Assembly: GCA_963836235.1 (NCBI GenBank)
Contig: CAWIIP010000004.1
Location: 576,001-640,000 of the forward strand
DNA from: an uncultured Pseudomonadota bacterium
Lineage (GTDB): Bacteria > Oederibacteriota > Muellerivitia > Muellerivitales > Muellerivitaceae
Direction: 5' to 3'
Length of the DNA: 64,000 nt
Position 1 is the stretch's first letter, and every line of letters starts with the position of its first letter. The notes beneath the pieces are model-generated. The model ran no database searches, was not told the DNA's origin, and worked only from the letters and a program-made list of their open reading frames with translations. Below are positions 1-64,000 of the stretch, in pieces. The translations under genes and the position numbers were made by a program.

Positions 1-7
1 ACTGGAA

Positions 8-2332
8 GTGGAAGCCAAAGATATCGAGCTTCTGACGATCAAAGATTTTGTCCAGAGGGTTTGTGACTCGGCAGGCTGCACGCCAAAGGAAACATCCAAT
101 ATCAAGCTGGCCATTGACGAAGCCTGCAGCAATATTATTCGCCATGCTTATAAAGATAAAGAGGGAGGAAAGATCAATTTAGAGATGGGGATCGGTTTTT
201 CCGACTTGATGATAAAAATCATTGATTACGGCAAGCCCTTCGATTTCAGGGGTGTCAAAGATCCCGACTTGAACCATTACGTGGACATTGGGAAAAAAGG
301 AGGGCTAGGTATATGGCTGATTAAGAAAGTCATGACTGATGTCCGTTATAAAGCTTTTCCAGACCACAATGAACTGATCCTTTACCGCCGTCTTTCGAAA
401 GCTCCGCCTAGGGAATTGGGCCTCAAAAAGGGAAGCTATTCGGTTTCAACTAAATTCTCTTTGGGATCGATAGTGTTGATATTTTTTATCATTGCCTCCG
501 CCTTTTTTTACCTGAACAAACAGCAACAAGCGCGGGTTTTCCAGCAACAAAGGGAAAGTGTGACTACCTTACTCGAGACGATGGCTTCTGAATCGGGTAT
601 TTTTATGGCTCGCAAAAGCGATCTTGAATTGGACCGGTTGATTAGGGAAGTGCTTCGGGGAGACAAAGACAAGGTTTTAAGCTATGCCTTTGCCGTTAGT
701 TCCGAGGGGAGATTTCTAGCTCATTCGGATTTAAACCAGCTATTCAAGTCTTATACGCCTCCTCCTGGCGTTCAAACAAGCCGGATACCAGGTATCCAAA
801 TCTTCCGTGTCAAAACGGCCGAGGGGCCTTTAACGGATTACTCATCCGCCGTTTATTTTCATGGCCAGTGGATGGGCGAGGTCCATTTGGGCGAGAGCGA
901 TAGCGCCATCCAGCAAATAGCTTCCAGAGTAAAAATCGATTTAGCGAAATTGATGGGTTTGATTGTTCTCGTCAGTGTTATTGGGCTTTATTTCCTTTCT
1001 CGTATTTTCATTAAGCCTTTCCAGAAAATTTTGGAAGGGGTTCATGCCATGAGTACAGGGAATTTTAACGCCAAAATTGACGTAGAAAGTCAGGATGAAT
1101 TCGGCCAATTGGCCAGCATCTTCAATGATATGACCCTCAAAATCCAGGATTCTCAGAAGGGAATGGTGGAGAACGAGCGAATGCAGAAGGAAATGCAAGT
1201 GGCTCAAGAAATCCAGCACACCCTTTTGCCTGGAGAGTTTCCACAAATCGAAGGTTATGAGATTGGGGCCACTTACCGGGCTGCCAAGGAAGTGGGTGGC
1301 GACTATTATGACTTTTTCTGGGTGGATCCAACCACGCTTGGCATCGTGGTGGCGGATGTTTCGGGCAAGGGTGTTCCTGGATCTCTTGTCATGACGATGA
1401 TCCGGACCGCCATGCGCCTGGAATCACGGGGCAACCGTTCGTCCTCCAGTGTTTTGGGAAAGGTCAATCAGCATGTCACCGCAGATATGAAACGGGGCAT
1501 GTTTGTGACAATGTTTTACATCATCCTAGATTCTCGGAACCGCTCGATCAATTTCTCCAGTGCCGGGCACAACCCAATGATCTTGTATCGGGGAAAGACA
1601 AAAGAAGTCTATTTCTTGAAACCCAAGGGTTTTCCGGTGGGGATTGATCTTCCCGAAGAGGATATGTTCGTTAAAAATCTTGCCCTTCAAAAGGTCAGCC
1701 TTGAGAAAAATGATATGTTGGTGATTTATACGGATGGAATTACCGAAGCAATGAATCCTGAAAGCGAGCAGTTTGGCGAAGATAGGCTTATCAATGTTAT
1801 TAAGGAAAATTCCAATCTCACTCCCGCGGAGTTTGTGGCTAAACTTAACGAGGCTATCGCCCAATTCACCCGCGGGGCAGAACAGAACGATGACATCACG
1901 ATCGTAGCCATTAAAGAAAAAATGAAAGCCGAGAATGTGGAGTTCAAATTCCGAAAAAAACTCTTGAATTTGGTCGAAAAGAAAGGCTTGTCAGTGATAG
2001 AAGCCTGCCGACAAATGAATACATCGACAAACACCTATTACCGATTTAAAAAAATCTTTGTTGAGAAGGGTAAAGATGGATTGAAGCCGGTGAAAAATAT
2101 GAAGCGAGGGGATATCAAGGAACTTCCCCTTCCCCAACAGCAGGCGGTAATGGCAATGGTTCGGGAACACCCTGAATACGGCGCAAAGCAGATTATTGAA
2201 GCGATTTTGAAAAATTCGACTCCGCCTATGAAGGTTGACCCGAAGTTGGTTTCGAAGTTCTTAAAGCGAAAGGGCTTGGCGGATGTGAAAGCCCGGGAAG
2301 CCCTTGGTGTTAACCAGGTTGACAGGGTTTAA
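8..2332 (+). CDS. Membrane fusion protein: RsbW-like anti-sigma kinase (HATPase_c) + 2 TM/periplasmic sensor + HAMP + SpoIIE/PP2C phosphatase + C-terminal HTH; may extend 5' of the window
   Basis: LAIDEACSNIIRHAY and GGLGIWLIK (RsbW ATPase); two hydrophobic helices; DEFGQLASIFNDM (HAMP); VGGDYYD, VADVSGKG, SAGH, YTDGITEA, DDIT (PP2C); SVIEACRQMNTSTNTYYRFKK (HTH). Frame is open to the window edge. Confidence 0.9.
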   Translation: MEAKDIELLTIKDFVQRVCDSAGCTPKETSNIKLAIDEACSNIIRHAYKDKEGGKINLEMGIGFSDLMIKIIDYGKPFDFRGVKDPDLNHYVDIGKKGGLGIWLIKKVMTDVRYKAFPDHNELILYRRLSKAPPRELGLKKGSYSVSTKFSLGSIVLIFFIIASAFFYLNKQQQARVFQQQRESVTTLLETMASESGIFMARKSDLELDRLIREVLRGDKDKVLSYAFAVSSEGRFLAHSDLNQLFKSYTPPPGVQTSRIPGIQIFRVKTAEGPLTDYSSAVYFHGQWMGEVHLGESDSAIQQIASRVKIDLAKLMGLIVLVSVIGLYFLSRIFIKPFQKILEGVHAMSTGNFNAKIDVESQDEFGQLASIFNDMTLKIQDSQKGMVENERMQKEMQVAQEIQHTLLPGEFPQIEGYEIGATYRAAKEVGGDYYDFFWVDPTTLGIVVADVSGKGVPGSLVMTMIRTAMRLESRGNRSSSSVLGKVNQHVTADMKRGMFVTMFYIILDSRNRSINFSSAGHNPMILYRGKTKEVYFLKPKGFPVGIDLPEEDMFVKNLALQKVSLEKNDMLVIYTDGITEAMNPESEQFGEDRLINVIKENSNLTPAEFVAKLNEAIAQFTRGAEQNDDITIVAIKEKMKAENVEFKFRKKLLNLVEKKGLSVIEACRQMNTSTNTYYRFKKIFVEKGKDGLKPVKNMKRGDIKELPLPQQQAVMAMVREHPEYGAKQIIEAILKNSTPPMKVDPKLVSKFLKRKGLADVKAREALGVNQVDRV

Positions 2333-2345
2333 GGCTAAAGTGATA

Positions 2346-2368
2346 ATAAGGCCCGCAACGGGCCTTAT
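2346..2368 (+). promoter_or_regulatory. Intercistronic hairpin just upstream of the STAS RBS
   Basis: ATAAGGCCCG-CAA-CGGGCCTTAT perfect 10-bp stem, no strong U tail, followed by GGAGG. Confidence 0.5.
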
Positions 2369-2381
2369 CTTCGGAGGAAGC

Positions 2382-2744
2382 ATGGAAAATATTTCGGTTA
2401 GCGTATCTGAGCATCCACAAAATAAAGAAATAACCCTCCTTGCGGTAAAGGGTTTTATTGACACGACTACGGCTCCGGAGTTTGAAAAGAAATTTCTAAC
2501 GGTATTGGGTGAAAAGAAATTCAAACTGGTGGTTGATTTGAAAGATGTCAATTACATCAGCAGTGCCGGTTGGGGTATTTTTATCAGTGAAATTAAACGT
2601 ATTCGCAATCAAAAGGGGGATTTGGTGCTGGTTGGAATGAATCCCGAGGTCTCGGAAGTTTTCGAGCTGTTAGAATTTAACACTATTTTAAAGTCTTTTC
2701 CGAATGTCGAAATTGCCATTAAGAAAGGTTTTGAAAAGCCGTAA
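2382..2744 (+). CDS. STAS-domain anti-sigma factor antagonist (RsbV/SpoIIAA-like)
   Basis: GFIDTTTAPEF and VVDLKDVNYISSAGWG (phosphorylatable Ser motif); ATG at 2382 with GGAGG RBS. Confidence 0.9.
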   Translation: MENISVSVSEHPQNKEITLLAVKGFIDTTTAPEFEKKFLTVLGEKKFKLVVDLKDVNYISSAGWGIFISEIKRIRNQKGDLVLVGMNPEVSEVFELLEFNTILKSFPNVEIAIKKGFEKP

Positions 2745-2782
2745 TCCAAAGGATTTGAAGATCCGAAAGTTGGAAAAAAGTT

Positions 2783-3922
2783 ATGGAATCGGCCGCTTTA
2801 ACCTCCCTCATTGAAATCGAAGGGAAAAACTTTACACTCGAAACCTCTCCCGTATCAGGTAAAAATCGTCTTTCTTCCCTTATTCAATTGGGAGGGAGGA
2901 CACTATCTCAACGTGAGTTTGAAATACCTGAGGGGCTGGATGAGGATGGATTAAAGCATTTTCTGCAGGAAACCCACCGTATCCGTTCTGTGGAGCTTGA
3001 ATCCCTATTTCGCTTGAATCGGAAGATCGATGAAAAACCGACGACTGACGCCTGCTGGAAAATAGGGGTTATCTTCCTTTCTAATGGTTTTTATGAAGAT
3101 TCTCGCCAAAAATTCCAAAAAGCAATCGAAATGGATCCCCGCCATTTACAAGCCATCAAAAGCTACGGAATTACTTTAACTCTACTGGAAGATTTTGACG
3201 GGGCCTTAGCCACCCTGAACCAAGCGCGGGAGTTGGGACCTTCTTTTGCTGATATTTATTACCATCTCGGCAATGTTCATTTATATAAACGGGAATTGGA
3301 TGAATCCGTTCAGTGTTACCTTCAAGCCCTTCAAATCAATCCTCGTTACGCGGACGCCCGATTAAGGCTGGCCACTGCTTGTATGGGGTATTTGGCCCAA
3401 TCTTCCAACCAATTATCCGAACCTAAAGTAGCGGAATTATCAGAAAGGACCAAGACCGAAGCTGAAACGGCGGCTACGCTCAATCCAAAAGTCCGCAATC
3501 GGGCCTATATGATGGCAATGGATTTCTTGCGAAGTAAAAAATACTCGCAAGCTTTTCAATCTTTCATGGAAGTTCGTCCGCGGTATGTGCCTCGTATCGG
3601 CGATGAAATTATTTTTTTCTTCACTCTAACATTGTTATATGGAAGCGAAGGCATTGACCAGCAAATGACGGAACAGTATGTCGATAAATTATGTAAGGTT
3701 ATCGAAGAATTTCCCCATTACGCGGATCTCCACCACCATTTGGGTACTGCTTACTTGATCAAGTGCCGTTTTGATGTTAATCGCTCACTGAAGGAATTCA
3801 AAAAGGCTTTGGAGATTAATCCTCAATTTCAAAAGGCAATGACAAATTCGGTCGACACCGAAGATTTGCATAAGAAAGTGTTAACGGTTCTGAAAAAAGC
3901 AATCATGCCGCAGGGGAATTAG
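2783..3922 (+). CDS. Tetratricopeptide repeat protein
   Basis: Repeated TPR motifs (AIEMDP, ADIYYHLGNV, ALQINPRYADA, ALEINPQF). Confidence 0.85.
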   Translation: MESAALTSLIEIEGKNFTLETSPVSGKNRLSSLIQLGGRTLSQREFEIPEGLDEDGLKHFLQETHRIRSVELESLFRLNRKIDEKPTTDACWKIGVIFLSNGFYEDSRQKFQKAIEMDPRHLQAIKSYGITLTLLEDFDGALATLNQARELGPSFADIYYHLGNVHLYKRELDESVQCYLQALQINPRYADARLRLATACMGYLAQSSNQLSEPKVAELSERTKTEAETAATLNPKVRNRAYMMAMDFLRSKKYSQAFQSFMEVRPRYVPRIGDEIIFFFTLTLLYGSEGIDQQMTEQYVDKLCKVIEEFPHYADLHHHLGTAYLIKCRFDVNRSLKEFKKALEINPQFQKAMTNSVDTEDLHKKVLTVLKKAIMPQGN

Positions 3923-4068
3923 TAACCTTCAATCAATATTATTTGAATCAACAAGGTACCCCGAAAGATAAAAAAATGATTTTCCGTTTAAAGGATTTTG
4001 CTTTTTGATGTTCTTGATGGCAAAGAAAGGATTTGAAAAAATTCTCCACCAAGTCTTATTTAGGCGGC

Positions 4069-4452
4069 TTATGATTCGGATGGAGGGGTCAGCGAGTAGT
4101 TAGTTTCCAAAAACTTAATGTGTTCGGACGTTATTTTGTCAAAGTTAACCCCATAAGCATACCTGCCCATGGTTTTCATGGGGTTTTTGCGGGCCCAAAC
4201 GACTTTTCCCAAATAAACGACACTATGGCTGCCGTCTAAGGAGTCCAATTCGAGGGTGATGTTGTAATTGTTGTCGAGGGTTTTGTTGGAGTAGATTTGA
4301 GCTCCGGTGGAACTAACGTTGACTAGTTGAGCGCGAAAGACCGCCCCATCCCCGGTCTGATCCACTAGGCGGCCCTTAATAGTTTTTACCATGACGACTC
4401 GGCGGTTGGTCCTCAAGTTGCCTTTTGATGGAGGACGAACTATTTTTTTCAT
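4069..4452 (-). CDS. PilZ domain protein
   Basis: RTNRR, NVSSTGA, GKVVWAR and YGVNF match the PilZ RxxxR and D/NxSxxG motifs. Confidence 0.8.
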   Translation of the reverse strand: MKKIVRPPSKGNLRTNRRVVMVKTIKGRLVDQTGDGAVFRAQLVNVSSTGAQIYSNKTLDNNYNITLELDSLDGSHSVVYLGKVVWARKNPMKTMGRYAYGVNFDKITSEHIKFLETNYSLTPPSES

Positions 4453-4587
4453 GGGATATCTCCCCTGGAGTCAATAAAAACGTGTATAGCATAACACTAT
4501 CCTCCAAGAGGCGGAAGAAAAACATCCCGTTTTTTGCGGATTGGATGGAAGAAAATGAATGGAAATATTCCTGGAGGTTCTAAAAAG

Positions 4588-6063
4588 ATGACTATGGTTC
4601 GTGTTCGATTTGCGCCGAGCCCTACCGGGTACCTTCATGTAGGAGGTGCTCGGACGGCGCTCTTCAACTGGCTTTTTGCCCGCCATTCTGGTGGAAAATT
4701 TATCCTGCGAATTGAGGATACGGACCGGGAAAGATCCAAGCCTGAATACGAAGAGGCTATCATCCGTGATTTACAATGGTTGGGATTGGATTGGGATGAA
4801 GGGCCCTCCATCGGAGGGCCCGATGGGCCTTACCGCCAGACAGAGAGGGCATCTTTTTATCGGGAACAGCTGAAAAAACTTCTTTCCTCCGGAAATGCGT
4901 ATCATTGTTTTTGTAGTTACAAGGAATTGGAAACGGACCGTACAGCTGTTCAGGCTTTAGGAAAAAGTTATCGGTATTCTGGGAAATGCAGGACTTTGAC
5001 TTCAGATGAAGTGGAAGCCAAGCGAAAAGCTGGGCAACTTTTTTCGGTGAGGCTTAAGGTGGCAGAAGGGACGACCACCGTCGACGATTTGATCCGTGGT
5101 TTGGTAACGGTCGACCATTCGGAAATCGATGATTTCATCCTAGTGCGAAGCGGGGGAGAACCAACTTATAATTTCGTGGCCGCAGTTGATGACGCCCTCA
5201 TGAGGATATCCCATGTCATCCGTGGTGACGACCACCTTTCGAATACTCCTAAACAAATATTGATTTACAAAGCGCTTGGGTTCACATTGCCCCAATTTGC
5301 TCATATTCCCCTGATCCTGGGGACTGATAGAACCCCACTTTCCAAGCGACATGGGGCTAATTCGGTTGGGGAATTCAAGCGCCATGGCTATCTTCCGGAA
5401 GCGATGATGAATTACCTGGCTTTGTTAGGTTGGTCTTTTGATGGAAAAACCGAAATCTTTTCCAAGGATGAACTTATTAAGCGTTTCAGCCTTGAACGGG
5501 TGGTTAAAAGCGCGGCTTGTTTTGACTATGACAAATTCCAATGGTTAAACGGTCACTACATTCGGGAAGCTGATGATGAGCGTATATACCAGCTTTGTCT
5601 GGAATATCTTTGGGATGCGGATGCCATTAATGCCGATTTCATGCGGGAAGGTGGCCCTGCCCTGAAACGAATGGTGGGGACGGTGAAAAACAGCCTTAAA
5701 ACTGTTTCGGATGTTGGCGAACAATTAACGTACTTTTTAGGAGAAGTTCACTCTTATGATCCCTCTGGTTTGGAAAAATACTTGGTGCCTCAAACTGTTC
5801 CTGTTTTGGAAGAAGCGGTTTGGGTTTTAGAGGATTCTGTTGATTTCAACGCCATGACTTTAGAAGAACGTTTCCGACAAAATGCGGTTAAAAAGGAACG
5901 CAAATTTGCAGAATACGTCCATCCGATGCGACTTGCCATTACGGGGAAATCAGCTAGCCCGAATTTATTTGAATTGATCGAAATTTTAGGTAAAGGACGT
6001 TGTATTGTCCGCTTGATGAGGTTTGTTCAAATGATCAAACATGCCAAGCCACTTGAGATTTGA
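4588..6063 (+). CDS. gltX: Glutamate--tRNA ligase
   Basis: VRVRFAPSPTGYLHVGGARTALFN (HIGH), LRIEDTD, HVIRGDDH, PLSKRHG (KMSKS); start at ATG 4588 after GGAGG. Confidence 0.97.
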   Translation: MTMVRVRFAPSPTGYLHVGGARTALFNWLFARHSGGKFILRIEDTDRERSKPEYEEAIIRDLQWLGLDWDEGPSIGGPDGPYRQTERASFYREQLKKLLSSGNAYHCFCSYKELETDRTAVQALGKSYRYSGKCRTLTSDEVEAKRKAGQLFSVRLKVAEGTTTVDDLIRGLVTVDHSEIDDFILVRSGGEPTYNFVAAVDDALMRISHVIRGDDHLSNTPKQILIYKALGFTLPQFAHIPLILGTDRTPLSKRHGANSVGEFKRHGYLPEAMMNYLALLGWSFDGKTEIFSKDELIKRFSLERVVKSAACFDYDKFQWLNGHYIREADDERIYQLCLEYLWDADAINADFMREGGPALKRMVGTVKNSLKTVSDVGEQLTYFLGEVHSYDPSGLEKYLVPQTVPVLEEAVWVLEDSVDFNAMTLEERFRQNAVKKERKFAEYVHPMRLAITGKSASPNLFELIEILGKGRCIVRLMRFVQMIKHAKPLEI

Positions 6064-6203
6064 TTGTAAGATAATGGCTTCAGAATGCGGACTGCCTTTA
6101 CTGATCGCCGTTAAAAAATAAAATAAAGCTTGGGACAATTCTTTGGTCAACTTAAAATAATGAAGAATTAACGATAGAGAAATGTTTTTGAAAGGAACGG
6201 CCC

Positions 6204-6770
6204 ATGGCAAGCCATATCATTGAGTTTGTTTTTAGCCGCGGCGAGAAAAAAGGGCGATTAAGGCCAGTCAATCGCAAGGATTGGGGTCAGATCGTAGGCT
6301 GGTGGAATGATCCGGACGTCCGCCGTCTCTTCGACGTTCACTTCGTGGACCAAACCTTCTCGGATGCTGAAAAGTGGTTTGCTAAGAACGGCTCGGGGGA
6401 AGATGAAAAGCTTCCGCGGTCTTTCGTCATCGAAGTAGACGATGATAGTAAGTGGCTTCCTGTTGGTACCGCGGAATTTTACAGCGAAAGGCCATCCCAC
6501 AAGACCGCCGAATTCGGCTTCCTCATTGGGGATAAGCAGTGGTGGGGCAAAGGTATCGGTACCGAAACCGCCAAGCGCATGGTGAAATATGGCTTGGAGC
6601 AATTGGAATATAAACGAATTGGTGCTGTCTCGGCCGCTTATAATGTGCGTTCTCTTAATGCCCTTCAAAAGGCGGGGTTCCAGATCGAGGGTATCCGCAA
6701 AAGCTATGTATTCCGTGATGGCCAGCACCATGATCAGACCGTGATGTCAATTATCCGGCCTGAAAAATAA
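6204..6770 (+). CDS. GNAT family N-acetyltransferase (RimJ/RimL type)
   Basis: WWGKGIGTE acetyl-CoA motif; NVRSLNALQKAGFQIEG. Confidence 0.88.
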   Translation: MASHIIEFVFSRGEKKGRLRPVNRKDWGQIVGWWNDPDVRRLFDVHFVDQTFSDAEKWFAKNGSGEDEKLPRSFVIEVDDDSKWLPVGTAEFYSERPSHKTAEFGFLIGDKQWWGKGIGTETAKRMVKYGLEQLEYKRIGAVSAAYNVRSLNALQKAGFQIEGIRKSYVFRDGQHHDQTVMSIIRPEK

Positions 6771-6858
6771 GGTTCAAAACCCCCGTTTGAAAATACCAAA
6801 TGCGGGAATCCTGTGTTAAAATCCGACCCCTGTTGAACCGTTCTTTACGTTTTTCCAT

Positions 6859-6932
6859 TGGGAGATCGTCTAATGGTAGGACAGCAGACTCTGACTCTGC
6901 TTATCTTGGTTCGAGTCCAAGTCTCCCAGCCA
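6859..6932 (+). tRNA. tRNA-Gln (anticodon CTG)
   Basis: TGGGAGA/TCTCCCA acceptor stem, GCAGA-CTCTGAC-TCTGC anticodon arm, GGTTCGAGTCC T-loop, encoded CCA. Confidence 0.96.
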
Positions 6933-7010
6933 TTTTTTACTTTTCAACCGTCCTATTTTGAGACTAGTTACTTGAAAATAACTAATCGTATGGTACTGCT
7001 GATCAATGGG

Positions 7011-9425
7011 CTATCGTATTAAAAGTAATCTCTTCATTTTTTGACTGAAGGGTTCCACGAGATACAAGACGTAAACCCCACTGGCGCAATTATCCCCGTA
7101 TTTATTTTTGCCGTCCCAATGGTATGACTGGCTGATGGGAGCGCTCAAAACTTGGTTATCCAGGGTTCGAATATGTTCACCCGCACTGTTATAAATCCAA
7201 AGGCTATAAGTCCCTGGAAATTTTGTGTATTGGACAAAAATAGAAACCGGGTTATCGTTCGTGGCGTTATAAACGTTTTGAGCTACGTAAAAGGTATCGA
7301 GGTCCGGGATGGGCGTCGGCGTAACAGTTGGGGTACAAGTAATAGTGGCAGTGGGGGTGTTTGTAGGTGTTTGGGTTGGGGTGCTAGTGATTTTAGGTGT
7401 GGGCGAAGGGGTGGCGGTGGGTGTTTGGGTGGGCGTGCTAGTGATACATCCGCTGTTGACGGTCAGGGTAACCGAGTTGGATTGAACCATAGAAACACCA
7501 TCGCCCATAACAGCGGCGAGATTAGATGATGTTCCGCAAGTGACGACAGCCGACAAAGTAATTGCCCCCGTCAGGTTGTAAGTGGTTACGGGATGGGTTC
7601 CGCCCAGGTCCCATTCTAGGTAATTACCGGTTTCTTTCGTTGGGGATTGGGGGGTAGAGGAAACAAAGGTTTCGGCTACCGGAAGGGTATCCCAAAGGCG
7701 GGGATTCACGACTGGTGAAGGCCCGTAAAGTTTCAAGTTGGAATAATAATCTGTCGAGGAAGACCCATCAGCCTGCCAACCCATTCGGTATTCCCCCCCA
7801 TTAATGGCGGTACAGGGAAGGGGACTTGTGTCGTTGACGTTGATGCTCCAGGTCGTTGGCTCGGGGGTACCCCGGGGCCAGACTTTAGCTTGAAAATTCA
7901 GGATTCCGGCGTTATAGGTCACCAAGACCTTCACGGTGTACCAAACCCCAGCGGTGATGGTGGTTCCGATTGTCGAATCACAAGGTTCGGCTGGGTAGGT
8001 AACCGTTCCCGCCGTGGAACTGTTTTTTTGTATGAAAAAATTTCCAGGGCCGCAATCCAGTGAAATTCCAACCATGTAGGCATCATTAACCCCGGGGGCG
8101 GCAAGGTTATCGGCGATTGCCATGGTGGCGTCGGCACCGGCCGCCGAGGAGGTGGGGATGTACATGTCTCCTTCCACCATAAAATCATTGCAAAGATTAA
8201 TCGGAGGCCCACTTCGGAGAAGGGTAGGGTAGTTGCCGTTTGTCACTCCGGAATTGCAGGCGCTATAGGCGCAAGCTTCGATGACATTGTTCCCGGAACC
8301 GGTGGGGTCAGGCTCAATGGTGAATCCCCCCATCCCGCCGGTATTCGTATAAATGTAGGTAGTCGCTCCGTCATAGGCTAAAATCGAGCTGTTGGTGGTT
8401 CCAACGGCGTTATTATCCAAGGTGTCATCGTCTTGCAGGCTTTCCCCGCTAACCTGGTAATTGAGTGTATAGGTTACGGTGGTCCCGCTACTGGGCGCGG
8501 TTGAGGATTCGCTTTTCAAGAGCGTAAAGCCCCCGGCTCCGATGTTCACTTGGGCTTGGTTTGAATTGACTGTTCCCGCCGTTGTCGAAGAAGCGGTCGC
8601 GGTGTTGGTGATAAGGGTACCGATGGGGACACCAGCATTCACTTTGGTCAAAAACCAGACCTCGCCGGTTTGTTGGGCCAAACTTGCCGTAAGTATCCAA
8701 GTAATGGTGCTGCCGTTTAATATCCCTCCAGGGCTAATAGAGCCGGAAGCGGCAGCCAAAGCCGTTCCTGTCGGGATTGTTTCAGTGATGGTGACCGATC
8801 CCGTGTTGACATAAGTGTAATCAACATCGAACAAAACCAGGTCTCCTGGATTGGCAGTGCTTCCGTCGGCAACATCGACCAAAGTGATATTTGGGGGGGG
8901 ATAAGGGATCGTGACGGTGGTGTTGATGCTGGGATAAGCGGTGCCGTTACACCCGATATAAAAATCATTTTCTTCCACGATTAAATTATATGAACCAGCC
9001 GAAAGGCTTGGGGGAATGGTAACGTTCCAAATCTGAGTAGTGGGGCAAGAAGCTGTTCCGGCAACGGCGACGCCGACCCATCCACCCCCCGTGTCATTGG
9101 AATCGTCGGTTGTTGAATTGACGGGGCTGGTCCCCTCCGGAGTGGTGGTGGAGTCCACTAACAGCACTTGATTGATTGCCGGGCAAGATTGTAGGGAGGT
9201 GGAAGAGGGATTCAACCCAACAAAAAAGTTGGGGGTTTTATATGTCCCCTCACAATAAACGACCGTTACCGCTACAACTGATCCGGGAGAAGGGTTTGCG
9301 TTGGAGATTGAAATGCTGTTAAAGGTCACCTGGGCGAAGCTAAAGTGGGAGATGAAAAGAAACGGAAAGAAGAAAAGGCTGCTTTTTTTAAAACGTTTTA
9401 AATCCCAGAAAAGATTGTTGATCAA
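7011..9425 (-). CDS. Secreted protein: DUF11-like Ig domains, Thr-Pro stalk, FlgD-Ig/T9SS-like C-terminal domain
   Basis: Signal peptide ending SFA-Q; ANPGDLVLFDVDY and ITNTATAS (DUF11-like); TPT repeats; [35 protein letters not shown]. Confidence 0.75.
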   Translation of the reverse strand: MINNLFWDLKRFKKSSLFFFPFLFISHFSFAQVTFNSISISNANPSPGSVVAVTVVYCEGTYKTPNFFVGLNPSSTSLQSCPAINQVLLVDSTTTPEGTSPVNSTTDDSNDTGGGWVGVAVAGTASCPTTQIWNVTIPPSLSAGSYNLIVEENDFYIGCNGTAYPSINTTVTIPYPPPNITLVDVADGSTANPGDLVLFDVDYTYVNTGSVTITETIPTGTALAAASGSISPGGILNGSTITWILTASLAQQTGEVWFLTKVNAGVPIGTLITNTATASSTTAGTVNSNQAQVNIGAGGFTLLKSESSTAPSSGTTVTYTLNYQVSGESLQDDDTLDNNAVGTTNSSILAYDGATTYIYTNTGGMGGFTIEPDPTGSGNNVIEACAYSACNSGVTNGNYPTLLRSGPPINLCNDFMVEGDMYIPTSSAAGADATMAIADNLAAPGVNDAYMVGISLDCGPGNFFIQKNSSTAGTVTYPAEPCDSTIGTTITAGVWYTVKVLVTYNAGILNFQAKVWPRGTPEPTTWSINVNDTSPLPCTAINGGEYRMGWQADGSSSTDYYSNLKLYGPSPVVNPRLWDTLPVAETFVSSTPQSPTKETGNYLEWDLGGTHPVTTYNLTGAITLSAVVTCGTSSNLAAVMGDGVSMVQSNSVTLTVNSGCITSTPTQTPTATPSPTPKITSTPTQTPTNTPTATITCTPTVTPTPIPDLDTFYVAQNVYNATNDNPVSIFVQYTKFPGTYSLWIYNSAGEHIRTLDNQVLSAPISQSYHWDGKNKYGDNCASGVYVLYLVEPFSQKMKRLLLIR

Positions 9426-9534
9426 CCGGGAGCCTCCGAAAACGTGTTTTGAAAAGCTTTTAAAATATAAAACTAAAATAGGGGGATGGTCGCATCGAAT
9501 GAGAAATAGATAAATTAAGAAGGCTGGCCAATTA

Positions 9535-10989
9535 TTATCTTATCAACAGGATTCTTTTTATTTTAATGCCAAAAGGTTCGACGAGGTAAAAAATATAGAC
9601 GCCGCTGGCACATTTCTCGTTGTATTTGTTGGTTCCGTCCCAAGAGTAGGACTGAACAATGGAGCTACCCAGGTTTTGGGAATCCAAGGTTTTAATATGT
9701 TCCCCCGCCGAGTTATAGATCATCAGCGAATAATTTCCAGGATATATAGCGTAGGCCACAAAAATGGAAACGGGTCCATTGGCGGGGTTGAAAGCGTTTT
9801 CCGACACGTAAAATGTATCTGCGGGAGTGGGAGTAGGGGTACAAGTATTGCCGGGATATCCACAAGGAGTGGGTGTGGAAGTTGGAGTAAAAGTGTTGGT
9901 GGGGGTAAAAGTATTTGTCGGGGTGAAAGTTTTGGTTGGCGTGTTGGTGGGAGTGCTGGATGGAGTTTCCGTAGCCGTCAAAGTAGGTGTAAAAGTGTTC
10001 GTGTAGGTGAAGGTCTGCGTGGGGGTATAGGTATTGGTAGGGGTGGGAGTGACCGTAGGGGTGTTGGTGGGGGTAGGTGTATCAGTAATCGTCGGGGTGC
10101 TGGTGACGGTAAAGGTCGGGGTTGGGGTGAAGGTATTTGTTGGCGTAAAAGTTTGAGTGGGTGTGAAGGTTTGAGTTGGAGTGAAAGTGGACGTGAAGGT
10201 CGGAGTATTAGTTGCCGTGGACGTGGTTGTCGAGGTGAAGGTTGAGGTTGGGGTAGCGGTTGGGGTTGGTATTACGACCAATTGGCGCCAGTAAAGAATG
10301 CCGCAGCTTCCCGCAACGTATCCGGATGCGTTATAGGAAACCGGTGGGATCAAAGCGCCAGTGACAGGATCATAGATAGATGCGGCAAAGCTGGTGCCGG
10401 TAACTGGAGCCCCGGTGAGGGTAAAAGGGCTGGAGGCGGGGTTATATAGAAAGGAACTCCAAGGATTGCCGCTGCCATCATTACCTGGTGGAGCGGCTCC
10501 TGTTCCACTACATCCGGTGACTCCTGCTCCCGCTCCATTGGGGTCAAAATAAAGGGGGATACTAGCATAAGTTTCACTGGAGATGACCCATTGGAACCCG
10601 CTACTGCAGGTGATGTCCAGTTCCCAGGAGCTAAAGACTAAAGTTGGATTGATGTTGTCTGTTTCAACCGCAACAAGAACGCTTTGGCCCTCGTTGAAGA
10701 CGGATGTCGGCACGGCAATCGGTGAGGGAGTGCATCCGCCCCCACAGTAGCTGATGGCTCCCCCTCCGACGGAAGTTCCGTTGATCCAGACGTAAGACGT
10801 ATCATCCCCCGAAACAAGCAATTGAGCCGATGCGGGAGTGCATTGGGCAGATGACAAATGAGGGATCGAAAGAAATAAGGAGACAACGAAGAAGAAGAGA
10901 AGTTGGGAATATTCTTTTAGCGCGAATTTGGATTTTTTCTCCGACAAGGCCGTTCCTTTAGAGGATTGATTGGGATCGAAATTAAACAC
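9535..10989 (-). CDS. Secreted Cys-containing protein with Thr-Pro stalk and FlgD-Ig/T9SS-like C-terminal domain
   Basis: Signal peptide ending SSA-Q; [12 protein letters not shown] motif; long (T-x) repeat; C-terminal domain paralogous to 7011..9425. Confidence 0.75.
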
Positions 10990-11111
10990 TAGATTTGGGG
11001 AAATTCAAAGCTGGTTCTTCTCTACTATTTTACCGCATTATTTCAAATCGTAACTAAAACCCTTTAATATTAGAAACTGAAGGCACCCACGGTTTAAATT
11101 CAGGGCGAAGC

Positions 11112-12632
11112 TTATAACCAACCTTCATTCATCAATATGTTTTGGAGTTGGGGGTCATTGACAGATAAAGGGGGAAGCCAGGTTCCCAAATCGGCCCTCT
11201 CCCACCATTGGCCAATAGGGTGGCTTAACGGCGCGAATTGATAACGGAAAAGACGGGCTCGAATATAAGTGGGAGCTCCACCCGGGAAAGGATTCCCTGC
11301 CAAGAGGCTCAAGGCCGAGGGGTCGTTATGGAGGAGCTTCCAAACGAAGTTGTAAACCCAGGGGTATTGGCTAGGTTCGGACATGGCGGCAAACCAGATT
11401 TGCCAATCCAATCGATATTGATAGGGAGAACAAACACATGGCCGCCGGTAAAGATTTCCAGGCTGGCATTTGAAATCATAGGCTGTCCAAATGGTTTCCG
11501 GTGTTAAGACCAGGTCGGAAGTCCCCTCAAAGACCAATTGAAGACGTTCCCGTCCTACCGACCCGAAAGCCCCATAGGTGTTTACCAAGTGTAGTGTTTC
11601 AAAGGAGGTGTTCATCGCCTGGTTGGGAGAGAAAAGGTTTAAAACAGGATTCACGCTTAAAAGAGCAACTGAAACGGTGAGACCCCAGGCGGCAAATCGG
11701 GAAGAGGGATTTTTTTGTGAACGATAAATTGCCAGATTGGCTTTTTCCACGAGATGTCGAGGTAATAAGGATTGCCAGAAATCGTCGTCAAAACAACTTA
11801 GTATCGGAACGAGGGTCAGCCAATTTAAAAACGAAAGGTTGCCACTAAGGATGAGAAAGATTTGAAAGACTGCCATAAGGCAGCCCGCCGCCGTCCGGAT
11901 CCGTCTTCCGAATACGAGGCCCCAAGGCGCTATGAGTTCCACCAAAAAATTGTAAATGGCCCCGGCTTTGTGGAACCAAAGGGGCATGAAATGAAAATAA
12001 GGGCTTAAGGGGTTGGGAATGGGTTGGGTTTCGTAATGGTACTTTAGGCAGGTTAAATCCCTCCAACAGGGATCACCCCTCATTTTGATGAGTCCAGAAC
12101 CGAGCATGATCCGGAAAATAAGCCACCGGAAAAGCCAGATGACCTGTATGGGTGGAGGGGTTTTGGGAAAGGGCCGCCCGTCCAGAAAGGGAACCAAAAA
12201 TACGGCCAGGAAGCCGGTCTCTAAAAGTTGAATTTCCCAACCGTAACCATACCAGTCCTGCCCAATGTGCACGAAGGAAAGGTACAGGGCCCAGAGGAAT
12301 AACAGTAAAAAACCGTTGGCGAAACCCGCTAAAACCAAAAATGAAAAAAGGGCTCCGACCCAAGCGGCCCCTACCATAAAACCGTCCGTGTGCCAAAACC
12401 AGAAGAGGGATGGTAAATGAAGGAAACCTTGACCTAAGGAGCCCGCTTCTGCTTGGAGTCGGGAAAGGAAGAGCGGGGCAGGGGTGAGCCCTTTTTCCCC
12501 TAAAAGCGGTTTCAGTTGTTGAGCGAGGGAAATAAAGGCAACGAAATAAACAAGTCCCAACAGCCGCAAAATCATGAAGCGGGTCAACCAATAAGTTGGT
12601 TTAGCTGGGACGATTTCGGATTCGTTTACCAT
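11112..12632 (-). CDS. Lipase maturation factor (LMF1) family membrane protein
   Basis: WYGYGWEIQLLETGFL, FRIMLGSGLIKMRGDPCWRDLTCLKYHYETQPIPNP, NTYGAFGSV, YQYRLDWQIWFAAM. Confidence 0.93.
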   Translation of the reverse strand: MVNESEIVPAKPTYWLTRFMILRLLGLVYFVAFISLAQQLKPLLGEKGLTPAPLFLSRLQAEAGSLGQGFLHLPSLFWFWHTDGFMVGAAWVGALFSFLVLAGFANGFLLLFLWALYLSFVHIGQDWYGYGWEIQLLETGFLAVFLVPFLDGRPFPKTPPPIQVIWLFRWLIFRIMLGSGLIKMRGDPCWRDLTCLKYHYETQPIPNPLSPYFHFMPLWFHKAGAIYNFLVELIAPWGLVFGRRIRTAAGCLMAVFQIFLILSGNLSFLNWLTLVPILSCFDDDFWQSLLPRHLVEKANLAIYRSQKNPSSRFAAWGLTVSVALLSVNPVLNLFSPNQAMNTSFETLHLVNTYGAFGSVGRERLQLVFEGTSDLVLTPETIWTAYDFKCQPGNLYRRPCVCSPYQYRLDWQIWFAAMSEPSQYPWVYNFVWKLLHNDPSALSLLAGNPFPGGAPTYIRARLFRYQFAPLSHPIGQWWERADLGTWLPPLSVNDPQLQNILMNEGWL

Positions 12633-12795
12633 GGGACATCATTTTACTTTAAACCCAATAGGTATTGAGGGATGGCTATACCAAATCTTTACTCACATTG
12701 GGTTTACTTTTTCATGCATTTTGGAAGCCGGGACATGGAATGGAATCATGTGATAGGATAAAACAATTGAGTATTGGCTTTTATTTATAAAGAGG

Positions 12796-14136
12796 ATGAT
12801 CGTGCGATCTTATGCTGAAATCTCAAAATTGAAGCTGGTTTGTTTCGTCTCCCTGGGGGTGATGGTCCCCATTTTTGCCGTTGCTCAATGCCCGAACAAT
12901 CCAGTCCTCACCCCTACTCTATGGGCGGCTGGCACAGGCAGTGCCACCTATTCCAGTTCCAGTCAGGCATATACCGTCATTGGTACTGGAACCTATGCTA
13001 ACGGACAGCATTACGAAAATGGTTCCGCGGATTTAATGACATTGGCGGGAAATGGGCAAATCATAGCGGAGGTCACGAGCATTTCAGGGAATTTAGGCTC
13101 GGATACGGTTGCCGGGATTTTCATCCGTGGTGATAACACCGCAGGGGCGGATGGAGGCCTCTTGTGGATAAGGGGATCGTCACGTTCCCAGTACCAATTT
13201 GCCGCGAGAATCAATGACGGCCCTTTGACCGAAATAGAGTCCGGAACAGTTCCTTCGCTACCTTATTGGCTACGTCTTCAAAACTCAGGGAATGTCCTTT
13301 ATCCCTCAGTCTCCACGAACGGTAGTGCCTGGACCCTCTTACCGGCTTTGGATTTGACTTCCGATAGCGCATTTATTGCTGGCAGTACCCTGGCGTACGG
13401 ATTAATGGTTTGGAGCGGAAGCGACAGTAAACCAACCACAGCGGTTTTCGGTAATGTATGCGTGAATTCCGCATTCAGCCCATATCCAACCTTGACCCCT
13501 ACCTTCACGCCGACCCCAACCTTGACTGCAACCTACACGGCCACTTCAACATCCACGTCATCATCCACCCCCACCATTCTGTCCACTCGAACTTTCACTC
13601 CCACCAATACCATGATTTTCACCACCACGCAAACGCCCAGCTTGACCCCGACCAACACGGTCAGGGTTACACCCACCTCATCGCCCACCCGGACCTTTAC
13701 GTCCACTCAGACCAACACGCCCATTTCAACCTTCACCCTCAGCTCCACCTTTTCTGAAACCAATAGCCCGACTTTCACTCACACGTCCACGATTACCCCT
13801 ACTCCCACTAATACATCGAGCCCTCTTCCTACCGGAACACCTACCAATACTTCAACCCCTCCTCCTGGCTTGAAGGTTTGGCCCAACCCTTTCACGCCGC
13901 TACTCCCGACCAACAATATCACCCATTTCCTGTTACCTGAAGGCCATGGCGCTGGACGATTGTTGATCGCTGACTTGAAGCGGAAACTCGATCGCTCAAT
14001 TGATTTCGGGTCGGGGGCGGACGTTCAATGGGATGGCAGGGACAACGGTGGAAACGCCGTTTCTGCCGGCGTTTATCTTTATCTTTTGGAATCGGACGGT
14101 ATGGTTCGTCGGGGAACCATCACCGTAATGCGATGA
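12796..14136 (+). CDS. Secreted protein: beta-sandwich/lectin-like domain, Thr-Pro stalk, FlgD-Ig/T9SS-like C-terminal domain
   Basis: Signal peptide ending AVA-Q; PYWLRLQNSGN; VWPNPFTP..WDGRDNGGNAVSAGVYLY. Confidence 0.75.
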   Translation: MIVRSYAEISKLKLVCFVSLGVMVPIFAVAQCPNNPVLTPTLWAAGTGSATYSSSSQAYTVIGTGTYANGQHYENGSADLMTLAGNGQIIAEVTSISGNLGSDTVAGIFIRGDNTAGADGGLLWIRGSSRSQYQFAARINDGPLTEIESGTVPSLPYWLRLQNSGNVLYPSVSTNGSAWTLLPALDLTSDSAFIAGSTLAYGLMVWSGSDSKPTTAVFGNVCVNSAFSPYPTLTPTFTPTPTLTATYTATSTSTSSSTPTILSTRTFTPTNTMIFTTTQTPSLTPTNTVRVTPTSSPTRTFTSTQTNTPISTFTLSSTFSETNSPTFTHTSTITPTPTNTSSPLPTGTPTNTSTPPPGLKVWPNPFTPLLPTNNITHFLLPEGHGAGRLLIADLKRKLDRSIDFGSGADVQWDGRDNGGNAVSAGVYLYLLESDGMVRRGTITVMR

Positions 14137-16001
14137 AGTTAAAAATTAAAAGCGTTTTCACCACCAAACCACTAAGGCGCCAAGAATATCGAAAAGAGGC
14201 TTGTTTCTATTTAAGTATTCATTTTTTTTATTTCACTTGGTGTTGTCTTAGCGCCTTGGTATTTATTTTCGACTTTGGCTGCAGTGAAGCCGCATTTTTG
14301 GATTTTAGCCCGCCCGCCCGGGAAGCCGCCTTAGGAGGGAATGGGGTGGCTCTTCCGGAAGGAACATCCAGCCTGGCTTTTAATCCGGCAGGCCTTGGGG
14401 ATGAATACCGATTTGAAGTTTCGGCCCGCTATGAAAATCTTTTTTCAGGGATCGATGGTGACAACCTTTCCACTGGAAACCTGTCGGCGGTTTTCCCATT
14501 GGACATAGGGGACGGTTTAGGCTTTTCTATCGACCACTTTGGTGCCAACACTCTCCAGCAGGATCGGTTTCAGGCCGCGTTCGGAAAAAGTTTTGAAGCT
14601 AATTCCTTTCTCCATCACTTAAGGTTGGGCGTCAACCTCTCTTACTTTCGGCAACAATTCACACTTTTGGCTCCCCTGGCCGGAGTGAATCCCGCTAATG
14701 TCTCGGCGGGAACCCTTTCGGTTGGAGTTGGAGCACTTTATAACGCTTTCTCTTGGGGTACTCTCGGGATTTCCGCCGAGAACTTGAACCAGCCTAATCT
14801 CGGGGTAGTGGGTGTTGACACGGTACCCATTCTGCTTCGGTATGGTGTGGCTGTTCTTCCGCCAATGGGGACTGATCGGTTGGCTTTTACCCTTGCTCAA
14901 TCCTTGAGCGCAGGCATATTGGATACTCAGGCTGGAGCTGAATGGAATATTACTCGTTGGGGTGTTTCCTTAAGGGCTGGAGGCGATGCCAATATGGGAG
15001 TAGCCGGATTTGGGTGGAGGACTAATGGCTTGAGGATTGATTACGCTTACCAATTCTCCTGGAACCAAGCGCCTGCCCTCAATGGAGTTGGACTGCCTGG
15101 AAGCTCCCTCTTGGAAGTGGGATTTAGCTGGGAAAATACCTCGCGGGAGGGAAAGGTTTTCGACGAATTGGTGTTGAAAGGGAAAGCGGCGCTTAAAGAT
15201 CAGCAGTGGAAAGATGCTTTTTGGGACTTCCAACAGGCTTATTTGTTAAAACCTTCCGACCCCTCGGTTCTTCAAGGTCGCTCGGAAGCCTTGAAGCAAT
15301 ACAATCATCAGCGGGCAGAAGCCTATTACCAAGCTGGGGACAAAGCTGAAAACCAAGGCTATTTCCTGGAAGCCCAACGGAACTATGAGTGGGCCGGTTC
15401 TTTGGCTCCCGAGGAAGTAAGGTATTCTCAAGCCAGGGATCGGGTGAAAAAATCAATGACACAGGGAGCATTAGGGGATCCTAGGGTCGGGGATATTTTG
15501 GAAAAATCGATGATATTCGTGAAGAAGGGGGAAAACGGGGAGGCCTTAAAGAAAATCAAGGAAGCGCTGGCTCTTTATCCTGGGGACGCGTTCCTTCAGT
15601 TCGTCGCCAAGGCATTTGCCCGAAAGAGCAGTTCGCCGGCGGAGCATGAGGATAAAAAGATGGAACAATTGGCTGCGGAAGCGGAAATCTTTCGTAGCAA
15701 GGGACGATTGGACCTCGCTCGCGACACATGGCAGGAGATGCTGAAGGCGGATCCTTCCAACGCAATGGCTCGGGAAAATCTTTCCGAAAACGCGACAACT
15801 GGACCTGCTCAAACCCTCTCCGAATCCCAAAAGAACCAGGTCCAGGCGCTTTTGCAAAGGGGGTTGAAAGCTTACGCCAATGGGGATACGGAAGCGGCCG
15901 TGAAAGATTGGGAGGATGTCCTTCTGATCGATCCCCTCGATGTGAATGCCTTGAATAATTTGACCCGCGTCAAAATGGAAGAAGGGGGCGATAAAAAGTG
16001 A
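14133..16001 (+). CDS. PorV/FadL-like outer-membrane beta-barrel fused to C-terminal TPRs
   Basis: FLDFSPPAREAALGG..SLAFNPAGL (PorV/FadL N-terminal motif); amphipathic strands ending RIDYAY..LEVGFSW; TPRs (LLIDPLDVNALNNL); ATGA overlap with upstream gene. Confidence 0.75.
   Translation: MKLKIKSVFTTKPLRRQEYRKEACFYLSIHFFYFTWCCLSALVFIFDFGCSEAAFLDFSPPAREAALGGNGVALPEGTSSLAFNPAGLGDEYRFEVSARYENLFSGIDGDNLSTGNLSAVFPLDIGDGLGFSIDHFGANTLQQDRFQAAFGKSFEANSFLHHLRLGVNLSYFRQQFTLLAPLAGVNPANVSAGTLSVGVGALYNAFSWGTLGISAENLNQPNLGVVGVDTVPILLRYGVAVLPPMGTDRLAFTLAQSLSAGILDTQAGAEWNITRWGVSLRAGGDANMGVAGFGWRTNGLRIDYAYQFSWNQAPALNGVGLPGSSLLEVGFSWENTSREGKVFDELVLKGKAALKDQQWKDAFWDFQQAYLLKPSDPSVLQGRSEALKQYNHQRAEAYYQAGDKAENQGYFLEAQRNYEWAGSLAPEEVRYSQARDRVKKSMTQGALGDPRVGDILEKSMIFVKKGENGEALKKIKEALALYPGDAFLQFVAKAFARKSSSPAEHEDKKMEQLAAEAEIFRSKGRLDLARDTWQEMLKADPSNAMARENLSENATTGPAQTLSESQKNQVQALLQRGLKAYANGDTEAAVKDWEDVLLIDPLDVNALNNLTRVKMEEGGDKK
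14159..14260. repeat. REP-like imperfect palindromic element inside the 5' coding region
   Basis: ACTAAGGCGCCAAGA and TCTTAGCGCCTTGGT are 13/15 inverted; similar to the element at 43167-43249. Confidence 0.5.
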
Positions 16002-17410
16002 AGTTGACGACAAGATTCTTCTTCAGCCACAGCGGAGTTATGGTGGTGTCCCTTCTCGTCAGCTTCTTTCTTATTTATGAGGGATCCCGTCTGCTTTATC
16101 AACGGCAGGCGAAACTGAGTCAAGCTCAGAAAATTTCCGATTTTGCCCTTGCCGCTAAGGAAGCCCTGATCCAACACGAGGATGTTGCTGTTTTGAATTT
16201 TATGAGGTCGGCCGTGGAAAATCCAACCGTGGCTTACGCGGCCTATTCTAATCCTTCTTATGGTACTCACGTTGTTTTGCCGGGTTCATTTCAAAAAGAA
16301 TCGTTCACTTCGGGAACCGGAAAATTCGCCCTGTCTGACTCTCCCATTCGGCGCGATTTTCAAAACGGGATGAAAGTCCTGGAATGGACAACTTCGGTTC
16401 GGTTGGAAAATGGGGAAATGGGACGTGTTTGGCTGGGTTATTCTTTGGCCGCGCTGGAAAAAGACCTAAAAGACCAAACCGCAAAGTGGATGCGCTTAGA
16501 ATTGGAAGCGGTCGCCGTCGCGCTGTTGGTTGGTCTTTTGGTTTCCGTGATATTGGGTCGACAAATGGCTGCTCCACTGATGAAAATCCGTAATGGGATG
16601 CAATTGGTGCGTTCGGGCAAACTCGGTTCCCTGGTGGAAGTGAAACGGAAGGACGAGATTGGGGACTTGGCAAGGGATTTTAATTCCATGGTCGTACAGC
16701 TTAAGGAACTGGACGAAATGAAACGGGATTTCGTTTCGGGTGTTACGCATGACCTGGGAACACCCCTGCACGCAATCCGTAGCGCCATCAATTATCTCCA
16801 AGCTGGCGACGCGGGGCCCTTGACGGAGAAACAATCCGAGTACCTTTTAATGGTTGCCAACAGTACCGCCAACTTAACCGCCTTCATCAACAACCTTTTA
16901 ACCACCGCGCGCATCGAGGCAGCCAAGGTAGACCCCTACCCAGAGCCAGTTGATGTTTATGCCCATATAAAGGAGTTAGTAGATCTCTATCAGCCTCAAG
17001 CGGCTGAAAAAGGCGTCAAGCTTACTCTCGTCAGGAAAACCCAATATATTTCCTTGGTCGCAGACGTGACTATGTTCCGGCAAATTGTCCTGAATCTCCT
17101 TTCCAATGCCTTAAAGTTCACGGTTCGCGGTGAAGTGGATATCATCCTTTCAGAACATGATGGAGACTTTGTTTTGGAAGTTAGGGATACAGGTATCGGA
17201 ATCGATTCCCAGCACCATCAGCTCATTTTCGATAAGTTTTACCGGGTTCACCAACCGCCTGGAACGCCCGCGCGTCAGGGAAGCGGACTGGGGTTGACCA
17301 TTGTCAAGGGTTTGGCGGAGGCTCATGGAGGTAGAGTTACGGTTGAAAGTACTGTTGGAAAAGGGAGCGTTTTTAGAGTGTTTCTCCCCAAGCAGCCTCG
17401 AAGGTTTTGA
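15998..17410 (+). CDS. Membrane sensor histidine kinase (HAMP-HisKA-HATPase_c)
   Basis: 2 TM; DEIGDLARDFNSM; VTHDLGTPL (H-box); NLLSNALKFT, DTGIGI, GSGLGL; GTGA overlap with upstream gene. Confidence 0.95.
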   Translation: MKLTTRFFFSHSGVMVVSLLVSFFLIYEGSRLLYQRQAKLSQAQKISDFALAAKEALIQHEDVAVLNFMRSAVENPTVAYAAYSNPSYGTHVVLPGSFQKESFTSGTGKFALSDSPIRRDFQNGMKVLEWTTSVRLENGEMGRVWLGYSLAALEKDLKDQTAKWMRLELEAVAVALLVGLLVSVILGRQMAAPLMKIRNGMQLVRSGKLGSLVEVKRKDEIGDLARDFNSMVVQLKELDEMKRDFVSGVTHDLGTPLHAIRSAINYLQAGDAGPLTEKQSEYLLMVANSTANLTAFINNLLTTARIEAAKVDPYPEPVDVYAHIKELVDLYQPQAAEKGVKLTLVRKTQYISLVADVTMFRQIVLNLLSNALKFTVRGEVDIILSEHDGDFVLEVRDTGIGIDSQHHQLIFDKFYRVHQPPGTPARQGSGLGLTIVKGLAEAHGGRVTVESTVGKGSVFRVFLPKQPRRF

Positions 17411-17531
17411 AATAGTTGGAGGACTAGGGATAATAGTGGATAAAAAATAGCGGATTGTACTTCCACAAATAAAATCCATAAGAGTGTGCTGAAAAACACA
17501 TTTTTAGTAAACTGTTAAATATAAAGGCCAC

Positions 17532-18224
17532 ATGAAACAACCTTCGATTCTGATGATTGAAGACGATCAATCCGTATCCACTCTGACTCGGGATCTTTTC
17601 CTGAAAGAAGGATATGCTGTTAAGACCGTTTCCAATGGCGCGGAAGGGCTAAGCCTGCTCCAGCGGGAGGAGTTCGATCTTCTTGTGTTGGACTTGGGCT
17701 TGCCGGACATGAATGGATTGGATATTTGCTCCCGAATCAAGAGGGATTCGGTGCGCGGCAAAATGCCTATCTTCATTCTGACGGCTCTAGGCTCTTCTGA
17801 GGATATCGTCAGGGGTTTGGAAGCTGGTGCCGAGGATTACCTTCCAAAACCATTTAACGAGAGGGAATTCTTGGCCCGGGCTCGGGCCATTTTGAGGCGT
17901 AGGGATCCCCTGTTGTCTAAGGATGAGCAAATTGTTTCGGGTAAAATTAAATTGTCTCTCGCATCCCATGAAGCTTGGTGCTCGGAAAAACCGATTCAGC
18001 TTACTTTGCGCGAGTTTGATATTCTCCGTATATTTCTGGCCAACCCCGGTAAAGCCTTGACACGGGAAGAGATCGTGAAAATGGCTTGGGGTCCGGCAAC
18101 CGCTATTGTTCCCAAGGTAGTAGACGTTCATATCGGCCATTTAAGGGTTAAACTGGGGTCAGAAGGAAAGCGAATCGATACGGTTCCCCAGGTCGGCTAT
18201 AAGTTGGTACCTCCCAAAAAGTAG
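17532..18224 (+). CDS. OmpR/PhoB-family response regulator
   Basis: IEDD, LDLGLPDMNG, DYLPKPF receiver; LTLREFDIL..VVDVHIGHLRVKL..TVPQVGYKL winged helix. Confidence 0.95.
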   Translation: MKQPSILMIEDDQSVSTLTRDLFLKEGYAVKTVSNGAEGLSLLQREEFDLLVLDLGLPDMNGLDICSRIKRDSVRGKMPIFILTALGSSEDIVRGLEAGAEDYLPKPFNEREFLARARAILRRRDPLLSKDEQIVSGKIKLSLASHEAWCSEKPIQLTLREFDILRIFLANPGKALTREEIVKMAWGPATAIVPKVVDVHIGHLRVKLGSEGKRIDTVPQVGYKLVPPKK

Positions 18225-18253
18225 TGCTTCCGCCACCCCTTACCCTTGTATCT

Positions 18254-18292
18254 CTATACGGTTTCTTTACTGGTTTTATACCGGCTTTTTAC
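18254..18292 (+). promoter_or_regulatory. Four 11-bp-period direct repeats (putative OmpR-family boxes)
   Basis: CTATAC, CTTTAC, TTATAC, TTTTAC ending at 18259, 18270, 18281, 18292. Confidence 0.55.
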
Positions 18293-18390
18293 CCCTCGTA
18301 ACATTTCTAGAATGTATTTTACTTTCATCTATTTGATTAAGAAGGTCCATGAACTTCTTGTGTTTTCAAATAGATGGATAGAAGGATCTT

Positions 18391-18522
18391 ATGGAAGAGA
18401 AGAAACTGCAGGAAGTTCCGGTTTGGACCGAAGAACAGTGGGAGAGTTGGCTATATTCATTTGCCACTGAGATAGAAAATGGGAAGATAAAAACTTCGGT
18501 TCCAGCAGGTGATATTCAGTAG
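18391..18522 (+). CDS. Small hypothetical protein (43 aa), below the ORF-track cutoff
   Basis: GAAGGA RBS then MEEKKLQEVPVWTEEQWESWLYSFATEIENGKIKTSVPAGDIQ*. Confidence 0.35.
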   Translation: MEEKKLQEVPVWTEEQWESWLYSFATEIENGKIKTSVPAGDIQ

Positions 18523-18565
18523 CGTGGTTCCGTTGTGTTGAAGTTTTGTTTATAGGAGCGAAAAT

Positions 18566-19354
18566 TTGAATAATTTGCAACTAAAAACGATTGTGAACCA
18601 AAAAGCCGCGCTTGTTCCCATTATGACGACGTCTCATAAATCGGACGAAGCCGTGTCAATTGAGGCCGGCCAAAACAGAGGGGCCAATCAAGTATTTCCT
18701 TTTTATCAGCTATCCAAGGATCTTTGCGCGGCCTATGTCCGGACCAATGTAGTCGAAATGGATATGGCTCGTATCCATTATGTGCAGGCTATCTTGGAGC
18801 AAAAGGATGGCGGTTCGGAAATTGTGAAGCTTCATTTCCAATACGCGATAGCCCAAATTGTCGATTCTTATCGGAGGCGGCTTGGGATCTACGGTAAAGA
18901 ACTTCATTCGGTGCAGGAAACCTTTGATAAAAAATTAAAAGATGCGACTGTCCCCTCGGATTTAATTATTGTTTTTGAAGAAGCTCTCAAGCATTTATTG
19001 GCACTTACATTGAGGCCTGCTCAGGTTTCTCAAGCCATTAGAATGGATGGGGCCAAGAGATATATTGATGAAAATTTTAGCCAAAACCTTAAGATGGTGG
19101 AAACGGCCCGAGATAATGGATTTTCTGTCTCGGTTTTTGGACGGGCTTTTAAGAAAGAATTTGGGGTGGGTTTTTCCGCATATATCCGGAAAGTTCGGTT
19201 GGAACACGCCAGGAAATTATTAGTATCGACCCGGTTGCCTATTTCCCAAGTGATTCAGGAATGCGGATTTAATAACCCGCAATACTTCTTCGATTTGTTT
19301 AAGCGTTCCACCGGACATACACCCCAAACATTCCGCGATAAGTTTGATAGATAA
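18566..19354 (+). CDS. AraC family transcriptional regulator
   Basis: AKRYIDENFSQNL..FKKEFGVGFSAYIRKVRLEHARKLL..CGFNNPQYFFDLFKRSTGHTPQTFR; TTG start after AGGAG. Confidence 0.9.
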   Translation: MNNLQLKTIVNQKAALVPIMTTSHKSDEAVSIEAGQNRGANQVFPFYQLSKDLCAAYVRTNVVEMDMARIHYVQAILEQKDGGSEIVKLHFQYAIAQIVDSYRRRLGIYGKELHSVQETFDKKLKDATVPSDLIIVFEEALKHLLALTLRPAQVSQAIRMDGAKRYIDENFSQNLKMVETARDNGFSVSVFGRAFKKEFGVGFSAYIRKVRLEHARKLLVSTRLPISQVIQECGFNNPQYFFDLFKRSTGHTPQTFRDKFDR

Positions 19355-19565
19355 CTAAAGTTCATTCAAAAACGAGGTTTAGCGTTTTTGGATGAACCTG
19401 CAGATGATTTTTTATGGAAATGCCAAGTTTCCAAATTGTGGAAGTTGAATTGTTGCTCCTGGAAGTCACTAAGGTCTTGACGCCAACAAGTTGCGCATGG
19501 CACGGCCCAACCGATTAAACTTGAGTTTTTCTATTTCGGCCATAACCCATGATGGCTTTTGAATT

Positions 19566-22337
19566 TTACCGGATCACTAAAACGTTTAGAATTTTTGTGC
19601 TGGTGATTGTCCCTGTCACTTGAACTCGGACGTAATAAAACCCGTTGGCCACGGGGTTTCCCCAACTATCCAGCAGGTTCCAGTAGAAGATGCCATTGTT
19701 TCCGGGAATGGGCTGGGTATTGTCATAAACCTTTCGAAAGGCCGTGGTATAGATCGTCCAGTGGACTGTTGACCCGATGGGAGCCTGAATAGGAAACGAA
19801 AGGGGCCCCGTCCCGATCGGGTTGGGATAGGAGGGACCAATGGTAATGATTACGGGGGTGGCGATGGGAGTGACCGTCGCTGTGTGCGTAGGAGTTATGG
19901 TGGGTGTACTGGTAATTGTAGCGGTGGCGTTGGATGTGCCCGTGTTTGTGGGAGTAGTTGTAACTGTCTGAGTAGGGGTGGTGGTGGGTGTTAAGGTGAT
20001 CGTGGGTGTATTCGTGATACTAGGAGTGGGTGTGGGGGAAGGCCCAAATTTAAAGATAATAGTGTCCGGCTCCAGTCCGGTCCCGCCCCCGATGGTAAGC
20101 TGGATGGCGGTTGTCACCCCATTGGCGGAAAGTAAGTCGGTGGAGTTGCTTTCGCCGGCGATATAGATCCCCCCGTTCCCATCCAGGGCGATAGCGGCAG
20201 ACGGATCGTAGCCTGTGGGACCGCCGCCGCCCCCACCGGAACCTCCAAAGCAGGTGGAATAGACCAGATCGGTTCCCGTTGAGTTCAAATGGGTGACGAA
20301 GGCTTCGACGTTGTTTTCACTACTACTGTTGTGGGCTTCCACAAAATCCACGGCTGTGCCTGTGACCGGAAAGTCGTAACAGGTGGTGCCGCCCCCCACA
20401 TAGGCGTCGTTGTTTACGTCCACCGCAATGGCGCGACCAGTGCTGAAAAGGGGTGGAGCCGATGGGCCAATACTTCCACCCAGATAAGTGGAATAAACAA
20501 GGGATGTGCCTGTTGGGTTCATTTTGGTGATAAAAGCGTCATAAAGCACGCCTGAAGATAGGGAGGTTTGGTAAGCGCCGGTGGTGTAGGGAAATTGGGA
20601 GGAAAAAGTGAATCCTGTCACATAGGCGTTGCCTCCCCCATCCAAGGCAATTCCGTTGCCTTGGTCATAGTTTTCCCCTCCTAAGTAAGTGGAATAAACT
20701 AGCCCTGTTCCAGTAGCGTTTAATTTAGCCACAAAAGCATTTTGTGATGCCCCGGTAATCAAGTTTGCTTGAAAGGGAGTCCCGCCCCCGGCCACAGTTA
20801 CGGGGAAATTAGTCGAGGCGGTTTGCCCGGTTACATAAGAATTTCCGTTCGTATCCACAACGATGCTGTTGCCCGAATCAGGGCCATTTCCCCCCAGGTA
20901 GGTGGAGTAGACCAGGGAAGAGGTTCCACTTTTGGTAACGTCTAATTTGGAAATAAAGGCGTTAGTGGCTCCGGTAGTGCCGAGGATTGTTTGAAAGGCG
21001 CCGGTAGTTGTAGGGAAATTGGTCGAAGAGGTTTGTCCCGTTACGTAAACGAAATCCGACGGGTCTAAGGCCAGTCCGTAAGCGACGTCATCGCCGTTAC
21101 CCCCCAAAAAGGTGGAATAAAGTAACGTCGATCCTGTTGGATCTAATTCGGTGACATAGGCATCAAAACCCTGGTTCGGAGTAACTTGATAGGCATTGGG
21201 GGTGGTGGGAAAGGTATTGGAAACCAAAGTGGATGGGGCCTGAGTCGGCCCGTCCACATAACAATTACCACTCCCATCCACCGCGATGCCATAGTTAAAT
21301 TCCTGGTAGATTTGATTGCCGTTGCCTCCTAGGTATGTGGAATAAAGGAGGGCCGTTCCGGCTGAATTGATTTTGGCGACAAATGCATCGGGGTTTCCGA
21401 CATTGACAGTCTGGGCTGCGCCGGGAGTGACCGGAAAATCGATGGAATAGGTATGACCCGTGATAAAAGCCTCTCCTGCTGAATCTACGGCGATGCCGTA
21501 AGCGCCGTCATGGCTGCTGCCGCCCAGGTAAGTGGCATAGTCCAGGACCGGATCAATGACCAAAGGTCTGGTCTTATCGTAGGAAGGAACCTCAAAGCCC
21601 ACCTCTTTAGTCCCAGTTATCTTGTATCGGCCTTGGACAGGTTGGTGGATGAGTCCCTCATTTTGGTACAGGATGGGTGCTTTAAACACTATGTCACCCA
21701 TCGAAGTTTTCAGCGCTAAGCCGCCGTCAGCATTGATTTCCAGTGCTTCCATTCCCTCAAAGGATAAGCGGATGGCATTGATATTCGCCCCGGGTTGGGC
21801 TTTGAAGTCGTACTCCAAATGTCCCTGGTTACCGTAATATTCCATGTTTATTCCCGGATAGACTCCTTGTACTCCGACTCTAGCATACTGGGGGATATGG
21901 GTATGCCATTGGGCGGGCTGATTGCCGATGAAGTAATTGCTGATACCGGGAAGTTGTTCCAATCCTTCCGGGGAAAGATTGGAAAGGGCTCCCTCCAATT
22001 TCATCCTAAGAACGGCTGTTTGAATCGTCAGCGGTGACGAAACGGTCTTTTTCCGTGAAAATTTTACCGCAGGAGGAGAGGTAGAAAATTTTTGAAGCAC
22101 CAAAAGGGCATCCTGAGACGTCAGAAAAAGAGTGTAGCCGGGACCACGGGAAATAAACTTCGCCTGAGGGTCGGTCTGACCCTCATTGGGTTCAAAATAA
22201 AGCGGTAGTCGGCTGAGGAAAAATGATGGAGCGGGCTGAGAGGACGTTCCGTTTTGGGCACGATCTGTCGATGGTTGAAAAAAAAAGAAACTGAAAATGA
22301 ATCCGACCGTCCATATTAATTTTTTAAGAGACGGCAT
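19566..22337 (-). CDS. Secreted SBBP-repeat beta-propeller protein with Thr-Pro stalk and T9SS-like C-terminal domain
   Basis: LPLYFEPNEGQTD N-domain; repeated LxYSTYLGG..GxxIAVDxxGxxYVTGxT..FP; SYPNP..WNLLDSWGNPVANGFYY..VLVIR. Confidence 0.88.
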   Translation of the reverse strand: MPSLKKLIWTVGFIFSFFFFQPSTDRAQNGTSSQPAPSFFLSRLPLYFEPNEGQTDPQAKFISRGPGYTLFLTSQDALLVLQKFSTSPPAVKFSRKKTVSSPLTIQTAVLRMKLEGALSNLSPEGLEQLPGISNYFIGNQPAQWHTHIPQYARVGVQGVYPGINMEYYGNQGHLEYDFKAQPGANINAIRLSFEGMEALEINADGGLALKTSMGDIVFKAPILYQNEGLIHQPVQGRYKITGTKEVGFEVPSYDKTRPLVIDPVLDYATYLGGSSHDGAYGIAVDSAGEAFITGHTYSIDFPVTPGAAQTVNVGNPDAFVAKINSAGTALLYSTYLGGNGNQIYQEFNYGIAVDGSGNCYVDGPTQAPSTLVSNTFPTTPNAYQVTPNQGFDAYVTELDPTGSTLLYSTFLGGNGDDVAYGLALDPSDFVYVTGQTSSTNFPTTTGAFQTILGTTGATNAFISKLDVTKSGTSSLVYSTYLGGNGPDSGNSIVVDTNGNSYVTGQTASTNFPVTVAGGGTPFQANLITGASQNAFVAKLNATGTGLVYSTYLGGENYDQGNGIALDGGGNAYVTGFTFSSQFPYTTGAYQTSLSSGVLYDAFITKMNPTGTSLVYSTYLGGSIGPSAPPLFSTGRAIAVDVNNDAYVGGGTTCYDFPVTGTAVDFVEAHNSSSENNVEAFVTHLNSTGTDLVYSTCFGGSGGGGGGPTGYDPSAAIALDGNGGIYIAGESNSTDLLSANGVTTAIQLTIGGGTGLEPDTIIFKFGPSPTPTPSITNTPTITLTPTTTPTQTVTTTPTNTGTSNATATITSTPTITPTHTATVTPIATPVIITIGPSYPNPIGTGPLSFPIQAPIGSTVHWTIYTTAFRKVYDNTQPIPGNNGIFYWNLLDSWGNPVANGFYYVRVQVTGTITSTKILNVLVIR

Positions 22338-22487
22338 ATTTTCCTTCCGCTTATCGAATGCTGTTGCGGCCGCTTTTTAAAGCATCAGCAAAATTATTTC
22401 CAAGGTCCAGAATCATATCACCGAATGAGTTCCCACCGTTCTTTGCGAATCCTAAGAAATCGTCCGCTTTTTAGAACCCACCGAGGT

Positions 22488-22504
22488 GTAAAGAATAGGT
22501 AAAG
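22488..22504 (-). promoter_or_regulatory. CTTTAC-N5-CTTTAC box oriented toward the SBBP gene
   Basis: GTAAAG-AATAG-GTAAAG on the + strand. Confidence 0.45.
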
Positions 22505-22651
22505 ACAGATGCAATAAGATTTCCAAAAAAAGCGCTTTTTCGAGGATGGAAAATTTTATCTAACTTGTTAGACAAAAAATGGGTTAAAAGCCAAAACGAA
22601 AATCGTTTTCCGTGGCTGATGAGCGGCTTGAACCGGTTCAATTGAAATTTT

Positions 22652-22668
22652 CTTTACTGCTTCTTTAC
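22652..22668 (+). promoter_or_regulatory. CTTTAC-N5-CTTTAC box upstream of the giant repeat protein
   Basis: CTTTAC-TGCTT-CTTTAC. Confidence 0.5.
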
Positions 22669-22779
22669 CGGGTTAAGAATCAGATTTTTTTAAATTGATG
22701 TAAGATTTCTAATCAACAATTTTTTTAGTGTGTAGAAAAAATATCTAAAACCGATTTGAGATTGTTTACAAGGCGATCA

Positions 22780-25700
22780 ATGTTTTTCAAAAAGAAATCA
22801 AAAATTGTATCTTCTGAAAGCGAAAACTTTTCCAAAAATTGTTTTTTTTTAATGACAATTCCGAAAAGCCGAAAATCGTTCTCCGGGATTTTCCCGAAAC
22901 ACCAAATAAATTTTAAGAAATATCCTTTTTTATTTCTGTATTCTTCTATGCTCTGCTTCTCCTTTGTTGGTGTTGGTCATGCTTGGACAAACGGCAGTTT
23001 TACGGCCGGGTTGACGGGCTGGACGACTTCCTTTGCCAACCCCGGACTTGCCAATGGTTGTACTAATCCTTCGGCGACAGTAGTCAACGCGACTACGGTA
23101 TCGGCTAAAGGCGCAGGTGTTGTTCCCAACTCCGATGGCTTACTTCCAAACCACCCGGCCTGTAGCCCGGACGCAGTCCAGCTTTGGCCGTCCCACGGGG
23201 AAGCTAACCACGGAGATTGGGTCCAAATCCAGCAAACCGATACGGTACCTACCAACGGCAACACTTGTTTCACTTTCTGGTTCGCTGGTGTCTTTGAAAA
23301 CTATCATTATTTACAGGGACAAACCGCTAATAATTCTGACAGTTATCTACTTGTCAACATGATCGTCGGTGGGGCAGTGGTGGCTTCGCTCAACTATAGT
23401 TGGGAAACAACACTTCCTCAAATTATTCAACTTACCAATGCCCAAGTTCCCGCCGTCGGGGACGGTACCGTTTGCGACATCAACGGAACCCCCAACAATT
23501 GGGGTTACGTACCTTGGACCGAGTACGAAATCAACCTTTGCCAATATGCCGGGCAACAAGTGACCTTCCAGGCCACTTTTTATGATTGCGATATGGGCGG
23601 CCATTATGGCTTTGGGAATATCAGTTGCCTTAACTGGAATTCCTGCCCTCCGCCCGCGATGAAAATCACCAAGGCAAATACACCTTCGGGCTTAGTGAGC
23701 GCAGGGCAGACCATCACTTACACCATCAACTATTCGAATGCCGGAACCGGCCCCGCGGACGGAGTCGTCATTAACGACACGATTCCCAATGGGACAACTT
23801 TTGTGCCGGGATCGATGACGAGTAATCCTATTGCCTTTTTTACTAATCAAGTAGGGAACGACCTCATTTGGGACGTGGGATATGTGGCGGCCGGAGCCAC
23901 CGGCAGCCTTTCTTTCAAAGTAACGGCCCCTGATAGTCAATGCGTGACTTTCACCAATGTCGCGGCGGAGACGGATCTCACCGTGGCTTGCGGGACTACA
24001 CCACCTCTCTCCAATCCCGTGACAAATTGGCTGGGTGGATGTACACCGACGCCTTTGCCTACCCATACCGCAACGGATACGACAACAGCTACGAGTTCGC
24101 CAACACCCACACATACTCACACCGCTGTTGCTACCGCTACGAGTACAGCGACGACAACGGATACGAATACAACTACAAATACGCCTACAAACACACATAC
24201 TGTTACCCCCACTCCTTCTCCAACTGCAACCAATACTCCGACCAATAGTCCTACGCCCACCAACACTAATACCGATACCGCAACGCCGACAAACACGCCT
24301 ACAATCACCAATACACCTACTCCCACGAATACCCCACTACCAACCAATACACCCACGAATACCAATACCGCTTTAAGTACCGCAGTGGCTTCTGCTGTGA
24401 CGGGGCCTAGTGCTACGCCCACCATTGATCCCACACCCGTGAATACGATTTCATCCACGGCCGTAACAGGGCCTAGCGATACACCGACAATAGACCCGAC
24501 ACCGGCTAATACAATTGTGTCTACGGTTGGAACGGGTCCAACCAATACACCGACGATAGACCCCACGCCAGCGAATACGGTAGTGTCCACGGTAGGGACG
24601 GGACCGACGAATACACCAACGATAGACCCGACACCGGCGAATACAGTGGTGTCCACAGTCGGGACAGGACCGACGAACACACCGACGATTGATCCGACGC
24701 CAGCAAACACAGTGGTGTCTACGGTGGGTACAGGACCGACGAACACGCCGACAATAGACCCCACGCCAGCGAATACGGTAGTGTCCACGGTAGGGACGGG
24801 TCCAACCAGCACACCGACGATAGACCCGACACCGGCGAATACAGTGGTGTCCACAGTTGGGACAGGACCGACGAACACACCGACGATTGATCCGACTCCA
24901 GCAAACACAGTGGTGTCTACGGTGGGTACAGGTCCAACCAATACACCGACGATAGACCCCACGCCAGCGAATACGGTAGTGTCCACGGTAGGGACGGGAC
25001 CGACGAATACACCAACGATAGACCCGACACCGGCGAATACAGTGGTGTCCACAGTTGGGACAGGACCGACGAACACACCGACGATTGATCCGACTCCAGC
25101 AAACACAGTGGTGTCTACGGTGGGTACAGGTCCAACCAATACACCGACGATAGACCCCACGCCAGCGAATACGGTAGTGTCCACGGTAGGGACGGGACCG
25201 ACGAATACACCAACGATAGACCCGACACCGGCGAATTCGACTGTGTCTACGGTCGGGACGGGTTCAACTAGCACACCGACGATAGACCCCACCCCGGCAA
25301 GTACAACGGTTTCAACGGTAGGGACAGGGCCTACCAATACGGCGACTATTGATCCGACACCGGCGAATTCGACTGTGTCTACGGTCGGGACGGGTTCAAC
25401 CAGCACACCGACGATAGACCCCACCCCGGCAAGTACAACGGTTTCAACGGTAGGGACAGGACCTACTAATACAGCGACCGTTGATCCGACACCGGCGAAT
25501 ACGACTGTGTCTACGGTCGGGACGGGTCCAACCAACACGCCTACGGTTGATCCGACGCCAGCGAGCACAACGGTTTCAACGGTAGGGACAGGACCTACTA
25601 ATACAGCGACCGTTGATCCGACACCGGCGAATACGACTGTGTCTACGGTCGGGACGGGTCCAACCAGCACACCGACGATAGACCCCACGCCAGCAAGTAC

Positions 25701-28623
25701 AACGGTTTCAACGGTAGGGACAGGGCCTACCAATACGGCGACTGTTGATCCGACACCGGCGAATACGAGCGTGTCAACAGTCGGGACACACTCTACTAAT
25801 ACGCCGACGATTGACCCTACGCCAAAGAGCACAAGCGTTTCCACGGTCGGGACAGGACCTACTAATACAGCGACCGTTGATCCGACACCGGCAAATACGA
25901 CTGTGTCTACGGTGGGAACGGGTCCAACCAACACGCCTACGATTGATCCGACGCCAGCGAGCACTACGGTTTCAACGGTCGGGACAGGGCCTACCAATAC
26001 GGCGACTGTTGATCCGACACCGGCGAATACGGTAGTGTCCACGGTAGGGACGGGACCGACGAATACACCAACGATAGACCCGACACCGGCGAATACAGTG
26101 GTGTCCACAGTCGGGACAGGACCGACGAACACACCGACGATAGACCCCACGCCGGCAAGTACAACGGTTTCAACGGTAGGGACGGGATCTACTAATACAG
26201 CGACCGTTGATCCGACACCGGCGAATACGACTGTGTCTACGGTGGGAACGGGTCCAACCAACACACCTACGATTGATCCGACGCCAGCGAGCACTACGGT
26301 TTCAACGGTCGGGACAGGACCGACGAACACACCGACGATAGACCCCACGCCGGCAAGTACAACGGTTTCAACGGTAGGGACGGGACCTACTAATACAGCG
26401 ACCGTTGATCCGACACCGGCGAATACGACTGTGTCTACGGTGGGAACGGGTCCAACCAACACACCTACGATTGATCCGACGCCAGCGAGCACTACGGTTT
26501 CAACGGTCGGGACAGGACCGACGAACACACCGACGACAGACCCCACCCCAGCAAGTACAACGGTTTCAACCGTAGGGACAGGACCTACTAATACAGCAAC
26601 CGTTGATCCGACACCGGCGAATACGACTGTGTCTACGGTTGGAGCGGGTCCAACCAACACGCCTACGATTGATCCGACGCCAGCGAGCACTACGGTTTCA
26701 ACGGTCGGGACGGGACCGACGAATACACCGACGATAGACCCCACGCCAGCAAGTACAACGGTTTCAACGGTAGGGACAGGGCCTACAAATACCCCGACCA
26801 TCGATCCGACTCCGGAAAGTACTGGTATCTCTACAGTTGGAACGGGTCCAACCAACACGCCGACGATTGATCCAACGCCGGCGAGTTCCACGGTTTCAAC
26901 AGTTGTAACTGGGCCTAGTAACACGCCGACGATTGACCCGACGCCAGTGAACACGTCCATATCCACGGTTCAAGCGGGCCCTACCGATACACCCACCATT
27001 GACCCCACACCGGTGAACACCATCATATCCACGGTTGTGACGGGGCCAAGCGCGACTCCTACGATTGATCCCACGCCCGTGAACACGATTTTATCCACTG
27101 TTGGGGCTGGGCCAACGAATACCGTTACTAACACCTTTACCCCAATGAACACCCCGACGGTTACTAACACTCACATCCCCACAAGCACACCTATCGCTAC
27201 TAATACGGCGACGGCTTCGGGAACGGATACGGCCACACGGACCTACACGGATACGACTACTCCCACATCCACTTTTACCATTACCGGTACATCTACCATT
27301 ACTTTTACTGCGACACCGACCCCGTCTTTCGAAGTTACCATGAATAAAAAGGTTTCTTCATCTACAGCGGAGTCGGGGAACATCCTGACTTATTTCTTGA
27401 ACCTAGTCGTGACGGGGAATACGGCTTTCGGAGTGGTCGTGACGGACACCCTTCCGGCCAATGTGACTTACGTTGGCTCCGGGCCCAACAACCCCTCAAG
27501 CCTCCCCGCACCGGTGGTGAATACCGCTGTGGATCAATTGACTTGGGCATTGCCTCCCCTCAATCCAGGGACTTACCAGCTTAGATATCAAACCCAAGTT
27601 AATAATTTCCTGGCGAATGGGACCCAAATCCTTAACCAAGCGGTCATGACCTATCCGGGATCGGTTCCGGTGACGAGCGTGGTGCCCGTGGTGGTGGTGG
27701 CCAATGACGTCGTGATCATCGCGGTGTACAACGAGGCGGGTGAACTGGTGAATCAGATATACACGAATAACGAATCCCAACCCCTCCAGACCGTTTCTAT
27801 CGGAGGCAACAGCGACGTGACGTCCATCAACGGCCCGGGCGGGGCGGTAACGGTTTATTACGCGGGCACGGCGGTCGCGGTTTGGAACGGGGCTAATGCC
27901 AACGGAACGCCGGCTTCCAATGGCACCTACTTCCTTAAAGTGGACAATATCAACAGTACCGGCGCTGTATCCAGCGAGACTCTTCCAGTGGTCGTAACCA
28001 GGACTCTTTATGAGATCACCACACTGATCTACAACGAAGCAGGGGAAGTGGTAAAGCACCTTTATTCTTACGTTTCAAACCTTGGGGAGGCTTCCGTATC
28101 GAGCATAAGCCTTTCCGCTTCGACGATAGACCCGTCTGCGGCGGGCACGGGCACTGTGCCATCCCAATTGAATATTTTATTAAGCAATGGGACCACGATT
28201 ATTTGGGATGGGACGAGTGATAATGGAAACTTCGTGCAAAACGGCCAGTATCTTGTGGAGGTCCATAGCCAAAATGGAACCGGGCCGGGGGCTGTTATGG
28301 TCAAACAGGTGTCAGTGGAAGATCTTAATGCCTCCGCTGGCGCGGGTGTGGTGACCGCTTGGCCCAACATTTTGAAGACTTCCAATGGGCCTATGGTTAC
28401 GACTTTCCATACAAACTCCTCCCTAAACCTGACTTTGAACGCGTCCATTTATACGGTAGCGGGTGAGCTGGTTCATGTGAGCAATGGAAGTCAAGGTGGC
28501 AATCAGGTCACATGGGATGCCACCTGGCTGGCCAGTGGAATCTATATCGCGGTAGTGGAAGAGCTGGATTCCAGCGGCGGAGTACTGAGCCGCCAGACGG
28601 TCAAGCTTGCGATAATTCGTTAA
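22780..28623 (+). CDS. Giant secreted surface protein: Cys-rich N-domain, DUF11, 41 x 22-aa repeat stalk, second DUF11, three FlgD-Ig-like domains
   Basis: Long signal peptide ending GHA-W; [14 protein letters not shown] (DUF11); repeat [22 protein letters not shown]; three IY/VY..AGE..W(N/D)..(N/S)G.Y modules. ATG 22780 preferred over TTG 22756. Confidence 0.85.
24427..27080 (+). repeat. In-frame coding tandem repeat, 66-bp unit, ~41 copies
   Basis: First and last DPTP codons at 24427 and 27067 are exactly 40 x 66 bp apart; 198-bp and 132-bp higher-order blocks visible. Confidence 0.92.
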
Positions 28624-28893
28624 GGGTCGAGTTTATAAAAGATTGCTCTCGATTTTTTTTAGACAGCTTTCACGGTGAATTTCAGGATAGCTTTTTTCGT
28701 CATACTCTTAAGGTTGGTTGAGATATTTCCGAAGTTTCCATGCACCTGCCTTCCTAGTGACTCGCAAGCGATTGGTCGATTATGCGTTCCAAAAACACTG
28801 CAACTTGTTCGTATAAAATGTGGCCCATGTCTTGAAACCGCTTTCACTCCTAATGCAAATCCGTTAAAAAGCGATTCCCTCGAAAATTGTTTG

Positions 28894-28931
28894 CTTTACT
28901 GTTTCTTTAACGCTTCTTTACCCCGCTTTAA
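28894..28931 (+). promoter_or_regulatory. Tandem CTTTA(C/A) boxes upstream of 29003
   Basis: CTTTAC, CTTTAA, CTTTAC, CTTTAA ending at 28899, 28910, 28921, 28931. Confidence 0.55.
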
Positions 28932-29002
28932 GCTTAAATTTTTTAGATTGTGATAACGTTCAATTAATAAAGATCGCAAATAAGTCGGCTTAGAGGTGAT
29001 GA

Positions 29003-31204
29003 GTGTTCTTCGAAAAGAAACTAAAAACGATTGTCACTGATTTCAAAAAGATCTCGGAGAAACGTTCTCCGTCTTTATTTAGCGGCTCCAAGTCAAACTC
29101 TTTTGGTTTCTTGCAAGGACAACCGATTCTTGAAAGAAATTCTTCTTTAAGATTTGTGCTCTTCCTTATTTTGTTTTTGGCTTCTACTGGAATTGGCCGC
29201 GCCTGGACTAACGGTAACTTTACCGCCGGGTTGACGGGCTGGACGACTTCCTTTGCCAACCCCGGACTTGCCAATGGTTGTACTAATCCTTCGGCGACAG
29301 TAGTCAACGCGACTACGGTATCGGCTAAAGGCGCAGGTGTTGTTCCCAACTCCGATGGCTTACTTCCAAACCACCCGGCCTGTAGCCCGGACGCAGTCCA
29401 GCTTTGGCCGTCCCACGGGGAAGCTAACCACGGAGATTGGGTCCAAATCCAGCAAACCGATACGGTACCTACCAACGGCAACACTTGTTTCACTTTCTGG
29501 TTCGCTGGTGTCTTTGAAAACTATCATTATTTACAGGGACAAACCGCTAATAATTCTGACAGTTATCTACTTGTCAACATGATCGTCGGTGGGGCAGTGG
29601 TGGCTTCGCTCAACTATAGTTGGGAAACAACACTTCCTCAAATTATTCAACTTACCAATGCCCAAGTTCCCGCCGTCGGGGACGGTACCGTTTGCGACAT
29701 CAACGGAACCCCCAACAATTGGGGTTACGTACCTTGGACCGAGTACGAAATCAACCTTTGCCAATATGCCGGGCAACAAGTGACCTTCCAGGCCACTTTT
29801 TATGATTGCGATATGGGCGGCCATTATGGCTTTGGGAATATCAGTTGCCTTAACTGGAATTCCTGCCCTCCGCCCGCGATGAAAATCACCAAGGCAAATA
29901 CACCTTCGGGCTTAGTGAGCGCAGGGCAGACCATCACTTACACCATCAACTATTCGAATGCCGGAACTGGCCCCGCGGACGGAGTCGTCATTAACGACAC
30001 GATTCCCAATGGGACAACTTTTGTGCCGGGATCGATGACAAGTAATCCTATTGCCTTTTTTACTAATCAAGTAGGGAACGACCTCATTTGGGACGTGGGA
30101 TATGTGGCGGCCGGAGCCACCGGCAGCCTTTCTTTCAAAGTAACGGCCCCTGATAGTCAATGCGTGACTTTCACCAATGTCGCGGCGGAGACGGATCTCA
30201 CCGTGGCTTGCGGTACCACCCCGCCTCTCTCCAATCCCGTGACAAATTGGCTGGGTGGATGTACACCGACGCCAATACCAACTCACACCGCCACTACGGC
30301 TTTCACCTCTACACCCTCCCATACACCCACCGTGCCACCCACTGCCACCGCCACCACGGTTTTCACCACCACTCCGACCAATACACCTACTCCACAACCC
30401 ACTGCCACGGCTATTGCGCATGCTCCCACCTCGACACCCACCAATACCTTTACGGCTCTAAGCACCAATGTGGCTACCGCCGTGGCGCAGCCTAGCAACA
30501 CACCTACCGTTGATCCGACACCAATGAACACAGTTGTTTCCACGGTAGTGGCGGCCGCAACCCCAACACGCATTCCTAGAGAGGATTGGCCGACCTACGT
30601 GGCAACCGCCTTGGCTGCTGCGACCGAGACTCCAGTAGATCCCTTTAGAAGGCATTGGCCGGATATATGGGCCACGGCGGTGGCGGCGCTCACGGCGACC
30701 CCTACCAATACCTTTACGCCGTCAACGCCTATCGTAGCCACGGCTGTAGTGGCGTCTACGATGACTCCTACGAATACTTTTACCCCGTCAACGCCTATCG
30801 TGGCCACTGTCGTAGCGGGAGCCTCGATGACTCCTACCCTTACTTTTACGCCGGTAACGCCGATCGTGGCTACCGCGGTGGCGGCGGTGGCTCACCAAGG
30901 GAGTCACAACAACATTTCCGGCCCCGGCGCGGTGACCGCATGGCCGAACATTTTAAAGGCTTCCAGCGGATCAATGGTGACAACGTTCCATACGGACTCA
31001 TCCTTCAGCCTAACTTTGAATGTGTCCATTTACACGATAGCGGGTGAGCTGATTCAGGTGATTGACGGAAGCCAAGGAAGCAACCAAGCTACCTGGAACG
31101 CGACCGGGCTTGCCAGTGGAGTCTATTTAGCGGTCGTGGAAGAAATGGACGCGAATGGCGGCTTGCTGAGCCGGCAGACCGTCAAGATCGCGGTGATCAA
31201 ATAA
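29003..31204 (+). CDS. Short paralog of the giant surface protein (same N-terminal domains, short stalk, one C-terminal domain)
   Basis: ~350 aa identical to the 22780 protein; ends AWPNIL..IYTIAGEL..LASGVY..VKIAVIK. Confidence 0.85.
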   Translation: MFFEKKLKTIVTDFKKISEKRSPSLFSGSKSNSFGFLQGQPILERNSSLRFVLFLILFLASTGIGRAWTNGNFTAGLTGWTTSFANPGLANGCTNPSATVVNATTVSAKGAGVVPNSDGLLPNHPACSPDAVQLWPSHGEANHGDWVQIQQTDTVPTNGNTCFTFWFAGVFENYHYLQGQTANNSDSYLLVNMIVGGAVVASLNYSWETTLPQIIQLTNAQVPAVGDGTVCDINGTPNNWGYVPWTEYEINLCQYAGQQVTFQATFYDCDMGGHYGFGNISCLNWNSCPPPAMKITKANTPSGLVSAGQTITYTINYSNAGTGPADGVVINDTIPNGTTFVPGSMTSNPIAFFTNQVGNDLIWDVGYVAAGATGSLSFKVTAPDSQCVTFTNVAAETDLTVACGTTPPLSNPVTNWLGGCTPTPIPTHTATTAFTSTPSHTPTVPPTATATTVFTTTPTNTPTPQPTATAIAHAPTSTPTNTFTALSTNVATAVAQPSNTPTVDPTPMNTVVSTVVAAATPTRIPREDWPTYVATALAAATETPVDPFRRHWPDIWATAVAALTATPTNTFTPSTPIVATAVVASTMTPTNTFTPSTPIVATVVAGASMTPTLTFTPVTPIVATAVAAVAHQGSHNNISGPGAVTAWPNILKASSGSMVTTFHTDSSFSLTLNVSIYTIAGELIQVIDGSQGSNQATWNATGLASGVYLAVVEEMDANGGLLSRQTVKIAVIK
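29225..30273 (+). repeat. Near-identical copy of 23005..24053 (offset 6220 bp)
   Basis: Direct comparison shows only about six synonymous differences, near the 3' end. Confidence 0.93.
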
Positions 31205-31295
31205 AGCCTAATGGATTTCAATGTCCAGGGCGGACTCAAACGGGTTTCGTCCCCTCGTAAAGTTTCACGGGTTCCGATAAACCTTTCAGGGGGAC
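31197..31295 (+). repeat. Direct repeat copy A of 44084..44182 (decayed 3' end of the cyclase gene)
   Basis: 89/99 identical by manual alignment; minus strand reads PVPLKGLSEPVKLYEGTKPV* versus PVPLKGFSEPVKLYEVTKLG*. Confidence 0.88.
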
Positions 31296-31380
31296 AGGGC
31301 CCCGGACGCCCCCACCAGCCCAAAATCGGTCAAAAAATGTTCAGCTCTTGTTAAATTTCGCCTGTCGCCGGTTTTTTTAT

Positions 31381-31410
31381 TTGACCCTCCCCATTTCACC
31401 CGCCTAGAAT
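31381..31410 (+). promoter_or_regulatory. Sigma70-like promoter for the ParB-like gene
   Basis: TTGACC-N18-TAGAAT, with AGGAGG RBS before 31479. Confidence 0.45.
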
Positions 31411-31478
31411 TTATTCCAGCCGCCATTCTCCGCGCCTTCGCGCCGGATTTTGGCTACCGTCCACTTTCAGGAGGCCCT

Positions 31479-33103
31479 ATGGAAACCGTCCCTATATCCC
31501 AGGCCGTCGTGAAGATCCCCCTGGACCAAATCCTGGTCGTCCCGGAAGACAACCCCCGGGGCGCCTATTCCCGGCAGGAATTGGAGGAGATGGTCGCGTC
31601 CCTCAAGCTGGGGGGCCAGCAGGTGCCCATCCTCCTTCGGCCCCGCGCGCAAGAAGAGATATCCCAAGCCCATCCGGATAAGCCTTACAAGCTGGTGGGG
31701 GGCTACCTGCGGGTGGCCGCCGCGCCCCTGGCGGGTCTGACGGCCCTGGATGCCATCGCCGGCCTATGACCCCCCGGCTGGCCCGGAAAGCCGCCATCCT
31801 GGATAACGTCCGCAAAGATATGAATTGGCTGGCCTGGGGTGAGGCCGCCGAAAGCCTATTGGCGGACGACCCCGACATGACCATCCAGGACGCCGCCGAT
31901 CTTATTGGGCAAAACCGTACCAAGGTCAGCCGGGTCCAAAAGCTTTTAAAGGTCTTAAGCAAGCCGGCCCGGGATGCCATTCGTGCAAATTGCACGACCC
32001 CCGGGGGTTACCCCCTGCCAGAGTCCTGTGGTTTATGCCTGGGCGACCTGGCTAACGGCGGCCAGGGGGATCAAGACCTCATTGAACGGGCCGTAAAAGT
32101 GGCCCTCGCCAGGCGGATGAAGCTGGAAAAAGTTCAAAAGCTGGTGGATTGGGTGAAGAAGGGGGGCCAGCCCGAAGATTTTGGGGCCAAAGAGCCCAAA
32201 GACACCCCCGAGGATCCCATGGCGGCTCATTGGCCCCAGTTGGGACCGGGGTTCAAGGTCAAATATAAGAGAGGGGGAGGTTATGAGGTTCGCATGTCCA
32301 TCCCGGACGGCCAACAGGCCTGGAACGCCGCCATGGCCGCCAAGCAATCTCTCCAAGGCCAGGCTCAGGGGATCGGTTCCTCAGTCATAGCCCCTTTACC
32401 CCCCATAGCTTCAGCGAAGGGGGGTAACCCGGCTTCCGGTTGGTTTGGGGAATTGGTCGGCGGAATCCTTTGGAAGGAAGTCAAAAGTAACGCCAGCCAG
32501 GCCTTTCACCGGGTGTTCCCCCGACCGCCCCGTTGGTACCACTTTCTCATGGCCAAATTCCAAAAGCTGGAGCCGAAAAACCAGGTTTGGGCCACCTTCA
32601 TCACCCTGTTCCTCATCCTCATGGCGGGGAGCTTTCTGATAAGTATGGCCACCCGGCTTTTGACCCGCTTGGCCTATGAGATTGTCTACTCCCACCTGTC
32701 CGCTGACCCTTACCTGTCCATTGGGCACAAGCCAATGGACGAGCCTGGGTTATCCCGGATCGAGGTGCCGTCCGAAGGAAAGGCGCCAAAAGGCGATCCG
32801 GGGCAAGCCGGAGGACAAGCTGGGGTGTCTGGGGACAGGCACCTTGCGCCGAGCCAAGGTGCCGAAGGTAACGGAGGCACTCAAGTGGGCTCGGCACCCA
32901 GCCCGCCGGTTACTCAGGCGGGGATAGTGCCAACCCCACCTTCCGCTTTGATTTCGAAACCAAAAGCCCAAGTTAGCGCTGCTAAGCCAGTGACTGTTTA
33001 TGTGCCAGCCCCAACCCAAAAGGTGGATGAAACGGGTAAGATTATTGGGCAAGCGGTCACGACAATGGCGGGCGACGCGGCCAAAAATTTTTTGGGTTTT
33101 TAG
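31479..33103 (+). pseudogene. ParB/Spo0J-like protein with HTH and C-terminal TM segment, split by a 1-bp frameshift near 31760 (real or sequencing error)
   Basis: NPRGAY..LEEMVASLKLGGQQVPILLRP..YKLVGGYLR (ParB N-domain); adding one C gives AIARPMTPRLARKAAILDNVRKDMN; HTH TIQDAADLIGQNRTKVSR; TM VWATFITLFLILMAGSFLI. Confidence 0.7.
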
Positions 33104-33559
33104 AGAGGCTTTGTTTGGCGCGTCTTAAGGACTTTATTTTGAGGGCGGGGGGAAGGATTAGAATCAGAACGCCTCAAGAGGGCTTGGCACGAAATGGAAA
33201 ATGGAGGCCAGGCGCCTTTTTTGGCAAATCATTCCATAAATATGGTGCTTTAAAATATGTTCAAACGTTCGTTTCTTAAAAGGCAGTTTAATAGAATTTT
33301 AACGTCGAAAAAATATTGAGTGGACGATGAGTTGGAAACGAGATTTCGGGTCTGGGGTTTGTAATTCTTAAACGATGTTGGGGCAATTGAAGAAAACTGG
33401 GCGATCGGCCATGGAAAAATATACTAATGATGAAGTCAAAAATTTAGAACTCAAACTGGGTGATTGTCTTTACTCGTTGAACCGGCGAACATTTTTTTTG
33501 GTTGAAATGGAGTCCCGGTTAAAAACTGATGCCTCTGAAGCTTATAAGTTCTTATTTAG

Positions 33560-35262
33560 CCCGGATTTCCCAGATGAGATTTCTATTCGAGTATAATAAG
33601 ACATCGTTTGGCCATATAAACAAAGGTTTTTCTTCAAATCAGAGGCCTTGCGAGGGGGAAATGCAATGGGTGAAAGCCGCAAAGACGCTCTTCGAGTGGT
33701 TTTTGATCCTGGTCTCAAACTGGAATTCCACGGCGCAAAAGTAACTTCCGACGGTGGATTGATCCCCTATCGCGAACTCGACGAATTATTAGGTTTGACT
33801 GACAGAACAGAAAATCTCCTGTGGGATCGACGGACCGGCAAGAATACGCAACATACGATGACGGCACTTCTTCGCCAATCCATCTACAGCCGCTTGGCCG
33901 GTTACGAGGATACCAACGACGCAGAGCGCTTGAGTGTTGATCCGGCGATGCGTCATGTGATTGGAGGGCGGGCCAGGGTAAAACAAGCGGCTTCCACCAG
34001 CCAGATGGGACGTTTCGAAACGGAAGTTCTCACCCAGCCGAAGAATTTGACCGGCCTGATTGACCTAGCGGGAAAATGGATCGATGGAGTCCATGAAAAA
34101 AAGCCCATCCAGCAGATCATTCTCGACATGGATAGCTCCGTGAGTGAGACCTACGGAGACCAGGAAGGTTCCTTGTACAACGGCTACTTCGGCTGTACCT
34201 GTTATCACCCACTGTTCTGCTTCAACCAGTTCGGCGATTTGGAACGGGCGATGTTGCGCAACGGCAACGTTGCCAGTGCCCATGAATGGCGTTCGGTTCT
34301 TGAACCGGTAGTTGCCCGCTACCGGGGTCTTTCCATCAGCCGGTTTTTCCGGGGTGACGCGGCCTTCGCCCGTCAGGAACTATACGAGTACCTGGAAGAC
34401 GAAGGATACCTTTACGCGATCCGCCAACCCGCTAATGACGTGCTGCAACGGGAAATTGAGCCATTTTTAACCCGTCCCGTGGGCCGACCTTCCTACAAGC
34501 CTGTCATCCGGTATCACAGCTTCCAATACCAAGCCGTCAGTTGGGATACACCCCGCCGCGTGGTGGCGAAAATAGAACACCACCATGGCGAGCTTTTCCC
34601 GAGGGTTGGTTTCATCGTGACGAACATGCGTCGACCGGCTCCTCAGGTGGTGAGGTTCTACAACGGGCGAGGCACGGCTGAGCAGTGGATCAAGGAGGGG
34701 AAGTACGCAATGAAGTGGACAAGACTAAGTTGCCACGACTTCGCGGACAATCAAGTAAGGTTGCAACTATTCGCCCTGGCCTACAATATGGGCAACTTCC
34801 TGCGCCGACTGGCCCTGCCAGAAATGGTGAAGCATTGGTCCCTGACGACCTTGCGGGAAAAACTCATCAAGATCGGGGCCAATGTTATCCGACATTCGCG
34901 GTACGTGGTTTTTCAGATGGCCGAGGTGATGGTTTCCCGACGCCTGCTTGCTGAAATCCTTAATCGGATACGGCTATTGGCGATGGTAAGGCCGCGAGCA
35001 CCAGTACTGCGATAACCGCAGGAACGCTTCATGGCTGCAACCCGATCAACTATCGTTGGATAAGTGTGCGCTCACAACGAGAATAGGTTTTCCGAAAGGT
35101 CATTTTCAGGTTTTTTGGGCACAGAAATCTTTTCCGGGGCTCATTCAACCGGTCCTGGGCCGATAAATTCTGAATTTTGATGGAAGAAGCGGGGGGGGGC
35201 AGTAAAATGAACAACAAATCACCCGGCGAAGTGGTCGGGGAAGGTCATCTGGGAAATCCCGG
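33560..35262 (+). mobile_element. IS1380-family insertion sequence
   Basis: 18-bp terminal inverted repeats CCCGGATTTCCCAGATGA (33560-33577) and TCATCTGGGAAATCCCGG (35245-35262), 17/18 match; flanks TTAG and TTAA. Confidence 0.9.
33666..35015 (+). CDS. IS1380-family DDE transposase
   Basis: VTSDGGL, LAGYEDTNDA, ILDMDSS, YHPLFCF, RGDAAF, FYNGRGTAEQWIKEGK, TLREKLIKIGA. Confidence 0.95.
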   Translation: MGESRKDALRVVFDPGLKLEFHGAKVTSDGGLIPYRELDELLGLTDRTENLLWDRRTGKNTQHTMTALLRQSIYSRLAGYEDTNDAERLSVDPAMRHVIGGRARVKQAASTSQMGRFETEVLTQPKNLTGLIDLAGKWIDGVHEKKPIQQIILDMDSSVSETYGDQEGSLYNGYFGCTCYHPLFCFNQFGDLERAMLRNGNVASAHEWRSVLEPVVARYRGLSISRFFRGDAAFARQELYEYLEDEGYLYAIRQPANDVLQREIEPFLTRPVGRPSYKPVIRYHSFQYQAVSWDTPRRVVAKIEHHHGELFPRVGFIVTNMRRPAPQVVRFYNGRGTAEQWIKEGKYAMKWTRLSCHDFADNQVRLQLFALAYNMGNFLRRLALPEMVKHWSLTTLREKLIKIGANVIRHSRYVVFQMAEVMVSRRLLAEILNRIRLLAMVRPRAPVLR

Positions 35263-35291
35263 TTAATAACCTTGTTTTAACGAAGGCTCTT

Positions 35292-35309
35292 CCGTAACAG
35301 GTGTTACGG
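35292..35309. promoter_or_regulatory. Palindromic putative operator upstream of the autotransporter
   Basis: CCGTAACA-GG-TGTTACGG (perfect 8-bp arms). Confidence 0.4.
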
Positions 35310-35451
35310 GGACATTGTTTTTAAGAAGATTATTGAAATACCAACCCGGACCCAACTAGACTTTCGTCAAGTTGAACAGGGCTGCTGACACGGTCCAGTG
35401 CCGACATCCAGGTTTCTTGTTGGGCTTTTGGACTTAACCGGAGTGCTTGAT

Positions 35452-38400
35452 ATGCGCCGCAACCCGAAAACCGACCGTCTCTTTTTCGCCGTTCTTTTAT
35501 TTTCAGCTTTATTCACTCCTTACATTCTTTTCGCCCAGGCCGCTCCCATTACGGTCAACAGTACCGACGGTGGCATTGTGGCGACCTCCTTCGCGACCGC
35601 CTTTAACGATATCAACGCCCAAAACGGTGGCGGGACTATACAACTCGGTATTTCCAATGGCAGTTCCATCGTAGAAAGCCTTCAATGGGCCCCCGTTACG
35701 CAAAACCTCACTCTCTTGGGCCCCATCACCATCGAAACGGCGGGGAATAATTTAAATGGGGAAAGTTTCCTTAGCTTCACTAACCTGACCCTTGGGCCTG
35801 GCCTTAATTTCACCTTCTCCAACATTGATCCTTCCACCAATGGCAATCCCCAAAACGTCAACAGTGACGGCGCCTATCTCACTTTGAACAACTTGACCCT
35901 TCAGAATGGGTCGGCCTTCGGCGTAACCTTCGTTCAGGGCGCAACGGGCCAAACCCAAAACACGGGGGCCTATGGTGGTGACGCCTGGTTGACGGTGGGG
36001 GGGAACGTGATCATGGGGCAAAATACCGCCCTTTACGACATCGCCGGGCAAGGTGGAGCGGGCGGGTTGAACGGTGGGACCGGAGGCAATGGTGGTAACG
36101 CGGGCGTGAGTATCGGGATGATCGCAGAGGGCGCAGGCAGCTCGGTGAGCTTTTCCGCAGGGAGCGGCGGTGCTGGGGCTTCCGGAGCGGGAGCGGACAA
36201 CGGCGGCAATGCGGGCTCGGTGGCCGTCACCTTGGGTTCCTTGAACATGACCGGTTCCACTTTTCTAGCGGCGGGCGGCACCGGTGGAAGCGGCGGCACC
36301 GGACCGGACGGTAATTCGCCCTCCGGCACCAACGGCAATTCCGGAGGCTCCGCGAATCCAGGAGGGAACGGTGGAAACGGCGGGAACGCTTCCGTGACAT
36401 TGTCGGGTTCCGTTACGGGTGCGGGCGCGGGAGTGACTTTAGAAGTCATCAGCGGCGCGGGCGGCATCGGCGGCCAAGGCGGGGGCGGCGGAAACGGGGA
36501 TTCGGGCGACGGGCCGCTTAACGCCCATCCTGGTTCTCCCGGCGGCAACGGCGGTGGCGCGGGCGCGGGTGGGAACGGGGGCTCGGGCGGCAACGCCAGT
36601 TTGACCGCTTCTTTCATTAATGTTAATTCCAATAATTCCTATTTTCTCGTCCAAGGCGGCGATGGCGGAAACGGGGGCCAGGGTGGCAACGGTGGCTCGG
36701 GAGGGATCGGCGGCGGCGGCAGCGGCAACAGTGGAGGGTCCGGCGGTAGCGCCACCGGCGGCGCGTCGGGTGGAGAGGGCGGCGAGGGTGGTAACGCCAG
36801 TTTGACGGCTTCTTCCGTCACCGTGGATTCCAGCAATGTTACTTTCCTGGTCCAAGGCGGCAATGGCGGCGACGGCGGCGACGGTGGGGCTGGAGGCTCG
36901 GGTGGGCCGGGCGGCAACGGCAGTGACGGAAGCGGGGGAATTCATAACGGTACACCGGGCGGCTTGGGTGGCAATGGCGCCGACGGCGGGATGGGTGGAT
37001 ATGGAGCTCAGGCCGGAAACGCTTCGGTCAGTTTGGGATCTTTAACCCTGACGGGTTCAAACGACAGTTTCTCCGTGATCGGGGGCAATGGCGGCAATGC
37101 CGCACCAAGCGGCAACGGCGGAAACGCGGCCTCGGGCGGGTCGGGAGGCAACGCCGAAAATGAAACCACCGAAGACGGCGGTTATTCGGCGAATGCCGGT
37201 ACCGCGGGCAGCGGCGGCAACGGCCAGGCTGGCGGCAACGGCGGCAGCGCCTTAGTCACCATCGGGTCCATTACCCTGGGTTCGGCGGGGGTCACCACTG
37301 ATACCCTTTTCAGCGTTGCGGGGGGGGAACGGCGGATCCGATGGAAATGCCGGGCAGGGTGGGGAGGGTTTAGTCTCCGGGGGGAACGCGGGAGAGAACG
37401 GCAATACCGCAGACAATGGCTTTTTGGGCGGCAACGCCGGTAACGCAGGGGCCGGGGGAAACGTGCAGGGTGACGGCGCCTATGGCTTGGGGGGGAATGC
37501 CTCGGTGGTTTCCTCGGCGACGACCCTTTACGCGGGAGCCCAATTTGACGTCCAAGGCGGCAACGGAGGAGTGGCCAGCACCCTGGTCGGCGGCGCGACG
37601 GAAATGGTCAGCGGCGGCAACGGCGGCAGTTCCGGCACGGGTGGTACCGGTGGTTACGGGGGGGCGGTTGAGGGAGCCCAAACGGGCGGCAATGCCGGCA
37701 ATGGAGGATCGGTCCAAAACGGGGCAGCGGGTGGGCTGGGAAGCGCGGGTGGAAACGCTGGCGTTTCCATCGGAAACTTGTGGATGGATTCATCGGTTAC
37801 TTTCAGCGTCATCGGCGGCGATGGCGGTTGGGGCGGTACCGGTGGGTCGGGCGGTTATGGCGGCACCGGTGGGGGCGGGAGCCAGGGATATAACGCCGGG
37901 GGCGCGGCGGCCGGAGTCAACGGGGCTTCCGGGGGATTAGGCGGCAACGGCGGCAACGGCGGTTCGGCGGAAGCGACGATAGGCCAATTCATCCTGGGAG
38001 ATGCCTCCTCTTTCACTTTGCGGGGCGGCCTCGGGGGAAGCGGCGGCGGCGGCGGTAACGGCGGTAATGGCGGCGGCGGTGGTAACGGCGGTAATGCGTT
38101 TGGAACTTTTGGTCAGGCTACGGCGGGATCCTGGGGTGGCGATGGCGGCACCGGCGGGGGCGGGGGTGACGGGGGCAACGGCGGCGACGCGGCTTTAACC
38201 GTTTCGGGGCTTCTCTCCCTCTCTAAGGGGGATGGGCTGATGGTATTGGGTGGCGACGGCGGCGGAGGTGGTAACGGGAAAAACGGCGGTATTGGGGGCA
38301 ACGGCGGCAACGGGGGAAACACCCCAGGCGATTTCACCGGTGCCGCCGGCGGTAACGGTGGCAGCGGGGGTTACGCCGGAGCGGGTGGTTTTGGCGGCAA

Positions 38401-41400
38401 TGGCGGGAACGCCTCTGTTTCCGCGCTGTCCTTGATCATGGCCAATGGAGGAGCCACTTTTCTTATCCAAGGCGGTGACGGCGGCGGCGGTGGCGCGGGC
38501 GGATTGGGCGGCGATGGAGGCCAGGCGGGAGCAGGTGGTGGAAGCAATAGCGGCGTGGGAGGTTCGGGCGCGAACGGAGGATCGGGAACCGCTCCAGCGG
38601 CCGGCATAACGGCCGGTTTCGGAGGTTTCGGAGGTTTCGGAGGCGCGGCTGGAAGCGCAGACTTGGCCCTGGGTTCCGCTTCCGTTGGAGTCGGCGACCT
38701 TTTGGCCGTGGTCGGCGGCACTGGAGGCAGTGGCGGTGTTGGGGGGATCGGCGTGACCGCCGCCAATGGCGGCAATGGGCCCGGAGACAACAGCAATGGC
38801 GGCAACGGCGGTACGGGTGGTTCGGGAGGGATGGGCGGTTTTGGGGGAATACCCACCGTCCTTTCCAATGGACAAACCATCATCCTTTCCGGAGGGGATG
38901 CCGCCCTTTCCGTGGCGGGTGCGCTGGATTTAGCCTCCGGGGCAGCGGTGAGCGTTGCGGGCGGCACGGGGGGCAATGCCAGTACGGGAGGAAACGCTGG
39001 TCCCGGCGGCAATGGGGGCAATTCGGGGAATAACGACATTACGGGAATCCCTTACGGCTCCGGCGGCTCCGGCGGTGCGGGTGGTGCCGGTGGGGTTGGG
39101 GGAATAGGGGGCGCCGGTGGAAGCGCCGCAGTGACCGTGGGTTCGATCCAAATGGCCGCGGGTGCCACTTTCACCATTGCGGGCGGCGTGGGCGGTGGGG
39201 GCGGAAACAGCGGCATTGGCGGCGCAGGGGGGCTCGAGGGTGGAAGCAGCACTCCCCCAACCGACAGCGGATTGGGATCCCAATGGTATGGCCCTATGCT
39301 TTCTTTCCTTTTAAACGCCGCCTCCACGGGTTACGGCATCGGGGACGCAAGCGCTATCGAAGCGGGCCTCCAAGTGGCCGCGAATTTGGCCTTGAACAGT
39401 ACTAATAACAGTAACAACCCCAATATTCCCCCGGGACCCGGGGCCGCGGGTCAACTCCTAGGTGGAGGATTTGGGGGCGATGGCGGCTCGGCTTTTCTGG
39501 CGGTCACCACCCTTGATGCCTCCTCCAATGATCTCCTGTCGGTTCTGGGCGGGGCGGGCGCGATCGGCGGTTCGGGCGCGGACGGCGGCACGGTTACGAT
39601 CAGCGGCACCGTTTACACCGCCATGCAGGGGCCCGGGGGAGGCGGAGGAAACGGCGGCGCGGCTGGGGTGAGCATCGAAGGTCTTCAGCTCGGCGCAGGG
39701 TCGGTTCTTAGCGTGGCGGGCGGGGTCGGGGGCGACGGGGCAGCCGGTTTTAAGAATGTCAACGGAAGCAGCGGGCTGGGCGGGGGGGAGGCACCGGCGG
39801 CGACGTGGATGTAACCATTGGATCATCCCTCTTGACCAACGCCGGCTTATGGGTGACTTCGGGCCAGGGCGGCGATGGCGGTTCCGCCGGCAACGGCGGC
39901 ATGGGCGGGAACGCACAGGTCATATTGGGTTCCTTGGCTGCATCCTCAGGCTCAACCATCCAGGCCGCCGGGGGTCAGGGAGGCAACGGGTTCACCGTGG
40001 GCAGCGGGGCCGACGGAGGCGGAGCCCTTTTCCAATCCGGGGCCGTCACTCTTTCCTCATCGGCTTTGCAAATATTGGGTGGTAATGGCGGGGACGCCAC
40101 CCAGAACCTGGGCGGGATCAACGGCGGAAACGGGGGAGTCGCTTCGGCCACCCTGGAATCCCTCATGGCCGATTCCAATTCTTCCCTTTGGGTTGTGGGC
40201 GGGTCGGGTGGAACGGCCTACCAGGAAAGCACGGGTGGTACGGGCGGCATCGGCGCTGGGGCCACCCTGGTGGTGACGGGAAACCTTGACTCCAGTGGTT
40301 CGGTCAGCGTGGCGGGCGGGAATGGAAATATCAGCGGCGGCACCACTATCGGCAGCGCTGGCGGCACGGGCTTCTTGGATGTAGGGGGTGAGGAAAACGT
40401 CGGTGGCGCGGTAATCGTGGAAGGGGGCGCCGGTGGAGCGGGTGGCGGTGGAACACCTGTCAGCTTGCAAGGCGGTTCCGGTGGAAACGGTGGAAGGGCC
40501 CTAGTCAATGTGGGGTCCATGGTGATGCTCCAGCAGGGGAGCTTGAATGTCATTGGAAACGCCGGAGGCGCGGGAGTTTCCGGAAGCACCGGAGGCACCG
40601 GGGGTTCGGCGGACTTTCGGCCGGTTCGGTGAGCCTCACGGCTTCCGGCCTTGCCATTACCCTCCAGGGCGGCCAAGGCGGGATCGGTGGGGATGGAACC
40701 CATAACGGAAGCGTGACGATCGCCCCCGCGGCTGGGGGCCAGGGAGGTAACGCGCAGGCAACTTTGGGGTCCCTTTTTATGTCCGCCGGGGACAGACTCT
40801 TTGTAGAGGCCGGCTCGGGGAACATAGGAGGCTTGGGGAATAATACCGGTTATTTGGACGCCGTGCCGGGAGCTAACGGAAACGCGAGCGTCTCGATTGG
40901 TTCTTTGAACGGGTCGGGAACCGTGACGATGTGGGGAAACAACCTTTCGCTTCAGGTGCAGAGCGGCTATTTCAGCGGGGTGATCGCGGGCAATGAGGTT
41001 ATTGAAGTCGGCGGCGGGGCGCTGACTTTAGCCGGTGCCAATACTTATAGCGGCGGAACCACGCTGGAAAACGGGATACTGGGTCTGGGGAACAACAACG
41101 CCCTGGGCACGGGCAACGTGATGGTTTTAGGCGGAACCTTGGCGGTCGTTTCGCCGTTGGCGGTGACGGTTGGAGGGAATTATACGCAAGCGGCCGGGGC
41201 GACCCTTCAACTGAATTTGACCGGCGCGGTTCCGGGCGGCTGGGACGGCCTAAGAGTGGCCGGTACGGCGGATTTGGGCGGGAACTTGCAATTGGTTTCC
41301 GGCAACGGGGCAATCTTCCAGGCCCATGGCCTGGAGACCTTCTATATCTTGTCCGCGGGTACGACGGTCAGCGGGACTTTCGCCGGGCTGGTGGATGGGA

Positions 41401-42629
41401 TTTCGGCTAATTCTGTGTCGCTGGTTTACCAATCCAACAATGAAGTGCTGTTGGAGTTAACGGGCCCGAGCTTCCAATCTTTAGGTTCGACTTCCAACCA
41501 GCAGGCGCTGGGCGGGGCACTCGACGAGCTAAACAAGAAAGGGGGCAACCCGAACCTGTTAGGCGCGCTGGATACGGCGGTGAACGCGTCGCTTCCGGGA
41601 ATCTATAATCAAATCTCGCCCGCTAATTTGACCCCCCTGTACCAGATGGGCTTTGCCACCGCCCAAGCCGAGGCGGGAATGGTAAACCAAAGATTGTTCC
41701 AATTGTTCGGTAACCCCGGGTCCGAATCCAACGACCTTTCCTGGAACGGGGAGGGTCCCCGGTTCGCGGCCAACGTACCGGCTTCCCAAGAAGCGGGAAT
41801 GGCCCGGGACCTTCAGCCCCAGCATTGGAGCGCATTCGTCAACGGCATGGGGAATTTCGGCACCATCACTGGCGACTCAAACGCACCAGGCTACCAATAT
41901 TCCATCGGCGGCATGACTGCCGGCCTGGATTACCGCTTCTCTAAAAACTTGGCTGGCGGATTGCTGTTCGGATACAGCCAGTCGGGCACCAGCCAATCCA
42001 CCGGTACAGTGAACGCGACGGGAGGGCAAGTGGGACTTTACGGAGGATTAAAAGAAGGACAGCTACATCTGGAAGCCTTGGCCGAGGGCGGAGTCAACAA
42101 CTACACCACCCAACGCGACGCCCTGGGCGGCACGGCAACGGGAAGCACCCGGGGTCAGATGGTTTCGGTCCAGCTGGGCGCCGGTTACGATTGGAAAGTG
42201 GATCAATTGAAGGTGGGGCCCTTTGCCTCAGGCCAGTACACGAATGTGAATATCAACGCTTTCAACGAATCAGGTTCCATGGCGCCATTGAGTTTCGGAG
42301 CGCAGGGTGAAGGCTATTTGACCAGCGACCTGGGGGCGGCGGCCAGCCGCAACTGGGATTTGGGCGGCATCCGCTTATCACCCTCCCTCAGCGTGGCCTG
42401 GGAGCATGTGTACCAGGGCAACCTGGACAGCCTGGACGCCAGCCTGGGCGGCGGGGGCAACTTCACCGTAAGCGGCCCGCAAACGGGAACCAACGCGGCG
42501 GTAATCGGGGCCGGGCTAAACGCCGGGTTCGCGAAGGGCCTGAACGCCTTTGTCCAATACCAGGGCAAGGTGGGCCTAGCCGACTACGCGGAACAAAATC
42601 TCTCAGGCGGTATCAACGTCGGGTTTTAA
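35452..42629 (+). pseudogene. Type Va autotransporter with a very large Gly-rich (GGNGG) passenger, ~2392 aa when repaired; split into four ORFs by three homopolymer indels
   Basis: Signal peptide; GGxGG tracts alternating with beta-strands; GALTLAGANTYSGGTTLENG passenger repeat; barrel ending GGINVGF. Extra G near 37321, missing G near 39782 and missing T near 40616; repair gives 7179 nt in frame. Confidence 0.85.
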
Positions 42630-42731
42630 CCTATCGCTTTTCTAATTCCGAGTTCAACCCCGCTTTTCCCGCTATTGTTTTCTCCGCCAACCTTTACCTA
42701 TATTGAACCCATCCTTCCAATGAGGTGAATT

Positions 42732-43162
42732 ATGAACGTCAATGAACAAGAAATGGTAGAGCTCTTCAAAAAGGCCAAAACGGTCGCGGTGGAGGGTATG
42801 CAGGACGAAAGTAAGATGGACCGAGCGGCCTACCAAATCCCCGCCCTGCTCCAGGAAAGGGGGATCAAACTTTACCCCGTGAATCCCAAAATCCAATCGT
42901 CGCTTGGTGAAAAAGCCTACGCGGCGATCGCGGATGTGCCGGTGAAGGTGGACATCCTGGATGTTTTCCGCAGGCCCGACGTGATACCCGCCTTGGCGGA
43001 GGAAATCCTCGCCCTGCCCGAGGAAAAGCGCCCCAAAGTGGTCTGGCTGCAGACCGGCATCACCATCCGGAAGCCGAAGCGAAACTGGAAAAAGCGGGGA
43101 TCAAGGTGGTCTCGGACGCCTGCTTGGGGGTTATTGCTTCCCGTGTAAGACCGAAACAATAA
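42732..43162 (+). pseudogene. CoA-binding protein (YccU-like) with a 1-bp frameshift near 43063
   Basis: KLYPVNPK..VDILDVFRRP..VVWLQTGI; adding one C restores THPEAEAKLEKAGIKVVSDACLGV..*. Confidence 0.8.
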
Positions 43163-43166
43163 ACTT

Positions 43167-43249
43167 AACCACGAAGACACTAAGCCGCTAAGAAAATCTA
43201 AATTCAAAAAATTTTTTGCTTACCTTGGTGTCTAATCGTCTTTTTGGTT
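43167..43249. repeat. REP-like imperfect palindromic element
   Basis: AACCACGAAGACACTAAGCCGCTAAG and CTTGGTGTCTAATCGTCTTTTTGGTT are 18/26 inverted, with 8-nt internal periodicity. Confidence 0.5.
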
Positions 43250-43272
43250 CAAGTTACTTTTATATATTTTGG

Positions 43273-43512
43273 ATGAATATGAATTTACGATTTGAAATCC
43301 TTTTGGGCGATATCACCCAACAAAAAGCCGATGCCATCGTGAACGCGGCCAATGAATCCTTGCTCGGCGGCGGGGGAGTGGACGGCGCCATTCACCGGGT
43401 CGCGGGGCCCGAACTGCTGGCCGAATGCCGAACACTCGGCGGTTGCCCGACCGGGCAGGCCAAGATCACGAAGGGCTACCGGCTTCCCGCCAAATGGGTG
43501 ATTCACATTTAA
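43273..43512 (+). pseudogene. 3'-truncated macrodomain O-acetyl-ADP-ribose deacetylase (YmdB-like)
   Basis: [42 protein letters not shown], then stop; expected TVGP motif and C-terminal half absent. Confidence 0.85.
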
Positions 43513-43958
43513 AAACATTTCTTGGGGCCGCTTATTCCAATAACATAGATTTAGGCAGCGGGATTATTAAGGAAGATTGGGTGAAAATATTATTTGGTAA
43601 ATCATCATTTCGATCTTTGTGCGGATTGAATATCCCAACCAATGGCGATCGGAAAAACTATGCTTTCCAAGGTTTTTCAATGAGATCTTCTTGTGGTCAA
43701 GATGGCCAAGTTGTTTGTGTCGATTTCGAAATAGGTGGAATCATATTTTATTTATTTTTGGATAAACCAGAAAATTTAGGGATTGGGTCATTGCATGGAA
43801 GCAAGTTGAAAGATTTTGTCTATCACCCACCTCTTTTAGTTTTGCGAAACATAAATAATATTCATAAAATTAGATTTTTTATAAATCCTTTCGGCCTTGG
43901 TAAAAAGATACAATATGATCGCATCGGTACTTATTCGGGTAATTCTCCTCTGCATTAA
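43510..43958 (+). pseudogene. AT-rich 3' fragment of an unknown gene joined to the macrodomain remnant
   Basis: Abrupt GC drop at ~43510; ~148 open codons without their own start. Confidence 0.45.
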
Positions 43959-44122
43959 TCATTAGAAAAAAGGCTTGCCCTCGAAAAAAGATGCCCGGCT
44001 GGACATTTTCCAATTTAGAAATTCAACCTTGGCCCTCCCTCCCGCGCCCGTTCCTATTTCCCCAATCCTATAATCCTTTCCATTCAAATAAAGCCTAATG
44101 GATTCCCAAGTCCAAGACGGAC

Positions 44123-45946
44123 TCAACCGAGTTTCGTCACCTCGTAAAGCTTCACGGGTTCCGAAAAACCTTTCAGGGGGACGGGTTCCAAGCTTCGCAC
44201 CTCCACAAGCCCCTTGAGTTTTCGGTACATGGAATCGGAGATTAAGACCTGGCCGGGGTTGGCTTTGGAGCAAAGCCGGGAAGCCAGGTTGACTTCCTCA
44301 CCGATGACCGTGTAATCGGTCCTTTTGTCGCTTCCCAGGTTCCCCGATACCACCACGCCGGTATTGATGCCGATGCCCATGGTGAGGGGTAGTTGGTTCT
44401 TAACCAGCCTTTTTAGGTTGAGCTGTTTCAAGGCTTCCTGCATTTCGAGGGCGCATTTGACCGCCCTTAATTCCTTATCTTCAAAGGGCACCGGCGCCCC
44501 CCAAACCGCCATGACGGCGTCCCCGATGAACTTGTCCAGGGTCCCTTCGTACTTGAAGACCACGTCCACCATTTGGGTGAAATACTCGTTGAGCTCGGCG
44601 ACCAATTTTTCCGGTGCCATGTTCTCACTGAAGGCGGTGAAACCCCGGATGTCGGTGAACATGATGGCGCAATCCCGTCTTTCGCCCGCAAGGGCTACTC
44701 CCCCTTCGGCGGAAAGGAGTTTTTTGGCCACTTGCGGCGCCATGTATTTGCCCAGGATATTCTTGACGTGTTCTTTCTCGGTCAAACCTAAGATCATTTC
44801 ATTGAAGGCGTTTCCCAATAACCCCAATTCGTCCCGGCTTTTGAGGTTCACCCTTACGTTCAAGTTGCCTTTTCCGACTTCCTGCACCCCTTTCAAAAGG
44901 GTGTTGACCGGGGCCGTAATACGTTGGGCGATGAAGAGGGCTATGCCAAAAGCGAATACCGTTCCCAACAAGCCCAGGAAGAGGATGGTTTGCTGGATGG
45001 TTTCCTGCACGGCCAGGGCCTTGTCTTGGGACCGCAATAAAACGTAATAGCCCGGCTGGGGGTTATTGACGACTCCAAAAGGAGAGAAAAGACAAAGGTA
45101 ATTTTCGTTGTTCAGCTTCAGGGCCGCGTTGATGGCGGCGTCGCCGGGGCTGGCGGGGGAGGAGGTGGAAACCAGGGGGGCCAAAGTCTGGGCCAGGGCG
45201 GGCATTTGCTGGAGGTTTTTAGTCGCGCCGAAAATCTTGCCCGCCACGTCAAAGGTGATTTCGCTGTCGGTCATGCGGTTCATCCCCGAGGCCAGGTCGT
45301 CGTCCAGGGCGAAACCCAAAAGAAGCGTCCCCAGGATACGGCCGCGGCTGGCGATGGGAAAGGCCACGGTCTGGAAGGCCATATCGGTTTCGGCCTTCTG
45401 CGGGTCATCGGGCTTGAGGGTGTAAAGGAATCCACCCCGGCTGGCGTCCCCCGCCAGGGCTTTTTTGATGTTGGGCCAGTCCCCGGCGAATTCCTCGAGG
45501 GGCTTTTCCTTGGCAGGGTCCGGCTCCCGGCCCTGCAAAAGCGCCAGGTTGACTTCGGGAATGTGAAAGGCGTCAAAAAGCACACGGCCTGTCCGGTCCG
45601 TGACGATAAAAAGCGGCACCCGCACGGTATGGTTCAAGTCCAAACAAAGTTCGGTGACCGTGGCGGCGATGGCATCGAATCTCGGTTCTTTCACGTCCAA
45701 GGCGGCGGTCAAGCGGGGCAGTCCGGCGATGAGGACGGCCTTATCGGCCAGGTTCTCCGACCTTTCATGGACGAAACTGTTGAAAACCACGTTGGTCCGG
45801 TTTAGGTCCGACTTCAGGGCGTCGATTCCGATCGGACGGAGACGGGCGTTGAGGGCCACCAGCACGCTGCCCATGAGGGCCGCCACTAAAAGGACGACGG
45901 CTAAAAGCAACTTGTCCCGGAGGCGGAAGAAAAAGGGGGGTTTCAC
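44123..45946 (-). CDS. Membrane class III adenylate cyclase with Cache-like sensor and HAMP
   Basis: 2 TM; DELGLLGNAFNEM; FTDIRGFT, LDKFIGDAVMA, DYTVIGEEVNLASRL (Lys/Asp pair typical of ATP specificity). Confidence 0.92.
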   Translation of the reverse strand: MKPPFFFRLRDKLLLAVVLLVAALMGSVLVALNARLRPIGIDALKSDLNRTNVVFNSFVHERSENLADKAVLIAGLPRLTAALDVKEPRFDAIAATVTELCLDLNHTVRVPLFIVTDRTGRVLFDAFHIPEVNLALLQGREPDPAKEKPLEEFAGDWPNIKKALAGDASRGGFLYTLKPDDPQKAETDMAFQTVAFPIASRGRILGTLLLGFALDDDLASGMNRMTDSEITFDVAGKIFGATKNLQQMPALAQTLAPLVSTSSPASPGDAAINAALKLNNENYLCLFSPFGVVNNPQPGYYVLLRSQDKALAVQETIQQTILFLGLLGTVFAFGIALFIAQRITAPVNTLLKGVQEVGKGNLNVRVNLKSRDELGLLGNAFNEMILGLTEKEHVKNILGKYMAPQVAKKLLSAEGGVALAGERRDCAIMFTDIRGFTAFSENMAPEKLVAELNEYFTQMVDVVFKYEGTLDKFIGDAVMAVWGAPVPFEDKELRAVKCALEMQEALKQLNLKRLVKNQLPLTMGIGINTGVVVSGNLGSDKRTDYTVIGEEVNLASRLCSKANPGQVLISDSMYRKLKGLVEVRSLEPVPLKGFSEPVKLYEVTKLG

Positions 45947-46686
45947 TTCCTCACCTGGTTTAAGGTGAGATTGACCTTTTTGGTTTTCCCCGCCTTTACC
46001 TTGACCTTAAAGTCTACCGGTTGCCAGTAATCGTGCCAGGCTTCCAGGGTATAGGTTCCTGGGGGGACGCCTTTTATCCGGAAGGTTCCACCTGGTTGCA
46101 CCACCGTGAAAAAGGGATTCTGAAGCACCAGGATATTGCTGGCCATCTTGGCGTGGATCTCGCAATAAAGCTTCACGGGAATTTCCACTTGGTTGAAGGT
46201 GACTGACTTGGTTTCTCCGTTTTTGCGCCGGCCCAGGTCGAACTTGGGATTTTCATGGGAGTTGGAGAAGACGTTGTGGTAAATGGGATCGTGATTAGTG
46301 AAATCCACCGTGGTGCCCACCAGGACGGGAAGGGCGTGGTGGGTGAATTGGGTGAATTTTTGGTCCAATTTGGCGTGGGCGAGGGGAGCATCCCAATGGC
46401 CGGGCACTTTCTTCAGGTACACCACGATTTCCTCGGGCAGGGGCGGGGCTTTGGGCATCGCCTGGCGATATTTATTGGAACCGCCGTAATCGTCATAGCC
46501 GTTGGAAGAAGAATTGTCCTCATCCATGGCATCGTGCGTTTCGATCTCCTTGCGGGCGGGAGCAGTCACACTGACAGTGCCTTCGATGATTCCCGTGGAA
46601 TGGGCCCAAATCGGGGAATAGGCAAGGTTTCCCAGGGCCAAGATACCCCAAAAGCCGACAAGATGTTTTTGGATGGAACCTCTCAT
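45943..46686 (-). CDS. Exported cupredoxin-like protein with carboxypeptidase-regulatory-like domain
   Basis: Signal peptide; HNVFS..YCEIHAKM (His, Cys, His, Met); GVPPGTYTLEAWH. Confidence 0.8.
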   Translation of the reverse strand: MRGSIQKHLVGFWGILALGNLAYSPIWAHSTGIIEGTVSVTAPARKEIETHDAMDEDNSSSNGYDDYGGSNKYRQAMPKAPPLPEEIVVYLKKVPGHWDAPLAHAKLDQKFTQFTHHALPVLVGTTVDFTNHDPIYHNVFSNSHENPKFDLGRRKNGETKSVTFNQVEIPVKLYCEIHAKMASNILVLQNPFFTVVQPGGTFRIKGVPPGTYTLEAWHDYWQPVDFKVKVKAGKTKKVNLTLNQVRK

Positions 46687-46973
46687 AACTCTCCTTGAAG
46701 GATGGACTAATCGACACTTGATTATAGTAGAAAGGCGAGGTTGAAAGTTACCGTGGTGTATAGAGAAGGGTGATTTAAGAAATGACGGACGGCGATGGAG
46801 TGGAAAAGACGGGGGAGGCCCCTATAATGTGCAAAATTCCCTGGTGGTGTTTTCAAGAAAAGCCATCCAAGCAATGTTGGTGATCAGGAATGGTTCGAGT
46901 TATCCCGAAAATTGTAACTATTCACCAGTTTCTCCGATATATGGCAAATGTTAAATCGTGGAGGCTTAAAACT

Positions 46974-48245
46974 ATGGAAAAGCGCACCGGTTTCCGTCTT
47001 TTCCCTTTTGGTTGCTGCCTATGGCTTCTTTCGGTAAGTGCCCCCCTTTGGGGCCAAACCCCTAGCGGTGACTCCGCGGATAATACCCCCAAAAGATCGG
47101 TGAATTTGAGCGACCAGCAATTCTCCAGCATTGACCAGGCTTTGCCTGTCACCGCGATGGCCGATAACTTGGGCCCCTTGGCCAACAGCCTGAAGCTCAG
47201 CGGTTTCACCAACGCCGGGTATGTGATAACGGGCCGGGATGGCGCCGAACCCAACGGGCATTTTTACGCCGGGGAGAGGCTCTTCGGGGCCGGCATTTTC
47301 CTGAACGCCCAGGTGGACAAAACCGTCTCGGTTTACAACGAGTTGTTCTTATACAACCAGGCGGTCACGATGAAAGAGCTTTATGTTCAATTCAAAGACC
47401 CCTTCCAGACCGGGAACCTCTTGAGTTTCCGGGTGGGCCGGATCGACCTTCCTTATGGTGACGAATACTTGTGGCAGTACCCCATGGATAACCCGATGAT
47501 TCTGCGGACCGCTGAATGGGTTTGGGGGTTCAGCCAAGGTGTTCTAGTGTTTGGCCATTCGGGTGCTTTAGGCTGGCAGGCTTCCATCACCGATGGCTTG
47601 TCTACCCCGAACCTCGACCATGACGACAGCACCGACAAGTCTCTCAATGCCAAGCTGACTTTCAATCCCGATAGCGGGCTTCATTTCGCTTTAAGCGGTA
47701 TGGATGGAGGAAACCACGCCGCATCCAACCTGAATTTTGACGGTGTGGATATCACGCCTGTTGGTTCATTACCGGTTTCTTCCGTAATGGGCGTCGGTCC
47801 CAGCGCCATGGTGGATTTCAAGGCTTGGCAGGGGGACGCGCGCCTCAAATTTGGACCTCTACGATTGATGGGCGACTATGGAATGGTTTATATCGAGGAC
47901 GTTTCTCCTTTCTCCCGAACCCTGTCCTATTACTTTGGGGAGGCCAAGCTGGACCTCACAAGGGAGCTCTACCTTTGCGGCCGCTACAGTGCCATCGGTA
48001 CTTTTAACAGCAATGAAGGATATACGTTCGGCGGGGATTACGACAACGGGACCGATTACGGCTATGACGTGGAGTCCTTTTCGAGGGTCGGGGGAGCCAT
48101 CGGCTACAAGCTCGGCAAAAATACCATTTGGAAAGCGGAAGTGGACAACGATAGGGTCACTTTGATCAATCCCGCCATCGGTAAGGATCCGAATCCGGGC
48201 ACCAGCCGCTACACCCTGGCCACCGAAGTGGACGTGAAATTTTGA
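46974..48245 (+). CDS. Outer-membrane beta-barrel (porin-like) protein
   Basis: Signal peptide; SFRVGRIDLPYG; alternating strands; C-terminal EVDVKF; ATG 46974 after GGAGG. Confidence 0.75.
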   Translation: MEKRTGFRLFPFGCCLWLLSVSAPLWGQTPSGDSADNTPKRSVNLSDQQFSSIDQALPVTAMADNLGPLANSLKLSGFTNAGYVITGRDGAEPNGHFYAGERLFGAGIFLNAQVDKTVSVYNELFLYNQAVTMKELYVQFKDPFQTGNLLSFRVGRIDLPYGDEYLWQYPMDNPMILRTAEWVWGFSQGVLVFGHSGALGWQASITDGLSTPNLDHDDSTDKSLNAKLTFNPDSGLHFALSGMDGGNHAASNLNFDGVDITPVGSLPVSSVMGVGPSAMVDFKAWQGDARLKFGPLRLMGDYGMVYIEDVSPFSRTLSYYFGEAKLDLTRELYLCGRYSAIGTFNSNEGYTFGGDYDNGTDYGYDVESFSRVGGAIGYKLGKNTIWKAEVDNDRVTLINPAIGKDPNPGTSRYTLATEVDVKF

Positions 48246-48270
48246 TATTTAATTTTTCGGAGGATATGAA

Positions 48271-49008
48271 GTGCGGAATATGAACTGGATCGGGCGGGTA
48301 TTAAATTTCTTTCGAGGGCCAAAAACCCTAGCCTTTCTTATCCTGGTCCTTTTCGCGGAGTCCTGCCCCTCCCTTCTCTTGGCCGAGGAGGCCATGCTTT
48401 CGGGGGAAGTGACGATTCTAGATAGAAATCATCGGCCCCTTTCGGATGCCTCGAATGTGGTGGTGTTTCTTGACACCGTAAAGGGGAACCAAGGCTTCAA
48501 GCCGCCCCTTCAAAACCCCGTCCTGGCTTCACAGGATATGAGTTTTGTCCCCCCGGTCCTTTGCGTCCTGGCGGGATCCACGGTGGGTTTTCCCAATAAG
48601 GACGACATGTTTCATAACGTCTTTTCACTGTCAAAAACCAAGGCTTTCGACCTGGGGCTTTATGGCCCGGGGCAGGAAAAAACGGTGACGTTCGAAAAAA
48701 CCGGCCTAGTCAAGATTTATTGCAATATTCATGAAAACATGAAGGCTTATATCCTGGTTTTGGGGAACCCTTATTTCACCCTTACCGGCAAGGATGGCCG
48801 CTACCGTTTAAAGGATGTTCCTCCGGGAACCTATGCGCTGGTTTGCTGGTACCACGGTCCCGAAGGGAAAGAACAAATCGTTACCCAGGACAAGTGGGTC
48901 ACCGTGGGACCCAAAGCCGCGTCCCCGGTTGATTTCGAGTTTTCCATAGGCGGGGCTGGTTCCCAACACAAGAACAAATGGGGAATGTATTACGACGATA
49001 CTTATTGA
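48271..49008 (+). CDS. Second exported cupredoxin-like/carboxypeptidase-regulatory-like protein
   Basis: FPNKDDMFHNVFS..YCNIHENM..DVPPGTYALVCWY; paralog of 45943..46686. Confidence 0.8.
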   Translation: MRNMNWIGRVLNFFRGPKTLAFLILVLFAESCPSLLLAEEAMLSGEVTILDRNHRPLSDASNVVVFLDTVKGNQGFKPPLQNPVLASQDMSFVPPVLCVLAGSTVGFPNKDDMFHNVFSLSKTKAFDLGLYGPGQEKTVTFEKTGLVKIYCNIHENMKAYILVLGNPYFTLTGKDGRYRLKDVPPGTYALVCWYHGPEGKEQIVTQDKWVTVGPKAASPVDFEFSIGGAGSQHKNKWGMYYDDTY

Positions 49009-49194
49009 TTAGGACTCTTCCGATTTTGGGGTAAAGACCTCATTTAAGTAGGCACCAACCCCTTTACCTATCTCTTTTAACTGTCGATAGGGCGCAAAAA
49101 TACTTTTTCAGCACCCATAAATGCGATGGTTCATATGGCTTTTTATTTCAGCTACTATATAATTTCATTTCCTTAATCTTTTTCCGGAGAAATT

Positions 49195-50718
49195 ATGTTC
49201 TCGTTGATTCAATTCCGTAAGAAGGGTTGCTTCTGGATCCTTCCTTTTTTACTTGGAACTTCCCATGTTTTGCCGCAAACAACCGGGAGTGCTTCCAACT
49301 TCAACCTTCCAGTCGTGGAAAAAGTCCTCAAGAACGGTCTGCGGGTATTGATCGTCGAACGACCGGGCGTCCCGGTAGTTTCTTTCTCCTTTATGATGCC
49401 GGTGGGGGCCCAGGACGCTCCCAAAGGCAAGACAGGGCTTCCCCATATGCTGGAACATATGATGTTCAAGGGGACGGAAACGATCGGCACTAAGGACTAT
49501 CAAAAGGAAAAACCGATACTCGAACAAATGGACCGGGTCGCCGTTGAGATGAACGAGGAAAAGGCTAAGCTGGAGCCTTCCCCTGACCGTTTGAAGGAAT
49601 TGACGGAGGAAATGAAAAAGCTCGAGGAGAAACATCATATGGTGGTGGTGAAAGACGAGCTTTCTTCCATTTATACGCTCAATGGCGGGCAGAGCTTGAA
49701 TGCCTGGACCAGCCAAGACGTTACCAACTATCACATTACCCTTCCAGTAAATAAGGTTTTGCTTTACGCCACCGTTGAAAAAGACCGCTTGAGTCATCCC
49801 GTATTCCGCGAGTTTTATTCTGAAAGAAACGTGGTGGCCCAGGAGCGCCGCTGGCGAACCGAATCCAGCCCTGAGGGGAAGCTGGACGAAGCCTTGGAAT
49901 CCACCGCCTTTGTGGCCAGCCCTTATCGTGATCCCGCTATTGGTTGGATGTCCGATATTTTCAAGCTGACTCGGCCTGATGCGGTGGCTTTTTACAGGCA
50001 ATCCTACCGCCCCGATCGGGGCGTTTTGGCCATCGTGGGGGGGATTAAGGCAAAAGAAATCATTCCCATTTTGGAAAAGACCTTGGGTACGGTGCCTAAT
50101 CCAAAAATAGCGCCCCTGAAGCAGGATTGGACCCAGGAGCCTCCTCAGGAAGGCCAAAAGACCGTCCATGTTCAATTTGATTCGGACCCCATCGTCATGA
50201 TGGGGTGGCATATGCCCAACTTCCCCCACAAAGATTCGGTCGCGCTGGACGTTCTCTCGACCATCCTGACCACGGGCAATACCTCCCGGCTGACAAAAGA
50301 CCTGATTTTTGGAAAAAAGATGGTGACCTCCATTTCCGCTTCCACGGGTTATCCCGGTGACAGGAGTCCGAACCTTTTTACAATGGAATTCACCCCTGCA
50401 CCCAAGCAAGATTCGGACGCTGTGATTGCGGCCATTGACGGTGAAATAGCCGACATCCAAGCGAAAGGGATCATGCCGGAGGAATTGGAAAGGGCCCGCC
50501 GGAACGCGGAGTCCTCATTCCTTTGGGGAAAAACTTCCACATCAGGTTTGGCCCAAGACCTGGCTTATAACCAGGCGGTTCACGGGGACTGGCGGTACCT
50601 AGTGAAATACCTGGAGATGGTCCGGGCGCTGACCTCCAAAGACATCCAAAAAGTCGCCACTCAATACCTGGTTTCCAGCAACCGGACGATCGCTTATTTG
50701 GATAGGCCCGCCAAATGA
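49195..50718 (+). CDS. M16B zinc peptidase, catalytic subunit
   Basis: GLPHMLEHMMFKGT (HxxEH), NAWTSQDVTNY, ERNVVAQERR. Confidence 0.93.
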   Translation: MFSLIQFRKKGCFWILPFLLGTSHVLPQTTGSASNFNLPVVEKVLKNGLRVLIVERPGVPVVSFSFMMPVGAQDAPKGKTGLPHMLEHMMFKGTETIGTKDYQKEKPILEQMDRVAVEMNEEKAKLEPSPDRLKELTEEMKKLEEKHHMVVVKDELSSIYTLNGGQSLNAWTSQDVTNYHITLPVNKVLLYATVEKDRLSHPVFREFYSERNVVAQERRWRTESSPEGKLDEALESTAFVASPYRDPAIGWMSDIFKLTRPDAVAFYRQSYRPDRGVLAIVGGIKAKEIIPILEKTLGTVPNPKIAPLKQDWTQEPPQEGQKTVHVQFDSDPIVMMGWHMPNFPHKDSVALDVLSTILTTGNTSRLTKDLIFGKKMVTSISASTGYPGDRSPNLFTMEFTPAPKQDSDAVIAAIDGEIADIQAKGIMPEELERARRNAESSFLWGKTSTSGLAQDLAYNQAVHGDWRYLVKYLEMVRALTSKDIQKVATQYLVSSNRTIAYLDRPAK

Positions 50719-52136
50719 AAAATCTATCCCTCAAGTTTCTTCTGTTCTTTACGGCACTTTTCCTTTGGGGTGCAAATTCCGAGCTTTTCGCGATACCCCC
50801 TGTCGTGCCGGAAACGGCTCCTTTGGAGATTCAAATTCCACAGTTTGACGTCAAGATGCTTTCTTGCGGTTTAAAAGTGATATTCCTGAAAAATGATGAG
50901 ATGCCGCTGGTTTCAGCCAATCTTTCGGTTCCAGGTGGGGATTCCGTGGATCCGGAAGGGAAGGAGGGTTTGTCGGCCCTGATGAATGCGACGCTGCGCG
51001 ACGGGGGAGCTGGAAAACTTTCTCCCGAAGAATTTGACGAGGCATTGGAAAATCGCGCGGCTTCCATGACGGCCTCGGCCGATCACGAATCCTTCACCGC
51101 CGGGTTTAACTGCCTGGCGGGCGACTTTTCGGAAATCCTCAAGCTTTTCGCCGATATGGTGCTTTATCCCCAATTTGATTTAAAACGCCTGGAAACCGCC
51201 AAATTAGACGCCATCGACGGACTTCAGCGCCTGGAAGGGACCCCGGATGAATTAACCCGGGTCACTTTCGTGAAAGCCTTGTTCGGCGGAAGTCCCTATG
51301 GCCGATGGGCCAGCCCCACCAGCGTGCAAAAGATCACCCGGGATGACGTGGTGAATTATTTCCAAAGCCATTACGGACCCCAGGGTTCAGTTTTGTCCGT
51401 CGCCGGAAATTTCGACGAGGACGCGGTTTTGAACCAGTTGGAATCCCTCTTCTCTGGTTGGAAAAAACAAGAAACGATGGCTCCAGTGGGCGATTCGAAG
51501 CCGTTGGGGCCCGCCATCTATTTTTTTCCGAAGGACGTGAGCCAGGTGTTCGTCCGCTATGGGGTTTTGGGATTGAAACGACATGATCCCCGGGACATTC
51601 CGCTCCAGGTGGCCAATTACATTCTGGGCGGGTCGGGTTTCACCTCTCGCCTGATGCACCAGATCCGTTCGGACCGGGGCCTTGCTTATTTCGTGGACAG
51701 CGTGGCGATGCCCTATAACATCAAGGGGCTATTCGAGGTCATCGGAGGCACCCGGCCCGATTCCGTAAAGGAATTCCTTACCGTCATGTTCCAAGTGCTG
51801 GGGGATTTCGCCAAGGACGGCCCGACCCTGGAGGAATTAAGCCAGGCCCAGCGGTCCATGGTGGAGGAATTCGCCTATAACTTTGAATCGCCCTATACTC
51901 TGGTGTCCTATAAAGTCTCCCTGGATTTTCACGGCTATCCCGACGATTACCTTTCCACCTACAGGGATAAGGTCAAGGCCGTCACCCGCGATGAGGCCGC
52001 CCAGGCTGCGGGAGATATGCTTTCTCAAAAGGATTGGGTCATGGTGGTTTGCGGTCCGGCCGCTTTGGAACAGGAATTATCATCCTTCGGAAGGGTCGTT
52101 AAGGTCACCAACATCTTTGAACCCCTTAGAAAATAA
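50715..52136 (+). CDS. M16B peptidase-like non-catalytic partner subunit
   Basis: No HxxEH; ILGGSGFTSRLMHQIRSDRGLAY; ATGA overlap. Confidence 0.9.
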   Translation: MKNLSLKFLLFFTALFLWGANSELFAIPPVVPETAPLEIQIPQFDVKMLSCGLKVIFLKNDEMPLVSANLSVPGGDSVDPEGKEGLSALMNATLRDGGAGKLSPEEFDEALENRAASMTASADHESFTAGFNCLAGDFSEILKLFADMVLYPQFDLKRLETAKLDAIDGLQRLEGTPDELTRVTFVKALFGGSPYGRWASPTSVQKITRDDVVNYFQSHYGPQGSVLSVAGNFDEDAVLNQLESLFSGWKKQETMAPVGDSKPLGPAIYFFPKDVSQVFVRYGVLGLKRHDPRDIPLQVANYILGGSGFTSRLMHQIRSDRGLAYFVDSVAMPYNIKGLFEVIGGTRPDSVKEFLTVMFQVLGDFAKDGPTLEELSQAQRSMVEEFAYNFESPYTLVSYKVSLDFHGYPDDYLSTYRDKVKAVTRDEAAQAAGDMLSQKDWVMVVCGPAALEQELSSFGRVVKVTNIFEPLRK

Positions 52137-52188
52137 ACCCTTTTAAATTTAAAACTTATTCATTAAAATTAGCGTCCTTCAAAGGTAA

Positions 52189-52263
52189 GGCCCCATCGTC
52201 TAACGGTTAGGACGGATGGTTCTCAGCCATTAAATCGGGGTTCGATTCCCCGTGGGGCTACCA
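52189..52263 (+). tRNA. tRNA-Glu (anticodon CTC)
   Basis: GGCCCCA/TGGGGCT acceptor stem, GATGG-TTCTCAG-CCATT anticodon arm, GGTTCGATTCC T-loop, encoded CCA. Confidence 0.95.
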
Positions 52264-52352
52264 TTATTTTGAAGCGGGACAAGCGTTTCGGAAATTGCTA
52301 ACCCCAATTTCGCCCTGATCTATTTTTATTTTTTTGATTTCAGGTACACGGA

Positions 52353-52841
52353 TTATTTCTTAATCGACTCTAGAAAACCTTCAATTCCGACAGAATCCAG
52401 GAATTCCAACCCGCTTATCTTGCCCTTGGACCAAACCACCTTGGCTGGGACATGAACCTCTTTTTTCCCTGGAAATTTAAATTCAAGGAGAAACACATTA
52501 GCGGTGGAAAGAGAATCGGGAGTTTCAACGCAAACGCCTTTTTTGCTAAGATTCTTGACGCCTCCTAAAATGGGCTGGCGAGAGAATGTCGGTCTCAAGA
52601 GGTAGGCCAACACTTTTGGATGTATGCTTAAGCGAGGGGTAGACCTTGGGTCATTGGTTTCAGGGGTCTGTTTTTTCCCTAAGATGTGTTGGATCCAATG
52701 GTTTACAAAGAGCTTTTGGAGGTTGGCTTTAATTTGGAACTTTTCGCTTAATTTTGGGAGCCAAAGGAAAGCCGGGTAGAAGAATTTATCGTTCTTGCGC
52801 TTAGGCAGAGATTGGGAGGACTGGATAAGGTCAGAATGCAT
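52353..52841 (-). CDS. PilZ domain protein (start uncertain)
   Basis: RSTPR, NLSKKGV, AKVVWSK, GLEF. Confidence 0.72.
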   Translation of the reverse strand: MHSDLIQSSQSLPKRKNDKFFYPAFLWLPKLSEKFQIKANLQKLFVNHWIQHILGKKQTPETNDPRSTPRLSIHPKVLAYLLRPTFSRQPILGGVKNLSKKGVCVETPDSLSTANVFLLEFKFPGKKEVHVPAKVVWSKGKISGLEFLDSVGIEGFLESIKK

Positions 52842-53180
52842 AGAATCGCTCCGAAAAATGGAGATAAAATGGGAACACGAATCATAGATTCGAGAATTTC
52901 TTAAACATTTTTATGTTTTTTTAGTGAACATTCAATAGGATTGAATTACCAAAACCAGAGACCCTTTGAATAGAAAATGTGGTAAGTTCTTTGTGAGTAA
53001 GATTGATACTTGTTTGAACGTTGTAACCTAAAATGTTACTAGGATTCTCCAAATTCGTAATATCGTCGAAATTGCCGACAATTTTTTACAAACTATCGTA
53101 TGGGAAACTACAATGGAAGGAGTTCTTGGATTGAATGTGTTTTCCCGATAAACCGGGAAAGGCCGGAAAGGAGAAAAGGA

Positions 53181-53552
53181 ATGGCTGAAGGAAACATGTT
53201 CCTGGATAAGAGAGAGCACTCCAGAGTTTTGGTAAAACTTCCCGTTACTTTTAAAGTGGTTGATGAAAAGCTAAAGGACAAGGCTCTTCATAACATGGGG
53301 GAGCATCAGAGAGACGCCGAAAGCTGGGACACGAGCTTGGGTGGTATGTATATTATTTCAAAAGAAACTTTGAAGCCGCAGGATCGTTTAAATCTTAAAA
53401 TCTCCCTTCCGAAAAATGAAACCCCATTAATGGTTTTAGCTGATGTGGTTTGGGCAGATCGATCGGGGGCTGGTCTTCGTTTTGTTGCAATGAAGGAAGA
53501 GGATATTCAAGTGTTGGAAGCTTATTTAAAAGACCTTTCGCCAGAAGACTAA
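53181..53552 (+). CDS. PilZ domain protein
   Basis: KREHSR, DTSLGGM, ADVVWA, GAGLRF; ATG 53181 after purine-rich RBS. Confidence 0.85.
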   Translation: MAEGNMFLDKREHSRVLVKLPVTFKVVDEKLKDKALHNMGEHQRDAESWDTSLGGMYIISKETLKPQDRLNLKISLPKNETPLMVLADVVWADRSGAGLRFVAMKEEDIQVLEAYLKDLSPED

Positions 53553-54385
53553 TTCCATCAGAAATAAATCATCTCGCGTAATTTTCAACCGCCTATTATT
53601 CAAAAAACTATTTTCATCGCTACTATTGTTTGTTCAAACGGAAAGAATGTAATTCTTCTCAATTGCGCTTAGTTTCGCTCCAGCGCGCTTTATGGTTGAA
53701 CATTCATGTTTTTTTGAATGGTATTTTCTGGAAATTTTCGGAAATCCTCATAACCACCTATTTTGGCTTATGACGCGGTAACTATTCACGAATCACAAAA
53801 TTACTGGCCATTAAAGTTTGTTGCCTTCCTAAAAGCATTTAGCGAATATCCTACCTTTCGAAAATTAGAAACAATGAAGGATTTAAATTATTAAAGAAAC
53901 TTAATTTAAATAACTTTAGGTAAACGCTTTCAAAAAATGACTTATAAAAAAACTGGTTGTTCCCTTTAACCTGGCTTCTAATCATAGTAAAAATGAAAAA
54001 TAAAAGCGTTGTTCATCTTGCGCGTAACATTAGCTGGAAATTTCAAGCTATTATTTGTGTGTCGATAAAAGATTCCAGTTAGCTGGTTTTAAGTTGTTCC
54101 GTGGCTGTTCCGCATGAAAGTTAGTTCTGAAGTCATAGCCGTTCATTGCCTTGGACGGCTCCTAAATCCAAAAATAAATTCGCCAGACATTGTTGGGTTA
54201 CTCGAAAACTGAATCAAGCTTTCCACTTATTTTAGCTAAGGGGATTGCTTGAAAGTTAAGCGAGTTGAATAAATTGTCGATTCCCGCTTGGATTCGCGAA
54301 AAGTTAAACCTCTCAGCCGTATCTTTTTGCGAAAGATTAAAAACGATTTTAGGAAATTGCAAACAAACTTTGGAGGCATAAAACC

Positions 54386-57300
54386 ATGAAAGTGTTGAAA
54401 AGTACTATTTTTTCAACGATGTCCAAATTTCCTTTTTTCCCTTCCGGTTTAAAACACATTTGCGCCCTTTTTCTTTTCATCACAGTGTTTTTTGGATTTA
54501 GTGCATATTCGCTCGCCGCCGTATCTTTATGGCAGTCTCTGCCGTTGATCACGCAGTCGAGCCTGAGCGCGGGGAATAGTGGTGGGGAAGGCTGCCAGGT
54601 GATCCAAAATTTCGCGATCGACACCACGGGCCAATTCCTCATGATGGGAACCGATGTGGGTGGGATATTTCGAAGTATTGATGGGGGGGTCAGCTGGCAG
54701 CCCGCCGATACGGGATTTACCCCCCGGGGAGCCTGCGCTTTTGCCATTGATCCCAACAATTCCAACCGGGTGCTGGCGGTGGGGGACAACTCCGCCGCCC
54801 AGCCCTGGAACGGCCTCTGGCTCTCTACCGACCAGGCTTCTTCCTGGACACCGGTTCAGGAAGAAAACTTCCAGGGTTCGGGAACCTATCATGATTCAGC
54901 CGCTTTTGACGCCTCCAGCGTGACGGTGTCGGGTGGAGTGACCTTCAGCGCCGTGGCCTATTGGGTGAATTACTCGGACGGGGGTGGTGGACTGTGGAAA
55001 TCCACTAACGGCGGCAATAGCTGGAGCAAGATCCAAACCGCCTATTCGGATGGTATCGTCAAAGTCAACCCTTCCAGCGGGGCAGTGTACGTGGCCACGG
55101 CCAACGGCTTCTATGTCGGCACCCCCGGGGGATCGAGCTTTACTCAAGTCGTTACCGGTCCGGTGCTGGGATTGGATGTCATCGCCACCCAGCCGAATAA
55201 CGTCTACATCAACGAAGCTAACGGTGTCTATGTTTCCACGAATTCAGGGCAAAGCTTCACCGAAATGGGCAACACCGGACTGCCTACCAGCGCTTCTCCG
55301 GGATTACGTAACCTCAAGGTTAGCCCGGTAAATCCGAACAATATGCTCATCGACGAGGATATGGGGACCTATACCTCCCAAAATTATTACTATTCCTCCA
55401 ATGGTGGTAACAACTGGTCGGCTTGCGCGCTTAACTCTGCCCAAAGCTTTGTCCCACTCAATACCCGGGAATGGCTCTTTGTTTGGAGCCCTACCAACGC
55501 CAACCAGGCCTGGACTTGTGGAGGGGATTTCATCAGCCAAACAACCAATGGAGGAGCTAATTTCGCCTGGTCCAGCAATGGGTACAACGACTTTACCTGC
55601 ACGGGTATTTTTAACTTCAATACCCAAAATCCCAACCTGCTTTTGGTCACCAGCCAGGACTACAACTCGGCCTTTACCGGGGCGGTTACCAACAGCGCAG
55701 TCACATGGGAATATTTGAATGTTTCCGGGCTAGGATGGGGAGGATTCAATTACGGGGGTTACGCATTGAGTTCCACGGTGATGGTGGCCGGTAACTCGGT
55801 GGCTTGGGGGGCGCCCGCTACCCTGATGGTTTCCACCAATGGGGGGAGTAGCTTCACCAGCACAGGATTGGTGGGCAACAATACCCAGACGGCTTGTGGG
55901 GACCCGGTTAGTGCCACGGTGGCTTTTTGGGACAATTACCGCACTATCGATGGAGGAAGCACCTGGCAGGCGATGACCAATTGCGGGGGTGTTTTTACCT
56001 ATGATTCGAACCCCGCAGGGGCTCATGAGCTATATGGGGCTAATGGTTCCATGGTGGTGAAATCCATAGATCATGGGGCTACCTGGACCAACGTGGTGAC
56101 GGTATCGGGAACGGTAGCGGACTTGGCCTATGATTGGAGCGACAACCGGCTCTATATCGTTTCAGGAAGCTCGTTGTTGGAATACAACGGGACATCTACG
56201 ACGAACCTCTCGGGAGTGCTGGCGGCTGACAACGAGGGGAACCAGAGTGTAGTCTCGGTGGCGGTGGACCCGGTAAATCCCACCATTGTTTATGCGGCCT
56301 GGAACGGTGGAAGTTATATGTCAAACCAGGCTATTCGCTATTCGGTGAACGCGGGAGCGACCTGGAGCACGCTGACCAAACAGCCGGGCGACACGGGGAT
56401 GGATGGAGGCAGAGAGTCGGCCTGTGTGAGGGTCAACCCGTTGACCCGCTACCTTTATTCCACCGGGAGCTGTTTTGGGGTCTGGAAATACCCGCCCCCG
56501 GTTTCCGGGTCGCCGACTCCCAGCGCTACACCAACACCCACCAACTTAGGTGGTTTTACCTCTACACTCACACCGACGCATACACCGACTTCTACTGCAA
56601 CGATCACCGGGACAGGTACTCCAACGAAGACACCGGTTGCCACGGCTACTTCGACGCCAAGCCGGACTCCAACTCCCACGATGTCCTGGACTGGAACTAT
56701 GACAGTAATGGGCACTCCGACGGTCACTTTTACGGCGACCAAAAGTTTTACATCTACTTCCACAATTTCTTCCAAGGTTACTTCTATACCACCGACATCT
56801 TCCTTTACTTTTACCAGGACTTTTACTCCTACTGTGACGGTTACGGCAACCAAAACATTGACCTACACGGCTACCTCGACGAACAGTTCAACCCCAACAT
56901 CTACTGCGCCTGGGTTGGCGGCCACATTAACGCCCACCCGAACCTTTACTCCAACTTCAACGTTTACAACGATTCGGACCTCAACACCATCCTTTACAAA
57001 CACTCCGACGGCAACCCAAACCGGTATATTTACTCAAACTCCTTTATTAGCGACCTCTACCTTTTCTCCGACTCAGATCGCAACAACTGTTTTGAGCCCA
57101 AGTTCAACGGCCACTCCAGGAGAAACCTCTGAGGGTTCGGGTGTAATTGGGATTCCCATACCTTATCCAAATCCGGTTACAACCGAAAACGAAATTCGTG
57201 TAAAGCTGAATTTTGGACAACAGGAAGGAACCAGCCGATTAATCCTTATGACAAGCGCTTTCCGAAAAATAAGTGAAGTTTCATTAGGAAATGTAATGCC

Positions 57301-57427
57301 GGGAGAGATGACGGTTGTTATTCCGTTGATTGACAAATCTGGGGAACAGTTGGCCAATGGGGTTTATTACGTGGCGGTAATAACTCTAAAAGGAACGACG
57401 GTTGGAAAATTACTGATTTTGCGGTGA
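54386..57427 (+). CDS. Secreted BNR/Asp-box beta-propeller (GH74/sortilin-like) with Thr-Pro stalk and T9SS-like C-terminal domain
   Basis: GTDVGGIFRSIDGGVSW; repeated S-x-(D/N)-G-G-x-(S/T)-W; PYPNP..LANGVYY..GKLLILR. Confidence 0.82.
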   Translation: MKVLKSTIFSTMSKFPFFPSGLKHICALFLFITVFFGFSAYSLAAVSLWQSLPLITQSSLSAGNSGGEGCQVIQNFAIDTTGQFLMMGTDVGGIFRSIDGGVSWQPADTGFTPRGACAFAIDPNNSNRVLAVGDNSAAQPWNGLWLSTDQASSWTPVQEENFQGSGTYHDSAAFDASSVTVSGGVTFSAVAYWVNYSDGGGGLWKSTNGGNSWSKIQTAYSDGIVKVNPSSGAVYVATANGFYVGTPGGSSFTQVVTGPVLGLDVIATQPNNVYINEANGVYVSTNSGQSFTEMGNTGLPTSASPGLRNLKVSPVNPNNMLIDEDMGTYTSQNYYYSSNGGNNWSACALNSAQSFVPLNTREWLFVWSPTNANQAWTCGGDFISQTTNGGANFAWSSNGYNDFTCTGIFNFNTQNPNLLLVTSQDYNSAFTGAVTNSAVTWEYLNVSGLGWGGFNYGGYALSSTVMVAGNSVAWGAPATLMVSTNGGSSFTSTGLVGNNTQTACGDPVSATVAFWDNYRTIDGGSTWQAMTNCGGVFTYDSNPAGAHELYGANGSMVVKSIDHGATWTNVVTVSGTVADLAYDWSDNRLYIVSGSSLLEYNGTSTTNLSGVLAADNEGNQSVVSVAVDPVNPTIVYAAWNGGSYMSNQAIRYSVNAGATWSTLTKQPGDTGMDGGRESACVRVNPLTRYLYSTGSCFGVWKYPPPVSGSPTPSATPTPTNLGGFTSTLTPTHTPTSTATITGTGTPTKTPVATATSTPSRTPTPTMSWTGTMTVMGTPTVTFTATKSFTSTSTISSKVTSIPPTSSFTFTRTFTPTVTVTATKTLTYTATSTNSSTPTSTAPGLAATLTPTRTFTPTSTFTTIRTSTPSFTNTPTATQTGIFTQTPLLATSTFSPTQIATTVLSPSSTATPGETSEGSGVIGIPIPYPNPVTTENEIRVKLNFGQQEGTSRLILMTSAFRKISEVSLGNVMPGEMTVVIPLIDKSGEQLANGVYYVAVITLKGTTVGKLLILR

Positions 57428-57562
57428 TTTTTGGAAGTCGAAAATAACTGTTTTATCTTCCGCTAATATTGGAAAAAAACGCTGTCTCTAACTAATGTGG
57501 ACTTCCTTGAGGCGCTTGTCAAAAGGGGCCACAAAGCGGGAGTGGTTTCTCTTAACTCGGAT

Positions 57563-59575
57563 TTAGGGATAAGTTACCGTAAGTTTGGGATAAGGCGTTT
57601 TAAGTGACGTAACCTGCGAGGTGGGTACTTGGTTGTTTGATATGTTCAAAACGGATCCAGTGGCTTTAAGCCCTGGGACGGGTGTACTAATAAGATTGCT
57701 AATGGAAGTGATGGCATTGTTGGACAAATCGAGAGTGAGGGCAGTTGCAAGGGTCCCAAGCCCCGGTAAAGCGGGAACAGCTCCGCTGAGGCTGTCGTAT
57801 TCAAAAATGACATCTTGCGCGCTGGTCCAGCCCGATATCGGAGAGATGTTCGAAATAGGGTTGCTGCTCAAGTCGGCCGTTTGAAGCTGAGTGAGGGCGG
57901 TTGTGCTAGAAATATCCGTAATCCCCCTGTTGCCGGCATCAAGCAACTGTAAATTGGTCAATTTGTTCAAAACCGTTACACCGCCTACGAATCCGCCATT
58001 TTCAAGCGTTCCACCATCACCGTACATATAAAGGCTCTGGAGATTGCTTAAGGGTGCCAAGGGCGCAAGGCTGGTAACGGGTTGGGCTGAAAATTCAAGT
58101 TCGGTAAGATTGGTCAAGGTCGACACTGGTCCAAGATTAGTGAGTGCCCCAGGAAAAAAGACATCGCCTTCCGCCGTGCCTGACCTTATCTCAAGTCCTT
58201 GAAGACTTTTGATTCCCGACAGGGGTGAAAGATCACTCAAGGTATTGTTGTAATCCACATCCAGGAAGATTAGGTTGCCTGTAACCGATAAAGGTTCAAG
58301 GGGTGTCAAGTCGGTGATGTTGTTGCTTTCCAAATAGAGATTAACGAGGTTTGTGCAATTTTGCAGGCCTTGCAAGCTAGTAATGGGACCCAAAATAGTC
58401 ACGTAATGCCCATCCCCACGTGCGATTAAAGAGTTGTTATTGGCCACTAATTCTGTAAGTCCGGTTAGAGAAACCTTGTTGATAGTAATTGTGGCGTTGG
58501 GAGTGGCCGTTTCCAGAGTCTCGAGGACTGCTTGATAGAGATTGGGGTCGGGAATGATGCTGGTTTGTGTCGGAGTTCCCGTGACCGTGGGTGTTGCGGA
58601 AGAGGTGCCGACCGTTGCGGTAGCCGTATTTGTGGAAGTATTGGTCGGGGTCGAACTGACAGTAGTTGTAGGGGAGGCGGTAGAAGTATTAGTTGAGGTC
58701 AAGCTGGAAGTGATACTTGGAGAAGGTGTTGAAGTTGCACTGGGGAGCGGGCTCTTTGTATTAGTAGGAGTAAAGGTTGGGGTTGAACTCGGAGTGAATG
58801 TAGGAGAATCAGTAAAGGTGGTTGTGAAAGAGTAGGTTGGAGTGCCTGTAGGCGTTGAACTGAAAGTGCTGGTGGGAGAGGGGGTTAGAGTCGAGCTGGG
58901 CAAAGGGCTATTAGTGTTTGATGGGGTAAAAGTGGATGTTGAAGTTGGGGTGTTTGTTTGCGAGAGGGTTGGCGTGTCTGTGGGGGTTGAACTAAAAGTG
59001 GTGGTGAGGGAAGGGGTTGGAGTCGAGGTGGGCAAAGGACTATTTGTGTCTGAAGGGGTAAAAGTGGGTGTTGGACTTGGTGTGTCAGTGGGAGAGTAGG
59101 TTCGGGTGCTTGTGGATGTCGAAGTGAAAGTGGCGGTGAGGGAAGGGGTTGGAGTCAAACTCGGAAAGGGACTATCCGTGTCCGTAGGGGTGAAAGTTGG
59201 CGTCTGACTTGAGGTGGGTGTGAGGGATTCGGTTGGTGTATCGGTAGTCGTTGAACTGGAAGTGCTGCTTGGAGAAGACGTTAGTGTTGCACTGGGAAAA
59301 GGGGTATTTGTGCCAGTAAACATAAAAGTAGGTGTTGAACTTGTGGTAAATACCGGAGTTTCGGTTTGGGTGCCAGAAGGAGTTGATGTTGTGGTGAAAG
59401 TAGTCGTTTGTGATGTGGATTGAGTCGGGCTGGGTGTGTCAGGTGAAGAAGTTGAAGTTGGTTCGCCACTGTTACTGTCTGGGGATGTGGGGTTTTTCTT
59501 TGAGCCGCAACCAGAGTAAAAAACCGAGGTGAATAGCAATAAAATAATAATCCAAGTTTTGTCGAGGTTAGCCAT
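57563..59575 (-). CDS. Lipoprotein with Thr/Ser/Pro stalk and internalin-like LRR domain
   Basis: Lipobox YSGC; IPDPNL cap; ITSLQGLQNCTNLVNLYLESNNITDLTPL. Confidence 0.85.
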   Translation of the reverse strand: MANLDKTWIIILLLFTSVFYSGCGSKKNPTSPDSNSGEPTSTSSPDTPSPTQSTSQTTTFTTTSTPSGTQTETPVFTTSSTPTFMFTGTNTPFPSATLTSSPSSTSSSTTTDTPTESLTPTSSQTPTFTPTDTDSPFPSLTPTPSLTATFTSTSTSTRTYSPTDTPSPTPTFTPSDTNSPLPTSTPTPSLTTTFSSTPTDTPTLSQTNTPTSTSTFTPSNTNSPLPSSTLTPSPTSTFSSTPTGTPTYSFTTTFTDSPTFTPSSTPTFTPTNTKSPLPSATSTPSPSITSSLTSTNTSTASPTTTVSSTPTNTSTNTATATVGTSSATPTVTGTPTQTSIIPDPNLYQAVLETLETATPNATITINKVSLTGLTELVANNNSLIARGDGHYVTILGPITSLQGLQNCTNLVNLYLESNNITDLTPLEPLSVTGNLIFLDVDYNNTLSDLSPLSGIKSLQGLEIRSGTAEGDVFFPGALTNLGPVSTLTNLTELEFSAQPVTSLAPLAPLSNLQSLYMYGDGGTLENGGFVGGVTVLNKLTNLQLLDAGNRGITDISSTTALTQLQTADLSSNPISNISPISGWTSAQDVIFEYDSLSGAVPALPGLGTLATALTLDLSNNAITSISNLISTPVPGLKATGSVLNISNNQVPTSQVTSLKTPYPKLTVTYP

Positions 59576-59651
59576 GAGCCCCTAAAATAAGATTCAAAAA
59601 ACGAAAAAAATATCCCGAAAAAGTGGGTCGTTTTTTTTCCTTATCTTTTAA

Positions 59652-61175
59652 TCAGGGATAAGTTACTGAAAGATTTGGATAAGTTGTCTGAATAGCCGTA
59701 GCTTGTGCGGTAGGCACGTGGTTGCCTGATATGTTCAATACAGATCCAGCAGTATTGAACCCTGGCACGGGAGTGCTAATCAGATTTGAAATGTCGGCTA
59801 TGACATTGTGTGACACATCCAGATTTGCGGGTGCGGTTGAGGTTCCAAATCCCGGGAGGGCCGGAACCGGGTTTACATTATTGTTATATTCCAAAGTTAC
59901 GCCTTGGGCACTGGGCCAAGTCCCCACAACCGTAAAATCAGAAATGGAATTATGCGATAAATTGACTGTTTGCAGAGAGGCGAGGGACGCGGCGCTGGAG
60001 ATGTCCGTGATCCCCCTTGCGCTGGCATCAAGTAATAGCAAGTATTTGAAATTGCTCAAAACAGTAACACCTCCAGTGAAAGGGGGATCTCCGGTTACAC
60101 CGTACATATAGAGGTATTGGAGGTTAAACATATTTGCCAAGGGCGCAAGACTAGTGACGGGCTGACCTGAAATTTCGACCTCGGTTATGGAGGTGAGCGG
60201 CGCTAACGGTAACAAGCTGGTTATCGACCCAAGGGAGTCACCCCCAATGTATGAACCTGACCTGGCCTCAAAGTTTTGAAGATTGTATAAGCCGGACAGG
60301 GGTGTGAGATCGCTAAGATTGTTGTTGTAATCCAAATGAAGACCTATGAGGCCAACGAGTTGTGAGACTGGACTCAAGTCGGTGATATCGTTGGCTTCCA
60401 AATAAAGGGCAAAAAGACTGCCGGAGCAATTTTGCAGGCCTTGCAAGCTCGTGATGGGGCCCGAAATAGATACATAGCCGGAATATCCCCGGGTATTACC
60501 TGGGTCGTTATCCGCTACCAATTTTGTCAGTCCAGCCATAGAAGCCTGGGTGACTGTAACGGGGCCTGGTGTGAGTGTTTCCAGAGTCTCAAAGACGGCT
60601 TGGTAGAGATTGGGATCGGGAATGATAGGGGTTTGAGTAGGGGTTGAAGTGACCGTTGATGAGGCAGTGGTGGTTGCCGTGGAAGAGGGGGTCGAGGTGA
60701 TAGTATTTGTTGCTGTATCAGTAGGCGTGGAGGATACAGTGTTTGTTCCTGTTGTCGTTGGAGTGTCAGTAATGGTTGGAGAGGGTGTGGACGTTGCGGT
60801 AAAAATAAACGTGGTCGTAGAAGTTGAAGTTGGGGTGGAAGTAGGGGTATCGGTTGGATCGTTTGTGGGGGTTGGAGACGAAGTGAATGTTGCGGTGGAA
60901 GTGGGAGAAGAGGTAGGGCTGGCTATTGAAGTGTTGGTGCTGGTGGAAGAAGGTGTGGAAGTTGCCGTGGAAGTGGTGGTAGAGGTAGGGCTGAAAACCG
61001 AAGTTTTAGTGCTGGTTGTGGAAGGAGTGGAGGTTACCGTGGAAGTCGGGGCACTTCCACCACTGTTATTATTTGAGGGAGAAGATGGATTGTTTTTCCC
61101 CGGACAACCTAATGTTAAAAAGGTAAACCCGGTCAAAAGTGAAAAAACCCATACAACGCGATAAGAAATCATCAT
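59652..61175 (-). CDS. Lipoprotein with Thr/Ser/Pro stalk and internalin-like LRR domain
   Basis: Lipobox TLGC; IPDPNL; LRRs paralogous to neighbours; ends SVTYP. Confidence 0.85.
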   Translation of the reverse strand: MMISYRVVWVFSLLTGFTFLTLGCPGKNNPSSPSNNNSGGSAPTSTVTSTPSTTSTKTSVFSPTSTTTSTATSTPSSTSTNTSIASPTSSPTSTATFTSSPTPTNDPTDTPTSTPTSTSTTTFIFTATSTPSPTITDTPTTTGTNTVSSTPTDTATNTITSTPSSTATTTASSTVTSTPTQTPIIPDPNLYQAVFETLETLTPGPVTVTQASMAGLTKLVADNDPGNTRGYSGYVSISGPITSLQGLQNCSGSLFALYLEANDITDLSPVSQLVGLIGLHLDYNNNLSDLTPLSGLYNLQNFEARSGSYIGGDSLGSITSLLPLAPLTSITEVEISGQPVTSLAPLANMFNLQYLYMYGVTGDPPFTGGVTVLSNFKYLLLLDASARGITDISSAASLASLQTVNLSHNSISDFTVVGTWPSAQGVTLEYNNNVNPVPALPGFGTSTAPANLDVSHNVIADISNLISTPVPGFNTAGSVLNISGNHVPTAQATAIQTTYPNLSVTYP

Positions 61176-61210
61176 CTCCCCCTCAAAAAATAAATAATAA
61201 AACCTTTAAA

Positions 61211-62986
61211 TCAAGGCCCGGTTATTACAAGGTGTGAATAAGTTGACTGTAGGGTTGGTTTCTGTGCTGTTAGTCCCGTGTCATTTGTAATGATAAAGCT
61301 TGAGCCCCCGGTATAGGTAAAGCCGGGAACACTATTGGGGAGGGTGTAAAGATTGACCATGCTGTTGATAGTGTTGTTTGACAAGTCGAGATAAAGCTTA
61401 GCGGACGAAATGCCTAGACTATTCAAGGCTGGAATCGAAGGAATTGTGACGCTGTTGAATTCTATGATCACGCTTACGGCACTGCTCCAAGACCCTATCG
61501 GTGAAATGTCAACAATGCTGTTGTTGCTCAAATCTGTAACCTGCATTCCAGTGATGGAAGACAGGCTTGAAATAGAAGTGATCGCGTTAGAATCGGCATA
61601 TAGAGTATTCAGCGAGGGGAAATTAGTGCCAGTTAATACAGTGACTCCCTGAATGCTATTGCCCTGAATATTTAGGAAATTGAGACTAATGAGGCCTGTT
61701 AAGGCTGAGATGTCGGTTAATTTAGGGCTGATGTTTCCAAGACCAAGGTGTTGAAGGCCGTTCAACCCAGTTAACGCTGACACCGAAGTAATACCGGTAT
61801 TATTAAGTAAAAGAACCTGAAGTTTAGTTAGGTTGGACAAAGGGGCAATGTTTGTTACGCCAGCATTTCCGCCCAGGTCAACAGTCGTAAGATTGGTAAG
61901 ACCGGCGATCGGGGTCAAGTCGGTAATGGAATTGCTTTCCATAATGAGGTTGGTAAGGCTTGTGCAATATTGTAATCCTTGCAAGCTTGTTACCCCGGCG
62001 CTATTCACGGTGAGTCCAAAGGGGGAGTCGAGAGCGTTTAAATCAGCAACTGTAATAGTTGTGGGGACGCTGATTCCCTGGGCAATCAACTCAGCTTTAA
62101 CCGATGAGTAGAGGTTTGGATCTGGGATTAGTAATGTGGGAGTGGATGTGACTGTAGGAGAAGCAGTTGATGTTGGCGTTGAAGTGATAGTGTTTGTGGC
62201 AGTTTTGGTGGCAGTTGAAGTAACAGTTGAGGATGCTGTGTTTGTTCCAGTAGCAGTTGGGCTGGAAGTCGGAGTGGAGGTTGCAGTTTTCGTTGAAGTA
62301 CCCGTCACGGTTGAGGAAGGTGTTAATGTTGCGGTATTGGCGAAAGTATTTGTGGGTGTCTGAGTTGGAGTTGAAGAAGGTGTGTTAGTAGTGGTTGAAG
62401 TAGTAGTAAAAGTTGGGCTGTTAGTTGGCGTGTCGGTGAAGATGGGTGTGTTAGTAGTGGTTGAAGTAGTAGTAAAGGTTGGACTATCAGTTGGCGTGTC
62501 GGTGAAGATAGGAGTGTTGGTAATAGTAGAAGTAGTGGTAGAGGTTGGGCTGTTAGTTGGAGTGTCGGTGGAGATAGGGGTGTTGGTAGTAGTAGAAGTA
62601 GTAGTGGAGGTTGGACTGTCAGTTGGAGTGTCGGTGGCGATAGGGGTGTTGGTGGTGGTAGAAGTGGTAGTGAAGGTTGGACTATCAGTTGGAGTATTGC
62701 TGAAAAGAGGCGTGTTGGTGATGGTTTGAGAAGGAGTGGATGTTACAGATAAAGTGGATGTGGTGGAACTGGTAGAAGTAGGCGTGGATGTTAGAGTGAA
62801 AACGGGGGTTTTGGTTACAGTTGAAGTAGGGGTAGAAGTTGAAGTGGAGGAACTAGTGGGGTTTTGCCCACCACCGTTAGTATTGGATGAGGGCGAAGTT
62901 GGATTGTTTTTCCCAGGACAACCGATCATTAAAAATGTAATTCCCATCAAGAGTGTAAAAATCCAAATGTTGCGATTCGAAATCAT
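61211..62986 (-). CDS. Lipoprotein with Thr/Ser/Pro stalk (22-aa repeats) and internalin-like LRR domain
   Basis: Lipobox MIGC; start moved to ATG 62986; IPDPNL; LRRs such as ITDLTPIAGLTNLTTVDL. Confidence 0.85.
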   Translation of the reverse strand: MISNRNIWIFTLLMGITFLMIGCPGKNNPTSPSSNTNGGGQNPTSSSTSTSTPTSTVTKTPVFTLTSTPTSTSSTTSTLSVTSTPSQTITNTPLFSNTPTDSPTFTTTSTTTNTPIATDTPTDSPTSTTTSTTTNTPISTDTPTNSPTSTTTSTITNTPIFTDTPTDSPTFTTTSTTTNTPIFTDTPTNSPTFTTTSTTTNTPSSTPTQTPTNTFANTATLTPSSTVTGTSTKTATSTPTSSPTATGTNTASSTVTSTATKTATNTITSTPTSTASPTVTSTPTLLIPDPNLYSSVKAELIAQGISVPTTITVADLNALDSPFGLTVNSAGVTSLQGLQYCTSLTNLIMESNSITDLTPIAGLTNLTTVDLGGNAGVTNIAPLSNLTKLQVLLLNNTGITSVSALTGLNGLQHLGLGNISPKLTDISALTGLISLNFLNIQGNSIQGVTVLTGTNFPSLNTLYADSNAITSISSLSSITGMQVTDLSNNSIVDISPIGSWSSAVSVIIEFNSVTIPSIPALNSLGISSAKLYLDLSNNTINSMVNLYTLPNSVPGFTYTGGSSFIITNDTGLTAQKPTLQSTYSHLVITGP

Positions 62987-63727
62987 ACTGCCCCCCGGAA
63001 GTGTTTTTGAATATTGGGTATGGAAAACGAGTTGAGTGTGCACATAGTATTTTGGCAGGCTCTAAAAAACAACACTTAAGTTAAAGAATTAACCATTCGA
63101 AAAAGTATCGAACCGAGCGAGCGTACATGAAGAATAACAAGACATTTTATGATTAATTGTGCACCCATGAAATCGTTTTAAGGATAAGGCGAAATAAAAA
63201 TACTTTAACTTGTCCAGAAAGCTTGAACCTAAGGTGAGTTTTCGCAATTAAGTTTGAGCCCAGCAAATTTTAAGGGTTCCAAAGATTAGTTGCCGAGATG
63301 AAGACATAAAAATGCCTAACGATTTTTAAAATTTAAAAAATTATTGGTAATCCACTTTTTTGAGTTCTGTTGGCCGCCAACTTTTGCGTTTGGTTAGAAT
63401 GACTTTTCGCCTTAACGTTTTTTTCAAATCTCACATTTGTTCAAGGTGTGAGAAGGAATCTATTCGATGGGTGGATTGAAAATTGTGTAGAATTGTGGCT
63501 AAGTGGATGATGTCAAAAACTTAAACGAGTTTTTTGTGAATCTTGAATATTAAAATGTTGCCGAGGATAGATATCCGGAAAGATAGTTGAGAGACTTGAT
63601 CCGGAATGAGACGATCTATTAAAAACGATTGAATTTAGTAATTGAAATTCTTTGAAATTATTAAAACGAGAAGGATTATTTGGAATTGATGTGGTGAAAT
63701 ATTTATAAAGACTGAAGGTTCAATAGT

Positions 63728-64000
63728 ATGGGTTTTCAAAATAGTTTTTTTCTTTTTTTTCTTCTTTCCCTTGGAATAAGCATGATTCTTACCCCTGTCT
63801 TTATCGGGCTTGCGCCCCGGTTACGCCTTCTTGATCGTCCTGGCGGCAGAAAAATTCATCAAACACTTATTCCGCGGATAGGTGGACTCGTCATAGCTAT
63901 TTCAATTCTTTTTGTTGTTGTTATTGGTTTTGCCTTTTTGTCCTTGGCGCATTTTCCATCGGACCAAGTGGTGAAGTTGGGGATCATACTTTCGGGGACT
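63728..64000 (+). CDS. WecA/TagO/MraY-family phospho-sugar transferase, 5' part only (runs off the window)
   Basis: Manual translation MGFQNSFF..LTPVFIGLAPRLRLLDRPGGRKIHQTLIPRIGGLVI matches the DxPxxRKxHxxxxPxxGG motif. Confidence 0.85.
   Translation, partial: MGFQNSFFLFFLLSLGISMILTPVFIGLAPRLRLLDRPGGRKIHQTLIPRIGGLVIAISILFVVVIGFAFLSLAHFPSDQVVKLGIILSGT

What the first reader, a model, noticed from the sequence alone, without database searches (positions are those of the whole stretch)
57563..62986. Tandem trio of stalked internalin-like LRR lipoproteins
Seen: three co-oriented paralogs with lipobox, K(K/N)NP(T/S)SP after the Cys, stalks of different length (~310, ~160 and ~260 aa), an IPDPNL cap and diverged LRRs with variable inserted loops. 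Inference: a diversified family of surface receptors at graded heights; the conserved post-Cys motif may be a surface-export signal, parallel to the C-terminal-domain route.
Basis: partly seen in the sequence, partly recalled or inferred. Interest (0 to 1): 0.5.

Follow-up and report, generated by a model that had tools for sequence, protein, structure and literature searches.

The report
Three stalked LRR lipoprotein genes
Three neighbouring genes of an uncultured soil bacterium encode lipid-anchored proteins that hold an internalin-type binding domain on long threonine-rich stalks, and their shared start sequence belongs to a leader used by many unrelated stalked lipoproteins in this lineage, whose role in sorting is plausible but unproven.

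Summary
Three co-oriented minus-strand genes (57563-59575, 59652-61175, 61211-62986) each encode four parts:
- a lipobox signal peptide;
- Cys followed by GSKKNPTSP, PGKNNPSSP or PGKNNPTSP;
- a T/S/P stalk of 317, 160 or 263 residues built partly from tandem repeats;
- an IPDPNLY cap plus LRR domain whose profile and predicted fold match Listeria internalins best.

They are not internalin family members. They lack the inter-repeat domain and cell-wall anchor, and fall far below the family cut-offs.

The strict motif is not a general signal. It occurs 4 times in the genome, 3 of them in this trio, and in 3 of 99 genomes of the phylum.

It is, however, the sharpest form of a leader (…FL.IG-C-P-[GS]-K-x2-3-P-[ST]-x-P) shared by 13 lipoproteins. 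Relatives with looser motifs carry unrelated passenger domains. The leader is strongly tied to stalked lipoproteins and is expanded in a few genera of one family.

Stalks occur almost only in proteins with a lipobox or a C-terminal sorting tail, which fits two parallel display routes.

Surface exposure, glycosylation, ligand and "graded heights" are untested. An inner-membrane retention role for the lysine motif is not excluded.

The genes are a new member of known kinds, with a modest lead on lipoprotein sorting. The scan had not noted this before on other DNA.

The parts
61211..62986 (-). P-C gene (591 aa from the ATG at 62986; the open frame runs up to a GTG at 63043). First gene of the trio.
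62918..62986 (-). P-C signal peptide with lipobox LMIG-C (Cys23).
62888..62917 (-). P-C post-Cys tether start PGKNNPTSPS.
62129..62917 (-). P-C T/S/P stalk, 263 aa. It includes a 66-bp (22-aa) tandem repeat of 5.3 copies at 62372-62719.
61214..62128 (-). P-C IPDPNLY cap plus LRR domain. It is the most regular of the three and has a diverged concave face.
59652..61175 (-). P-B gene (507 aa).
61104..61175 (-). P-B signal peptide with lipobox LTLG-C (Cys24).
61074..61103 (-). P-B post-Cys tether start PGKNNPSSPS.
60624..61103 (-). P-B T/S/P stalk, 160 aa. It includes a 72-bp tandem repeat of 2.3 copies at 60882-61046.
59655..60623 (-). P-B cap plus LRR domain. Residues 165-507 were modelled (pLDDT 89.3).
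57563..59575 (-). P-A gene (670 aa). Last gene of the trio.
59507..59575 (-). P-A signal peptide with lipobox FYSG-C (Cys23).
59477..59506 (-). P-A post-Cys tether start GSKKNPTSPD. It has no Pro at +2.
58556..59506 (-). P-A T/S/P stalk, 317 aa. It includes a 132-bp (44-aa) tandem repeat of about 3.4 copies at 58816-59264.
57566..58555 (-). P-A cap plus LRR domain.

Best explanation
What they are. These are three tandemly duplicated, probably co-transcribed genes for lipid-anchored envelope proteins of a diderm bacterium. Earlier notes of this scan place it in candidate phylum FCPU426; I did not verify that name.

Processing (inferred from the standard pathway). Each precursor is exported by Sec. 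It is lipid-modified at the lipobox Cys and cleaved by signal peptidase II. It is N-acylated by Lnt and handed to the Lol pathway.

Architecture (shown). Directly after the lipid anchor comes a 160-317 residue Thr/Ser/Pro stalk. The stalk grows and shrinks by tandem repeats of 22-44 residues. It carries a C-terminal internalin-type cap plus LRR solenoid, which is the ligand-binding part.

Location (inferred, about 60%). I read them as cell-surface adhesin or receptor proteins on mucin-like spacers that are probably O-glycosylated. In this genome such stalks are nearly confined to two kinds of protein. One has an N-terminal lipobox, with the stalk right after the anchor. The other has a C-terminal sorting tail, with the stalk often right before it.

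Specificity. P-A and P-B keep a common Tyr-rich concave face and probably share a ligand class. P-C has a different face.

The motif. The K(K/N)NP(T/S)SP motif is the most conserved form of a lineage-specific leader cassette, h-region F.LL.G..FL.IG, then C-P-[GS]-K-x2-3-P-[ST]-x-P. Many unrelated stalked lipoproteins share it. I judge it about 50% likely to act in sorting or processing. Within that I put surface export at about 35% and inner-membrane retention at about 15%. Otherwise it is an inherited cassette with no signal role.
For: Architecture:
- ORFs, alignment and coordinates.
- SD-like sites at each ATG, with gaps of 35 and 76 bp between genes.

LRR domain:
- Pfam LRR_4 is significant in 3 of 3 proteins.
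- A family profile against PDB sequences gives InlF 4fmz (E 8.2e-73), InlA (3.4e-66) and InlH, InlC2 and InlB. The alignment covers the cap, with 'iPDPnLrlai' against 'ifPDADLAEGI'.
- The AlphaFold2 model has pLDDT 89.3 and pTM 0.86, with 12 parallel strands.
- Foldseek ranks InlF first (E 2.6e-13, TM 0.69/0.70), then InlA.

Envelope and lipoprotein machinery in the genome:
- Omp85/BamA 2 matches, LolA 1, LspA 2 and Lnt 1.

Stalk dynamics:
- Tandem repeats of 132 bp x3.4, 72 bp x2.3 and 66 bp x5.3.
- The same-genus genome has two such genes. One has a further domain inserted in the stalk.

Stalks mark anchored exported proteins:
- 129 of 2825 ORFs have a T/S/P-rich window.
- Of these, 81 carry the C-terminal tail and 30 a lipobox by crude regex (6 are in both counts). 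Of the 24 with neither, I judged most by eye to be missed tails or missed lipoboxes, P-A among them.
- T/S/P of 0.5 or more just before the tail occurs in 41 of 91 tail proteins against 10 of 1524 others.

Leader cassette:
- 13 lipoproteins have C-P-[GS]-K. All 13 have Gly at -1, against 66 of 123 other candidates.
- Of the wider set of 17 motif-bearing and looser-motif lipoproteins scanned, Pfam gave NHL (2), PD40, Kelch and ice-binding-like, and none for 12.
- Among 97 filtered candidates, stalked against unstalked gave Lys+4 in 12/18 against 8/79 and Pro+2 in 11/18 against 4/79. After collapsing near-identical paralogs these were 9/15 and 8/15, with p about 1e-4 to 1e-5.
- Lys makes up 7 of 1142 stalk residues beyond +13.
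- Conserved residues use different codons in different genes. That points to selection on the peptide rather than recent copying.

Other points:
- Two housekeeping-type lipoprotein candidates (Pal-like, BamD-like) have neither stalk nor cassette.
- Glycosylation capacity is large, with 34 PMT_2 GT-C matches, 27 over the cut-off.
- Concave face identity is P-A/P-B 31/50 and P-B/P-C 10/50.
Against: - No experiment or expression data exist. Lipidation, location, glycosylation and ligand are all inferred.
- The strict motif is genus-restricted and occurs only 4 times in the genome.
- The LRR homolog in another genus (G016) starts C-GSGNQNPASP, without Lys.
- P-A itself lacks Pro+2.
- The 'stalked' class was defined by composition. 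The Pro enrichment at +8 and +11 is therefore partly circular. The filters dropped P-A and P-B from that count.
- The lipoproteins sharing the cassette also share a similar h-region. Common descent of an N-terminal module is therefore a sufficient explanation.
- N-terminal and LRR similarities disagree: the N-terminus is closest between B and C, the LRR between A and B. This shows that module exchange happens.
- Degenerate DNA patterns exceed their controls outside the family too, by 1.7x against about 2x inside it.
- Only 13 of the 47 TIGR04183-detected tail proteins have the stalk directly before the tail. Stalks are also general interdomain linkers.
- Lys near the Cys has been proposed as a retention signal in Pseudomonas aeruginosa (PMC6469965, passages read).
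Confidence: 0.6

Rival explanations
1. The post-Cys sequence has no signal function. It is the start of a low-complexity linker within an N-terminal module (signal peptide plus tether start). Gene duplication and recombination in the repetitive stalks spread this module among genes. The trio are ordinary outer-membrane or surface LRR lipoproteins sorted by default rules.
For: - The cassette genes share a similar h-region as well as the motif.
- The paralogs are mosaics. The N-terminus of P-B is closest to P-C (68% aa, dS 0.68 over 34 codons), while its LRR is closest to P-A (58%).
- Domains are shuffled between stalk segments in the sister genome.
- The strict motif is genus-limited.
- The leader HMM is expanded only in some genera: G000 20, G001 14, G075 22 and G020 15, against 0-8 in the other 26 f1 genomes.
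- The motif degenerates with distance.
Against: - Lys+4 and Pro+2 stay fixed while the adjoining stalk is free to vary. Lys is otherwise almost absent from stalks, at 7 of 1142 residues.
- Synonymous codons differ at the conserved residues.
- Gly at -1 is invariant in 13 of 13.
- In every system studied, the residues just after the Cys are sorting determinants. This rests on passages of PMC6469965 and on the abstract and section 6 of PMC5080379.
Confidence: 0.4
2. The Lys-containing motif is a Lol-avoidance (inner-membrane retention) signal. The proteins stay anchored in the inner membrane, and the stalk and LRR domain lie in the periplasm.
For: - In P. aeruginosa, Lys at +3 and Ser at +4 were proposed as retention signals (PMC6469965, passages read).
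- Here Lys sits at +4, followed by N, S or T.
- No acidic Bacteroidota-type export signal is present (PMC5080379).
Against: - Stalks of 160-317 residues with internalin-type, NHL, Kelch and ice-binding-like passengers are typical of extracellular proteins.
- The same stalk type is otherwise found in proteins with a C-terminal secretion tail.
- The retention rule in Pseudomonas is itself weak. Lys+3 occurs in 5 and Ser+4 in 8 of 40 likely inner-membrane lipoproteins, according to the same paper.
Confidence: 0.15
3. The cassette marks substrates of a dedicated processing enzyme. One of the two tandem LspA paralogs would be specialised for G-C-P cleavage sites. Proline directly after the Cys may be a poor substrate for the ordinary enzyme.
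For: - There are two intact LspA genes in tandem, 52% identical, and both carry what I recall as the catalytic motifs.
- Among family f1 genomes with an LspA match, 22 of 25 have two or more. The copies lie in tandem wherever both were listed.
- Among the other 68 genomes, 8 have two matches, and none of those pairs is adjacent.
- Strong cassette matches are confined to family f1.
Against: - The co-occurrence amounts to one evolutionary event, so it carries little weight.
- The LspA duplication is family-wide, while the cassette is expanded in only a few genera.
- P-A lacks Pro+2.
- That Pro+2 hinders LspA is my conjecture and comes from no call.
Confidence: 0.1

Closest known systems
Listeria class 1 internalins (InlA, InlB, InlH, InlC2, InlF)
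   Same: Both have an N-terminal helical cap followed by 22-residue LRRs of the L..L..L.L..N.I.D(I/L)..L type. Internalins are the best sequence-profile and fold matches.
   Different: The trio has no inter-repeat Ig-like domain and no LPXTG or GW anchor. It is anchored by an N-terminal lipid through a long stalk, and it comes from a diderm soil bacterium. Several of its repeats are irregular and lack the Asn ladder. Scores against the family models are 41-91 bits, with cut-offs of 1050-1600.
Leptospira LRR lipoproteins (for example LIC10831, PDB 4u06)
   Same: Both are lipobox-anchored LRR proteins of a diderm and are considered surface adhesins. The literature was seen as listing and abstracts only (PMC8951592, PMC11629876).
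   Different: The sequence and fold match is weaker than to internalins (Foldseek rank 39, TM 0.40). I know of no long T/S/P stalk in them; that point is recalled and was not checked.
Bacteroidota surface lipoproteins with the lipoprotein export signal (LES)
   Same: Both have a short conserved sequence directly after the lipidated Cys that is specific to one class of lipoproteins, with Lys as the best-conserved residue. In Capnocytophaga canimorsus the consensus is Q-K-D-D-E at +2 to +6, with K at 72% (PMC5080379, abstract and section 6). The LES was discovered by the same kind of N-terminal alignment.
   Different: The LES needs acidic residues, K-(D/E)2 or Q-A-(D/E)2. Here the motif is P-[GS]-K-N-N-P-[ST]-S-P with no acidic residue. 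The class here is defined by composition, not by measured location. The Bacteroidota export route is the enlarged LptD translocon (preprint 10.64898/2026.10.03.756453, abstract only). I did not test for it here.
Borrelia surface lipoproteins with disordered N-terminal tethers, and mycobacterial O-mannosylated lipoproteins with Thr-rich N-termini
   Same: Both have a disordered, Thr-rich segment right after the lipid anchor that matters for display or protection. This is recalled and comes from no call.
   Different: Stalks here are ten times longer and repeat-built. Glycosylation here is only inferred from the 34 PMT_2 matches.
Type IX secretion cargo with a C-terminal domain (TIGR04183)
   Same: The same genome holds 47 TIGR04183 matches and 95 ORFs with the tail by regex. 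Many of them have the same T/S/P stalk next to the tail.
   Different: The trio has no such tail. The proteins end in the last LRR (…VTYP or …ITGP).

Membership tests
Bacterial lipoproteins (signal peptidase II substrates) | A positively charged n-region, a hydrophobic h-region and a lipobox ending in Cys at residues 15-35. | tested here: met
   The lipoboxes are FYSG-C23, LTLG-C24 and LMIG-C23. P-B and P-C pass the PROSITE-style pattern used. P-A does not appear in that call's list and was recognised only by eye, as FYSG-C after a hydrophobic stretch.
Bacterial lipoproteins (signal peptidase II substrates) | The modification and transport machinery is encoded in the genome. | tested here: met
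   LspA has 2 matches, Lnt 1, LolA 1 and Omp85 2. Lgt and LolCDE were not searched.
Bacterial lipoproteins (signal peptidase II substrates) | The N-terminal Cys is actually acylated. | not testable with these tools
   This needs mass spectrometry or palmitate labelling.
Listeria internalin family | An N-terminal cap plus 22-residue LRR solenoid. | tested here: met
   The profile aligns with both the cap and the LRR of InlF, InlA, InlH and InlB. The model and Foldseek agree.
Listeria internalin family | An Ig-like inter-repeat domain after the LRR. | tested here: not met
   The proteins end with the last LRR strand, at residues 339-341 of the 343 modelled.
Listeria internalin family | The score reaches the curated family cut-off. 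| tested here: not met
   The best score is InlH at 90.7 bits against a cut-off of 1050. InlA scores 64.5 against 1600.
Bacteroidota LES surface lipoproteins | K-(D/E)2 or Q-A-(D/E)2 within +2 to +6. | tested here: not met
   Positions +2 to +6 read GSKKN, PGKNN and PGKNN, with no D or E. The consensus is from PMC5080379.
Bacteroidota LES surface lipoproteins | Demonstrated surface exposure. | not testable with these tools
   There is no culture or proteomic data, and no RNA run was listed.
T9SS-type C-terminal-domain cargo | A C-terminal sorting domain (TIGR04183-like). | tested here: not met
   None of the 47 matches lies in C4:633563-638986, which is the trio. The trio's C-termini are LRR.
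Slam-dependent surface lipoproteins | A C-terminal beta-barrel domain recognised by Slam, with a Slam (DUF560) gene present. | tested here: inconclusive
   The model shows an LRR solenoid up to the C-terminus and no barrel. I did not search for Slam.

The most novel reading that the evidence does not exclude
The leader F.LL.G..FL.IG-C-P-[GS]-K-N-N-P-[ST]-S-P would be a new, non-acidic class of lipoprotein sorting signal in an uncultured phylum. It would route a dedicated set of mucin-like stalked lipoproteins to the cell surface, in parallel with the C-terminal-tail route. It may be read by the extra, family-specific LspA paralog or by another lineage-specific factor.
Probability: 0.15. Interest if true: 0.7.

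Novelty: new member of a known kind. Interest (0 to 1): 0.4.

Why it matters
How diderm bacteria place lipoproteins on their outer surface is solved only for a few lineages. Those are the Bacteroidota LES/LptD route, Slam, and Borrelia tethers.

This lineage has no cultured member that I know of. Its genome suggests a cell surface built from two mirror-image designs. One is anchor-stalk-domain, for lipoproteins. The other is domain-stalk-tail, for proteins with the C-terminal tail.

The lipoprotein class carries its own conserved leader. If that leader is a sorting signal, it would be a second, chemically different example of a post-Cys export code. It would also give a simple rule for predicting the surface proteome of these soil and peat bacteria.

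If it is not a signal, the trio is simply a good example of modular, repeat-driven evolution of surface adhesins.

Tried and rejected
- A word-indexed search of public proteins with residues 1-45 of P-B found nothing. There were 4 candidates and none scored. It says nothing about distribution.
- Degenerate DNA patterns for C-P-x-K-x2/3-P-x2-P were too noisy to use. Family f1 gave 151 and 150 matches against 78 and 67 control matches in 31 genomes. The other 68 genomes gave 84 and 93 against 50 and 54. I used the leader HMM instead.
- dN/dS on the concave face is not feasible. dS is saturated between the paralogs, at 1.4 to more than 3 or undefined. I compared identity by structural class instead.
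- Consensus promoter and terminator scans showed no excess. There were 6 promoter-like sites against 7.7 expected and 5 terminator-like sites against 6.0. Co-transcription therefore rests only on spacing and orientation.
- SprA_N (PF14349) gave no match, but no control genome rang either, so the result is uninformative.
- PorV (NF033710) gave 19 matches, none over the cut-off, with the best at 59.2 bits against 250. Whether a true type IX system is present stays open.
- No RNA holder was listed among public runs. There were 3 DNA runs from one study. I did not lay reads.
- The idea that a stalk always adjoins the anchor in tail proteins holds only in part. It is true for 13 of 47 TIGR04183 hits and 41 of 91 regex-tail proteins.
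- I made no complex-prediction job, because no partner is known.

Full report
**1. The observation**

The region holds three co-oriented minus-strand ORFs. I call them P-A (57563-59575, 670 aa), P-B (59652-61175, 507 aa) and P-C (61211-62986, 591 aa).

- The P-C frame stays open up to a GTG at 63043. The ATG at 62986 is preceded by GGGGGG, as the other two ATGs are by AGGGG and GAGGGGGAG.
- The gaps between genes are 35 and 76 bp.
- Whole-length identity to P-A is 53% (P-B) and 44% (P-C).
- Each protein starts with a signal peptide ending in a lipobox: FYSG-C23, LTLG-C24 and LMIG-C23. After the Cys come GSKKNPTSP, PGKNNPSSP and PGKNNPTSP.
- A Thr/Ser/Pro stalk of 317, 160 or 263 residues follows (T 36-42%, S 17-23%, P 12-16%).
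- Then come the invariant IPDPNLY and an LRR domain that runs to the C-terminus.
- The stalks contain tandem DNA repeats: 132 bp x3.4 in P-A, 72 bp x2.3 in P-B and 66 bp x5.3 at 86% match in P-C.

**2. The LRR domain**

- Pfam LRR_4 is significant in all three proteins.
- NCBIfam internalin models give partial hits far below their cut-offs. The best is InlH at 90.7 bits against 1050.
- I built a family alignment from the three domains, a same-genus homolog and four public relatives. Searched against PDB sequences, it gave Listeria internalins as the best matches: InlF 4fmz E 8.2e-73, InlA 3.4e-66, then InlH, InlC2 and InlB. These E-values are inflated by the repeats.
- The alignment includes the cap helix region.
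- The AlphaFold2 model of P-B residues 165-507 is confident (pLDDT 89.3, pTM 0.86). It shows a cap helix and 12 parallel strands.
- Foldseek ranks InlF first (E 2.6e-13, TM 0.69/0.70), followed by InlA.

There is no inter-repeat Ig-like domain, no cell-wall anchor and no C-terminal sorting tail. The domain is internalin-like, but the proteins are not members of the internalin family.

A full scan of 1.84 billion representatives gave 15,613 hits at E of 0.001 or less. Only four are single-stretch relatives of this particular domain: P0001 (78%), P0016 (45%), P0019 (51%) and P0021 (43%, with other domains in front). The rest are giant multi-LRR proteins.

**3. Relatives and dynamics**

- In 41 related genomes, most 'matches' to P-B are to the low-complexity stalk.
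- Clear LRR homologs are in the same-genus genome G001 (52-61% identity) and in G016 (43%).
- In G001 the locus has two genes. One has 968 aa with CPGKNNPTSPS, stalk, an extra domain, a second stalk and the LRR. The other starts CPGKNTPSSP and is split into two ORFs.
- The extra domain also occurs in the fourth strict-motif protein of this genome (C2:902629-904923).
- The paralogs are old. dS is saturated in the stalk and LRR.
- They are also mosaic. The N-terminus of P-B is closest to P-C (68% aa, dS 0.68 over 34 codons), but its LRR is closest to P-A (58% against 40%).
- I classed residues by their position in the repeat, using the model's strands. Concave-face residues are more conserved between P-A and P-B (31/50) than non-scaffold residues elsewhere (77/154). 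They are strongly diverged in P-C (10/50 against 54/143).

So there are two specificities rather than a generally hypervariable face.

**4. The post-Cys motif**

*The strict motif.*
- It occurs 4 times among 10,196 ORFs of 80 aa or more, always right after a lipobox Cys. Three of the four are the trio.
- Its back-translated DNA pattern is in 3 of 99 genomes of the phylum: G000 3, same-genus G001 3 and G005 1, with controls at 0.

*A looser form is real.*
- A crude predictor gave 177 candidates, many of them false. Of these, 21 have K-x1-4-P-[STA]-[STAG]-P within a few residues of the Cys.
- 13 start C-P-[GS]-K. All 13 have Gly at -1, against 66 of 123 other candidates. They share an h-region of the form F.LL.G..FL.IG.
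- I scanned 17 of these motif-bearing and looser-motif lipoproteins against Pfam. The results were NHL (2), PD40, Kelch and ice-binding-like, and none for 12. Only one of the five named proteins (an NHL protein) starts C-P-G-K. The other four have looser post-Cys motifs.

*Association with stalks.*
- The filters left 97 candidates. They dropped P-A and P-B, so only P-C of the trio is counted.
- The 18 candidates with T/S/P of 0.5 or more in their first 60 mature residues have Pro+2 in 11, Lys+4 in 12, Pro+8 in 11 and Pro+11 in 12.
- The 79 others have Pro+2 in 4 and Lys+4 in 8.
- After collapsing near-identical paralogs (9/15 and 8/15) the contrast remains, with Fisher p about 7e-5 and 2e-5.
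- Lys is otherwise 7 of 1142 stalk residues.
- The conserved residues use different codons in different genes.
- Two housekeeping-type lipoprotein candidates (Pal-like, BamD-like) have neither stalk nor cassette.

*Caveats.*
- The class is defined by composition, so the Pro enrichment is partly circular.
- The genes are not independent.
- Shared h-regions suggest a common N-terminal module.

*Distribution of the leader HMM (36 positions).*
- Matches per genome are G000 20, G001 14, G075 22, G020 15, G005 8, G008 7 and G012 7. The other 24 f1 genomes have 0-5.
- In all, 28 of 30 other f1 genomes have at least one match at E of 0.01 or less.
- Outside f1, 32 of 68 genomes have a match. Most are single and weak; the best is 2.0e-7.
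- Hits in other genera and families read C-PGKNSPSSP, C-PGNSPTSP, C-SGQKNPSSP, C-GSKSNPTAP, C-SKTTNPTSP and C-GSKDSPADP. These were picked by the model, so they show existence, not frequency.
- The G016 LRR homolog starts C-GSGNQNPASP, without Lys.

The cassette is thus a lineage-specific, degenerating feature expanded in a few genera.

**5. Context in the genome**

- The organism is a diderm with the usual lipoprotein pathway: Omp85 2 matches, LolA 1, Lnt 1 and LspA 2.
- It has 47 TIGR04183-type C-terminal domains. A regex for the tail (…G[LV]YY…GKLLVLR) finds 95 of 2825 non-shadow ORFs. One of these is the neighbouring gene at window 54386-57427, a BNR/sortilin-type propeller followed by a stalk and the tail.
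- T/S/P-rich windows occur in 129 of 2825 ORFs.
  - 81 have the tail and 30 a lipobox by crude regex (6 are in both counts).
  - Of the 24 with neither, I judged most by eye to be tail variants or lipoboxes the regex missed, P-A among them.
- T/S/P of 0.5 or more just before the tail is seen in 41 of 91 tail proteins, against 10 of 1524 other ORFs in the same window. Among the TIGR04183-detected set it is only 13 of 47.
- The genome also has 34 PMT_2 GT-C glycosyltransferase matches, 27 over the cut-off. This agrees with earlier notes of this scan on the same genome.

Taken together, stalks mark exported proteins that carry an anchor or sorting signal at one end. It does not show where the lipoproteins end up.

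**6. Mechanism**

- *Shown:* the gene structure, the lipobox, the stalk repeats, the internalin-type fold, the presence of the pathway genes and the class-specific leader.
- *Inferred from the standard pathway:* lipidation, cleavage, N-acylation and Lol transport.
- *Inferred from context (about 60%):* surface display on a probably O-glycosylated spacer.

At roughly 0.3 nm per residue for an extended mucin-like chain (a general figure, recalled), the stalks could span about 50, 80 and 95 nm. As random coils they would be far shorter, so 'graded heights' is not established. The ligand is unknown. P-A and P-B share a Tyr-rich face, and P-C differs.

**7. Comparison with the known**

- The closest fold is the Listeria internalins.
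- The closest design is the LRR lipoproteins of Leptospira (listing and abstracts; PDB 4u06 among the hits).
- The closest parallel for the motif is the Bacteroidota lipoprotein export signal. It was found by the same kind of alignment and has the consensus Q-K-D-D-E at +2 to +6, with K at 72% (PMC5080379, abstract and section 6). It requires acidic residues, which are absent here.
- Export in Bacteroidota goes through an enlarged LptD translocon (preprint 10.64898/2026.10.03.756453, abstract only).
- Lys at +3 and Ser at +4 were proposed as inner-membrane retention signals in P. aeruginosa, although they are infrequent there (PMC6469965, passages). The direction of any sorting role here is therefore open.
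- I searched the paper library for 'lipoprotein export signal' / 'surface lipoprotein', for 'FCPU426' and for LRR lipoproteins. I saw nothing on this motif or on lipoproteins of this phylum. The library is incomplete.

**8. Verdict**

The trio is a new member of known kinds: LRR lipoproteins and stalked surface proteins.

The lead worth keeping is the lineage-specific leader cassette, together with the tandem LspA duplication:
- 22 of 25 f1 genomes with a match have two or more copies, in tandem wherever both were listed.
- 8 of 68 other genomes have two matches, and none of those pairs is adjacent.
- Both copies in this genome are intact and 52% identical.

That co-occurrence is a single evolutionary event and weak evidence. 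The scan had not noted this feature before on other DNA.

Noticed in passing
G000 C2:279499-280418 (outside the window): Two intact signal peptidase II (LspA) genes lie in tandem. They are 52% identical. The duplication is shared by 22 of the 25 family-f1 genomes that have an LspA match. Among the other 68 genomes of the phylum, 8 have two matches, and none of those pairs is adjacent.
   Followed up: partly
window 54386-57427 (+), and about 95 ORFs genome-wide: The neighbouring gene encodes a BNR/sortilin-type propeller (partial match to the F510_1955 glycosylhydrolase family), a T/S/P stalk of about 250 aa, and a C-terminal tail …LANGVYYVAVITLKGTTVGKLLILR. A regex finds this tail in 95 of 2825 ORFs. 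TIGR04183 detects only 47 at E of 0.001 or less, so the lineage has a diverged variant of the C-terminal sorting domain.
   Followed up: partly
G000, for example C4:366783-367355, C2:1635417-1636256, C1:191974-192360, C4:923197-924847, C4:590289-590615, C4:670120-670887: There are 19 weak PorV-like (NF033710) matches, none over the cut-off. Several lie directly beside genes for tail-bearing or stalked proteins. This may be a partner barrel for the tail route. SprA_N was not found, but no control genome rang for it.
   Followed up: no
G000 C2:206086-206562 near C2:209785-210945; C2:1293526-1293996 near C2:1295978-1297354: The genome has 34 PMT_2 GT-C glycosyltransferase matches. At least two of them sit within about 3 kb of stalked-lipoprotein genes. 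Whether they glycosylate the stalks is untested.
   Followed up: no
G000 C2:919892-922674 (-) and C2:1723864-1726646 (+): A pair of cassette-lipoprotein genes (560 aa and 353 aa) is present twice, in inverted orientation and about 800 kb apart. The 560-aa copies look identical from their printed termini and their equal scores. The 353-aa copies are nearly identical. This looks like a recent inverted duplication of 2.8 kb or more.
   Followed up: no
L002/L019/L037 (G001:C30): The same-genus homolog of the locus has a 968-aa gene with an additional domain inserted between two stalk segments. The same domain occurs in G000 C2:902629-904923 and in motif-bearing proteins of G001 and G005. A second LRR gene there is split into two ORFs, by either a frameshift or an assembly error.
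   Followed up: partly
window 36001-42000: G+C is 0.61-0.67 here, against 0.40-0.58 in the rest of the window.
   Followed up: no
window 63728-64000 (+): An open-ended ORF starts with a multi-pass membrane N-terminus containing …LDRPGGRKIH…IPRIGG…. By eye it resembles polyprenyl-phosphate sugar-phosphate transferases of the WecA/MraY type. This is recalled and was not tested.
   Followed up: no
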